A DNA stretch of 64,000 nt from Marsupella aquatica. Lineage: Eukaryota > Plantae > Marchantiophyta. A model generated the notes under the pieces. The model did not search any database. It was not told the DNA's origin and was given only the letters and a program-made list of their open reading frames with translations. The position numbers and the translations under genes were made by a program. The stretch spans positions 3,324,738 through 3,388,737 of the forward strand of contig OZ316896.1 of the NCBI GenBank assembly GCA_973895155.1. The letters are read 5' to 3'. Positions 1 through 64,000 of the stretch are shown here, in pieces (the stretch's first letter is position 1; each line of letters starts with the position of its first letter).

Positions 1-1
1 A

Positions 2-580
2 GACATCGAGAAAAATCACGGAGTTTTCACTCATTACATTTACGTGTGCAAGCAAGATCGCCACGATATGTTAGAAGAAGATACCTGGAACTTATTTCTG
101 CGGCTTTTCGGTGAAAAGATCGCAAAAAATTTCACTGTAGTGATTACCGATTCAACCCCACAGTGGATAGAGAAGCACGTGGAGCAATTGCGGAAGCAGT
201 TCAAACTCTGCAATCATTTTCTGAGCGTCCAATTTCCCCCAGTGGATGCGACAGACGAAGAGTTGGAGGAGGAGAACCAGGAGGGGCGATTGACATCTCT
301 CAGGGAGCTCGAGGACGCTTTTACGAAACAGAACCGAAATGAGGTATTTGGCAAATACGGAGGGACTTCGAAGACGGCTCTGGGTATCGAAATAGCACAT
401 ATCCGTAACGTTAAGAATTGCGAGACGACTTTCACAGGCAGAGCTGTAGCATCAACGGCCAAACGAGTGTTGAAAATTAGTGGTTATGGACTGCAAGTTT
501 GGCAAGACTTGCGAGAGGAATCTCATACCGAGAGAGCTCGTAAAGACATTCTGGGACAGGAGTCGAATTTTGATTACTAA
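2..580 (+). CDS. AIG1/GIMAP-like P-loop GTPase, C-terminal part (5' end outside window); diverged paralogue of 24996-26435
   Basis: Frame is open from base 2 (DIEKNHGVFTHYIYVCKQDRHDMLEEDTWNLFLRLFGEKIAKNFTVVITDS...FLSVQFPP...DEELEEEN) and aligns residue by residue with HGLFTHFIYVKKRDRFDTLDDEIWRFFMQIFGEHIKSNFTVVITNS...FLSADFPT...DKELEEEN of the 507-aa ORF; stop TAA at 578-580. Confidence 0.85.
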   Translation, partial: DIEKNHGVFTHYIYVCKQDRHDMLEEDTWNLFLRLFGEKIAKNFTVVITDSTPQWIEKHVEQLRKQFKLCNHFLSVQFPPVDATDEELEEENQEGRLTSLRELEDAFTKQNRNEVFGKYGGTSKTALGIEIAHIRNVKNCETTFTGRAVASTAKRVLKISGYGLQVWQDLREESHTERARKDILGQESNFDY

Positions 581-1287
581 GCAAAGGCAACGGCGAGGTG
601 GAATGAGAAGAACCAGGTCTGCCCCTCTTTCAGAAGACCATGTTTTGGTGGAGCAAGCGCACTAGGACTAGCACATATCCTATCTTAGTAGTGCCAGGAA
701 GTATCAGCATACTTAGGTTAGCACTTGAAATGCCTTACGTTAGCACTCTTGAATGCACTTCGTGAATTTTCTCTCTGTGCCTTTAAGGGGCATTTGTGTA
801 GAACAATGCCAACTGAAGTGAAGATGTGATTTTTCTCTTTATAATTTTCGGGGCATTCTCCTCCAATTTTACTAAGAAGAAAAATCTCTTAGGCCTTTTA
901 TGATTTCACATGAGTAGAGGTCAAGATGTTTGTGACAGGGCTTTTCAAGAGTTTTTAGCCTCTTTTCGGGAATGCTCCACAACATATCATTCTGTAGAGC
1001 TACTTGAGGCAGGCTATGATCAGAGATGCCTTGATGGCAAGATCTATTGACACCAATTTCGCCTTTACTCTTGTCTGCAGTCAGCCAATAGTGAGGATCG
1101 TCCAGATTGAAGGGGGTCTGAAGGATGCCATGATTCTTAATACAAGCCCATACTCTGCCCTAACTTGGATTCTCTCAGTTGCCTTTGTTTGGTTTCTCTG
1201 ATTACTAGTGCAAATCTCCAGGCGGATGCAACTCAATGGAGGGCTCCCTATACCCAGACTCAGTATGTCTGTCCCTGCTCAAAGTAG

Positions 1288-1390
1288 GCATAGTCTAAAT
1301 ATCAAAATTTGTTGCTACCAGAGAAATTACCAAGCCCTGTGTCTCAAACAAAGCATAGTCTAAATATCAACACTTGTTCATACCAGAAAA
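1288..1390. repeat. Short imperfect direct repeat, period ~65 bp
   Basis: gcatagtctaaatatcaa..ttgtt..taccaga occurs at 1288 and 1353. Confidence 0.6.
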
Positions 1391-4300
1391 AAGGGCCTAT
1401 GGCTTCCCTCTACTGATTAGGTCATGAAGGGTAGATGGTGGTTACGAATGATAGTTACCCAGATAGTAACTAAGGTGCTTTATAATTTCTTTACGTTTGT
1501 TTCTGGCTATCTCTTTTTGGTGCGAGTGGGCAAGGTGGTGGATGCCCCAGATATCACACGGAGATTCCCAATCACTCAACTGGAATGTCTTTTCATGGAG
1601 ATTCAAACCTGGAATGAAAGGCCACAATGTTTCATGATACGACAAATGATTGTAGATTAATTATATGTGCATAATTATAGTAAAGTTCCCTTTCTCAGTT
1701 ACGAATCACAGCTTCTAAGTAAGTTCACATTCAAGAGAAACTAGATCCGACTGTTGAAAATAATGTTCCTAGTGACTGTCTTGCCTATTATCACTAATGT
1801 GACTATGTTTGGATTTCTTTCATACTCAGTTTATCGTAAATCTAAAGTAGATCTATTGTTCTTTGCTTGACTTATTTGATCACAAAACCAATTGAATAAT
1901 GTCAGACTTGCTCATTAAGCCTAAACTGCGATTTTCCTATACTCAAGAAGAATCTGAACTCACATCTTCTCATTCCAGCCCTCCCCAAAAAAACGCTTCT
2001 CCAATACTTAGCTGCCAAGACGGACTTCTAAAAGGAATTTGTGCTGTATGTGATCACAAAACTCACTCCTTCACACCTCCTTCAGCTAAAACTGAAATTC
2101 TTCTATATATATACTCAAGAAGAAACTGAATCCATAATCTCCTCTAATCCCCATTCTATTCAAGGGCCACCAGCACAGTAATTTCTCCAAAATAACACTC
2201 AACTGACAAACACAATTGAAGGATAAACAAGTACTCTACCTTGGTGACTGGTATGTCAATAGTTCTCTTCCACTCCAATGCACGGGAACACTTGGTGTGC
2301 TCAGTCCACCGTAGGCAACAGGGATGTTCTCTCCACTAACTAATTAATCTGCAGTCCAGAAAAAACAAATGAGCTTATGCAGTGCTAGCCCGTGAGTAGG
2401 TGATTTATCTTTGAACGTCAAAGAACCAGGCAAAGGACGAGTACAAATTTGGCTCCCTAGGTTGGTGATAGGAAAATGCTATTTTTCTACTTAGGGTGTA
2501 ATGAGAGAGCATGCTCTTTGTCCGGGCATGAATAGACACCTGAAAACTAGCTCAAGTGTCAGTTGCATCATTCTTGGCAGCAATAATTGGTTCCAATGAC
2601 AAAGTCATCATCACCTACTGTTGTCATGATTCACAGAAACTTACTAGAGCTCCACTCTTGAGATCAACCTCCTCATCAACTGCCAGAAGGACGCGTTGTG
2701 CAAATGTGGTCCAACTGAGTGAGAAATGACATTGTTGAAACTGAGTCTGCTTTGTATTATTTAGTTTCAATTTTTAATGAAGACATGGTTGTGGACAATT
2801 TGAGTAAAGACATGTCCAAGCATGTCTTTGAGATGGGCAGCATTCAAACCAACTGGCTTAGGTCAGTTGGCTAGGGGATGAGCCTGGAACTAAAAGGTCC
2901 CACTTCAATTCCCCCTCCAGACATAGGGTTGTGGAGGGTATATGTCTATGGGTGGGATGGGTTTTGAGAGTAGTGGATCATGGGAGTTCGGATTATCTAC
3001 TCGGTCCCTGGTTGTCCACTTTGTGGCCCTGGTTTAATCGTCTCTCTCTCCTAGTGCGGGTTCCCTTTGCATCCATGAGAGCTCACCCTGGTATGGGTTC
3101 CCTACAAAGAAAGTGTCACTATTGGGGTGGGGAGTGTTCTTCCCCATTTTGGTTAAAGACAAAAACAAGGGTGGCATGGGATGGTGAGCTCTGCTGCAGC
3201 GCCTGCAACCAGAGCAATTGCAACCTCGATGGGCATTTTGGGTTCTTGAGATTGTGCCAGGTTGCATTAGGGAGCATTGAGCTTAGTTTTGTCAGGCCAG
3301 TATGTGTTTCGTTTAGTTGCCAAAAGTAAGTCCTCCCTCTTTAATAAGATTCTCCTATACTTTCACTTAAATTAGTGAAAATAAAAATATATGAGCGCTT
3401 TAATTGTATTACTGTCCAGAGCACCATGGCCAATAATAGCCCCTCAAAACTAGTGAATTAGCCCTCGTTTTTGGGGTCGTGGGATATTGACTGTAAAGCT
3501 GGTTCTTGCAAAGAAAGGTTTCAGTGGTTGAGTATTTGATGGTATGAACATATATTTGTGAATTGATTAATATGGCCGGGGATCGAAATGATGTTATTTG
3601 TTCGAATATAATGGAAAGATAGCGTCGCGCACACATTCATTGCTTACTTTCAATCCCTTGCTGGTTGAGTCACTAGCAAGTTCCGATTAGTTTCTGACGA
3701 CGTTTTAATTCACGTCTAAGTTATATGCAGATGTTCTTTGTTTGGGTTAAAACGTTAAGCACTTGTTAATTCAACCCTAATTCAAAAAATCAGGGGATAA
3801 ATACAGTCTTAAAACTAAGCTGGTGAAACTATATATACTTTCCAAATAACTCGAAGGCTTGCCTTTCTCACACTCAATAACATTCTCTAGAAACGGGTTT
3901 TGCTAGACTTGATACTGTTTCTATTGGTTTTCTTAAGTCCAAGATCCGGAATTCTTGAAGCCTTTTCGATTCTGAGTTTGACTTGGTCAACCAATGTTCA
4001 CAGCTCGCCAATCTCGAGACTCGTCCCAGATGGCGTTTCTAAAGTTTTATTAGTAGTTTCGGATCGACAGTCACCGTATTCCGTCCTGCTCATCTCGTGA
4101 CAACAGATTTCGGATTGGATTTAGGACAAACTTGATCGACTGAAATTGGTGGCTCGAAGATCTATTACATTGTCTCCCGAGAAGAAATTCTGAGCAAAGA
4201 AATAATGTTTGCCTTGATAAATGGTTAGTACAAATTTTCAATTAAATGCTAACACAGGTTGGGTCACTGTACTACGAACGTATTGAAGATTGAGTTGCTC

Positions 4301-5401
4301 GATAATGCTACGCTATGCAAGCTACCGCAGCCTGAGTGATCAAGGAGTTTGCCATCTGGACCTTCTAAACCTCTACTGCTGCTACATTTATAGCTACAGT
4401 GAAGGAACAGAACTAAACCCTTATATTGTGTTCTATCTAGAGAACCCGCTTCCTCTTCTCACCGCTAAGATTATGAAGTCAGTGGATGTAAAGAGTCAAT
4501 GGCTCGAGATCAGAGAAACATATTCAGTTGTTGTAGTGTTGACGCCTTCATATCCGTCTAAGGCCAACTCAACTTCTTGCTTCGAATATGGGCCCTGGTC
4601 GAATGGACTTCGTAGGTAGTGCTGTATTTTCCAGATTACACAATAACTCGTCAGGCACATGAACTGTAGTCATCATCACCACTGTCAAGTTGCGTGAGAC
4701 GTCCCAGTTGAACGGGACCATTAACCGGATAGGCTAACGTGAACTCGGAATCCAATCGACGCAAACAAATATGACAAGTGAGCTCAGCGTAGATTGAGAC
4801 AATGGAATCAGCTCTAGCGCTTTATTGACGAGTTCAACACATATATTGATAGCTGTAGAGAATCCAAGAGCTAGAGGCCATTTCTATGTACTTCTACACC
4901 GGAATTCGCGTGCAGTCTATCAATCAGTACTAATCGTCCAGTCATTGTCCCTGGCGACCGTGAATAGACGAGATTATTGTCTACTGTTATATACAATTTT
5001 TCTTCTAGTCAATCAACGATTCATTGACAAAGAGCAACCGGATTCTTAGGTATCGTTATTCATAAGTATTAGGCGATCAACTCATCTACTGTATAAATAC
5101 AAAAAATTATATATCTGGTCTAGTGGGATAATTGGGACTGGCTTATCCACTAATAATCAAATAGCTTTCATTGTCATGTGGCCAAAAAGCAGGAAATGAT
5201 CCGAATCGTTCCCTCCTTCAGGTTTCGACATTGCTAGCTGTCCATCTTGGCATTCGTCCCGTGACCGTTTATTGGTATTGTACCAGCCTTATTTTGACTG
5301 CTTCATCGACGCGACATAGCTCCGACTTGATCCAATCTTTTCCTGCTGGGTACATCGTAATCTATGACGCCTCGCTGCAGCTTGGACTGCATCCTGTAAG
5401 A

Positions 5402-5818
5402 CTATGCAGCATACTGGCACAGGCCAAAGCTGCACAGGTCCTTCGATGGGCACTTGTTGCCGCAAACTCCACAGTTGTTGGGGTCGTTGATCAAATTCGC
5501 GCACTTACCTGTGCAGCAAATTGAACCGAGAGGGCAACTATTCCCGCAGCTTCCGCAGTTAAACATGTCGGTCGTGGTGTTAGTGCAAATGGATGCACCT
5601 GGGAGAAATCCAGTGTTTGGAAGTTTGCAGCAGGAGAGACCAGTTAGGCATGGAACAAGGCAGTTAGTGGACGGTGCAGCTGCCACACCAATCGAGGATG
5701 CCTCCTGCCCAGCCAGTCGGCGCCGCACAAACGACGATTCGCCGCACACGCCATCTATGACCACGCCTGCCGCAATAGCCACGAGCAGGAGAGATAGCAG
5801 CGTCCCACGGTAGGCCAT
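5402..5818 (-). CDS. STIG1-family secreted cysteine-rich protein (138 aa)
   Basis: N-terminal hydrophobic signal peptide (LLSLLLVAIAAGVVI); C-terminal STIG1 pattern C...D..NCG.CG..C..G..CC.G.C.NL..DP.NCG.CG.KC.....C.FGLC.YA; single exon; TATA-like tatatata ~180 bp upstream (5996-6003). Confidence 0.92.
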   Translation of the reverse strand: MAYRGTLLSLLLVAIAAGVVIDGVCGESSFVRRRLAGQEASSIGVAAAPSTNCLVPCLTGLSCCKLPNTGFLPGASICTNTTTDMFNCGSCGNSCPLGSICCTGKCANLINDPNNCGVCGNKCPSKDLCSFGLCQYAA

Positions 5819-7258
5819 CGGATGATCGATTGGACGGAGCTACCGAGCAGCGAGATCGAGGAGTATGTCGAAGAGAACTGGCTGCCGGGCTGCTGGCACG
5901 GAAGCTGACCGAAGAGTGCAGACGATAATGAAGTGCTCAAGCTCGATGTACAGTGGCGATGCTCCAGTAAATCCTTGGTAATATTGAAGTACTGATATAT
6001 ATAGAGTGCTGCGGCTACTGGGAGTCAGGTTGTGATCGATGAGGTTCTCTCTGGAACTGCTGCCTCTTTTAAACATTCCCTGGACCATGCCCGAGAAGCT
6101 TACACTCGCTCTCTACATTAGCGAGAGTCGAAAATCTACGTGATTTCTGGTACGAATGCCATGATCGAGTCCGTGGATGCTTTTCAGAACATTCGAGTAC
6201 GACTTGCCACGATCATCATCTCAACATTCGCCTGGCTTAATTTCCTGATATTTCGGGAGTCAACTTTTCTGCCTACAACAAAGGAACGAATGCACGTACT
6301 CGGGAGCGGCCTCGAGAAATGCTTTGCTTCATAAATGGCAGGCGATGAATAAGAAATTTTGAGAGTGTCCACATGATTGATTTCTCGACGCTCGGTGGAC
6401 TTTTCGGGTAAATCGTAACTTCATCTTATGTTCCGTGCGTAACAAATGTTTTGTTTCCTTGCCCGATTCTTGTTGAAATATAGTTTCCCCATTTCGTCGA
6501 GGGAATGCGGCTAACGTTATTGGCTAAATCAAAGGAAAGCGGTCATTCATTTAAGATTCACTTTAGCTCACTATCATCCTTTTGCAACGACGTGGTCTAA
6601 GGATGCTGCGTGATAGAAAGAACGCATTCATAAGGTCGAAAGTAACTTCTCTCAATTCTCCGGGAATTAAATGTGCATCGGCCTGAACGGCCCGCAAGAT
6701 TTTAGTTCAGTTTGCTTTGCTCTTTGACAGACAGGAACGAGCTGATCGAATGATGGAACGAAGCAACAATCTGCGATTACGGTCTGGGAAGGTACAACTT
6801 TTCGTTTGGAAAGTTTTAGGAAGTCATCGGTGACGTTGAAGAAGCATGTGTGATCTGATCGTGGGACGTCGTTACCTATGTACATCTTGAACGAGAACAT
6901 CTCATGCTAGTCTGTGAAACTAAACAATTGTGGACATTTAGGTGGGGTGAGTAGTACAGCCTCACTCCTATATGACTTTTACGGCTGTTGAATGTAGTTC
7001 GATCAGGGAGAAGGACTATTTCAGGGTCTCTGCAAAACGGCCCTACTTGGGAACGACGCTTGGTGCGACCCTCGAGCTCGAGCCACCAGCTGACGATGAT
7101 GTGGCCAAAAAAGAGCCGCACGCGAGAGCAGTGTAGTCCAATTGAATCTCCGCAGATCCCTGTCCGCCATGATTCCTGTCCGTCGTCCAGTTCATGGAAG
7201 TGCCTCCAATTAGGTCAGTGAAATTTCCTTGCACTGTGACCGAGACAGTACTCCAAGT

Positions 7259-7690
7259 CTAGGAAACCTGGTGATCGACTTGTTCCCTGACAGGAATCTG
7301 TTCTCCAAGTCTAGGAATGATCACAGAACCTTGCATCACTTGTTCTCTGACAAAGTGGTATGGTACGTCGATATGTTTGGTCTTGCAGTGATGAGTTGGA
7401 TTGATTGTGAGGGAGATCGATCGCTGGCTTGTTATTCCCACAGATCTATACCTTGTGAACATCTAGTACATTCCAGCCGAGAATTCCAAGACACTGGACC
7501 ATTAATTAGAAAGTTTGAACATGTATCCACTTGTAGATTTGCCGTCACTGATATACGTTGTCAGCATAGGAAGAGTCAGAATACCCAATGAAATGAACTT
7601 CAAGACCTGCAATCGAGGTTGGACGCAAACATATGCCAAGGAAGATTGTACCTGGATTGTGAGCAAATTGTCCAAGTCGGGAACACTTGA
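7259..7690 (-). mobile_element. Degraded Ty1/copia RT-end/RNase H fragment, related to the full-length copia at 15808
   Basis: Frame-shifted pieces CSRLGQFAHNP, GLEVHFIGYSDSSYADN, SDGKSTSGYMFKL, SISLTINPTHHCKTKHIDVPYHFVREQV match the RNase H region of ORF 19800-20486. Confidence 0.8.
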
Positions 7691-7694
7691 AGAT

Positions 7695-8027
7695 GGGAAA
7701 CTTGAAGTAAACTGGAGAAGTTTTTTGACGAGAGCAAACACAGAAAGATTGAAGTTCTCGAGAAAAGACGGACAGGAGACACTCCAGAGAGAACTCATAG
7801 TATAATGATGAGAGCACGCTGAAGTGTGAGTTCAAGGTACAATAGTTGACAATGCATGAGAGAGTGACCGCTTGAGTTGGACTAAATGAAAGCCCGCTAA
7901 AAACTCTTGAAAGACTAATCGTTTATGAGTTTCCGCGACGACCGTTCGCAGGACTATTCGACGAAACTCACTCCCTTTGCCAGCGTTGTTCGAAGACCAT
8001 TCCTTCCCCAAACTTTACCGAAATGCC
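7695..8027. repeat. ~340-bp dispersed direct repeat, copy A (copy B at ~10458-10797)
   Basis: Shared blocks tgacgagagcaaaca, agttggactaaatgaaagc, aaactcttgaaagactaatcgtt, gcaggactattcgacgaaa, ccattccttccccaaactttacc occur in the same order in both places. Confidence 0.85.
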
Positions 8028-8160
8028 TTGGGACGGTTTGGCGAGCAGTACAGCAAATCTATTAGTTTGGGAATTATTATTATAGATGTAAAAAGGCTTA
8101 GGTCCATCTTGCATCAAGATCGATCGCTCCATCAGGCATCAAGACTGACTCTGTAGGCAA

Positions 8161-9365
8161 ATGAATCCAACTTGGAATGACGTCCAAACTTGAGGGAAAC
8201 TCTCAACGTCTTCTTCCAGCGATCCTTGATCGATGATATAGGTTTGAACAAGGTTATCCCGAAGCTGCAGTGGAGAGACCTGTATGCCCGGTCGGCAGTG
8301 GCTTCAACCTGGTGCCTGGTAATTCTAAGCCGTCAAGCCTACAATTTAAGAGTGCTTCACCATTCTAAAGAGACGTCTGTTCTCGTCAGATGTGAAGATA
8401 ATGATCGCCATCAAGGTTGGTTTGCTCTCTATTCGATGAGAGATATCATGTCGTCCACTTCCTCTTATCCAACATTGCCAGTCAACTGTTCCCAACTTGT
8501 AGATGCGTGCCATTGGAGGGGAAAATATACATCTTGGGAGGATTGAATTGGGGGACCCTGAGGTCAGTCGTAAGGTCAGGTGTACGTATGTTTCGGACCT
8601 CGTTGAGCAAGGGCAATGGCCTGGACACGGTGTGCAGATATGATATATGCAGGCCAAAGAGGATTCTGCCTGTAGTGTCATGGACGGCAAGATTTTCGTA
8701 CTTGGAGGAGTTGATAGGACCGTCCGCTGTGGATCACAGGTTTATAACTCCAATGAAGACACTTGGGCTCCGATTAGTCCACCGCCAGCATGCATGGGTT
8801 GTTTCTGATCAAGTTGAAGTTGTTGGAAATGAGTTTTGCATACCACACCTGTAGTGAAATCGCTTCTAGTCTATGATGATAAATAATGATGATTAAGTCG
8901 TTTTCAATCTTGATGAAGTTTTCGACGTTTATAACCCCACCCAGGGACTACTGGAGGAGAGAGAGTCAGTTCCCTGTCAAGTCGAAACCAGTTGTTTGTC
9001 ATGGCAAACGGTAAACTCCATCCGATGCGTGATGCGAGTACCCATCGTATAGAAGTCCAGAATGCTGATAAACACTCATGGTCACATTTGCATTCATCCA
9101 TATTAACATCGGGGGGACCAATTGACTCGACCGTGTTGCTGTATTGGAAGTGAAGGATGAGTTGTTAGCTGTAGTGGCCTGGTGGACCAGATGGGCTGCC
9201 CGGAGGGCTGGTAATATCAACGGATATTGTCTTGCTCTAAGTGAAGGCTTCCGTAGTAAAACCGAAGCCATCCGGTGGCAGAAAGCACTTGAGCTGGATT
9301 GTCCCTTCGGAGGGAGATGGATCGAGATCTTCCCCAGATTTTCCATATATCCCATTCAGTTCTGA
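8161..9365 (+). pseudogene. F-box/kelch-repeat protein pseudogene
   Basis: F-box-like LIDDIGLNKVIPKLQWRDLYARSAVASTW followed by kelch blades CVPLEGKIYILGG and CSVMDGKIFVLGG, split across frames by frameshifts and stops. Confidence 0.75.
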
Positions 9366-9696
9366 GAGCATTTGGAGGTTGAGTTGTGTTTGAGTTAAGG
9401 ATTCAGTTCAATGCACGTTCTCCAAAACTATGTCCGGGTACAGTATGATCTGTCTTATTGAGAGCTTTGACGGATCAATGATGCATTAATTTTGCGGCTC
9501 TGGGAGACCAGCCGAAAACTTCAGTCAGTTGTTTGGGACGAGGTTTGTTTGGGACGAGGTGGAGCCTGCATTGATGACGAGCTTGGCACAGAAGTCGTAG
9601 CTAGCTTCGATCCTTTCAAAATCATTGGCATGGTGGGCACCGGCGCAAGATTGTAATCGTCTTTGAAATGATGGTCCTCCCGTTCATTTTTTTCTA

Positions 9697-10103
9697 CCAT
9701 AATTGCTTTTACGGTTTCAGCCGTGCTCCACCAAAGACTATTTCTGACCATCCTAGTCATGGCATCCATTTTCATTGGAGTAAGAGCAAGTGATCCTGAT
9801 CCATTGCAAGATTTCTGCGTGATTTCTGCGTGGTCGATTTGCAAGCATGAGGCCTCTCGCCAATGGCTACGCATGCATACCTGCAAGGAATGCCACAACG
9901 GAACTTCGCGTTCTACGGACTGGCCTACCCTGCCAATCTTACAGGCAACCCGACCTACCGTGCCGCAACGTTCCGATCTGTTCGTCATTGGCCTGCGCTC
10001 AACACTGGGATTGGCTCTAGCTCGATTGGACATCGATCAACCCTGGCGGAATCATCATGCCACAAACCCACAACTTGGCCACCGAGATGTACAAAGCTGG
10101 TGA
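9697..10103 (+). pseudogene. Germin-like protein (cupin) pseudogene, 5' part
   Basis: Signal peptide + ASDPDPLQDFCV (germin box A), then WPALN/TLGLALARLD and a degenerate germin box in shifting frames; start codon mutated (ataattgct vs ataatggct in the inverted copy); 12-bp internal duplication of gatttctgcgt. Confidence 0.85.
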
Positions 10104-10169
10104 AACATCTTCCATATGACAATGGCGAAGAATCTTCCTACTGTATGTATATATGCTGGGACAAGTAGA

Positions 10170-10341
10170 GACTCTGTGCAACACAATTTTGACATGCGCG
10201 CGTAGCTGTTGGCAAAAGGCCCTCCTGTTTGCAAATCGTCCACGCAGAAATCTTGCAATGGGTCAAGATCACTTGCTCTTACCTAGGATCGTAGGAAAGG
10301 GTCTTTGATGGAGGAGGCTGAAACTGTAAAAGCCATTATGG
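10170..10341 (-). pseudogene. Second, inverted germin-like 5' fragment
   Basis: ATG at 10336 on the minus strand; VRASDLDPLQDFCVDDLQTGGPFANSYA; nucleotide similarity to 9697-9890. Confidence 0.8.
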
Positions 10342-10457
10342 GAGACAGAAATGAACAGAAGGGCCTTCATTACGAAAACGATTACAATTTTGGGTGCGTC
10401 TACTAAAATTGTAAGACTACTAGTCTGAGCTGGGGATGTCACTTTCACGTGGAAAAT

Positions 10458-10797
10458 GGGAACACTCGAAGAAAACTGGACAATGTTTCTGACGAGAGCA
10501 AACAGAAAGATTGAACTTCTTGACAAAAGACCGACAGGAGCTGGCGTGAGCCTCAAACAGGAGAGACTGTGCAGAAAGAACTCAAATTGTAATGATGAGA
10601 GCATGAGTTTAAGTTACAATAGTTGACAAGGAGAGAGTGACGATTTGAGTTGGACTAAATGAAAGCTCACTGTTTAAACTCTTGAAAGACTAATCGTTAA
10701 TAAGTTTCAGGGACAGTTAGCAGGACTATTCGACGAAATTCACTCCCTCTGCCAGCATAGTTCGACGACCATTCCTTCCCCAAACTTTACCAAAATG
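10458..10797. repeat. ~340-bp dispersed direct repeat, copy B (upstream flank of the minus-strand germin fragment)
   Basis: Colinear match to 7695-8027. Confidence 0.85.
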
Positions 10798-10899
10798 TCA
10801 TCAATGGTACCGTTTGGTCAGCCGTACAGAATATTTTTTTATTAGTTTGTGAATTGTTATTATAACAATAACTAGCCCTAAACTAGCCCCATATCTGTC

Positions 10900-11320
10900 C
10901 ATTGTACAAAAGATATTGATGTGTGACAAGATGTCAAAGCGAGGAAAAGATATTGATAAAAAAAAAAGTTGATGTGAGAGAAAAAGACCAAGGTGACAAA
11001 AAGTTGTCAGGGAGAGAAAGAGAAAAGATGACGAGGTGACAAAGATGTTGAGATGAGGAAAAGATGTAGACTGAGGTGAAAAAGAATTTTGAGGAGAGAA
11101 AAAGATGTCAAGATGAGAAAAAGATGTTAGGAAGAAAAAAGATGACAAGGTGACAAAAGGATGTCGAGGTGAGAAAAGGATGTAGAGGTGGGAAAGAATG
11201 TTGAAGAGAGAAAAAGATGTCAAGATGGGAAAATATTTAAGGTGAGGAGAAGGTGTCAAGGAAAGAAAAGATGTCGATGCGTAAAATATGTCAATGTGCA
11301 AAAAATATTGATGATGCACT
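10900..11320. repeat. Degenerate GA-rich minisatellite (~19-20-bp unit, consensus ~gaggwgagaaaaagatgtc)
   Basis: Repeated aaagatgtc/ttgagg(t/a)gagaaa motifs; same family as 38565-38975 and 39815-40410. Confidence 0.75.
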
Positions 11321-12059
11321 TAAGTAAATCAAATCATTGTGCAAAAGTAGTTGTGGAGGAAGTCATTCAAGAAAAGAAATATTGTGGAGGAAAAGTTGAC
11401 TTTTGAACCCTATTCTCATTATGATTGACTGTGTTGTGCTTGGGTTGGGTTGTAACTACAATTATGTTGTGGTTTTGAAAGTTAGTTGTTGGTTCAATTG
11501 GTTTATCATTACGGCCATGTGATTGTTGCGGAAGCGTTGTCATTCCAATTGTGTCATTTGTGTACTCATGTTATGGTTGCAAAACTATCATTAAGTGCAT
11601 GGTTGTTGTTGCAACACTGTTTTCATTTTAGTCAATGTTGTTGTTGTGAAAGTGATGGCGCGCAAGACCTGTAAGAACATCCAAGGCATTGTGGGATCCA
11701 GGTGGGTTGCTCCGTGCTATATGGAGAGAGAACAATGATATATTTTGACTTATTCTGCCTCTCTCCATCCCTCCTTTTTTCTTCCCTCCAACACCATTAA
11801 AAAATAGAATTTTTGGAGGGGGAAGAAAAGATAACATTAACCTCCAAAAATTGAAAAATCCATTGAAGAGCCAAGAGCCAAAACCTTTCTTATGTGGATC
11901 ACTTCCCCTTTATTCCCTCCATGCAATCATCAATTTGTTCCTCCTTTAATGCTCTATAATATTTTATGCACTATATATACGCTTTAAACCCTAGCACATG
12001 TACTAAAGCTTGGTTTCTCGTTTAATGCTTTATACTAAAACTACTTTATGCATGATTGT

Positions 12060-14067
12060 ACACTGTCTGGGTTTCTTCTTTTTCCATATGAAATAGTGGT
12101 GGACCTTGCCACCCAGCACCCTCAACAATCCCAGCACTCACGTCTAAGTGCCCCTGGTGCCCGAACGCCCCCACGGAATACCTCGAGCAAGCAATCTAGC
12201 GCCCCTTGCACCGCCGGCGGCTCCTCCCATACGAAGCCGCACTTGCTCTCCAACACGACCGCTACTCAACGGTCCTCACCGTCTGCACAAGCAACCAAGC
12301 ACCTCGGTAAGTAACCCTTCGGGATCTAGAACTTGCCAAGTCTAGCATCCTAACTCAAGCTCAACAGACATTGGTAAATAGGTCAGCGATAGGTCCTCCC
12401 GATGCCATAAGCCAGAACCAGAACCCACGCCCACTGTTTGTCTAGAACAGCTCCTTCCTTGGGCGCGGCCCAGGTTCCCCCTTGTACCTATCCATCACCA
12501 ACTGACCGCCCTGACCCCACGACATGCTCATGGCCCAAATAGCGTAGCTTGTCCTAAAGCTTGTCCCAAGCTTGTCCCGACAAGCCGGGACCAGAATGGC
12601 CCCGACTCTAGCAACCAACTCTCGGTTCGCCTCACTGATGGTCTAGGGGCCGAACACTCTTGGGACTCGACCTCCACACCTACTTGGCCTTGTCTCCCCA
12701 ACGCAAGCTCCCTTGGGAGACTGAACACGGCTTGGCTGCTGTTTGGCAGGATTTGGCAAGCGGGCGAGTTAACACTCGCAAACCCCGAGAACCCATGGTG
12801 CCAAGTACAAGACCGCGATGCGCACAAGGTTCGGATCCTATGAGTTTTTGGTTATGTTGTTCGGGTTGTGTAATGCAACCGCAACGTTCGTGAAGATGAT
12901 GAATACCATCTTTCATGACTTGTTGGACCAAGGAGTGGTCATCTTCATTGACGACATCCTAATCTACTCGAAACCGTTGGAGGAACATGAGCAGTTGCTC
13001 AGAGAAGTGTTTCTCGCCTTTGTAAGGCTCGTCTCTTTGCTAAACCTAGCAAGTGCAAGTTTGCGATGAACGAGATTCAGTTCCTCGGCCATACCTTTAC
13101 CCCGGAGGGGATTACGCCTAGTCAGGACAAGCTTAAGGAGATCAAAGAATGGGAGCGCCCGTCCAATGTAAGGCAGGTTAGAGTCTTCTTAGGATTTACG
13201 GGGTTCTATCGGAGGTACATGAAAGACTATGCAAGGATTGCGAGGCCCCTAAACGCACTAACGTTCAAAAACAAAGTGTTTGTGTGGACACAGGATTGCA
13301 AGTTAGCATTCCTAGAACTTAAGCAGTTAATGATAACCCCGCCGGTTCTAAAGTTACCTGAGATGGGGAAGCCGTTTGAGATTTGGACAAATGCAAGTGA
13401 TTATGCCATTGGCGCCTGTCTTCACCAAGATGGGCGTCATGTGGCCTTTGAGTCATGCAAGTTGGAAAATCATTGGATCACACCGGAAAGGGAAATGTAT
13501 CCAGTGATCTATGCGTTGGAGAAGTGGGAGATTTACCTTAAGAACAGTCCCAAAGTGGTAATCCACACAAATAGCTTGTCGGCCGGGTACTTCAGTTCTA
13601 AGCCAAGACTGAACCCCAAGGAAATGCGTTGGCAGATGTTCTTGGCGGATTTTGATTTCAAAGTCTGCCACGTTCCAGGGAAGACAAACACGGCAGCTGA
13701 CACATTATTGCGTAAGGACCAGCATCGTGTCAATGGAATCACAATGCTTGAATCCGAGTGGCCAAAGGTTCTGGCCGCAGCGTATGGGGATGACAGGTTA
13801 GCTAAGGAATGGCAAAGCAATGGGGGTAGCCAAGGCAAGGTAAGGCACGTGTCATTGGGGTTGGATATGACGCATGATAATGTTCAGTTATGGCGATACA
13901 AGCAGAGGCGTGTGTACATGTACCAGAGTCTCTAAGGTTAGAGGTTCTACAAAAGTACCACGACTCGCCATGGGGAGGGCATGGAGGACAAGCCGCTACA
14001 TATCGCAGCATGTCGCGAGATGTGTATTGGTCGGACATGAAGCAATCAGTCCTTCGCCATACAGTGC
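12060..14067 (+). mobile_element. Truncated Ty3/gypsy retrotransposon (partial RT, RNase H, integrase N-terminus; gag/PR missing)
   Basis: [27 protein letters not shown]...[11 protein letters not shown] (RT), FLGFTGFYRRY, TNASDYAIGA (RNase H), YHDSPWGGHGG...YW (integrase HHCC start); frameshifts near 13020 and 13915; left boundary approximate (GC-richer leader 12060-12800). Confidence 0.88.
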
Positions 14068-14072
14068 AAAGT

Positions 14073-14590
14073 CCATACAAAGCAAAATGAGTGTAGAGAA
14101 ATTGCTTTACATTAGAAGCTAAAATGTAAGCCAAAATGTGTCAGGTCTAAAGATAATAATACAAAACCCTATTTGGAAAGGGCACTTGAGTACATTCTCT
14201 TCTAAGTTTTTGACATTGTCTTTGATTCCATCCAAAGCAAAATGAGTGGGGAGAAATTGCTTTACATTAGAAGCTAAAATGTAAGCCAGAGTGTGTCAGG
14301 TCTAAAGATAATAATACAAAACCATCGTGTCATTAGAAAGGGCACTTGAGTACATTCTCTTCTAAGTTTTGACAAACGTATAAGAAAAACATACCCACTA
14401 GCAGATGAATAGGATAGTTCAGGGTTTTGCCTTCAAAAGAAAGTGCTTGTTCAAAGTGTTGTTACTATGAAAATGTTATCTGCAGAAAAGACCAGCAAGT
14501 GGCCCACTAGCATATGAGTAGGATAGTTCAGGGTTTTGCTTTCAATGAAAGTTCCTGTTTAAACCGTTGTGGTTGTGAAAATGTTATGAG
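14073..14590. repeat. Two adjacent tandem duplications (~155-bp unit x2 and ~108-bp unit x2) at the start of the duplicated unit
   Basis: caaagcaaaatgagtg...ctaagttttgaca at ~14073 and ~14228; cccactagca.atga.taggatagttcagggttttgc at ~14394 and ~14503. Confidence 0.85.
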
Positions 14591-15807
14591 TTGGAACTTG
14601 CACTAATAAATGGTTGCAAGGTAAAAGTAGCATGGGGGAGTAGAATGATCCTGATATGAAAATGTTATCATTAAAGCATCTCAAAGGCTGGAGTTAACAA
14701 GATAAGGCCCTCCCATACCTCCAATATTACAGGAACTGCCGTAAAAGTTAGGGAGTTAAACTTCAGTTACCAGGAAAGCCCATGGGCTGAACACTTAACC
14801 TGTAACTTTCCCACACCTGCACGGAAACTGTTACGTGTGTAGCTAGGAGAATCATTGAAACGGTCTTTGCATAGAGGATCTCAAATTGGAACATGCTGCT
14901 CCACTTGAGAGATTTCTGATTCCCATTGTTTGTCCCTGGCTCCGTGTCGTTAATTTAATCGTTATCGGGCGTAACTACATTACGTACTGTAGAAGGACAT
15001 AACTTTTCATAATGCGTAAAGTTTTCTACCTTGTTCAGATTAAAGTTTGAGGAAGCTTAGAAAAGAAGTCAACAATCCCCCCTCTGGTAATCACACATCA
15101 AAATGTGTTGCATTCATTGAACATCAAAATGTGGCTCTATTCATTGATTGAAAGAAAAAAAAACTAGGGTTATCACACTTTGCAGGGGTGTCATACATAG
15201 TATATGTCAGAATTACCGAGACCCCAACAATCCGCAAAGAACAACTTGACCCGAACGCTATGAGGAAGCTTCCAAAGCAGGCGGCAGGAGGAGTAAATGT
15301 CTTTGCAAAGTTATATTCATGGTGGTAATTCTAAAAGTCCAGCACGTTTTCAGGTTGTATAATTCTCCCATCTGGACCCCATCTGGAATCAAGGCCAGAT
15401 CGACCCCACTGCGATCTGAAAAGAAGTCAATCTGGACGAATTTGTGGCACTGACTGTTTCATGCATTTCCACTTTAATCACTCTATCACGGTACCACACA
15501 TTCAACTGTTTCATGGACGACGCGGAGGTGATCGAGATTCCTGACGATATCAGTAATTGATGAGGTAGCCTTTGATGAGCCTTTGCGGCATATGTTTTAC
15601 ATTTTTTATGAAACCCAATAACTCGGATCGCAGCAGCCTAGCTTCTCAATCACAGAAACTGGAAGATGTAAAGGGTTTGATGGCTAGCCAGGCAAGCTCG
15701 CTGGAAGCTAGCCTTGAGTTCTCCAATCCACGATCACACTGCTGTACCCTCAGCACGAATGAATGTCACCGCCCAAATAATTATGGAAGCAAGAGGACAG
15801 TGGCATT

Positions 15808-16064
15808 TGTTGTTTACCTCTTTTGTCGATCTCCTGTTATCTTGACACCTGTTTTAGTTTAGACTCTACGCTACCCCAGGCGCGCCCCCACTGGCTTTTC
15901 ACCTGGAGTTTTTTACTTTTCCCCTTCTGCCTTTTCCGGGGAAAAAATCTTGATGTCCATTTTGACATCTATTTGTTCTCTCTCTTGAATGAAAGCAGTA
16001 CGCATTATTTTCATTCCATCTTTTGTGCAAGAGTTTTTCCTGTCGATCACGACTGTCAATCACA
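15808..16064 (+). repeat. 5' LTR (257 bp)
   Basis: tgttgtttacctc...gactgtcaatcaca, matches 20520-20831. Confidence 0.95.
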
Positions 16065-16077
16065 GGTTATGGGCCAG
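16065..16077 (+). promoter_or_regulatory. Primer-binding site of half-tRNA-iMet type (GGTTATGGGCC)
   Basis: ggttatgggccag directly after the LTR is complementary to the anticodon arm of initiator tRNA-Met (GGCCCAUAACC), not to its 3' end (which would read TGGTATCAGAG). Confidence 0.8.
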
Positions 16078-16218
16078 TTGAAGTCTACAACACTCTTTCA
16101 CGACTAATCCGTGCATTCTAGTCAGAGTGATTTCCTGTCACTAAGCAGTAGTTCTTGCTGGTTTCCGCTAGTTTTTTCTGCATCTGGATCTAGTTTTGCG
16201 TCACTATTTTCATACACC

Positions 16219-19200
16219 ATGCCTTCCAATTTCACGGGAGGCTACAACATTCATTTGGTCCCCCACCTTCTAGGTAGTTCTAACTACAAATCTTGGAAAC
16301 GTAACATCAGTGCAACTATTCGTGCATCCGGTGTCTGGAAATACATCGATGGCACTGCCATTGCTCCTATCCAACGCCCTGCCGAACTTGATTATGTTTT
16401 CCAAGAACGACTTGATACTCATGATCTTAAGGAAGCGCAGGCCAGGAATATAATTCTTTCCACTTGTTCTGAAAGCATTCAGTTCTCCCTCGATCATGCT
16501 ACAACTGCTTAGGAATGCTGGACTAACCTGGCTGATGCCTTCGCTTCTGAAGGAATTATCCAGAAATTTGACGTTTGGGCACATTATGCTAGAATGCTTT
16601 ATAATGGAGAACCGATAGAAGAATACTGCAATACGTATCGATCAACATTGGAGCGTGTTCAGAGTGTCGGTATTAAGCTTGATGATGACATCAAACCTTT
16701 ACATTTTATAAGCAATGTAGAACGTCACTTTTCAAACTGGTCTTTCTCTAAGCGGGAGCAGATGCGCACTTCACCGAAGACACTTCCATCTCTTGCTGCT
16801 CTTATTCGTGACCTTACGGACGAATGTTGGCGATTGAATTTGGAACAGGACAATGCATTATCCTCTTCTGTTTTCCAACTCCAGACTACTTCTTCATTTC
16901 CTAATCCTCCAGTTGTTTCTCCGTCACCTACCGTATCCTCATCTTCCAAGAAACCTTTGAAATGTGATACCTATATTTTCTATAGCATTCCTGGTCATAG
17001 AGATGATCGTTGTTTTTACAAACACACACATATCAGGCCTGAAGGCTGGCAACCTCATCCCAGCATTTTAAAACGATTACAGACCCGTGTCCCTGCTAAT
17101 CATTCTATACTCAGTGTTGCCTCTTCCTCCGTTCCTTCTGTCTCTACTAATACTCCGACACATCTTCATGATGAAGAGACTGTGGATCTTTTCTCTGGCA
17201 ACCTCCATGTTGCATTTAATCATCAGTTAACCCCTGGTCTCCATCTTGACGTTTGGATTGTTGATTCGGGCGCTAGTCATCATTTTTGTAACAATCGCGC
17301 CAGTTTCACTACGTACACTCCTGATCCCCTTCCAATCAATACCGGTTCAGGATCTACTATTTCCCCTGGTCGAGGCTCAGTCATCCTTCAAATACAGCAA
17401 TCTGATGGTTCTTCCAAGGAAACAGAACTTAGTAATGTTCGATACATGCCATCCAGTTTTCTTAACACCATTTCTGAAGATCTGCTTGAGCAATGCTGTA
17501 TTTTTTGGAACGGTGAACTTCAGAAGTTCATTCACTCTCCTACCGGTGATGAATTTGCTACCATCAAGAAACATAATGGCCTGAAGACTTTCACGATTTT
17601 ACCAGTTACTCAGTTGGCAATGTCTTCTCATTCACAGTCTGATGATATCAATATTTGGCATCGAAGATTGGCACACCTTCATCCGGCTGCCATTCATACT
17701 CTTCTTCAACGTCTTCATATTACACTTTCTGATTCTACTCCATTTCGACACTGTGAAGTATGTGCTTTGGCCAAGTCTACTCGGATTATTTCATGATTTC
17801 CACACGCTCGTGCTACAGCCCCGTTTCAAAAGGTTCATTTCGATCTTTGCGGCAAAATTTCTACTCCTGGCATTGGTGACAAGCATTATTTTCTTGTCAT
17901 TACTAATGATTTCTCTCGTAACCGGTGGACCACGACTTTGACTTACAAGAATGAGGCATTGGCGCTGATTCAAAAGTTTTTTCAAATGGTAACTACTCAA
18001 TACAAATCTTCTATTCTTGAAGTCCATCTTGATAATGGTCTTGAATTTGGCGGCAATCAGCTAAAGGATTTTTTGGAACACCAAGGCGTACACATTTTCA
18101 ACTCTGCTCCCTATCATCACGAACAGAACGGGATTGCTAAACGCGCCATTGGAGTTATTTCTGCTAAGGCCCGAGCCATGATGATTGACTCTCATCTTCC
18201 CAAATTACTTTGGCCAGAAGCGTTTCTGACGGCAACATACCTTGCTAATCACTCACCTACTTCTGTTAATCCTCTATCTGAGCCTCCTGCTTCTCGCCTT
18301 GCTACCGTTTTACACCTTCCTTACGTTTTCCGTTTTGACCGGCTTCATGTTTTTGGTGCCCTTGCCTATGTTCATATTCCTCCTGAGACTCGTCTCCGTG
18401 GTGACAAATTTATTGCTCGGGCCAAAAAAGGTTACTTCGTTGGTTATGCCACGGGTCAAAATTTTCGTATCTGGTTTCCACATAATTCCTCCATTATTCA
18501 ATCCGCTTATGTGCATTTTGATGAAACATCTGAGCGTGATTCGTGTTTTCAAATTCCTAAGTCTACAGTTTCTTCTTCCCCTGATTATGTGGAGATTTTT
18601 GTCCCTTCTTTTGTTCCCCGACTTATTCGTCCGTCTGATAATCCTGACATTGGAACACCTCACCAATCACTTCTTCCCATTATTCCTCCTCCTCTTGGTA
18701 CTCCGCCACTTGAGGAACTACATGCAGATTTGCAGGCCACTCCCGTGATCACCCGTGTTTCTTCTCGATCCAATAAAGGTGTTCCTCCTGTTCGTTTTCG
18801 AGATACATCTGTTATCTCTCAGCCTTCTCAGTTACTTCTACATCAACACCTCCTTATAAACACTCCGCCAACTCTCCTTTACTCTTATCATAGTGCATTG
18901 TTTTCCACTTTTCCCTCAGATGTTCCCAACACTCACACTCAAGCTATGGCAAGGCCCGATGCTGCTCACTGGAGAGAAGCTGAATTACGAGAAATCAATC
19001 AGCTCCACAAACTCAAAGTGGCTCATCTAGTACCACTACCTGCTGGTGCTCGTCTGTTACCATCCCGATGGGTCTACAATCTTAAGCGTGACGGACTTTA
19101 CAAAGCACGTTTTGTTGTTCGAGGGGATAAGCAACGTCCTGGAATTGATTACGATTCTACTTTTGCATCTATTGTCCGGCCTGAGACTTTCCGCACTATT

Positions 19201-20486
19201 CTAGCACTAGTCACCATGCATAATTATGAGGCTCATAGCTTTGACGTAGTCACGGCTTTTATCTATGCCTTACTGAAGTCACCGACACCAATATACGTCA
19301 GGCCTCCACCTGGATACGAGACATATGATGCTAATGGTGCCATGCTTGTATGGCTACTTATTCAAGCTCTTTACGGTCTTCGACAATCTACTCGAATGTG
19401 GTATCATGAGATTGTGGAATATGCCGCTACTTTTGGTTTCATACCACTTCCTTCTGATCCCTGTGTCCTACAAAATTCTGTTGGGGAGCTAATCGTCCTT
19501 TGGGTTGATGATTTAATTTTTGTCTCACCAACCTTATCTGGAATCCATAACATTCGTGACAAGCTCACTGCTCGTTATGAACTCAGAGACCTTGGTGAGT
19601 TATCTGATTATCTGGGCATGACCATTACCCGAGATCGTTCCCATGGCACTCTACATTTGGGTCAAGCGCCTTACACTCTTAAGATCCTGCAACGATTTCA
19701 TCTTGATTCTAGTTTACCTCTTACTTCTCCAAGCACAGGTACTGATGATCTCCATCCACATCTCAAGCAACTGATAATGATAGGCAACGCTATCAATCTA
19801 TGATTGGCTCCTTGCTTTATCTTGCAGTCTGGACTCGTCCCGACATTGCTGAACGGTGTTCCAAGCTTGGGCAATTTGCTCATAATCCGGATTTGACTCA
19901 TGAAAGTGCACTTCGATCAGTTTTTCGATATCTCAATACCACTCGACAGCTGGGCCTCACTTTTGGTATCCACGATTTTTCTGGTTTGGAGATCCATTCT
20001 TTGGGATTTTCTGGATTTTCCGACGCTTCTTTTGCAGACAATATCTCAGATCGAAAATCCACTAGCGGCTATCTTTTTAAACTTGGCGATGGCTCTATTT
20101 CTTGGAAATCTCGAAAGCAACCGATAACTGCAACGAGTTCTACTGAATCTGAATACTTAGCTTATTCTCTGGCTTGTAAAGAAGCGGTGTGGCTGCGCCA
20201 GTTACTTTTCGACTTACGTTATACTCTGGCTGATGCCCAGCGTGTTATTCTCTATGGTGACAACCAACCAGCTATTTCTCTCACATACAATCCCGAGCAT
20301 CATTTCCGCACTAAGCACATTGGAGTTCAGTGGCATTACATTCGTGAGCAAGTCAAAGATGGTGTGATTGAGATGAAATACCTATCTACTGCTCTTATGC
20401 CCGCAGATGGTTTCACAAAGCCCCTCCAAGGGCTTAAATTTGCTAGATTCGTAGAGATGCTAGCTTTACAGTCTTTGCCTTCGTAG
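16219..20486 (+). pseudogene. Copia gag-pol polyprotein, disrupted
   Basis: Gag (NYKSWKRNI), decayed zinc knuckle, protease WIVDSGASHH, WHRRLAH/CEVC, integrase HFD..LDNGLEF..NGIAKR (catalytic E appears mutated to K), RT YKARFVVRG/LYGLRQS/WVDD, RNase H SDAS; in-frame stops at 16510 (TAG) and 17794 (TGA), frameshift near 19760. Confidence 0.95.
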
Positions 20487-20519
20487 CAGACATTCGTTTT
20501 TCAGAAGATCTGAGGGGTC

Positions 20520-20831
20520 TGTCGTTTACCTCTTTTGTCGATCTCCTGTTATCTTGACACCTGTTTTAGTTTAGACTCTACACTACCCCAGGCGCGCCCC
20601 CACTGGCTTTTCACCTGGAGTTTTTTACTTTTCCCCTTCTGCCTTTTCCGGGGAAAAAATCTTGATGTCCATTTTGACATCTATTTGTTCTCTCTCTTGA
20701 ATGAAAGCAGTACGCATTATTTTCATTCCATCTTTTGTGCAAGAGTCTCTCTTGAATGAAAGCAGTACGCATTATTTTCATTCCATCTTTTGTGCAAGAG
20801 TTTTTCCTGTCGATCACGACTGTCAATCGCA
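20520..20831 (+). repeat. 3' LTR (312 bp, includes a 55-bp internal tandem duplication)
   Basis: tctctcttgaatgaaagcagtacgcattattttcattccatcttttgtgcaagag is present twice here and once in the 5' LTR. Confidence 0.95.
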
Positions 20832-21483
20832 GCATTCTCACACTCTGACTGCTGCTCAACTTCCCAGTCCTAGTAATGAACCAACCTGCAAGCCAGTGAA
20901 CAACTTCTAGCAGAATGACCTCAGATGGACATAATCATAAGCAGTCCTTTCCCTAAACTACAGTAGTCGATAGATGCTGTGGAGGACGATAGATACGGAA
21001 GGTGGAAGGCGCACGGGGACATAGTTTGAGCCAATCCTACGATGACGAAATTCGGAGAACGTCCACGAGCTCTGAACAAAAATCCGCTCGCTGAAAGAAT
21101 GTTTTTTGTTCACCATTTGATTCGTTCACAGGGTTGTCCTGATGGCACGGCTGGGGTATGGTTTCTTGGCCAGGTGTGCCATCAGGGGTATGGTTTCTTG
21201 GCCAGGTGCTGGTGTTCACCACTCCCTCACTCCTGCGCAGAGTGGCTTTGAGCTGTTAAAAAGGAAAGAAAAATATGGACCATCAACGCTAACACACCAA
21301 CCACTATAATATATGATCCTTCCATTTCTTTCCTAGCATCTTCCTACGAAATGCAATCTGGGCGGGATTTGTACACTATCCCTAGCTGACCGGGTTTTCC
21401 CACTATCCTTCTATCCTGCAATCGGCTGTACTCTTGCTAATTCTTGCCGGGATTCCTGCCCAAATTTATGTCTTTCCAAGCTC

Positions 21484-21488
<5 letters not shown>

Positions 21489-21539
<51 letters not shown>
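21489..21539. repeat. (TC)n microsatellite, 8 bp longer than in copy 2
   Basis: Pure TC run; the inter-copy offset changes from 27174 to 27166 across it. Confidence 0.95.
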
Positions 21540-21544
<5 letters not shown>

Positions 21545-22696
21545 CTTACTCTTAAATTTAGTGCCCTGAAATTTCGTCTCTCTTAAATTCCACTTGCAAA
21601 TTCTTTGGTTCTGCACTTTGGAATCCAATTCAATCCTCTGCCAATTAGTTCCTCGATTGGCTGTCATGCATAGTCTCGCGTAGCTGCATTTTTCTTGTTG
21701 CTCGTGTTAACTGGCGCTTCTCTATCTGGTTTCTCCGTTATCACATGGTACTCTCTAAACCTCGAGTCTAGACTACGGCAGGAAACATAAATTTGCACGA
21801 ATCCAAAATAGTGAGATCATGAAATTGATCGAATTAGCTCTCTGAGTGAGCTAATATTACTTATAGAGACAACTTGATTGTCATGATGAGTGACATGAAA
21901 CGGACGTATTGTAGCGTGACGAGAAGAGCAAGATGGTGTAGAATCGCAAATACAGTGTCACTTAGTTGCGAACAGGAAAGAGCAATCATCGAGTACCCAT
22001 TACTGGATGAGTATTACAAAACACCCAGAAAATGCTCCCTGCTGCAAGGTCATGTAATGGAATGTCGAAGCTCGTGGAGCGCGAGTGAATCGAAGAACGG
22101 TGGATGATGAAAACGTGATTGCGTAACGAGGCGCATTTGAGGTGAACTCCTACAACATTGTCGAGCTTAAAGAATTCCTAAGACAAATACACCTGGTACG
22201 AGGAGGAGGGATCCAGCGAGCATTGCATGTAATGTGCCCAGATCCTACGGGATGACTGCGCAGGAGAGAAGAACCCACGAGGATGCACATAGCATTGAAT
22301 TAGAAAATGGACAGTGATATGTTTGTGTACAAGAAACTTTATTTTGCTTGATCTTTGAGTGAATAGGTCTGTTCACGAACGCCCTTTGAAGCAATTTTAG
22401 TCAGTGTGACCCAGATTGAGCGTTGATTTAAAGTGTGAGTCGAAATGCTAACAAGCAAAGTTTGCCCGGCCACAGAATTCAGATTTAAGAGAGACGAAAA
22501 TGTGGCAACCTGATAAAATCGAGTCTAGCACATTTGGTGAACTACTAATCCCATTGATTTTCGTACTACAATACACTTGGCACACACAGCACAAACTTGA
22601 TAAAGAAGAATGATCATACTTTTCAAAATCGGCGACAGAGCATGTACCAAATGTGTACAATAGTGCGCCTGTGAAAGAGACAAGTCGTTGCGCATC

Positions 22697-22754
22697 GGGC
22701 GAAACCGCTAGCATGTGTACGTAATGGGCGAATCCGCTAGCATGTGTACGTAAT
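22697..22754. repeat. 29-bp tandem duplication downstream of the short GTPase
   Basis: gggcgaa(a/t)ccgctagcatgtgtacgtaat x2. Confidence 0.85.
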
Positions 22755-22874
22755 GTAATAAGCCCTACTGTAATTCTACATGTACATCTACCGTATTCGA
22801 TGTGTTATCTTCTGTCTACCAGTCATATATGTAGAAATGACAAGAACCCCGCCTGTTAGCCATCTGCAACGACA

Positions 22875-23648
22875 TTAATTAAGGACATTAGAAAATGCGT
22901 CCATAACGTCGAACCATGAGCCTATCCTGGAAGCGACTCTCAACCAATTCGTTGGATCGATGCATTCTCTAATGATGCGGATGGCCAAAGCCATCAACTT
23001 CTCTGCTGTCGACTCTAGTTGTTCGTCGTTCATTGTAGCAATGTTGGGAACAGAGGGTTTGTTCCCCCTTCGCGCAAAATGTGCAATGAGCTTCTGTTCT
23101 AGTTCCTGTAACGACTGGTCTCTCGCCACTTTGTTTCTCCTCTCTCTCACTAATTTATCGCTGATAGGAGGAATGTTGACTGCAAATTTTTCATAATCGC
23201 CCATGTGGGGTGGAAGCAACGTTCTGTTCTCTTCGAGCCACTCATCGGTTGCATCGGTGAAGAGAACAACGAACGCGTCTTCAGCACCCTCGAATATTTT
23301 AGCGAACAGCGTCCAAATCACCTTATCCAGTTCAGTCATTCTACTCGCCTTTTGCACGAAGATTATGTGGGAGTACGCATCCCTGACCTGCTTGAGAAAG
23401 CTTTTCAACTCAAGTTGCGCTTCCTCATGCGACCTGGTTCCGGACTCTGCTTCTCCAAGACCTATCGTGTCTACGACAGTCCAACCCCTTCCGGATTTTG
23501 TGATGATCTCTGAAGTGCACCCTGTCGGCGCGTCGCTGGCTGGAAACACCATCGGCTGCTCGATTCCTCCTGTCACAAGGACATTGGCAACAGTGGATTT
23601 TCCAGCGCCTGTTCTTCCGAACAGGACCACTCTCCTTTCTGAAGCCAT
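22875..23648 (-). CDS. AIG1/GIMAP-like P-loop GTPase, single domain (257 aa)
   Basis: G1 GRTGAGKS, G2 GCT, G3 DTIG, HIIFVQKASR (conserved-box-like Arg), VVLFT; helical C-terminus ending in an amphipathic W/F-rich segment; intact ORF, identical protein in copy 2. Confidence 0.9.
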   Translation of the reverse strand: MASERRVVLFGRTGAGKSTVANVLVTGGIEQPMVFPASDAPTGCTSEIITKSGRGWTVVDTIGLGEAESGTRSHEEAQLELKSFLKQVRDAYSHIIFVQKASRMTELDKVIWTLFAKIFEGAEDAFVVLFTDATDEWLEENRTLLPPHMGDYEKFAVNIPPISDKLVRERRNKVARDQSLQELEQKLIAHFARRGNKPSVPNIATMNDEQLESTAEKLMALAIRIIRECIDPTNWLRVASRIGSWFDVMDAFSNVLN

Positions 23649-24995
23649 CGTGGTTCAAGCTGTCCTGAAGCAATTTGTAAGCTTCACAAGACTGAGGCAC
23701 TAGTTACTCCGACGAATGAAATTTGTAAGCTTCACAAGACTGAGGCACTAGTTACTCCGACGAATGAAATTTGTAAGCTTCTCATTCACATTAAGTTACT
23801 CCTACGAATGAAACCTAATGTATATATACATTAACTTTCGCAATCACAAACAGAGTGGACATCTTGGTCTTTCGCTGCTGTGATCCAAGTCAATATGGAG
23901 GTCAGTCCTCGCAGCTGTTCCGAGCCAGGGCTTTCCATCGCGCCCCTACTGTAGATGCTTTGGCTTGGACGCGGGAATAGACTTTCTACAGCTTGAGAGA
24001 ATAAACAGTACTCTGATTCCCATATTTGTTGCTCCGGTCAATTAGGACCTTTGAAAAAAAGGGCCCGAAGAATGTACCCCTACTGGAGAAGGAAGCTTCC
24101 AAGCACGCGGCTGGAGCACCGCTATGTTCGTGGAATCAAACATTTTTCTGATTCCCATAATGGGGTCTCTCCGCTCAATCTAACACGGAAAGGAAAAGAG
24201 CCCCCGAGCGGTGTACTACCAGAACCGTAGCCGGGAGCTTCCAAGCACGCGGCAGGAAGAGTAGATGCCATTACAAGTCTCACACGTTTTCAAATCGCCT
24301 TGTTTAGCTCACTATACCTTCGTCAGCTCCGCTCATGCTGTTTGTGTGTATTTCGTGGATTGATTCGTTGGTCGATCACGCCTTCAGTATTGAGTCTTGT
24401 CCAAGCAACTAACTCTCTGTGATTGGTGCGCGTTTAAATGTTCATTTTCTGGTTTTGTTCCTCGGTGCGGTGCAACGTGCTGTGTGAAGGCGTGGTGTAG
24501 CCTGCTTGAGTACGTTTTCATGGAGTAAGATTTTGGCCAGGACTATTCTCACATGTAAGTGCTGCTACACGATAGAGGCTACTAGCAATTGTCAGCGAGA
24601 TGAAAATTTCTGGATCCACTACACTGTTGGACATCCTCAAGTCTCGATCGCTGTTTTGAAGTAATTGCTAGTCGGAAAGTTGTTGAGACGGCATATCTGT
24701 TTAAATTTGCTCCTTGGTCAGAAGGATCGACAACACTGGGATCTTCGTCTAGGTGCGATATTTGAAATCAGCCATACGGTCAGCATCATACCCTATTGCC
24801 GGCTAGATCAATGTCTTCCCACTGTGAATCTTGAGCTAGTTAGTTGATTTGAAGAGACGCGAATGTCACATCTTTTTGTAAAGAATAATGTGAACTTTTA
24901 ATGGTTATTTCTTGCAGCTACTAGGAGGGGCAAACCAACTTAGCGAAGGACCTGAGCACGCCCCACACCTGTACTGTGGGGTGAATCAGCATGCC
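23649..24995. promoter_or_regulatory. Shared bidirectional promoter / 5' UTR region of the divergent GTPase pair
   Basis: Palindromic tgtatatataca at 23819-23830; W-box cores (TTGACY, minus strand) at 23888 and 24036; ACGCGG at ~23969, ~24105, ~24248; CGCGTT at 24429; probable 5' UTR intron gtaagt (24555) to ttgcag (24918). Confidence 0.55.
23672..23812. repeat. 48-bp tandem repeat (2 perfect + 1 degenerate units) just upstream of the short GTPase ATG
   Basis: aatttgtaagcttcacaagactgaggcactagttactccgacgaatga at 23672 and 23720, degenerate unit at 23768. Confidence 0.9.
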
Positions 24996-26435
24996 ATGGC
25001 CTTTGTACCGGTCATCCTGGTTGTCGGAGCTTATAGCAAGTACAAAGCTCATGTCTCAGAGGCCCTCGCCAAGCGTCATAGTGGAGGGGAAGTTCGAAGG
25101 ACTGAGGCAGGGGTCGTAAATTATAGGACGGAAGGGAGGCCAGTAGTTGTCGAATCCACATCCTGGAATGTTAACCGAAAGATCATGGAAGGAAGAAACT
25201 TGACAGAAATTGTAGATGATTGGATTTCATCAAATATCTTGAACGAGCTGTTTGGCAAGTTGGTTTCCGTTGTGTGTGTGATAGATTTAACTTCGCTTCA
25301 GCACAAATGTAATCTTTCGAAATCGAAATTGCATAGACGTATATATGCTTGGCTCACTCTGCTGGCTGATATTTTCCTCAATTGTCGAGCAACGATTACA
25401 ATAGTTGTGCGAATAAAGGGTAGCGAGAATGTCAGTACCAACACTACGAAGAATAGAATCAGAGAACTCCTTGTACAGGACGGATTTGAAGAGAGCAATA
25501 TTGTTTTTCGTCGGCAAGTACCGAAGGTTGGGGAGGACCCAGAGATCCCCCTGACGCTTTCCGTTTTGACACCTAGAGAAGAGCTACATATTTCCAACCG
25601 GCCTGTCAAACTGATTTTGTTCGGGAGGACGGGCAGCGGCAAGTCAACTCTTGCTCAGATGCTTACCCTGCAAAAGCTCGACTCTTGTTCCAACGCTTTT
25701 CCTTCCAACTCAGGTGTCGATGGAAAGAGCCTTGGAGTCAAACATGGTCAGGGTAGAGGCTGGTACGTTGTTGATACGCCAGGTCTAGGAAAACCGTCAG
25801 AAAAACTTAGCTCCACATCCACACATCATCTCGCGATGAAGATGTTTGAAGAGATCCAGTTGACCCACGGACTTTTCACTCATTTCATATACGTGAAAAA
25901 ACGAGATCGCTTTGACACGCTGGACGACGAGATCTGGAGGTTCTTTATGCAAATTTTTGGAGAACACATCAAAAGCAACTTCACTGTAGTGATTACTAAT
26001 TCAGGCCAGGCCTGGGTGGAAACCCACATGGATGCTTTGCGGGAGAGTTTCACCGGTTGCGAAAGTTTTCTCAGCGCCGACTTCCCGACGATCGAGCCCG
26101 ACGACAAAGAACTGGAGGAGGAAAACTGCAAGGTGCGAGTGGAATCTCTGAAGCAGCTCGAGGAAGGTCTTGCTATTCTAGGCAGACATCCGGTGGAATG
26201 TAACAAAACTAGACAGGTTTCTAAGACAACTGAGGGCCACGGTTTCCGTGAATCCGTCAGTTCGGTGAAAGATGCAACGAAACGTGCGGTAGGCAGAGCT
26301 CGAACAATTTCGGGGAAAGGTGCAACGAACCGTATGCGAGGCAGAGCTCTTTTTTCTACAGCCAAAGGCGTCGCAAATACTAATCCACGAGATGGGAACA
26401 AATGGAAGAGGATGTTCAAGAGTACTCGTCCCTAA
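24996..26435 (+). CDS. AIG1/GIMAP-like GTPase with N-terminal degenerate G-like domain and basic C-terminal tail (~479 aa)
   Basis: ATG in gccATGg context at 24996 (the ORF-track TTG start at 24912 overlaps a splice acceptor); G1 GRTGSGKS, G3 DTPG, HFIYVKKRDR, VVITN; K/R-rich tail; identical protein in copy 2. Confidence 0.88.
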   Translation: MAFVPVILVVGAYSKYKAHVSEALAKRHSGGEVRRTEAGVVNYRTEGRPVVVESTSWNVNRKIMEGRNLTEIVDDWISSNILNELFGKLVSVVCVIDLTSLQHKCNLSKSKLHRRIYAWLTLLADIFLNCRATITIVVRIKGSENVSTNTTKNRIRELLVQDGFEESNIVFRRQVPKVGEDPEIPLTLSVLTPREELHISNRPVKLILFGRTGSGKSTLAQMLTLQKLDSCSNAFPSNSGVDGKSLGVKHGQGRGWYVVDTPGLGKPSEKLSSTSTHHLAMKMFEEIQLTHGLFTHFIYVKKRDRFDTLDDEIWRFFMQIFGEHIKSNFTVVITNSGQAWVETHMDALRESFTGCESFLSADFPTIEPDDKELEEENCKVRVESLKQLEEGLAILGRHPVECNKTRQVSKTTEGHGFRESVSSVKDATKRAVGRARTISGKGATNRMRGRALFSTAKGVANTNPRDGNKWKRMFKSTRP

Positions 26436-28759
26436 AACGGTCCCAAGTAGTTGCATTTCTACCTATCAGGCCAATTCCCAAACGTAACTTCAAAAACAGT
26501 GAGGTCCTCGTGCCTGATTCTTGTAGTGAGTTACTGTCACAAATATTACATACCCCCGTAGTTTTAGGTTGTCGTCGATGTACCTGGGAATCCTTCAAAG
26601 GTCCCAGCTCGGAAGAGCCTTGTAATTAAGAGCACAAATTGGAGATTGTCAGCTGTGTTCCCCCTATCCTAGAGGTTTGGGGCCTTTCTGATTTTGTAGG
26701 GGCCGTGAGATTTGGTTCTACACAAATGCACACGAAAGGCACGGGTGGCAGATTGTGCACACAATAAAAATGTAGAGCTTGCAAAATGTCGGAATCTGAG
26801 AGGAATTGTAGATGTTTATCGATGTTTGAAGAGTCTCAGTCTCCTAAAAGTTAACAGCGTTTTATCTGAGTAACCAACTACTGGAAACGAAAATTGCCAT
26901 GACGGTCTTGAAAGGTAGCCAGGGCGCAAGTGATTGCCTCTCAAGGAGCTTTGCAAACGATGTTACGCGCATTAAAGTGCTGAATCCCGAGATTTTAACT
27001 CTTCAGCACGTTCAAGGGTCAGTGCCGGGACAGTGCAATTGTCGAGCTGGAAATGTAGTAGACCTTCAGGAAATTGAATGCCTCAAACAATGTCGACCTT
27101 CTGCGTGAAATCTGACAGTCTCATTCCCAAAAGTGCGTTAATGAACAAGAACCGTCTGGAACATCTATAGAATTAATTATGCCTTTTGCGCTTCGGAAAT
27201 TTCAGATTGCGCGCTGCTATAAGGAAAGCTCAGGTCATGGCAAAGAAGAGATTCAAGCCACGTGAACGCAATTAGTCATCCAGCTATTGGAGCCTCTCAA
27301 ACCACCTCATTCCTGAGCTTTCCCTTTTCCTTGACCAAAATGTTAGGAGGCCGGGTCAAAATGCTAGGAGACCAGGTTTGTACTTGTCCGATAAATGAGG
27401 GATCTGGACCCCTACATCTGACATGTGTCACACCCCATCATCCCGGCCCCCTACCCACACCCTACCCCAACCCGGCCCAACCCCAACCCAGCCCCTGCCC
27501 AGGCTTGTCCCAACAGGCTTGGGAATATAGGCAAATATACAACACCTCTTTTAGAGCCAACAAATGACAAGTTGTAGTGTTGCTCATGTAGGATAACTGC
27601 TTGTGTTCGGACAATACAACAACTTGTCAGTCAATTCAAACCCAGATCATAGACCAAAAATATGTGGTTCCCAAAAAAGTGACGGACTGGGTCACAGACC
27701 AAAAATATGTGGTTCTCACAAAAGTTCACCCAAAAATATGTTGTTCTCACAAAAGGTGACCGAGAGTAACTTTAGCTATCAATGTAGAGAGCAGACGTAC
27801 CGTTTTCACACAATATGCATGAGTGCCCTTCCAGAATGGTTGGGAGCCCTTCAAGAATTGTCAGAGACCATTCTAAATGGATTCTGAAATTGTGGGTGCC
27901 CAAATTCAAGTCAAGTGATTAAACTCAATTAGTCATATTGAAACCCCAGCACTACAGCAAGCCAGAACCAGTTTCCACCTGAATTCAGTTCCTCCTCCAT
28001 TGAGCCAAGCAGTCGTCCAAGCTGTAGCAACTTAACAAAGAACGGTACTCAAACAACCTTGATTAATTTGCAGGGATGGTTCCCTTCTCCAGGATGAGCT
28101 TAGTTTTGTTCTCTAACAGCTCAGTGAAATCAATGAGAATAAATGATGACTGTAGGTTAGTTTTGCTAGCTTGAATGTTGGACTTTTTCCTGCTTTCCAA
28201 GATGTGATTCTGAACCGTCCATTGGGAAGATACAGCTGCTCTTCACTTTGAGTAGCAGTTATTTGTTCAACAAAAAAAGCTAAGCCTAGCTTGATGAACC
28301 TTAATCTAAGTAGATGGGCTGCATCACAACCTTAAAACCTGATTGCATAACACATTTCAAACCCAAATTTAACAACTTGGCAAAAATAGCAGGGCTGGTG
28401 ATGTGAAATGATATTAAAGTTATGATTATCCATCCCAACAAGGGGTCTCCCTAATTGTTGTCAATTTTTTCGGTTCAAAAATGGTGTGTTTAAGTTACAA
28501 TAACAATCCTAAGGGTCTAGACCTTGGTGGTTGCACTACCCAGCATGGTTGCACTACCCAGTATATATTTATTAAGTGCTTGGGAGATCACTTCAATCTG
28601 CACTTTCTCACATGTGTTGTCATATTACACACACTCCTCATATGCTAAGCCCAGATACCACATGATTCACCTGGATAAGTGCAAGAAACTACTTTACATG
28701 TTTTCCTTGCTGTAACTGATTAAAGCACATGTGCTATTTTTATGTTTGGTGAGAGCTGA

Positions 28760-29476
28760 CTAATTGCAAGTATAAACAGTGCAAGTATAAACAGTGCATT
28801 CCCTAACTCTTGGGAATACCAAAGTTGAACCTGTGATCATCCGTCGAGGACCAATTTGGATTATCTCTTGCTCCGGTCCAAGTTTTCTTTGGAATACCTT
28901 AGATGATACAGGGATCATGGTTGGTATTCCAGAACAAATTCTAGAATCCTTCAAACCGTCCTAGGTTGTGAATCTCAAAGATGATCTATCCATGATCACC
29001 GTTGGTATTCCAGCACATCTTTCAACCTCCTCGGATCCTTGTTCCTTTGGGGGGAATACCAAATTTGATCCGGTGATCATCCTTTGCATTCCAATGCGAA
29101 TTCCTGGTGATTTTGAATCTGGTGTAGGTATTCCTATATCCAATGCTCTCATCACGGACGAGACTTGCTTTCTCTCTGTTCTAAATTGAACAAATGCTTC
29201 CAGGGATCCTAAAGGTGAGCCAATTTGACTTTGTTGACATGGAAAACTGAGTAGACGTCATTTATCTGGTTTAGTGGGTGAGACGTAATATGAAGAAATG
29301 TCTTTGTCACTTCCCTCTGAATCGGAGTCTTTAATGTCTACTTGGGGCTCCACTTGCTCAGAGGGTGGAAGTTTGGCTTGCAAATGAGAAGGAATAAATC
29401 TATGAACAACCCCGGGGGAGGATTGGATGGAACTAGCAATGCTTTCTTCTGACTCAGAGCTAGACATGGTTATCAT
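28760..29476 (-). pseudogene. Decayed low-complexity ORF with internal peptide repeats, probably TE-derived
   Basis: Three ORF-track fragments (29258-29476, 28961-29155, 28760-28954) are in one frame, separated by single TGA/TAG stops; repeats GIPT and RMITGS.LVFP. Confidence 0.45.
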
Positions 29477-31659
29477 AAACCCTATACAACCAAGGTTTCC
29501 CCATAGGATGTGCCTCTACGACTGCTTAAATACTACAAAATTTTCAAAATCTTGAGCGCCCTACAAATGAAAAATATGAAGGTCCTATGAAAGTGAAGCT
29601 CAAAATTTGATGATTGACCATGCTTTTATAGTTTTGGGGTTGTGTTTGCCACATGGCATAGCTTGATTGGTTTTCACTAAGAGACAAAATATAGAAATGA
29701 TCTGGTTTCCAGAATTTTGAGAGCATTATGATCCAGGTATCATGGTTGGGATTATACTCAATGTTTTGCTTCTAGTGACAAATGGACTGACCAGGTGTTT
29801 TGATAGGAGGTTTTTGTGTGTTCGCAATAATTATGATCCGTGTATCACGATTGTAATTCCTCTCAAGGTTTGGAGGATTGAAAAATAATTTAAAGCATGT
29901 TTTTGAAGATGTGTTTTGAGTTTGGGAACCCAATGATCCACTGATCACAGATTGAATTCCCCCCATTATTTTATGGGCTAGAAAATTATTTGTATTTTCA
30001 ATGGGTAGTTTTGTGTATTGGCAACAATCCATGATCCGTGGATCATGGTTGGGATTAGGTTTGATGGTTTGAATCGTGCAACAGTGTTGTTTAGTCGTGA
30101 GTCTTAGCTTAACTAGAAGTGAGTTAAAGTAACTGACTATGGATGTAACTGCACAGTTGCGTGGTAGTCCCTAAACCTTGGGTTCACATGACGATCAAAT
30201 TTGGAGTTTTGGGTATCTTTTAATTCATAAATTATAACTGTTATTTCACTTGAAGAATCCGAGCTCATCTGAGACCATAATATGTGACTCATTTTGGCTC
30301 ATGTGACTTCATTGTGACTGAACATATTGTGACCCAGGCTGTGACCCTTGGAGTTGCAAAAGTTGAGACCAAAAAATAGAAGTCACTATTGATACTGGAC
30401 ATTGCGACTTGCTTGATACCCATTTGTGATTGATCTGTGACTCCATTATGGAGTCTAGCCTTGTTGATACGTGACTGCAATGTGACTTTAATTAGTCACA
30501 GGGTAAATCATGTCCATGACTTACTTGCCCTTAAGAGTGACTAGCTTGTGATCTTTTAGTGTCACATAATAAACCCTAATAAACACAACCATTTGGGTCT
30601 CTACATAGTCATGTTTATAAGTAATAAGGTTGAGATGAAATTTAGTGATTGAAGTTGTAACCATGACTAATCCAATAATGGATTATAACAATTGTGTAAC
30701 ACTTCATAAGGAGAGATAGTCAATTCATGAGCACTCCACATTACAATACAAAAGAAAATTCATGTTCATCATCACTTTAGAAGTATAACATATTAAATAT
30801 ATAATAAATAAACTTTATCTCATTTTTTGTACGCGAAGTTAGCATGCTTTATATCCATTGCTCTTTCTCACAGACTTCACTACACCCCCTTGCAAACAAG
30901 AGCCGACCACAAGCTTGAAAGAAGAAAGTTCAATTTTCATAAACCACAAAACCCAGTATGTCAGTTAGAAACATCAAAATCCAGTATTTCAGCTAGCAAT
31001 TACAAGTTTCAAACTTCTGAAATAATATTTAGGGTATTTCAGACAAAAATTACAAGCCGTCTTAAACATACTGTACAATGGTCACATTAATGGTCTATTT
31101 CGACTAGGGCTTAAAAGTAGCTCTCATTGAGAGAGACTCTTCAATAGCATGTAGATTTAAATTTTTCTAAACTTTAGGCTCTCACTACCATTTCACAACC
31201 TTGCTGACGATCGTGTTGACTTGATGGTTCAAAACGTAGTTCTAATCATAACGTAGAATCATGGTGGATTAGCAAAAATGGATTGCAAGAACTTTATGTT
31301 GTGAGAAATCTCTGGAAATGATCCGTTTGAATTGGCTGAAATGGACGGCAGAGAGGTAGCATGGAGCGATGCTCCGGGCATGGATACGAGGAGGGCACTG
31401 TTCATTTGGGCGCGAGAGCATAGCAATCGGACAGACGTAGAAGCACCTTTATACTGACTGGGCAGCTGTGGTTTAGGTGTTGGACTGGCAAATGTCGAGG
31501 ATGGGTTCTCAGGTGCTACTTAGCCAATTTCAGGATGCCTTCTCCCTCCACATCCTACAACTTCACAGCTCCAAAAAGTGAAAAGGCAACTGTCCTATGT
31601 ATACACAATAAACATGTGGGAAGAGATGTGAACAACGCTTCCACTTGAAGCAAAGAGAA

Positions 31660-34461
31660 TCAGTCATCACTGGGACTGCTGGGAGAGGAATCCGCTTCTA
31701 GGAATCTGGTCATTTTTTTGAAAGCGGCTGCTGACTTTAATAGCCTTTTTCTCTCCAAGTGCTTCTCAATGTAACCAGCAAGATCAGCATTCAGCCCTCT
31801 GTCGTAGAGAAATATTTGGAAGTTATTCACCAACTCGTCCTTGCCATTCCTGCATCAAGAGGCGAGGACCACTAAAGATTCAAGTCCCAAAACTCATCCC
31901 TAAGTTCCCAGGCAAAATATGTCAATTTGAATGTACCCGCTTCAGACAGACTTTAGATAACATCAATGGCAGCAAGAAACCATTAATGGACGATGCCTAC
32001 CAAGACATCCTTAGATAAAATCATATTCACCTCTGCATATGAAAACTTTAGTTTGGGACTGTGAGGTAGATACCTGTGAGAATTATCAATCTAAACCCTC
32101 AAAATCTGATGAAATTCAGACAACAGTGGAGGCTCATACAAAGAAATTCAACCAAATATCAAGTGTACTTCATAAGGATTGACCCCTCAGAAGCACGGAT
32201 AGTATTTAATCATTGCCTCCACGATGTGTAACAAAGAGACGAGGTGACTTCATTTTATGTATTCCTCGTTTCATTTCAGTACTGCTGAATACCAAAAGAT
32301 AAGACGAACACCTATACCTACCGGTAGGATCTAAAATGGATCAACCAACTAAAGACTCATACAAAGAAATTCAACCAATATTGAGTATGCTTCATCAGGT
32401 TTGAACCCTCAGAAGCGCGGATAGGATGTAATCATCGTCCTCAGTCTCTCGAACCATCCTACATACGAGAATCAGCCAAGAGAGGACAACATAGCTAACA
32501 GACATCTCCGCGTCCGAGTAGCAAAGTATTCATCTCTCCTAAGCACACGTCCCTACCGTTCACTACCATCCTTCGCGTCAATGTCTTACTGTGTCATCCC
32601 ATGCATTGTTGATATTCACTAAAGCGCTGCTGGTTTGGTTTTTTGTTCAATCCGTCTGTTAACGCGCGCTTTTCAAAATGTGTACAACAGTGACCCTAAG
32701 CCTATCTCAGTTAATACATTGTCTGAATAGCGGTGTCAACTTGTTTTTTTTTATCGAAACGTCTTCAACTGTTGACTCCCCTATTAAAATATAAGCCATT
32801 AGCTATAATTCATTGAGCCATCGTAAACCGTTCTGTAAATGACTCAGAAACTAACGAATGGTAGACTGAGAAAACGATTACTAATTACCACGGAATGAGA
32901 CATCAATAGGATTGGGTGACAACTCATACGAAGAAATTCAACCAATGTGATGATATCTTCATCAGGTTTGACCCATCAGAAGCGTGGATACAATTTAATC
33001 ATTGCCTTCACAGTCTAGCCTCCAGACATGAAAATAAGATGCAGGTTGGTACAAGGTGAGGGAATGCTCTGGTCAAATTTAACCCACAAACAGGCATTTA
33101 TAGAGTGAACTTCAATCATCTATGGCCATACATTTGGTACCAAACTCACAGAACAATAACAAAGTCTTGTACACCTACTTCAAAATGTATGTGGAAGAGG
33201 CTTACGAGAAGTATGGGCGGTATATTGTCTGTTCCTTGTCTTCATATTGTAGATCAACTTGGTGAATGGCAAAACCATCCCAGTAACACTCGCATCTGAT
33301 TTCGAGAGTGGGAGATACGCCACCTTTCGTGATCAAAATCGTCAGCTGCAACATCTTCGTTCGACTCTCCGGGTCTTCACCGACTTCCGGCTTGCACTGA
33401 TAATTTTTTCTCACTAGTTGCAGAACACAAGACATAGTGATGTCTTCCAACCCATAAATTCTGGTCAACATCATCTCCATCTCTCCAGGTTCGTCCTTCA
33501 CAATTGTAAACGGTTTGGGTGGTTTCCTCTATGTGATGTTCTGCAAAACACTTCGACACGACATCTATGTCAAACATTTTATCCTACGATAAGGTTTCCA
33601 GACACTCTGGAAATAGCTCTAGACATGACAGAAAGCGGGTGACAATCTGCATGAGGTACAGCGGAAGCAGATGTGCCCAATGGGAAGCACATAACCAAAA
33701 AAAACCATATTGTCTCACAAGGCTTGCTCAAAGGGAAAGAAAAAAAGGTCTAGGATTGGCAGAATCAGGGAGGATTAATCACAACTAACCAAGATGTCAA
33801 GATCCTTCTGGCAACAATAGGCATGAACAAGCTTACGCTGCCTAAGTGCAAAGCAAGTATCACTTTGTAATATGTGCACTTTAAAATTAGGTTCTAGAAG
33901 AATGTCATCCACTGGACCTCAGTATAGTGCACACTTGGACAAACCAAGGAATAATCCCAAAAGAAACGATGTCTGGACACATAATGATCTTCAGCATCAG
34001 AAAAATCCAGCAATAGAACAATGCAGAAGAAAATTTGCCTACATCAACTTACAGATACAAGGCAGAACTTGGCAGGGAATACCGTAACTCACCAGCAATC
34101 GCTTCGTACAGTCTTTGACCTCGCAACGAAACACGTGCAGGAGACCCTCATCTCCTTTGTGCAAGCCAATATCTACACCTTTTACTGCACAAGAGGCAAA
34201 ATGTGACTTCTGGACACGCGACGGATACAGAAAACAATCCCTGGTTGCTGTTGTTGCTACTGCTGTGGGTCCATTCCACGCGAGTTTTGAAGTCTTTGAG
34301 CGCTATCTCCTCAATTGTTGTGGCAGCACGACCTTGTCACCCAATGGCTGAGTTATCACTGGCGACCACTCTTGAGAACCACTGGCTATTCCATGATTCC
34401 CCTGCCCAAAAGCCTGGCTGGAATTTCCACCACAACAACAAAGCCGAACTCCGATCCTCAT
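31660..34461 (-). pseudogene. MAM33 / mitochondrial glycoprotein (p32/C1QBP) family gene, 3 exons, two in-frame TAG stops
   Basis: Exon 1 34461-34093 (...GDEGLLHVFRCEVKDC, donor GTGAGT), exon 2 33540-33206 (PPKPFTIVKDEPGEMEMMLTR...LTILITKGGVSPTLEIRC...YRPYFS, donor GTAAG), exon 3 31849-31660 (DELVNNFQIFLYDRGLNADLAGYIEKHLERK); splice phases are compatible; TAG at 34303-34305 and 33529-33531. Confidence 0.8.
32132..33012. repeat. Three diverged ~90-bp repeats inside MAM33 intron 2
   Basis: ctcatac.aagaaattcaaccaa...cttcat.aggtttga.cc.tcagaagc..ggata...ttaatcat at ~32132, ~32356 and ~32922. Confidence 0.8.
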
Positions 34462-35672
34462 AGGGAGAACAGGGAGAACAAGGAGAACAGGGAGGCAACT
34501 CACAATGGAGCTAGGTAGCTTGTGATCGAGCAGCTCGCGATTGTAGCAACAACAGATTGAGCACATCGCGATTGTAGCAACAACAATTTGAGCAGTAGGC
34601 GATTGAACTCTAGGCAAATGAGCTCCAGGCGATTGGGTGCGTGATTGAGCAGGCAATTGTAACAACAGGCAGCAAGCGACTGAACTAAGCAGCATAAGGC
34701 AATGGACCTAGGTAGCTCACGAATTGAGCTGAGCAGCAATGTCACCCAACACCTTTCTCTTCTAGCAATGGAGCTCAAGAGTGCAAGCAATGTCACCCAG
34801 ACCCTAAACTCTTCACAACAATGGAGCTCAACAACGCAACAATGCAAAGCAACAATGGCGGGGGGAAAAATAGAATTGAGCAGCACACATTGGGGCTGGG
34901 CAATGTGTGGTGCGTCCCATGGCTCCCTAAACCCAAGAAACCCCCCAGCTCAAGCCGATTCCCGCAGGTTTCGTGCTTGGCGAGGCCGTTTCCGCGGCTT
35001 AGCGGCATGGGACGCTGCTAACCTTCTACTACTACTATTAACATTTTACACACATATACTGGACAGATCCTTCATCGGGTCATGAGATACGTAGCCGGCC
35101 TAATATAGGCCTTCCCCTGTCTTCCCCTGTCTTCCCCTCCGTCTTGTTAGATATGTTTGGATTCCGCCGCCGGAATGATCCCCAATAGGCTTGGTTAAGC
35201 CGCTAAGACCTCTCTCAGCTCGACACATCCAACTCTCACTCCCCTGCTTACTTTCCTTCCTTCTGTTGATGTGGGCACTCTTCACACAAGTTAATGCGAC
35301 ACACAAATAGCAAAATGACTCATTCTGACTGAGTCATACCATGCACTTGCCATACAAACAGTACATCTCATACACAAGTTCTGCGAACTAAGCCGTGAGG
35401 CCAACTCTATTCAGCTCTTAGGCATGAGGAAACATGAATATACACAAGGGTCACTGTATGACTAACCGAGAGCTTCTCGTACTACTTGATCCCAGCCCGG
35501 CTGGTGCAAACTAAAAACTTGCTAAAGAAGAGGCCCTGAGCTCCCCGCTGCCCAGGTACTTATCCTGGTAGTGGATCCGCCATTCTTTGCATCGTAAGCC
35601 TAATCTACTTAACAGTAATCTACTTGCCCGAATCTACCTATGTACAGCAAGGCAGGAGCACAAGTGTTGCTC

Positions 35673-38445
35673 CTACCAGTGGGACCGCAATCCCACTAAG
35701 CTAAGTGTCAGGGCCGCTCCTGGTTCTGATCCTAATCCTAAACGTGGAGATCCGCGCCCGCCCTGCCCACTCACGCCTCCTCCCTCCACGTCCGCCCTCC
35801 CTAAAAGGAACGGCGCCCTTGCACCGTCACGACACCGGTGGTGGATCCTTAATGGACGCCCCAACGCTTCCTCCTCAGCCACTGCCGTAGGTTCATTCTC
35901 TGACAGATTACCTGCCCTTGACTGAGTCAACTCTCCATCGGCCTGACTGGGTCCACCTTCGGCTTCAGCCTCGACACCGGCCTCGGCAATACCCACGGCT
36001 TCGGCCTCAGCCACTCCCTCGGCTTCGGCCTCCCCTTCCCCTAGGGTAGTTGGATCCCTAGCCGTGACCCTGTCTGGGGTCGGTGCTGGGTCTACCTCCT
36101 TGATCACCACGGCCTGTGAAGTCGTATTACTCCTTGACCCTGAAGGTTTCCGCTTCTTCTTCGTTGGTGGCTCGGCAGCTGGTCCCTTCCCCTTCCCACT
36201 TACTTCCGGCACTGGTGCAGGTGGCGCGGCTTGTCCTTCGGCAATTACCACCTCTGGTAACTGGTTTGTCCCAACGGGAGATGGACCTGCTGCAGCTAAG
36301 CATTTAAATACTGCGGCTTGTTTCTTCAGCCGCTCTGTTTGGTTGTCGGCCCGCCGCTGTAGGTTCTCCATCTTCCTCGTGATTTCCTCCAACTCCTCTT
36401 GGGTTCATCCAGGTCCTTACGTGCCCCCTCCAGCTCGTTTTTGGCCTCCTCCTGCTCCCTGTGGGCTTCCTCCAATTCCTTCTTCAAGGTAGCCCTCTCC
36501 TCCTGGGTTGCTCTTAGCTCCTTGTCGAGCTCTGCAATGATGACAGACTCCATCTGGTTCATCTTGGCGTAAGTCTATTCGAGCATCTCGTCCTTCTCCC
36601 TTAGGTCGGCCTTGAAGCTGGCCGTCAGGGACGCAAGCTCCTGCTGCAGCGCCATAATCCCTTGATAGGATTTCCCTAACTCGGCCTCCTTCTGCTCAAG
36701 GGCTCCGCGGATTTTCTCGAGCTCCCCCTTCAACGCCCATTCCTTTCTTTGGGTCTCCGCCATGGCCCGGCTGTTGGTTGTTATGTGGGCCTCCTCTGTA
36801 TTCTTCAGCTCTCGCTTCCACTTCTCCCTCTCTTTGATCGTGTCGGCCAACTCTCCCTGCGTCTGAGTCAGTTTATCCTTGATATTCTGATTATCAGCCT
36901 GCGCGGTGTCCAACTGCCCCTGCATGATGTTCAGCTCATGCTGTTTAATCCGCAGTTCATCTTGGGCTTTCTTGGCCGCCCTTAGATCTTCAATCTCGGC
37001 TTCCATCCTCCTAAGCCGCCGAATGACCTCATCCTTCTTGCTTCTCTCTAAAGCCACCGCTTCTTCTAATTGGTGCTTCTCCAACTGCTCCCTATGGAAA
37101 AAGGGTCCTACCTCCAACTCCTCTCCAAAGATGCCGAGCGCAAGTTCCCCACACATCTCACCATACTCCATGGCTCTATTCTTAGCGTAGGTGGAGTAAG
37201 TAGAAGTGATCGGCATCGCCCATCGCGGCCTCTGCTCCCAAGCCGTCTTGCGGATCTCTTCAATCGTGGCTAGAGGTTTGCTTCCTTTTTCGGCTAGCCG
37301 CCTGATGTCCTCCGGCCAATCTCCTCCTGGTAAATCCTTTTCCCTAGCCAGGGCTGCTTCTTGGTATCAACTTTGGTCTTATTGCCTATCGGCAAGCCAA
37401 ACACTTCGGCAATTACCTTGGGAGTAAGATAGAAATCCTTCCCATATATCCTCGTGCAATTGGTCTCGGGTTCCCATGACCCCACGAATTCTAATAGGTC
37501 TGACTCCGGTACCTCCGGCTTCAGCCATGGTAATCTTACAAAGGCCTCTAAGCCGGATCCGGCCATGAAGCCTTGGTACTTCTTGGTCTGCATGGCCGTA
37601 AAGCATGCATCCTCCTCCCGTGCAAAATGTAGTTGCACCTCCACCGGTAGGGTTGCCGCCCAGCCCTTCCAGGTGTCATCCCTGGTTGGAATGGCCTTGA
37701 TGGGATCGACCTCCTCCTCTTCAGCTTCTCCCTGCCTCCTGCTCTGTTGCTCGGCTGGCTTCTTTGGTGCCGCCGACCTCGTTCTTTTTGTCGGGGTGGC
37801 TTCATCGTTGACGGCTCCCTTCCTCTTCATCTCTGCTGCTGTGGAGGTTTCTCCTAGCACCGTTGCCTGGGTCCACCTTTCCGTGCTACCCTTTAATTCC
37901 CAGTGTATGTCATTGCAGTTCTTGATGGCTTCTCGGATGCCGACGACGTTGTCTTTGCAAAACAGAAGATCGTCAAGTTGATTGGAAGTAGGCGTCCACA
38001 GGAACTCGTCCTTGATGAGTTCGCCTCCTAAGAAAGCCGTCTTCTACAGCTCCCACAATCGAGCGAGCTCCTGCCGTTATCGAGCTGCCCTTTCTGATTC
38101 CTCGTCCTCGTAAGTCTTGATGTACTCAGTTGCCCGTTCGAACAGGCATCCCCAGAAATGTGCCGCTTGATTGACGTTGCTCATACCCTCCTTAGGTCGA
38201 TCGTCAGTATCTACTCTCTCCCCGAGTGCTTGCCTAAGCAGCTGACAGTAGTTGGCCTCCCGTAGTCGTCTGCCTAGTTCGTGCTCGCAAATGAGCCACT
38301 ATCTCCTGCAAGCGCTCCTTACCCCTCTCCTCTGCCAGTCCTTCTTCCCGTTGATCCTTCCTAGCCGCCGACGCTTAACGCGCCCTAACCCTAATCGAGT
38401 TTTCACCCTCAGCGTCCTTACCTCCGGCCTCGGCCCGGGTTCCAT
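35673..38445 (-). mobile_element. Degraded plant-transposon accessory ORF (PMD/Transposase-associated-like segment followed by a long coiled coil)
   Basis: Consecutive minus-strand ORF pieces 37294-37860 (SGLEAFVRLPW...LLEFV...GKDFYLTPKVIAEVFGLP), 36575-37216, 36326-36562 and 35673-36392 (coiled-coil and low complexity), linked by frameshifts; GC-rich; candidate ATG at 38445. Confidence 0.55.
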
Positions 38446-38564
38446 GGTTGCCCCTAATTGTTTATATTTTCCTTGTTTTGTCCCTATACTAAGGTGTTCC
38501 TAGGGTGCCTTCCTGCTTTACCCACTTAACTGGCCGAGTGATTCCTGTCTAGGCATCACAGGGA

Positions 38565-38975
38565 GCAAAAGATGTCGAGATGATAAAAGAAGTTAAGGAG
38601 AAAAAAAGACGTCGAGGAGAGAAAAGATATCGAGGTGAGAAAAGGATGTTGAGATGATAAAAGAAGTCGAGGAGATAAAATATGTTGAGGAGAGAAAAGA
38701 TGTCGAGGTGAACAAAAGATGTTGAGGTGATAAAAGAAATCAAGGAGAGAAAAAGATGTTGAGAAGAGAAAAGATATCAAGAAGACAAAAAATGTAGAGC
38801 TAGGTGAGAAACACATGTCCAGGAGAGAAAAGATTTTGAGAGAAATAGATGTTGAGATGAGAAAAAAATTGAGGAGAGAAAATATGTTGAGGTGAACAAA
38901 AGATGTCAAAGGAGAACAAAAGGTGTTGAGCAAAAAAAATGTAAAGTAGAGCAAAAGATTTTGAGGTGAGAAAAT
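38565..38975. repeat. Degenerate GA-rich minisatellite
   Basis: Tandem aaagatgt(c/t)gagg(a/t)gagaa units. Confidence 0.8.
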
Positions 38976-39814
38976 AAATTTGACAATTTTTCCACCCTTA
39001 CTTGCGAATGGAAGGGGCAAGATGAAGCCTCTCCCTTCTCTTTTCCCATACATATCCCGCTTAGTTCCCCTTTCCCCTTGCCTCTTCCCCTCTTCATTTT
39101 GCTTCCCAGGCTTTCTTTGGGATGATAAAAGTCCAATTTTGTAAGATGATTGCGGTGAAAAACCATAGGAATATTTGTCATAGTTTATGGGTGTGAAATC
39201 CTCATTATCTTGGCACAATATATATACAAATATAAGTATTTGGGGGGATAAAAATCCTAAATTATCCCCCTTTCTCCCATTCTTCTCTTTTCCCCACCTT
39301 TTTAACATGTCTATGCTTGAAATTTTTCCCTTAAATTATTTTGTTTTCCTTTTATCTTCTCCCTCCCCTTTTTTTTCTAAACCCAGCCATTTTCTCTCCA
39401 ATATCCCATCATCTCTCATGAACACAATTATCAGTTTTACATTCTAGTACAACCTATAATCATGGTACTTTCAAGTACATTTGTCCTTCTTGAAGGTGTA
39501 CCTGAGTCTTTTCTCTTTGTGCATGTACTCTAAGCAAGTGTACGTGAGCCTCTACCATACCAATTAGTGTCAGATAGGAGAGGCAATGTGATAGTGTTGC
39601 TTGCATCTAAGAGTGATAAAAAACAATATTTTAAATGGACAATTAGAATTGGATCCTGCTTTTTTAATTTTTGTGAGTAGACAAAACCCAATAATGGCGG
39701 GATAGCATATTACAGAGTTAGATGGAAAGAACCTCACCATCACTCATGATTCATAAACTAAATGTCGAGGCAACTCATACTGCTGTAGTGTTGTAGCCCA
39801 ATGCTTGTGTGTTG

Positions 39815-40410
39815 CACAAAAGATTTCAAGGCGGGAAAAGATAGCAAGGTGAGGAAAAGAAGTTGAGGTTAGAAAAAGATAATTATCAAGGAGAGAAAAG
39901 ATGGCAAGGTGAGAACCCGGGTGAGAAAAAGATGCAAAGATGAGGAAAATATATCAAGGAGAGAATAGATGTCAAGGGTGAGGAAAAAATGTCTTTGTGA
40001 GATAAAGATTCCAAGGTGAGAAAAGATGGCGAGGTGAGGAAAAGAAGTCGAGGTGAGAAAAATATATCGAGGAGAGAAAAGATGGCAAGGTGAGAACCCG
40101 GTGAGAAAAAGATGCAAAGATGAGGAAAAGATGTCTTGGTGAGATAAAGATGTCAAGTGAGAAAAAGATGGCAAGATGAGAAAAAGATAAGATGTCAAGG
40201 TGAGAAAAGATCTTGAGGAGAGAAAAAGATGATGACAAGGGGAAAGTTGTCAAGGGTGGGAAGAAAATGTTGTGGTGAGATGAAGATGTCGATGTGAAAA
40301 AAGATGTCAATGCAAGGTAAAGACTTTTAAGGAGAGAGAAATATGAAAAGGCAAGAAAAATCAAGAGAAAAAGGTGTCAAGGCAAGAAAAGATGTCGAGG
40401 TGAGGCAAAA
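39815..40410. repeat. Degenerate GA-rich minisatellite
   Basis: Tandem aaagatg(g/t)caagg(t/a)gagaaa units with higher-order repeats (gagaaccc(g)ggtgagaaaaagatgcaaagatgagg x2). Confidence 0.8.
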
Positions 40411-42981
40411 ACATAATTGTAAGCTTTGCGATATAGTTGTTGAGACATTTTATGTGTGATCCCGACCATACAGATTGTGTGGTCATGTTCAATACCCGTG
40501 TGTTGCACTTAAGATGTTGTGTAAACGATGTCATTGCATAAAAGATGTGGAGAGCGTGAGCTAAATATATAGATGATGGTAATCGAGGCACATGCATTTG
40601 CACAACGCTAGGTCTAAGGTGACATCCCCACTCCTCCTCATGGCCTCCTGCCCCCCCTCCTCCCGCTCTCCTCTTCCAAGGCTGTCCCTTTTCTCTCCTT
40701 TTTCCCTCTTATTCCTTACTTAATTTCTTTACTGTATTTTCATCTCCACTTGCTCCACTTTGTCTCATCCCTTCCACCTAGGTACTTATGGGTGGTAACA
40801 CAATATATATTTAGCCCCTCACCCATGGGTGCATCAATTAATTTCCCCTCCCTACTTTGAACTCTATGGCTTCTAGTCTTGTCCCCTCATAATGGTGTCC
40901 CAAGTGCCCCTATCCCAATGACAACACATGGCACCCAAGTGCCCCCATCCCAATGACAACACATGGCACTCACAGAGAGCCTATGCCATATCTCCTTATG
41001 CCATATCTTTCTCCTAGAGAATCTAAGTGGTATATCAAAATACTTGTTTTGTCTCCTTTGGATACCAAAGTTGTATGGTTGTTCCCGTAACTCAGTCCTT
41101 ACGGCCAACTTGTAACTTGTTCCATCCGTATTTTGAGACAACCTATTGTAGTACTTGTTGTCAGTAGTGGAGGATTTGTGGAGGGTTTAATTTGTCTAGA
41201 TGCCGGAAATAGAGGCATTCATGGAATCTAGTTTGGCAATTTAAAGTCCATACAAAGCAAAATGAGTGTAGAGAAATTGCTTTACATTAGAAGCTAGAAT
41301 GTAAGCCAAAATGTGTCAGGTCTAAAGATAATAATACAAAACCCTATTTGGAAAGGGCACTTGAGTACATTCTCTTCTAAGTTTTTGACATTGTCTTTGA
41401 TTCCATCCAAAGCAAAATGAGTGGGGAGAAATTGCTTTACATTAGAAGCTAAAATGTAAGCCAGAGTGTGTCAGGTCTAAAGATAATAATACAAAACCGT
41501 CTTGTCATTAGAAAGGGCACTTGAGTACATTCTCTTCTAAGTTTTGACAAACGTATAAGAAAAACATACCCACTAGCAGATGAATAGGATAGTTCAGGGT
41601 TTTGCCTTCAAAAGAAAGTGCTTGTTCAAAGTGTTGTTACTATGAAAATGTTATCTGCAGAAAAGACCAGCAAGTGGCCCACTAGCATATGAGTAGGATA
41701 GTTCAGGGTTTTGCTTTCAATGAAAGTTCCTGTTTAAACCGTTGTGGTTGTGAAAATGTTATGAGTTGGAACTTGCACTAATAAATGGTTGCAAGGTAAA
41801 AGTAGCATGGGGGAGTAGAATGATCCTGATATGAAAATGTTATCATTAAAGCATCTCAAAGGCTGGAGTTAACAAGATAAGGCCCTCCCATACCTCCAAT
41901 ATTATAGGAACTGCCGTAAAAGTTAGGGAGTTAAACTTCAGTTACCAGGAAAGCCCATGGGCTGAACACTTAACCTGTAACTTTCCCACACCTGCACGGA
42001 AACTGTTACGTGTGTAGCTAGGAGAATCATTGAAACGGTCTTTGCATAGAGGATCTCAAATTGGAACATGCTGCTCCACTTGAGAGATTTCTGATTCCCA
42101 TTGTTTGTCCCTGGCTCCGTGTCGTTAATTTAATCGTTATCGGGCGTAACTACATTACGTACTGTAGAAGGACATAACTTTTCATAATGCGTAAAGTTTT
42201 CTACCTTGTTCAGATTAAAGTTTGAGGAAGCTTAGAAAAGAAGTCAACAATCCCCCCTCTGGTAATCACACATCAAAATGTGTTGCATTCATTGAACATC
42301 AAAATGTGGCTCTATTCATTGATTGAAAGAAAAAAAACTAGGGTTATCACACTTTGCAGGGGTGTCATACATAGTATATGTCAGAATTACCGAGACCCCA
42401 ACAATCCGCAAAGAACAACTTGACCCGAACGCTGTGAGGAAGCTTCCAAAGCAGGCGGCAGGAGGAGTAAATGTCTTTGCAAAGTTATATTCATGGTGGT
42501 AATTCTAAAAGTCCAGCACGTTTTCAGGTTGTATAATTCTCCCATCTGGACCCCATCTGGAATCAAGGCCAGATCGACCCCACTGCGATCTGAAAAGAAG
42601 TCAATCTGGACGAATTTGTGGCACTGACTGTTTCATGCATTTCCACTTTAATCACTCTATCACGGTACCACACATTCAACTGTTTCATGGACGACGCGGA
42701 GGTGATCGAGATTCCTGACGATATCAGTAATTGATGAGGTAGCCTTTGATGAGCCTTTGCGGCATATGTTTTACATTTTTTATGAAACCCAATAACTCGG
42801 ATCGCAGCAGCCTAGCTTCTCAATCACAGAAACTGGAAGATGTAAAGGGTTTGATGGCTAGCCAGGCAAGCTCGCTGGAAGCTAGCCTTGAGTTCTCCAA
42901 TCCACGATCACACTGCTGTACCCTCAGCACGAATGAATGTCACCGCCCAAATAATTATGGAAGCAAGAGGACAGTGGCATT

Positions 42982-45900
42982 TGTCGTTTACCTCTTTTGT
43001 CGATCTCCTGTTATCTTGACACCTGTTTTAGTTTAGACTCTACGCTACCCCAGGCGCGCCCCCACTGGCTTTTCACCTGGAGTTTTTTACTTTTCCCCTT
43101 CTGCCTTTTCCGGGGAAAAAATCTTGATGTCCATTTTGACATCTATTTGTTCTCTCTCTTGAATGAAAGCAGTACGCATTATTTTCATTCCATCTTTTGT
43201 GCAAGAGTTTTTCCTGTCGATCACGACTGTCAATCACAGGTTATGGGCCAGTTGAAGTCTACAACACTCTTTCACGACTAATCCGTGCATTCTAGTCAGA
43301 GTGATTTCCTGTCACTAAGCAGTAGTTCTTGCTGGTTTCCGCTAGTTTTTTCTGCATCTGGATCTAGTTTTGCGTCACTATTTTCATACACCATGCCTTC
43401 CAATTTCACGGGAGGCTACAACATTCATTTGGTCCCCCACCTTCTAGGTAGTTCTAACTACAAATCTTGGAAACGTAACATCAGTGCAACTATTCGTGCA
43501 TCCGGTGTCTGGAAATACATCGATGGCACTGCCATTGCTCCTATCCAACGCCCTGCCGAACTTGATTATGTTTTCCAAGAACGACTTGATACTCATGATC
43601 TTAAGGAAGCGCAGGCCAGGAATATAATTCTTTCCACTTGTTCTGAAAGCATTCAGTTCTCCCTCGATCATGCTACAACTGCTTAGGAATGCTGGACTAA
43701 CCTGGCTGATGCCTTCGCTTCTGAAGGAATTATCCAGAAATTTGACGTTTGGGCACATTATGCTAGAATGCTTTATAATGGAGAACCGATAGAAGAATAC
43801 TGCAATACGTATCGATCAACATTGGAGCGTGTTCAGAGTGTCGGTATTAAGCTTGATGATGACATCAAACCTTTACATTTTATAAGCAATGTAGAACGTC
43901 ACTTTTCAAACTGGTCTTTCTCTAAGCGGGAGCAGATGCGCACTTCACCGAAGACACTTCCATCTCTTGCTGCTCTTATTCGTGACCTTACGGACGAATG
44001 TTGGCGATTGAATTTGGAACAGGACAATGCATTATCCTCTTCTGTTTTCCAACTCCAGACTACTTCTTCATTTCCTAATCCTCCAGTTGTTTCTCCGTCA
44101 CCTACCGTATCCTCATCTTCCAAGAAACCTTTGAAACGTGATACCTGTATTTTCTATAGCATTCCTGGTCATAGAGATGATCGTTGTTTTTACAAACACA
44201 CACATATCAGGCCTGAAGGCTGGCAACCTCATCCCAGCATTTTAAAACGATTACAGACCCGTGTCCCTGCTAATCATTCTATACTCAGTGTTGCCTCTTC
44301 CTCCGTTCCTTCTGTCTCTACTAATACTCCGACACATCTTCATGATGAAGAGACTGTGGATCTTTTCTCTGGCAACCTCCATGTTGCATTTAATCATCAG
44401 TTAACCCCTGGTCTCCATCTTGACGTTTGGATTGCTGATTCGGGCGCTAGTCATCATTTTTGTAACAATCGCGCTAGTTTCACTACGTACACTCCTGATC
44501 CCCTTCCAATCAATACCGGTTCAGGATCTACTATTTCCCCTGGTCGAGGCTCAGTCGTCCTTCAAATACAGCAATCTGATGGTTCTTCCAAGGAAACAGA
44601 ACTTAGTAATGTTCGATACATGCCATCCAGTTTTCTTAACACCATTTCTGAAGATCTGCTTGAGCAATGCTGTATTTTTTGGAACGGTGAACTTCAAAAG
44701 TTCATTCACTCTCCTACCGGTGATGAATTTGCTACCATCAAGAAACATAATGGCCTGAAGACTTTCACGATTTTACCAGTTACTCAGTTGGCAATGTCTT
44801 CTCATTCACAGTCTGATGATATCAATATTTGGCATCGAAGATTGGCACACCTTCATCCGGCTGCCATTCATACTCTTCTTCAACGTCTTCATATTACACT
44901 TTCTGATTCTACTCCATTTCGACACTGTGAAGTATGTGCTTTGGCCAAGTCTACTCGGATTATTTCATGATTTCCACACGCTCGTGCTACAGCCCCGTTT
45001 CAAAAGGTTCATTTCGATCTTTGCGGCAAAATTTCTACTCCTGGCATTGGTGACAAGCATTATTTTCTTGTCATTACTAATGATTTCTCTCGTAACCGGT
45101 GGACCACGACTTTGACTTACAAGAATGAGGCATTGGCGCTGATTCAAAAGTTTTTTCAAATGGTAACTACTCAATACAAATCTTCTATTCTTGAAGTCCA
45201 TCTTGATAATGGTCTTGAATTTGGCGGCAATCAGCTAAAGGATTTTTTGGAACACCAAGGCGTACACATTTTCAACTCTGCTCCCTATCATCACGAACAG
45301 AACGGGATTGCTAAACGCGCCATTGGAGTTATTTCTGCTAAGGCCCGAGCCATGATGATTGACTCTCATCTTCCCAAATTACTTTGGCCAGAAGCGTTTC
45401 TGACGGCAACATACCTTGCTAATCACTCACCTACTTCTGTTAATCCTCTATCTGAGCCTCCTGCTTCTCGCCTTGCTACCGTTTTACACCTTCCTTACGT
45501 TTTCCGTTTTGACCGGCTTCATGTTTTTGGTGCCCTTGCCTATGTTCATATTCCTCCTGAGACTCGTCTCCGTGGTGACAAATTTATTGCTCGGGCCAAA
45601 AAAGGTTACTTCGTTGGTTATGCCACGGGTCAAAATTTTTGTATCTGGTTTCCACATAATTCCTCCATTATTCAATCCGCTTATGTGCATTTTGATGAAA
45701 CATCTGAGCGTGATTCGTGTTTTCAAATTCCTAAGTCTACAGTTTCTTCTTCCCCTGATTATGTGGAGATTTTTGTCCCTTCTTTTGTTCCCCGACTTAT
45801 TCGTCCGTCTGATAATCTTGACATTGGAACACCTCACCAATCACTTCTTCCCATTATTCCTCCTCCTCTTGGTACTCCGCCACTTGAGGAACTACATGCA

Positions 45901-48005
45901 GATTTGCAGGCCACTCCCGTGATCACCCGTGTTTCTTCTCGATCCAATAAAGGTGTTCCTCCTGTTCGTTTTCGAGATACATCTGTTATCTCTCAGCCTT
46001 CTCAGTTACTTCTACATCAACACCTCCTTATAAACACTCCGCCAACTCTCCTTTACTCTTATCATAGTGCATTGTTTTCCACTTTTCCCTCAGATGTTCC
46101 CAACACTCACACTCAAGCTATGGCAAGGCCCGATGCTGCTCACTGGAGAGAAGCTGAATTACGAGAAATCAATCAGCTCCACAAACTCAAAGTGGCTCAT
46201 CTAGTACCACTACCTGCTGGTGCTCGTCTGTTACCATCCCGATGGGTCTACAATCTTAAGCGTGACGGACTTTACAAAGCACGTTTTGTTGTTCGAGGGG
46301 ATAAGCAACGTCCTGGAATTGATTACGATTCTACTTTTGCATCTGTTGTCCGGCCTGAGACTTTCCGCACTATTCTGGCACTAGTCACCATGCATAATTA
46401 TGAGGCTCATAGCTTTGACGTAGTCACGGCTTTTATCTATGCCTTACTGAAGTCACCGACACCAATATACGTCAGGCCTCCACCTGGATACGAGACATAT
46501 GATGCTAATGGTGCCATGCTTGTATGGCTACTTATTCAAGCTCTTTACGGTCTTCGACAATCTGCTCGAATGTGGTATCATGAGATTGTGGAATATGCCG
46601 CTACTTTTGGTTTCATACCACTTCCTTCTGATCCCTGTGTCCTACAAAATTCTGTTGGGGAGCTAATCGTCCTTTGGGTTGATGATTTAATTTTTGTCTC
46701 ACCAACCTTATCTGGAATCCATAACATTCGTGACAAGCTCACTGCTCGTTATGAACTCAGAGACCTTGGTGAGTTATCTGATTATCTGGGCATGACCATT
46801 ACCCGAGATCGTTCCCATGGCACTCTACATTTGGGTCAAGCGCCTTACACTCTTAAGATCCTGCAACGATTTCATCTTGATTCTAGTTTACCTCTTACTT
46901 CTCCAAGCACAGGTACTGATGATCTCCATCCACATCTCAAGCGACTGATAATGATAGGCAACGCTATCAATCTATGATTGGCTCCTTGCTTTATCTTGCA
47001 GTCTGGACTCGTCCCGACATTGCTGAACGGTGTTCCAAGCTTGGGCAATTTGCTCATAATCCGGATTTGACTCATGAAAGTGCACTTCGATCAGTTTTTC
47101 GATATCTCAATACCACTCGACAGCTGGGCCTCACTTTTGGTATCCACGATTTTTCTGGTTTGGAGATCCATTCTTTGGGATTTTCTGGATTTTCCGACGC
47201 TTCTTTTGCAGACAATATCTCAGATCGAAAATCCACTAGCGGCTATCTTTTTAAACTTGGCGATGGCTCTATTTCTTGGAAATCTCGAAAGCAACCGATA
47301 ACTGCAACGAGTTCTATTGAATCTGAATACTTAGCTTATTCTCTGGCTTGTAAAGAAGCGGTGTGGCTGCGCCAGTTACTTTTCGACTTACGTTATACTC
47401 TGGCTGATGCCCAGCGTGTTATTCTCTATGGTGACAACCAACCAGCTATTTCTCTCACATACAATCCCGAGCATCATTTCCGCACTAAGCACATTGGAGT
47501 TCAGTGGCATTACATTCGTGAGCAAGTCAAAGATGGTGTGATTGAGATGAAATACCTATCTACTGCTCTTATGCCCGCAGATGGTTTCACAAAGCCCCTC
47601 CAAGGGCTTAAATTTGCTAGATTCGTAGAGATGCTAGCTTTACAGTCTTTGCCTTCGTAGCAGACATTCGTTTTTCAGAAGATCTGAGGGGTCTGTCGTT
47701 TACCTCTTTTGTCGATCTCCTGTTATCTTGACACCTGTTTTAGTTTAGACTCTACACTACCCTAGGCACGCCCCCACTGGCTTTTCACCTGGAGTTTTTT
47801 ACTTTTCCCCTTCTGCCTTTTCCGGGGAAAAAATCTTGATGTCCATTTTGACATCTATTTGTTCTCTCTCATGAATGAAAGCAGTACGCATTATTTTCAT
47901 TCCATCTTTTGTGCAAGAGTCTCTCTTGAATGAAAGCAGTACGCATTATTTTCATTCCATCTTTTGTGCAAGAGTTTTTCCTGTCGATCACGACTGTCAA
48001 TCGCA
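42982..48005 (+). mobile_element. Full-length Ty1/copia element, copy 2 (LTRs 42982-43238 and 47694-48005)
   Basis: Same GCATT TSD and flanks as copy 1, so it was copied by the segmental duplication rather than by transposition. Confidence 0.97.
43393..47660 (+). pseudogene. Copia gag-pol polyprotein, disrupted (copy 2)
   Basis: Same two stops and frameshift as copy 1. Confidence 0.95.
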
Positions 48006-48657
48006 GCATTCTCACACTCTGACTGCTGCTCAACTTCCCAGTCCTAGTAATGAACCAACCTGCAAGCCAGTGAACAACTTCTAGCAGAATGACCTCAGAT
48101 GGACATAATCATAAGCAGTCCTTTCCCTAAACTACAGTAGTCGATAGATGCTGTGGAGGACGATAGATACGGAAGGTGGAAGGCGCACGGGGACATAGTT
48201 TGAGCCAATCCTACGATGACGAAATTCGGAGAACGTCCACGAGCTCTGAACAAAAATCCGCTCGCTGAAAGAATGTTTTTTGTTCACCATTTGATTCGTT
48301 CACAGGGTTGTCCTGATGGCACGGCTGGGGTATGGTTTCTTGGCCAGGTGTGCCATCAGGGGTATGGTTTCTTGGCCAGGTGCTGGTGTTCACCACTCCC
48401 TCACTCCTGCGCAGAGTGGCTTTGAGCTGTTAAAAAGGAAAGAAAAATATGGACCATCAACGCTAACACACCAACCACTATAATATATGATCCTTCCATT
48501 TCTTTCCTAGCATCTTCCTACGAAATGCAATCTGGGCGGGATTTGTACACTATCCCTAGCTGACCGGGTTTTCCCACTATCCTTCTATCCTGCAATCGGC
48601 TGTACTCTTGCTAATTCTTGCCGGGATTCCTGCCCAAATTTATGTCTTTCCAAGCTC

Positions 48658-48662
<5 letters not shown>

Positions 48663-48705
<43 letters not shown>
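48663..48705. repeat. (TC)n microsatellite, copy 2
   Basis: TC run 4 units shorter than in copy 1. Confidence 0.95.
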
Positions 48706-48710
<5 letters not shown>

Positions 48711-50040
48711 CTTACTCTTAAATTTAGTGCCCTGAAATTTCGTCTCTCTTAAATTCCACTTGCAAATTCTTTGGTTCTGCACTTTGGAATCCAATTCAAT
48801 CCTCTGCCAATTAGTTCCTCGATTGGCTGTCATGCATAGTCTCGCGTAGCTGTATTTTTCTTGTTGCTCGTGTTAACTGGCGCTTCTCTATCTGGTTTCT
48901 CCGTTATCACATGGTACTCTCTAAACCTCGAGTCTAGACTACGGCAGGAAACATAAATTTGCACGAATCCAAAATAGTGAGATCATGAAATTGATCGAAT
49001 TAGCTCTCTGAGTGAGCTAATATTACTTATAGAGACAACTTGATTGTCATGATGAGTGACATGAAACGGACGTATTGTAGCGTGACGAGAAGAGCAAGAT
49101 GGTGTAGAATCGCAAATACAGTGTCACTTAGTTGCGAACAGGAAAGAGCAATCATCGAGTACCCATTACTGGATGAGTATTACAAAACACCCAGAAAATG
49201 CTCCCTGCTGCAAGGTCATGTAATGGAATGTCGAAGCTCGTGGAGCGCGAGTGAATCGAAGAACGGTGGATGATGAAAACGTGATTGCGTAACGAGGCGC
49301 ATTTGAGGTGAACTCCTACAACATTGTCGAGCTTAAAGAATTCCTAAGACAAATACACCTGGTACGAGGAGGAGGGATCCAGCGAGCATTGCATGTAATG
49401 TGCCCAGATCCTACGGGATGACTGCGCAGGAGAGAAGAACCCACGAGGATGCACATAGCATTGAATTAGAAAATGGACAGTGATATGTTTGTGTACAAGA
49501 AACTTTATTTTGCTTGATCTTTGAGTGAATAGGTCTGTTCACGAACGCCCTTTGAAGCAATTTTAGTCAGTGTGACCCAGATTGAGCGTTGATTTAAAGT
49601 GTGAGTCGAAATGCTAACAAGCAAAGTTTGCCCGGCCACAGAATTCAGATTTAAGAGAGACGAAAATGTGGCAACCTGATAAAATCGAGTCTAGCACATT
49701 TGGTGAACTACTAATCCCATTGATTTTCGTACTACAATACACTTGGCACACACAGCACAAACTTGATAAAGAAGAATGATCATACTTTTCAAAATCGGCG
49801 ACAGAGCATGTACCAAATGTGTACAATAGTGCGCCTGTGAAAGAGACAAGTCGTTGCGCATCGGGCGAAACCGCTAGCATGTGTACGTAATGGGCGAATC
49901 CGCTAGCATGTGTACGTAATGTAATAAGCCCTACTGTAATTCTACATGTACATCTACCGTATTCGATGTGTTATCTTCTGTCTACCAGTCATATATGTAG
50001 AAATGACAAGAACCCCGCCTGTTAGCCATCTGCAACGACA

Positions 50041-50814
50041 TTAATTAAGGACATTAGAAAATGCGTCCATAACGTCGAACCATGAGCCTATCCTGGAAGC
50101 GACTCTCAACCAATTCGTTGGATCGATGCATTCTCTAATGATGCGGATGGCCAAAGCCATCAACTTCTCTGCTGTCGACTCTAGTTGTTCGTCGTTCATT
50201 GTAGCAATGTTGGGAACAGAGGGTTTGTTCCCCCTTCGCGCAAAATGTGCAATGAGCTTCTGTTCTAGTTCCTGTAACGACTGGTCTCTCGCCACTTTGT
50301 TTCTCCTCTCTCTCACTAATTTATCGCTGATAGGAGGAATGTTGACTGCAAATTTTTCATAATCGCCCATGTGGGGTGGAAGCAACGTTCTGTTCTCTTC
50401 GAGCCACTCATCGGTTGCATCGGTGAAGAGAACAACGAACGCGTCTTCAGCACCCTCGAATATTTTAGCGAACAGCGTCCAAATCACCTTATCCAGTTCA
50501 GTCATTCTACTCGCCTTTTGCACGAAGATTATGTGGGAGTACGCATCCCTGACCTGCTTGAGAAAGCTTTTCAACTCAAGTTGCGCTTCCTCATGCGACC
50601 TGGTTCCGGACTCTGCTTCTCCAAGACCTATCGTGTCTACGACAGTCCAACCCCTTCCGGATTTTGTGATGATCTCTGAAGTGCACCCTGTCGGCGCGTC
50701 GCTGGCTGGAAACACCATCGGCTGCTCGATTCCTCCTGTCACAAGGACATTGGCAACAGTGGATTTTCCAGCGCCTGTTCTTCCGAACAGGACCACTCTC
50801 CTTTCTGAAGCCAT
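50041..50814 (-). CDS. AIG1/GIMAP-like GTPase, single domain (257 aa), copy 2
   Basis: Translation identical to 22875-23648. Confidence 0.9.
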   Translation of the reverse strand: MASERRVVLFGRTGAGKSTVANVLVTGGIEQPMVFPASDAPTGCTSEIITKSGRGWTVVDTIGLGEAESGTRSHEEAQLELKSFLKQVRDAYSHIIFVQKASRMTELDKVIWTLFAKIFEGAEDAFVVLFTDATDEWLEENRTLLPPHMGDYEKFAVNIPPISDKLVRERRNKVARDQSLQELEQKLIAHFARRGNKPSVPNIATMNDEQLESTAEKLMALAIRIIRECIDPTNWLRVASRIGSWFDVMDAFSNVLN

Positions 50815-50837
50815 CGTGGTTCAAGCTGTCCTGAAGC

Positions 50838-50978
50838 AATTTGTAAGCTTCACAAGACTGAGGCACTAGTTACTCCGACGAATGAAATTTGTAAGCTTCA
50901 CAAGACTGAGGCACTAGTTACTCCGACGAATGAAATTTGTAAGCTTCTCATTCACATTAAGTTACTCCTACGAATGAA
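50838..50978. repeat. 48-bp tandem repeat, copy 2
   Basis: Same as 23672-23812. Confidence 0.9.
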
Positions 50979-52161
50979 ACCTAATGTATATATACATTAA
51001 CTTTCGCAATCACAAACAGAGTGGACATCTTGGTCTTTCGCTGCTGTGATCCAAGTCAATATGGAGGTCAGTCCTCGCAGCTGTTCCGAGCCAGGGCTTT
51101 CCATCGCGCCCCTACTGTAGATGCTTTGGCTTGGACGCGGGAATAGACTTTCTACAGCTTGAGAGAATAAACAGTACTCTGATTCCCATATTTGTTGCTC
51201 CGGTCAATTAGGACCTTTGAAAAAAAGGGCCCGAAGAATGTACCCCTACTGGAGAAGGAAGCTTCCAAGCACGCGGCTGGAGCACCGCTATGTTCGTGGA
51301 ATCAAACATTTTTCTGATTCCCATAATGGGGTCTCTCCGCTCAATCTAACACGGAAAGGAAAAGAGCCCCCGAGCGGTGTACTACCAGAACCGTAGCCGG
51401 GAGCTTCCAAGCACGCGGCAGGAAGAGTAGATGCCATTACAAGTCTCACACGTTTTCAAATCGCCTTGTTTAGCTCACTATACCTTCGTCAGCTCCGCTC
51501 ATGCTGTTTGTGTGTATTTCGTGGATTGATTCGTTGGTCGATCACGCCTTCAGTATTGAGTCTTGTCCAAGCAACTAACTCTCTGTGATTGGTGCGCGTT
51601 TAAATGTTCATTTTCTGGTTTTGTTCCTCGGTGCGGTGCAACGTGCTGTGTGAAGGCGTGGTGTAGCCTGCTTGAGTACGTTTTCATGGAGTAAGATTTT
51701 GGCCAGGACTATTCTCACATGTAAGTGCTGCTACACGATAGAGGCTACTAGCAATTGTCAGCGAGATGAAAATTTCTGGATCCACTACACTGTTGGACAT
51801 CCTCAAGTCTCGATCGCTGTTTTGAAGTAATTGCTAGTCGGAAAGTTGTTGAGACGGCATATCTGTTTAAATTTGCTCCTTGGTCAGAAGGATCGACAAC
51901 ACTGGGATCTTCGTCTAGGTGCGATATTTGAAATCAGCCATACGGTCAGCATCATACCCTATTGCCGGCTAGATCAATGTCTTCCCACTGTGAATCTTGA
52001 GCTAGTTAGTTGATTTGAAGAGACGCGAATGTCACATCTTTTTGTAAAGAATAATGTGAACTTTTAATGGTTATTTCTTGCAGCTACTAGGAGGGGCAAA
52101 CCAACTTAGCGAAGGACCTGAGCACGCCCCACACCTGTACTGTGGGGTGAATCAGCATGCC

Positions 52162-53601
52162 ATGGCCTTTGTACCGGTCATCCTGGTTGTCGGAGCTTAT
52201 AGCAAGTACAAAGCTCATGTCTCAGAGGCCCTCGCCAAGCGTCATAGTGGAGGGGAAGTTCGAAGGACTGAGGCAGGGGTCGTAAATTATAGGACGGAAG
52301 GGAGGCCAGTAGTTGTCGAATCCACATCCTGGAATGTTAACCGAAAGATCATGGAAGGAAGAAACTTGACAGAAATTGTAGATGATTGGATTTCATCAAA
52401 TATCTTGAACGAGCTGTTTGGCAAGTTGGTTTCCGTTGTGTGTGTGATAGATTTAACTTCGCTTCAGCACAAATGTAATCTTTCGAAATCGAAATTGCAT
52501 AGACGTATATATGCTTGGCTCACTCTGCTGGCTGATATTTTCCTCAATTGTCGAGCAACGATTACAATAGTTGTGCGAATAAAGGGTAGCGAGAATGTCA
52601 GTACCAACACTACGAAGAATAGAATCAGAGAACTCCTTGTACAGGACGGATTTGAAGAGAGCAATATTGTTTTTCGTCGGCAAGTACCGAAGGTTGGGGA
52701 GGACCCAGAGATCCCCCTGACGCTTTCCGTTTTGACACCTAGAGAAGAGCTACATATTTCCAACCGGCCTGTCAAACTGATTTTGTTCGGGAGGACGGGC
52801 AGCGGCAAGTCAACTCTTGCTCAGATGCTTACCCTGCAAAAGCTCGACTCTTGTTCCAACGCTTTTCCTTCCAACTCAGGTGTCGATGGAAAGAGCCTTG
52901 GAGTCAAACATGGTCAGGGTAGAGGCTGGTACGTTGTTGATACGCCAGGTCTAGGAAAACCGTCAGAAAAACTTAGCTCCACATCCACACATCATCTCGC
53001 GATGAAGATGTTTGAAGAGATCCAGTTGACCCACGGACTTTTCACTCATTTCATATACGTGAAAAAACGAGATCGCTTTGACACGCTGGACGACGAGATC
53101 TGGAGGTTCTTTATGCAAATTTTTGGAGAACACATCAAAAGCAACTTCACTGTAGTGATTACTAATTCAGGCCAGGCCTGGGTGGAAACCCACATGGATG
53201 CTTTGCGGGAGAGTTTCACCGGTTGCGAAAGTTTTCTCAGCGCCGACTTCCCGACGATCGAGCCCGACGACAAAGAACTGGAGGAGGAAAACTGCAAGGT
53301 GCGAGTGGAATCTCTGAAGCAGCTCGAGGAAGGTCTTGCTATTCTAGGCAGACATCCGGTGGAATGTAACAAAACTAGACAGGTTTCTAAGACAACTGAG
53401 GGCCACGGTTTCCGTGAATCCGTCAGTTCGGTGAAAGATGCAACGAAACGTGCGGTAGGCAGAGCTCGAACAATTTCGGGGAAAGGTGCAACGAACCGTA
53501 TGCGAGGCAGAGCTCTTTTTTCTACAGCCAAAGGCGTCGCAAATACTAATCCACGAGATGGGAACAAATGGAAGAGGATGTTCAAGAGTACTCGTCCCTA
53601 A
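52162..53601 (+). CDS. AIG1/GIMAP-like GTPase with N-terminal degenerate G-like domain (~479 aa), copy 2
   Basis: Translation identical to 24996-26435. Confidence 0.88.
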   Translation: MAFVPVILVVGAYSKYKAHVSEALAKRHSGGEVRRTEAGVVNYRTEGRPVVVESTSWNVNRKIMEGRNLTEIVDDWISSNILNELFGKLVSVVCVIDLTSLQHKCNLSKSKLHRRIYAWLTLLADIFLNCRATITIVVRIKGSENVSTNTTKNRIRELLVQDGFEESNIVFRRQVPKVGEDPEIPLTLSVLTPREELHISNRPVKLILFGRTGSGKSTLAQMLTLQKLDSCSNAFPSNSGVDGKSLGVKHGQGRGWYVVDTPGLGKPSEKLSSTSTHHLAMKMFEEIQLTHGLFTHFIYVKKRDRFDTLDDEIWRFFMQIFGEHIKSNFTVVITNSGQAWVETHMDALRESFTGCESFLSADFPTIEPDDKELEEENCKVRVESLKQLEEGLAILGRHPVECNKTRQVSKTTEGHGFRESVSSVKDATKRAVGRARTISGKGATNRMRGRALFSTAKGVANTNPRDGNKWKRMFKSTRP

Positions 53602-55925
53602 AACGGTCCCAAGTAGTTGCATTTCTACCTATCAGGCCAATTCCCAAACGTAACTTCAAAAACAGTGAGGTCCTCGTGCCTGATTCTTGTAGTGAGTTAC
53701 TGTCACAAATATTACATACCCCCGTAGTTTTAGGTTGTCGTCGATGTACCTGGGAATCCTTCAAAGGTCCCAGCTCGGAAGAGCCTTGTAATTAAGAGCA
53801 CAAATTGGAGATTGTCAGCTGTGTTCCCCCTATCCTAGAGGTTTGGGGCCTTTCTGATTTTGTAGGGGCCGTGAGATTTGGTTCTACACAAATGCACACG
53901 AAAGGCACGGGTGGCAGATTGTGCACACAATAAAAATGTAGAGCTTGCAAAATGTCGGAATCTGAGAGGAATTGTAGATGTTTATCGATGTTTGAAGAGT
54001 CTCAGTCTCCTAAAAGTTAACAGCGTTTTATCTGAGTAACCAACTACTGGAAACGAAAATTGCCATGACGGTCTTGAAAGGTAGCCAGGGCGCAAGTGAT
54101 TGCCTCTCAAGGAGCTTTGCAAACGATGTTACGCGCATTAAAGTGCTGAATCCCGAGATTTTAACTCTTCAGCACGTTCAAGGGTCAGTGCCGGGACAGT
54201 GCAATTGTCGAGCTGGAAATGTAGTAGACCTTCAGGAAATTGAATGCCTCAAACAATGTCGACCTTCTGCGTGAAATCTGACAGTCTCATTCCCAAAAGT
54301 GCGTTAATGAACAAGAACCGTCTGGAACATCTATAGAATTAATTATGCCTTTTGCGCTTCGGAAATTTCAGATTGCGCGCTGCTATAAGGAAAGCTCAGG
54401 TCATGGCAAAGAAGAGATTCAAGCCACGTGAACGCAATTAGTCATCCAGCTATTGGAGCCTCTCAAACCACCTCATTCCTGAGCTTTCCCTTTTCCTTGA
54501 CCAAAATGTTAGGAGGCCGGGTCAAAATGCTAGGAGACCAGGTTTGTACTTGTCCGATAAATGAGGGATCTGGACCCCTACATCTGACATGTGTCACACC
54601 CCATCATCCCGGCCCCCTACCCACACCCTACCCCAACCCGGCCCAACCCCAACCCAGCCCCGGCCCAGGCTTGTCCCAACAGGCTTGGGAATATAGGCAA
54701 ATATACAACACCTCTTTTAGAGCCAACAAATGACAAGTTGTAGTGTTGCTCATGTAGGATAACTGCTTGTGTTCGGACAATACAACAACTTGTCAGTCAA
54801 TTCAAACCCAGATCATAGACCAAAAATATGTGGTTCCCAAAAAAGTGACGGACTGGGTCACAGACCAAAAATATGTGGTTCTCACAAAAGTTCACCCAAA
54901 AATATGTTGTTCTCACAAAAGGTGACCGAGAGTAACTTTAGCTATCAATGTAGAGAGCAGACGTACCGTTTTCACACAATATGCATGAGTGCCCTTCCAG
55001 AATGGTTGGGAGCCCTTCAAGAATTGTCAGAGACCATTCTAAATGGATTCTGAAATTGTGGGTGCCCAAATTCAAGTCAAGTGATTAAACTCAATTAGTC
55101 ATATTGAAACCCCAGCACTACAGCAAGCCAGAACCAGTTTCCACCTGAATTCAGTTCCTCCTCCATTGAGCCAAGCAGTCGTCCAAGCTGTAGCAACTTA
55201 ACAAAGAACGGTACTCAAACAACCTTGATTAATTTGCAGGGATGGTTCCCTTCTCCAGGATGAGCTTAGTTTTGTTCTCTAACAGCTCAGTGAAATCAAT
55301 GAGAATAAATGATGACTGTAGGTTAGTTTTGCTAGCTTGAATGTTGGACTTTTTCCTGCTTTCCAAGATGTGATTCTGAACCGTCCATTGGGAAGATACA
55401 GCTGCTCTTCACTTTGAGTAGCAGTTATTTGTTCAACAAAAAAAGCTAAGCCTAGCTTGATGAACCTTAATCTAAGTAGATGGGCTGCATCACAACCTTA
55501 AAACCTGATTGCATAACACATTTCAAACCCAAATTTAACAACTTGGCAAAAATAGCAGGGCTGGTGATGTGAAATGATATTAAAGTTATGATTATCCATC
55601 CCAACAAGGGGTCTCCCTAATTGTTGTCAATTTTTTCGGTTCAAAAATGGTGTGTTTAAGTTACAATAACAATCCTAAGGGTCTAGACCTTGGTGGTTGC
55701 ACTACCCAGCATGGTTGCACTACCCAGTATATATTTATTAAGTGCTTGGGAGATCACTTCAATCTGCACTTTCTCACATGTGTTGTCATATTACACACAC
55801 TCCTCATATGCTAAGCCCAGATACCACATGATTCACCTGGATAAGTGCAAGAAACTACTTTACATGTTTTCCTTGCTGTAACTGATTAAAGCACATGTGC
55901 TATTTTTATGTTTGGTGAGAGCTGA

Positions 55926-56642
55926 CTAATTGCAAGTATAAACAGTGCAAGTATAAACAGTGCATTCCCTAACTCTTGGGAATACCAAAGTTGAACCTGT
56001 GATCATCCGTCGAGGACCAATTTGGATTATCTCTTGCTCCGGTCCAAGTTTTCTTTGGAATACCTTAGATGATACAGGGATCATGGTTGGTATTCCAGAA
56101 CAAATTCTAGAATCCTTCAAACCGTCCTAGGTTGTGAATCTCAAAGATGATCTATCCATGATCACCGTTGGTATTCCAGCACATCTTTCAACCTCCTCGG
56201 ATCCTTGTTCCTTTGGGGGGAATACCAAATTTGATCCGGTGATCATCCTTTGCATTCCAATGCGAATTCCTGGTGATTTTGAATCTGGTGTAGGTATTCC
56301 TATATCCAATGCTCTCATCACGGACGAGACTTGCTTTCTCTCTGTTCTAAATTGAACAAATGCTTCCAGGGATCCTAAAGGTGAGCCAATTTGACTTTGT
56401 TGACATGGAAAACTGAGTAGACGTCATTTATCTGGTTTAGTGGGTGAGACGTAATATGAAGAAATGTCTTTGTCACTTCCCTCTGAATCGGAGTCTTTAA
56501 TGTCTACTTGGGGCTCCACTTGCTCAGAGGGTGGAAGTTTGGCTTGCAAATGAGAAGGAATAAATCTATGAACAACCCCGGGGGAGGATTGGATGGAACT
56601 AGCAATGCTTTCTTCTGACTCAGAGCTAGACATGGTTATCAT
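55926..56642 (-). pseudogene. Decayed low-complexity ORF, copy 2
   Basis: Same as 28760-29476. Confidence 0.45.
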
Positions 56643-58825
56643 AAACCCTATACAACCAAGGTTTCCCCATAGGATGTGCCTCTACGACTGCTTAAATACT
56701 ACAAAATTTTCAAAATCTTGAGCGCCCTACAAATGAAAAATATGAAGGTCCTATGAAAGTGAAGCTCAAAATTTGATGATTGACCATGCTTTTATAGTTT
56801 TGGGGTTGTGTTTGCCACATGGCATAGCTTGATTGGTTTTCACTAAGAGACAAAATATAGAAATGATCTGGTTTCCAGAATTTTGAGAGCATTATGATCC
56901 AGGTATCATGGTTGGGATTATACTCAATGTTTTGCTTCTAGTGACAAATGGACTGACCAGGTGTTTTGATAGGAGGTTTTTGTGTGTTCGCAATAATTAT
57001 GATCCGTGTATCACGATTGTAATTCCTCTCAAGGTTTGGAGGATTGAAAAATAATTTAAAGCATGTTTTTGAAGATGTGTTTTGAGTTTGGGAACCCAAT
57101 GATCCACTGATCACAGATTGAATTCCCCCCATTATTTTATGGGCTAGAAAATTATTTGTATTTTCAATGGGTAGTTTTGTGTATTGGCAACAATCCATGA
57201 TCCGTGGATCATGGTTGGGATTAGGTTTGATGGTTTGAATCGTGCAACAGTGTTGTTTAGTCGTGAGTCTTAGCTTAACCAGAAGTGAGTTAAAGTAACT
57301 GACTATGGATGTAACTGCACAGTTGCGTGGTAGTCCCTAAACCTTGGGTTCACATGACGATCAAATTTGGAGTTTTGGGTATCTTTTAATTCATAAATTA
57401 TAACTGTTATTTCACTTGAAGAATCCGAGCTCATCTGAGACCATAATATGTGACTCATTTTGGCTCATGTGACTTCATTGTGACTGAACATATTGTGACC
57501 CAGGCTGTGACCCTTGGAGTTGCAAAAGTTGAGACCAAAAAATAGAAGTCACTATTGATACTGGACATTGCGACTTGCTTGATACCCATTTGTGATTGAT
57601 CTGTGACTCCATTATGGAGTCTAGCCTTGTTGATACGTGACTGCAATGTGACTTTAATTAGTCACAGGGTAAATCATGTCCATGACTTACTTGCCCTTAA
57701 GAGTGACTAGCTTGTGATCTTTTAGTGTCACATAATAAACCCTAATAAACACAACCATTTGGGTCTCTACATAGTCATGTTTATAAGTAATAAGGTTGAG
57801 ATGAAATTTAGTGATTGAAGTTGTAACCATGACTAATCCAATAATGGATTATAACAATTGTGTAACACTTCATAAGGAGAGATAGTCAATTCATGAGCAC
57901 TCCACATTACAATACAAAAGAAAATTCATGTTCATCATCACTTTAGAAGTATAACATATTAAATATATAATAAATAAACTTTATCTCATTTTTTGTACGC
58001 GAAGTTAGCATGCTTTATATCCATTGCTCTTTCTCACAGACTTCACTACACCCCCTTGCAAACAAGAGCCGACCACAAGCTTGAAAGAAGAAAGTTCAAT
58101 TTTCATAAACCACAAAACCCAGTATGTCAGTTAGAAACATCAAAATCCAGTATTTCAGCTAGCAATTACAAGTTTCAAACTTCTGAAATAATATTTAGGG
58201 TATTTCAGACAAAAATTACAAGCCGTCTTAAACATACTGTACAATGGTCACATTAATGGTCTATTTCGACTAGGGCTTAAAAGTAGCTCTCATTGAGAGA
58301 GACTCTTCAATAGCATGTAGATTTAAATTTTTCTAAACTTTAGGCTCTCACTACCATTTCACAACCTTGCTGACGATCGTGTTGACTTGATGGTTCAAAA
58401 CGTAGTTCTAATCATAACGTAGAATCATGGTGGATTAGCAAAAATGGATTGCAAGAACTTTATGTTGTGAGAAATCTCTGGAAATGATCCGTTTGAATTG
58501 GCTGAAATGGACGGCAGAGAGGTAGCATGGAGCGATGCTCCGGGCATGGATACGAGGAGGGCACTGTTCATTTGGGCGCGAGAGCATAGCAATCGGACAG
58601 ACGTAGAAGCACCTTTATACTGACTGGGCAGCTGTGGTTTAGGTGTTGGACTGGCAAATGTCGAGGATGGGTTCTCAGGTGCTACTTAGCCAATTTCAGG
58701 ATGCCTTCTCCCTCCACATCCTACAACTTCACAGCTCCAAAAAGTGAAAAGGCAACTGTCCTATGTATACACAATAAACATGTGGGAAGAGATGTGAACA
58801 ACGCTTCCACTTGAAGCAAAGAGAA

Positions 58826-61627
58826 TCAGTCATCACTGGGACTGCTGGGAGAGGAATCCGCTTCTAGGAATCTGGTCATTTTTTTGAAAGCGGCTGCTGA
58901 CTTTAATAGCCTTTTTCTCTCCAAGTGCTTCTCAATGTAACCAGCAAGATCAGCATTCAGCCCTCTGTCGTAGAGAAATATTTGGAAGTTATTCACCAAC
59001 TCGTCCTTGCCATTCCTGCATCAAGAGGCGAGGACCACTAAAGATTCAAGTCCCAAAACTCATCCCTAAGTTCCCAGGCAAAATATGTCAATTTGAATGT
59101 ACCCGCTTCAGACAGACTTTAGATAACATCAATGGCAGCAAGAAACCATTAATGGACGATGCCTACCAAGACATCCTTAGATAAAATCATATTCACCTCT
59201 GCATAGGAAAACTTTAGTTTGGGACTGTGAGGTAGATACCTGTGAGAATTATCAATCTAAACCCTCAAAATCTGATGAAATTCAGACAACAGTGGAGGCT
59301 CATACAAAGAAATTCAACCAAATATCAAGTGTACTTCATAAGGATTGACCCCTCAGAAGCACGGATAGTATTTAATCATTGCCTCCACGATGTGTAACAA
59401 AGAGACGAGGTGACTTCATTTTATGTATTCCTCGTTTCATTTCAGTACTGCTGAATACCAAAAGATAAGACGAACACCTATACCTACCGGTAGGATCTAA
59501 AATGGATCAACCAACTAAAGACTCATACAAAGAAATTCAACCAATATTGAGTATGCTTCATCAGGTTTGAACCCTCAGAAGCGCGGATAGGATGTAATCA
59601 TCGTCCTCAGTCTCTCGAACCATCCTACATACGAGAATCAGCCAAGAGAGGACAACATAGCTAACAGACATCTCCGCGTCCGAGTAGCAAAGTATTCATC
59701 TCTCCTAAGCACACGTCCCTACCGTTCACTACCATCCTTCGCGTCAATGTCTTACTGTGTCATCCCATGCATTGTTGATATTCACTAAAGCGCTGCTGGT
59801 TTGGTTTTTTGTTCAATCCGTCTGTTAACGCGCGCTTTTCAAAATGTGTACAACAGTGACCCTAAGCCTATCTCAGTTAATACATTGTCTGAATAGCGGT
59901 GTCAACTTGTTTTTTTTTATCGAAACGTCTTCAACTGTTGACTCCCCTATTAAAATATAAGCCATTAGCTATAATTCATTGAGCCATCGTAAACCGTTCT
60001 GTAAATGACTCAGAAACTAACGAATGGTAGACTGAGAAAACGATTACTAATTACCACGGAATGAGACATCAATAGGATTGGGTGACAACTCATACGAAGA
60101 AATTCAACCAATGTGATGATATCTTCATCAGGTTTGACCCATCAGAAGCGTGGATACAATTTAATCATTGCCTTCACAGTCTAGCCTCCAGACATGAAAA
60201 TAAGATGCAGGTTGGTACAAGGTGAGGGAATGCTCTGGTCAAATTTAACCCACAAACAGGCATTTATAGAGTGAACTTCAATCATCTATGGCCATACATT
60301 TGGTACCAAACTCACAGAACAATAACAAAGTCTTGTACACCTACTTCAAAATGTATGTGGAAGAGGCTTACGAGAAGTATGGGCGGTATATTGTCTGTTC
60401 CTTGTCTTCATATTGTAGATCAACTTGGTGAATGGCAAAACCATCCCAGTAACACTCGCATCTGATTTCGAGAGTGGGAGATACGCCACCTTTCGTGATC
60501 AAAATCGTCAGCTGCAACATCTTCGTTCGACTCTCCGGGTCTTCACCGACTTCCGGCTTGCACTGATAATTTTTTCTCACTAGTTGCAGAACACAAGACA
60601 TAGTGATGTCTTCCAACCCATAAATTCTGGTCAACATCATCTCCATCTCTCCAGGTTCGTCCTTCACAATTGTAAACGGTTTGGGTGGTTTCCTCTATGT
60701 GATGTTCTGCAAAACACTTCGACACGACATCTATGTCAAACATTTTATCCTACGATAAGGTTTCCAGACACTCTGGAAATAGCTCTAGACATGACAGAAA
60801 GCGGGTGACAATCTGCATGAGGTACAGCGGAAGCAGATGTGCCCAATGGGAAGCACATAACCAAAAAAAACCATATTGTCTCACAAGGCTTGCTCAAAGG
60901 GAAAGAAAAAAAGGTCTAGGATTGGCAGAATCAGGGAGGATTAATCACAACTAACCAAGATGTCAAGATCCTTCTGGCAACAATAGGCATGAACAAGCTT
61001 ACGCTGCCTAAGTGCAAAGCAAGTATCACTTTGTAATATGTGCACTTTAAAATTAGGTTCTAGAAGAATGTCATCCACTGGACCTCAGTATAGTGCACAC
61101 TTGGACAAACCAAGGAATAATCCCAAAAGAAACGATGTCTGGACACATAATGATCTTCAGCATCAGAAAAATCCAGCAATAGAACAATGCAGAAGAAAAT
61201 TTGCCTACATCAACTTACAGATACAAGGCAGAACTTGGCAGGGAATACCGTAACTCACCAGCAATCGCTTCGTACAGTCTTTGACCTCGCAACGAAACAC
61301 GTGCAGGAGACCCTCATCTCCTTTGTGCAAGCCAATATCTACACCTTTTACTGCACAAGAGGCAAAATGTGACTTCTGGACACGCGACGGATACAGAAAA
61401 CAATCCCTGGTTGCTGTTGTTGCTACTGCTGTGGGTCCATTCCACGCGAGTTTTGAAGTCTTTGAGCGCTATCTCCTCAATTGTTGTGGCAGCACGACCT
61501 TGTCACCCAATGGCTGAGTTATCACTGGCGACCACTCTTGAGAACCACTGGCTATTCCATGATTCCCCTGCCCAAAAGCCTGGCTGGAATTTCCACCACA
61601 ACAACAAAGCCGAACTCCGATCCTCAT
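58826..61627 (-). pseudogene. MAM33-family pseudogene, copy 2
   Basis: Same exons and same two TAG codons as 31660-34461 (offset 27166). Confidence 0.8.
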
Positions 61628-62838
61628 AGGGAGAACAGGGAGAACAAGGAGAACAGGGAGGCAACTCACAATGGAGCTAGGTAGCTTGTGATCGAGCAGC
61701 TCGCGATTGTAGCAACAACAGATTGAGCACATCGCGATTGTAGCAACAACAATTTGAGCAGTAGGCGATTGAACTCTAGGCAAATGAGCTCCAGGCGATT
61801 GGGTGCGTGATTGAGCAGGCAATTGTAACAACAGGCAGCAAGCGACTGAACTAAGCAGCATAAGGCAATGGACCTAGGTAGCTCACGAATTGAGCTGAGC
61901 AGCAATGTCACCCAACACCTTTCTCTTCTAGCAATGGAGCTCAAGAGTGCAAGCAATGTCACCCAGACCCTAAACTCTTCACAACAATGGAGCTCAACAA
62001 CGCAACAATGCAAAGCAACAATGGCGGGGGGAAAAATAGAATTGAGCAGCACACATTGGGGCTGGGCAATGTGTGGTGCGTCCCATGGCTCCCTAAACCC
62101 AAGAAACCCCCCAGCTCAAGCCGATTCCCGCAGGTTTCGTGCTTGGCGAGGCCGTTTCCGCGGCTTAGCGGCATGGGACGCTGCTAACCTTCTACTACTA
62201 CTATTAACATTTTACACACATATACTGGACAGATCCTTCATCGGGTCATGAGATACGTAGCCGGCCTAATATAGGCCTTCCCCTGTCTTCCCCTGTCTTC
62301 CCCTCCGTCTTGTTAGATATGTTTGGATTCCGCCGCCGGAATGATCCCCAATAGGCTTGGTTAAGCCGCTAAGACCTCTCTCAGCTCGACACATCCAACT
62401 CTCACTCCCCTGCTTACTTTCCTTCCTTCTGTTGATGTGGGCACTCTTCACACAAGTTAATGCGACACACAAATAGCAAAATGACTCATTCTGACTGAGT
62501 CATACCATGCACTTGCCATACAAACAGTACATCTCATACACAAGTTCTGCGAACTAAGCCGTGAGGCCAACTCTATTCAGCTCTTAGGCATGAGGAAACA
62601 TGAATATACACAAGGGTCACTGTATGACTAACCGAGAGCTTCTCGTACTACTTGATCCCAGCCCGGCTGGTGCAAACTAAAAACTTGCTAAAGAAGAGGC
62701 CCTGAGCTCCCCGCTGCCCAGGTACTTATCCTGGTAGTGGATCCGCCATTCTTTGCATCGTAAGCCTAATCTACTTAACAGTAATCTACTTGCCCGAATC
62801 TACCTATGTACAGCAAGGCAGGAGCACAAGTGTTGCTC

Positions 62839-64000
62839 CTACCAGTGGGACCGCAATCCCACTAAGCTAAGTGTCAGGGCCGCTCCTGGTTCTGATCCTA
62901 ATCCTAAACGTGGAGATCCGCGCCCGCCCTGCCCACTCACGCCTCCTCCCTCCACGTCCGCCCTCCCTAAAAGGAACGGCGCCCTTGCACCGTCACGACA
63001 CCGGTGGTGGATCCTTAATGGACGCCCCCAACGCTTCCTCCTCAGCCACTGCCGTAGGTTCATTCTCTGACAGATTACCTGCCCTTGACTGAGTCAACTC
63101 TCCATCGGCCTGACTGGGTCCACCTTCGGCTTCAGCCTCGACACCGGCCTCGGCAATACCCACGGCTTCGGCCTCAGCCACTCCCTCGGCTTCGGCCTCC
63201 CCTTCCCCTAGGGTAGTTGGATCCCTAGCCGTGACCCTGTCTGGGGTCGGTGCTGGGTCTACCTCCTTGATCACCACGGCCTGTGAAGTCGTATTACTCC
63301 TTGACCCTGAAGGTTTCCGCTTCTTCTTCGTTGGTGGCTCGGCAGCTGGTCCCTTCCCCTTCCCACTTACTTCCGGCACTGGTGCAGGTGGCGCGGCTTG
63401 TCCTTCGGCAATTACCACCTCTGGTAACTGGTTTGTCCCAACGGGAGATGGACCTGCTGCAGCTAAGCATTTAAATACTGCGGCTTGTTTCTTCAGCCGC
63501 TCTGTTTGGTTGTCGGCCCGCCGCTGTAGGTTCTCCATCTTCCTCGTGATTTCCTCCAACTCCTCTTGGGTTCATCCAGGTCCTTACGTGCCCCCTCCAG
63601 CTCGTTTTTGGCCTCCTCCTGCTCCCTGTGGGCTTCCTCCAATTCCTTCTTCAAGGTAGCCCTCTCCTCCTGGGTTGCTCTTAGCTCCTTGTCGAGCTCT
63701 GCAATGATGACAGACTCCATCTGGTTCATCTTGGCGTAAGTCTATTCGAGCATCTCGTCCTTCTCCCTTAGGTCGGCCTTGAAGCTGGCCGTCAGGGACG
63801 CAAGCTCCTGCTGCAGCGCCATAATCCCTTGATAGGATTTCCCTAACTCGGCCTCCTTCTGCTCAAGGGCTCCGCGGATTTTCTCGAGCTCCCCCTTCAA
63901 CGCCCATTCCTTTCTTTGGGTCTCCGCCATGGCCCGGCTGTTGGTTGTTATGTGGGCCTCCTCTGTATTCTTCAGCTCTCGCTTCCACTTCTCCCTCTCT
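62839..64000 (-). mobile_element. Degraded TE accessory coiled-coil ORF, copy 2 (partial)
   Basis: Matches 35673-36833, with one extra C near 63025 that changes the frame. Confidence 0.55.

What the first reader, a model, noticed from the sequence alone, without database searches (positions are those of the whole stretch)
22875..26435. Head-to-head pair of AIG1/GIMAP-like GTPases, amplified as a unit: candidate two-component immune or membrane-remodelling module
Seen: two related but different GTPase genes (257 aa, minus strand; ~479 aa, plus strand) diverge from a shared 1.35-kb region. They share family signatures (LFGRTG.GKST.A..L, GRGW.VVDT.GLG, H.I.V.K..R...LD..IW..F..IF, W.E). They are the only clearly intact genes in a 27-kb unit otherwise full of dead TEs and pseudogenes, the pair is present twice, and a third diverged long-type paralogue lies at 2-580. 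Established: AIG1/IAN and GIMAP GTPases belong to the TRAFAC septin-related clade, occur in clusters, act in immunity, and are activated by dimerisation through a conserved-box arginine; head-to-head layout is typical of co-regulated sensor/executor NLR pairs in plants. Inference: the two proteins may form a co-expressed heteromeric unit, with the short protein's amphipathic tail (PTNWLRVASRIGSWFDVMDAF) and the long protein's polybasic tail binding membranes. I do not know of a described paired system of this kind in plants.
Basis: partly seen in the sequence, partly recalled or inferred. Interest (0 to 1): 0.8.

Follow-up and report, generated by a model that had tools for sequence, protein, structure and literature searches.

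The report
Conserved liverwort GIMAP-like GTPase gene pair
Two back-to-back genes of what is likely a leafy liverwort encode distant GIMAP-like GTPases, a short one with a likely membrane-binding tail and a long one predicted to carry an extra dead GTPase domain; the same two types appear to be neighbours at three separate loci of another liverwort, so they likely work as a pair, possibly in defence.

Summary
In detail: a 257-aa and a 479-aa AIG1-like GTPase diverge from 1,347 bp, in a real, very recent 27-kb duplication (99.84% identical; about twice the flank's contig depth). That duplication says little about selection.

New here: the long protein is predicted to be a pseudo-GTPase fused to a GTPase, an architecture shared with mosses. 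Both proteins belong to a remote AIG1-like group expanded in bryophytes, apart from canonical GIMAP-type domains. In Calypogeia fissa, 4 of 9 short-type genes lie within two accession numbers of a long-type gene, in three deeply diverged pair lineages, one orthologous to this pair. Orientation there is unknown, and 25 of 29 long genes have no known short neighbour. Both partners keep the GIMAP dimerisation arginine; this long lineage alone lost the switch-I threonine.

Best reading (0.45): a membrane-bound short GTPase regulated by a long partner, like GIMAP2/GIMAP7. Binding, co-expression and an immune role are untested. Head-to-head IAN duplicates (Arabidopsis) and Toc34/Toc159 are plant precedents. 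Earlier unchecked scan notes report similar pairs in fungi, on other DNA. Verdict: new variant of a known kind, interest 0.55.

The parts
22875..23648 (-). Short-type AIG1-like GTPase, 257 aa: G1 GRTGAGKST, switch-I T45, G3 DTIG, conserved-box R103, non-canonical G4, C-terminal amphipathic helices
   Evidence: orthologue C. fissa CAM6096879 at 63%
23649..24995 (.). Shared 1,347-bp upstream region: 48-bp tandem repeat at 23672-23784, palindromic TATA-like site at 23810-23839, about 135-142-bp spaced repeats at 23943-24257, splice-acceptor-like site ending at 24917 (likely 5'UTR intron of the long gene; inferred)
24996..25565 (+). Long protein residues 1-190: predicted pseudo-GTPase domain (G-domain fold, P-loop glycine lost) with the conserved W76-x3-N80 helix
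25599..26225 (+). Long protein residues about 202-410: GIMAP/Toc-like G domain; G1 and G3 intact, R305 kept, switch-I Thr replaced by S245, G4 Asp replaced by G337
26211..26435 (+). Long protein basic tail (19 K/R, 4 D/E in 74 aa), low confidence in the model, not conserved across the family
50041..53601 (.). Second copy of the pair (short 50041-50814 minus, long 52162-53601 plus), identical to the first
14068..41242 (.). 27,175-bp unit repeated in tandem from 41243 (second copy runs off the window)
   Evidence: depth ratio about 1.9 in run X1
2..580 (+). 3' part of a third, long-type paralogue, orthologous to C. fissa CAM6096884 (five accessions from the C. fissa short orthologue)

Best explanation
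The two genes sit head to head and likely form an old, repeatedly co-duplicated pair, in which a short GTPase likely held at a membrane by its C-terminal helices would be regulated by a long partner predicted to consist of a dead G domain fused to a GIMAP-like G domain. Shown: the layout, the motifs, separate short and long clades, and accession-level neighbourhood of the two types in three C. fissa lineages. Predicted: the fold of both long-protein domains. Inferred by analogy with GIMAP2/GIMAP7 and GIMAP6/GIMAP7: GTP-dependent G-domain to G-domain heterodimers through the conserved box, each partner offering its arginine in trans. The long partner of this lineage has lost the switch-I threonine and so would act mainly as regulator or scaffold, its pseudo-G domain serving as a rigid adaptor or decoy surface. 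A role in cell-autonomous defence or membrane quality control is the likeliest purpose, but it is the least supported step.
For: Linkage: C. fissa long CAM6096878 / short CAM6096879 (orthologues of this pair, 63% each, tree support 98-99); short CAM6116207 / long CAM6116209; long CAM6089378 / short CAM6089379 and its duplicate CAM6095793 / CAM6095794. Each pair shares one contig length. That is 4 of 9 short genes, or 3 of 7 counting near-identical duplicates once, against 0.2% per gene under random placement. The three pair lineages are old (short 45-59%, long 31-37% identical) and give the same rank order. A C. fissa gene model (CAM6098206-08) joins a long-type pseudo-G domain to a complete short GTPase, and its long part is closest to the long clade that partners that short clade. 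Pieces about 95-97% identical cover both genes and the intergenic region in run X5 (no single contig spans it). The conserved-box Arg is in 33 of 33 long rows and at least 9 of 10 short rows; the switch-I Thr is in 31 of 33 long rows, and the two exceptions are this protein and its C. fissa orthologue. N domain: model pLDDT 80, best matches are GTPases, Z 11.3 (rmsd 3.7, 154 aligned) to PH1320, Z 10.8 (3.7, 146) to GIMAP4, Z 10.0 (3.5, 160) to Toc33. C domain: Z 17.4 (3.5, 191) to GIMAP2. GIMAP homo- and heterodimer regulation, including silent partners, is in print (PMC9111091 passages). Short-type relatives are fused to a DUF676 hydrolase (C. fissa) and to a kinase, which suits a signalling or defence family.
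Against: 25 of 29 long-type C. fissa accessions have no known short neighbour, and 5 of 9 short ones have no known long neighbour. My lists are incomplete, which cuts both ways. Paralogues of this family cluster anyway: 8 of 29 long accessions lie within two of another long one, so random placement is a lenient null. Orientation in C. fissa was not seen, and the chimeric gene model puts the two types on one strand. Moss short types were found next to other short types (Ceratodon M758_3G144000/144600; Sphagnum troendelagicum CAK9189583/84) with no long neighbour identified. The long partner may be decaying: 13 amino-acid-changing and 7 silent differences against the X5 copy (20 of 23 listed), ratio 0.53, not distinguishable from neutral (p 0.14); X5 keeps the canonical T245 and D337; the C. 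fissa orthologue model is cut at both ends (345 aa). Three lineages are too few for a co-phylogeny test.
Confidence: 0.45

Rival explanations
1. The layout is a by-product. One ancient inverted duplication put a short and a long gene side by side; later block duplications copied both, and each protein works alone, for example as a homodimer.
For: Most long genes are unpaired (25 of 29) and family members cluster with their own type as well. Head-to-head IAN duplicates arise readily in Arabidopsis (PMC12845241). The 27-kb duplication shows that block copying happens here, junk included. Each type keeps its own arginine, so homodimers are possible.
Against: Adjacency survived in three lineages whose long partners are only 31-37% identical. 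The two types split before mosses and liverworts did (long types in Sphagnum and Physcomitrium). Only short inverted repeats (21 nt at 81%, 15 nt at 87%) lie between the genes, unlike fresh inverted duplicates.
Confidence: 0.33
2. The pair is co-regulated from a shared promoter region, but the proteins act in parallel in one pathway (for example a stress or pathogen response) without binding each other; the long protein's own pseudo-G domain regulates its G domain in cis.
For: 1,347-bp shared region with a palindromic TATA-like site. Structural alignments place long residues about 75-85 where Toc34 has its N-terminal helix, so the pseudo-G domain is predicted to pack on its own G domain. A reverse architecture (G domain then degenerate G domain) also exists in the family (P0062, P0064, P0071, P0075).
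Against: It does not explain why only the paired long lineage lost the switch-I Thr while keeping the arginine (two proteins only).
Confidence: 0.14
3. Sensor-executor pair in the style of paired NLRs: the long protein's pseudo-G domain is a decoy for a microbial effector, and its engagement releases the short protein to damage membranes or trigger cell death.
For: Head-to-head layout; about 30 diverged long paralogues against fewer short ones in C. fissa; many amino-acid-changing differences; short-type fusions to a hydrolase and a kinase; an LRR-looking remnant downstream (by eye only).
Against: No NB-ARC, TIR or LRR domain in either protein; no death-domain-like part; the excess of amino-acid changes is not significant.
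Confidence: 0.08

Closest known systems
Vertebrate GIMAP partnerships: GIMAP2 (anchored, silent) with GIMAP7; GIMAP6 (no GTPase activity) with GIMAP7 (PMC9111091, passages read; Schwefel 2010 and 2013 seen only as cited there)
   Same: Closest solved folds (Z 17.4 GIMAP2); conserved-box arginine; clustered genes; one partner with a likely membrane tail and one with weakened catalytic motifs.
   Different: Only 16-22% identity in structural alignments; AIG1 score 33-40 bits against roughly 180-220 bits per domain for canonical ones; a long branch separates them. The fused N-terminal pseudo-G domain has no counterpart in these partnerships; GIMAP8 has three potential G domains (search listing only).
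Plant IAN/AIG1 genes, including head-to-head duplicates such as AtIAN4/AtIAN5 (PMC12845241; parts 1-3 of 7 and passages read, supplements not seen)
   Same: AIG1-type domain, tandem clusters, head-to-head layout with a shared upstream region.
   Different: The Arabidopsis pairs are recent, similar duplicates of single-domain proteins; here the partners are 34% identical, differ in architecture and split before mosses and liverworts. That paper has no liverwort ('liverwort' and 'Marchantia' occur 0 times) and describes IAN proteins as AIG1-only.
Toc34/Toc33 with Toc159 (chloroplast import receptors)
   Same: A short and a long AIG1-type GTPase working together in plants; similar fold (Z about 16).
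   Different: No Toc159 M domain was detected; low sequence similarity (E 0.04 to Toc33); Toc genes are low-copy and conserved, whereas this family is expanded.
EngA/Der/YphC double GTPases
   Same: Two G domains in tandem; top Foldseek match of the whole model.
   Different: The match reflects domain order only (rmsd 11-19 A, 11-13% identity); here the first domain has lost its P-loop glycine and the second is GIMAP/Toc-like.

Membership tests
AIG1-type GTPases (PF04548) | Profile match above the curated cut-off | tested here: met
   40.4 and 33.3 bits, cut-off 27; matches cover only positions 1-132 of 212
AIG1-type GTPases (PF04548) | G1 GxxxxGKS and G3 DxxG | tested here: met
   GRTGAGKST / DTIG and GRTGSGKST / DTPG
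AIG1-type GTPases (PF04548) | Switch-I (G2) threonine | tested here: inconclusive
   Short: T45 present. Long: S245 here, N in the C. fissa orthologue, T in 31 of 33 long rows and in the X5 copy
AIG1-type GTPases (PF04548) | Conserved box with arginine between G3 and G4 (box named in PMC7053062 and PMC9111091; the arginine-finger role is recalled) | tested here: met
   R103 and R305 align with the GIMAP7 arginine; R305 in 33 of 33 rows
GIMAP/IAN proper | Canonical G4 (T-basic-x-acidic; consensus recalled) | tested here: not met
   Short TDAT, long TNSG; the family mostly has [TS]-x-A-D (Asp in 19 of 33 long rows)
GIMAP/IAN proper | Falls inside the canonical GIMAP/IAN clade | tested here: inconclusive
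   Seven high-scoring canonical AIG1 domains form a separate group on a long branch (support 100, quick tree, midpoint root). No named angiosperm IAN was in the tree.
GIMAP/IAN proper | G5/IAN motif and C-terminal coiled coil (PMC7053062) | not tested
   No coiled-coil predictor was run; the model shows a helix at 371-395 and an unreliable tail
GIMAP/IAN proper | GTP-dependent homo- or heterodimerisation controlling hydrolysis | not testable with these tools
   Needs biochemistry
Toc34/Toc159 | Toc159-type C-terminal membrane domain or Toc-level sequence similarity | tested here: not met
   No such Pfam family at E 0.1; Toc33 only at E 0.04-0.17
Paired NLR sensor/executor | NB-ARC/STAND plus LRR architecture | tested here: not met
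   No NB-ARC, TIR or LRR hit; only P-loop-level hits below cut-off to nSTAND3 and NACHT
EngA/Der double GTPases | Two intact G domains | tested here: not met
   N domain has no glycine before the P-loop lysine in 33 of 33 rows and lacks DxxG

The most novel reading that the evidence does not exclude
Bryophytes carry an undescribed two-component GTPase defence module: a membrane-bound short GTPase and a linked pseudoGTPase-GTPase sensor or regulator, inherited and diversified as cognate pairs. It would be the plant counterpart of GIMAP heterodimers, and possibly of the paired AIG1-like GTPases that earlier scan notes report in fungi.
Probability: 0.25. Interest if true: 0.8.

Novelty: new variant of a known kind. 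Interest (0 to 1): 0.55.

Why it matters
How AIG1/GIMAP GTPases act is still unclear, and the most recent plant survey I found lists only Toc34, Toc159 and single-domain IAN proteins, with no liverworts. This locus points to a further, bryophyte-expanded group with a predicted built-in pseudo-GTPase and with natural short-long gene pairs. Three cognate pairs in one genome give a ready test of partner specificity: matched against mismatched pairs, arginine mutants, and removal of the pseudo-G domain.

Tried and rejected
Complex prediction of long 1-410 with the short protein: score 0.29, mark 0.34, verdict 'no answer'; alignments were not used and controls were not folded; it is not evidence either way. 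Sequencing runs: no RNA holder listed among 5 runs, so expression was not examined. No whole genome is held, so no genome-wide orientation test was possible. The metagenome scan gave 1 confirmed locus from 429 pattern matches, a 1,282-bp contig with a short-type gene only, too short to show a neighbour. An early guess of 4-5 copies, from low-depth paralogue contigs, was dropped once the flank gave depth 47-51. A frameshifted origin of the long tail was not supported: family matches continue in the same frame and other frames gave no convincing match. No further family genes were found in the window by six-frame profile search. Moss linkage: 7 of the 10 look-ups were moss-type long proteins or Sphagnum-type short proteins, and they gave no short-long neighbours in one species; several have no accession. 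Horizontal origin from fungi: Atlas neighbours are mostly fungal and oomycete clusters and one near relative carries a Crinkler N-terminal domain, but the tree lacks names and a root, so this stays a lead. Literature searches (listings and abstract starts) showed no paper on a bryophyte pseudoGTPase-GTPase family or on such pairs; the library lacks most subscription journals. Scan look-ups by sequence and by place found nothing.
Full report
OBSERVATION. An identical pair lies at 50041-53601. They share 34% identity over 189 residues and pass the Pfam AIG1 cut-off weakly (40.4 and 33.3 bits). The unit 14068-41242 repeats at 99.84%. In run X1, contigs over the pair have depth 88.7-95.6 and those over 1-5338 have 46.9-50.9; in X3 the main contigs give 141-171 against 68-82. 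This fits two real copies, though the tool warns that depth is not copy number. A diverged version in X3 has depth 46-55 at the pair and 41-49 at the flank, so it looks unduplicated. The duplication is therefore recent, includes a broken copia element and a MAM33-like pseudogene, and is weak evidence for selection on the pair.

ORIGIN. The closest named relatives of both proteins are from the leafy liverwort Calypogeia fissa (63% each), so the window is likely from a leafy liverwort. A profile search over 1.84 billion representatives gave 99 proteins at E 1e-30 or better, of 2,946 at E 0.001. Named members come from Sphagnum, Physcomitrium, Ceratodon and Riccia. In a quick tree of 131 G domains, chosen from 178 proteins by length and score, the window's short type falls in a 17-row clade (99) and the long types in a 47-row clade (99). 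A second quick tree of 55 chosen rows puts 16 long types, mosses included, in one group (92) and seven canonical AIG1 domains on a long separate branch (100). Those canonical proteins score roughly 180-220 bits per domain (whole-protein score divided by domain count). No named angiosperm IAN was available, so the relation to IAN is not settled.

ANATOMY OF THE LONG PROTEIN. The full model (pLDDT 68.8, pTM 0.64) shows two alpha/beta domains and an unreliable tail from residue 403. Residues 202-416 match GIMAP2 at Z 17.4 (rmsd 3.5, 191 aligned). Residues 1-190, which have no Pfam hit, were folded alone (pLDDT 80.2, pTM 0.80). Against 48,161 representative chains the best matches are GTPases: PH1320 Z 11.3, GIMAP4 Z 10.8, Toc33 Z 10.0; some non-GTPase alpha/beta folds follow at Z 9.4. 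Foldseek and the Atlas (AIG1/MMR_HSR1 clusters, score 0.93, 159 shared features, below the 170 typical of same-family hits) agree. Across 33 long rows this domain keeps the first P-loop glycine (29), the lysine (25) and a G3-like D/E-T (Asp 20, Thr 29), never the glycine before the lysine, and has invariant W76 and N80 (32). I read it as a pseudo-GTPase. Toc34 alignments begin at model residue 75-80, which suggests this conserved helix packs on the second domain (inferred). In the second domain G1, G3 and the conserved-box arginine are invariant. The switch-I threonine is present in 31 of 33 rows and missing only here and in the C. fissa orthologue. G4 is G337 here, while the X5 copy has T245 and D337. 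The basic tail is lineage-specific.

ANATOMY OF THE SHORT PROTEIN. One G domain with G1, T45, G3 and R103, followed by helices with high hydrophobic moment (0.60 here; 0.40-0.73 in 14 short types). Several relatives end in a fairly hydrophobic stretch (mean up to 0.75), although this protein's is weak (0.29). Membrane binding is inferred. I did not fold it alone.

IS THE PAIR CONSERVED? With no genome held, I used C. fissa accession numbers, assuming they follow gene order; paired genes do share a contig length. Long CAM6096878 and short CAM6096879 are the orthologues of this pair, and CAM6096884 is the orthologue of the 2-580 gene, which gives the window's order reversed. Two more lineages are neighbours: CAM6116207/09, and CAM6089378/79 with its duplicate CAM6095793/94. 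Of 9 short-type accessions, 4 have a long one within two numbers; the other five are 38 to 5,940 away. Of 29 long accessions, 4 have a short neighbour. Left out of these counts: the three chimeric accessions, the P0193 cluster and representatives I could not look up. Random placement gives p 3e-9 (4e-7 counting duplicates once), but family members cluster anyway (8 of 29 long accessions lie within two of another; some may be isoforms). The three lineages are old (short 45-59%, long 31-37%). The model CAM6098206-08 fuses a long-type pseudo-G domain and P-loop remnant to a whole short GTPase; it may be a real chimera or an annotation join. Orientation in C. fissa is unknown, and no short-long neighbours were seen in mosses.

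SELECTION. Against the X5 contig over 25415-26210, the 20 listed of 23 differences are 13 amino-acid-changing and 7 silent, ratio 0.53, p 0.14 against neutrality (two listed sites were removed as belonging to other contigs). This neither shows constraint nor excludes decay or diversification.

MECHANISM. GIMAPs dimerise through the G interface in a GTP-dependent way; GIMAP7 activates silent GIMAP2, and GIMAP6, which has no activity, inhibits GIMAP7 (PMC9111091, passages). The pair has the parts for such a relation: a likely membrane-bound short GTPase and a long partner with the arginine kept and the switch-I threonine lost. I put a functional, linked heterodimeric pair at 0.45, a by-product of duplication at 0.33, co-regulation without binding at 0.14 and a decoy-executor pair at 0.08. 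The defence role rests on family knowledge and on fusions of short types to a DUF676 hydrolase and a kinase; that liverwort NLRs use hydrolase N-termini is recalled, not tested.

COMPARISON AND NOVELTY. PMC12845241 (parts 1-3 of 7 and passages) sorts plant AIG1-like proteins into Toc34, Toc159 and IAN, reports head-to-head IAN duplicates in Arabidopsis, and includes no liverwort. Its supplements, not seen, may show whether any of its seven moss genes belongs to this family. PMC7053062 and PMC8857920 (passages) define the AIG1 motifs, and the first notes dual-AIG1 proteins in snails. PMC12851517 (one passage) mentions an egg-expressed moss AIG1-domain gene of unknown subfamily. Ten searches found no description of the pseudoGTPase-GTPase architecture or of these pairs (listed under Tried and rejected). 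Earlier scan notes report head-to-head AIG1-like pairs in fungi and Giardia; they are unchecked leads on other DNA, with no sequence look-alike to this long protein. Verdict: new variant of a known kind; interest 0.55.

Noticed in passing
window:15808-20832 (copy 42982-48006): Ty1/copia LTR retrotransposon split over several ORFs, LTRs about 98% identical, flanked by a 5-bp target-site duplication; it carries many of the differences between the two unit copies.
   Followed up: partly
window:13066-14067: Ty3/gypsy RT-RNaseH fragment just left of the duplicated unit's boundary at 14068.
   Followed up: no
window:5402-5818 (-): Intact STIG1-like secreted cysteine-rich protein gene (Pfam Stig1, E 2.6e-17) between the third paralogue and the pair; higher summed depth suggests a multicopy family.
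   Followed up: partly
window:31663-33660 (-): MAM33-like mitochondrial glycoprotein gene with apparent introns, an in-frame stop and a frame change near the 5' end: likely a pseudogene.
   Followed up: partly
window:26800-27300 (-): Stop-riddled, LRR-looking remnant just downstream of the long gene, with matches to several other contigs at 26979-27017; judged by eye, not confirmed by a profile.
   Followed up: partly
window:24235-24706: Parts of the intergenic region match another, higher-depth contig (depth 130 in X1) at about 80% identity: a repeat or a related upstream region elsewhere.
   Followed up: no
proteins P0062, P0064, P0071, P0072, P0075, P0124: A sister clade with the reverse order: intact G domain first, degenerate G domain second, then a further domain (586-667 aa).
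   Followed up: no
proteins P0087 (C. fissa CAM6103689), P0197, P0196 (Ceratodon KC19_1G154600): Short-type G domains fused to a DUF676 hydrolase, or to a helical region plus protein kinase.
   Followed up: partly
C. fissa CAM6120310/12/14 and CAM6121356/58/60: Long-type genes at every second accession number; the alternating records are unknown and could be partners or isoforms.
   Followed up: no
window:7689-8084 / 10452-10864 and 9646-9878 / 10194-10392: Degenerate direct and inverted repeats, probably remains of a transposable element.
   Followed up: no
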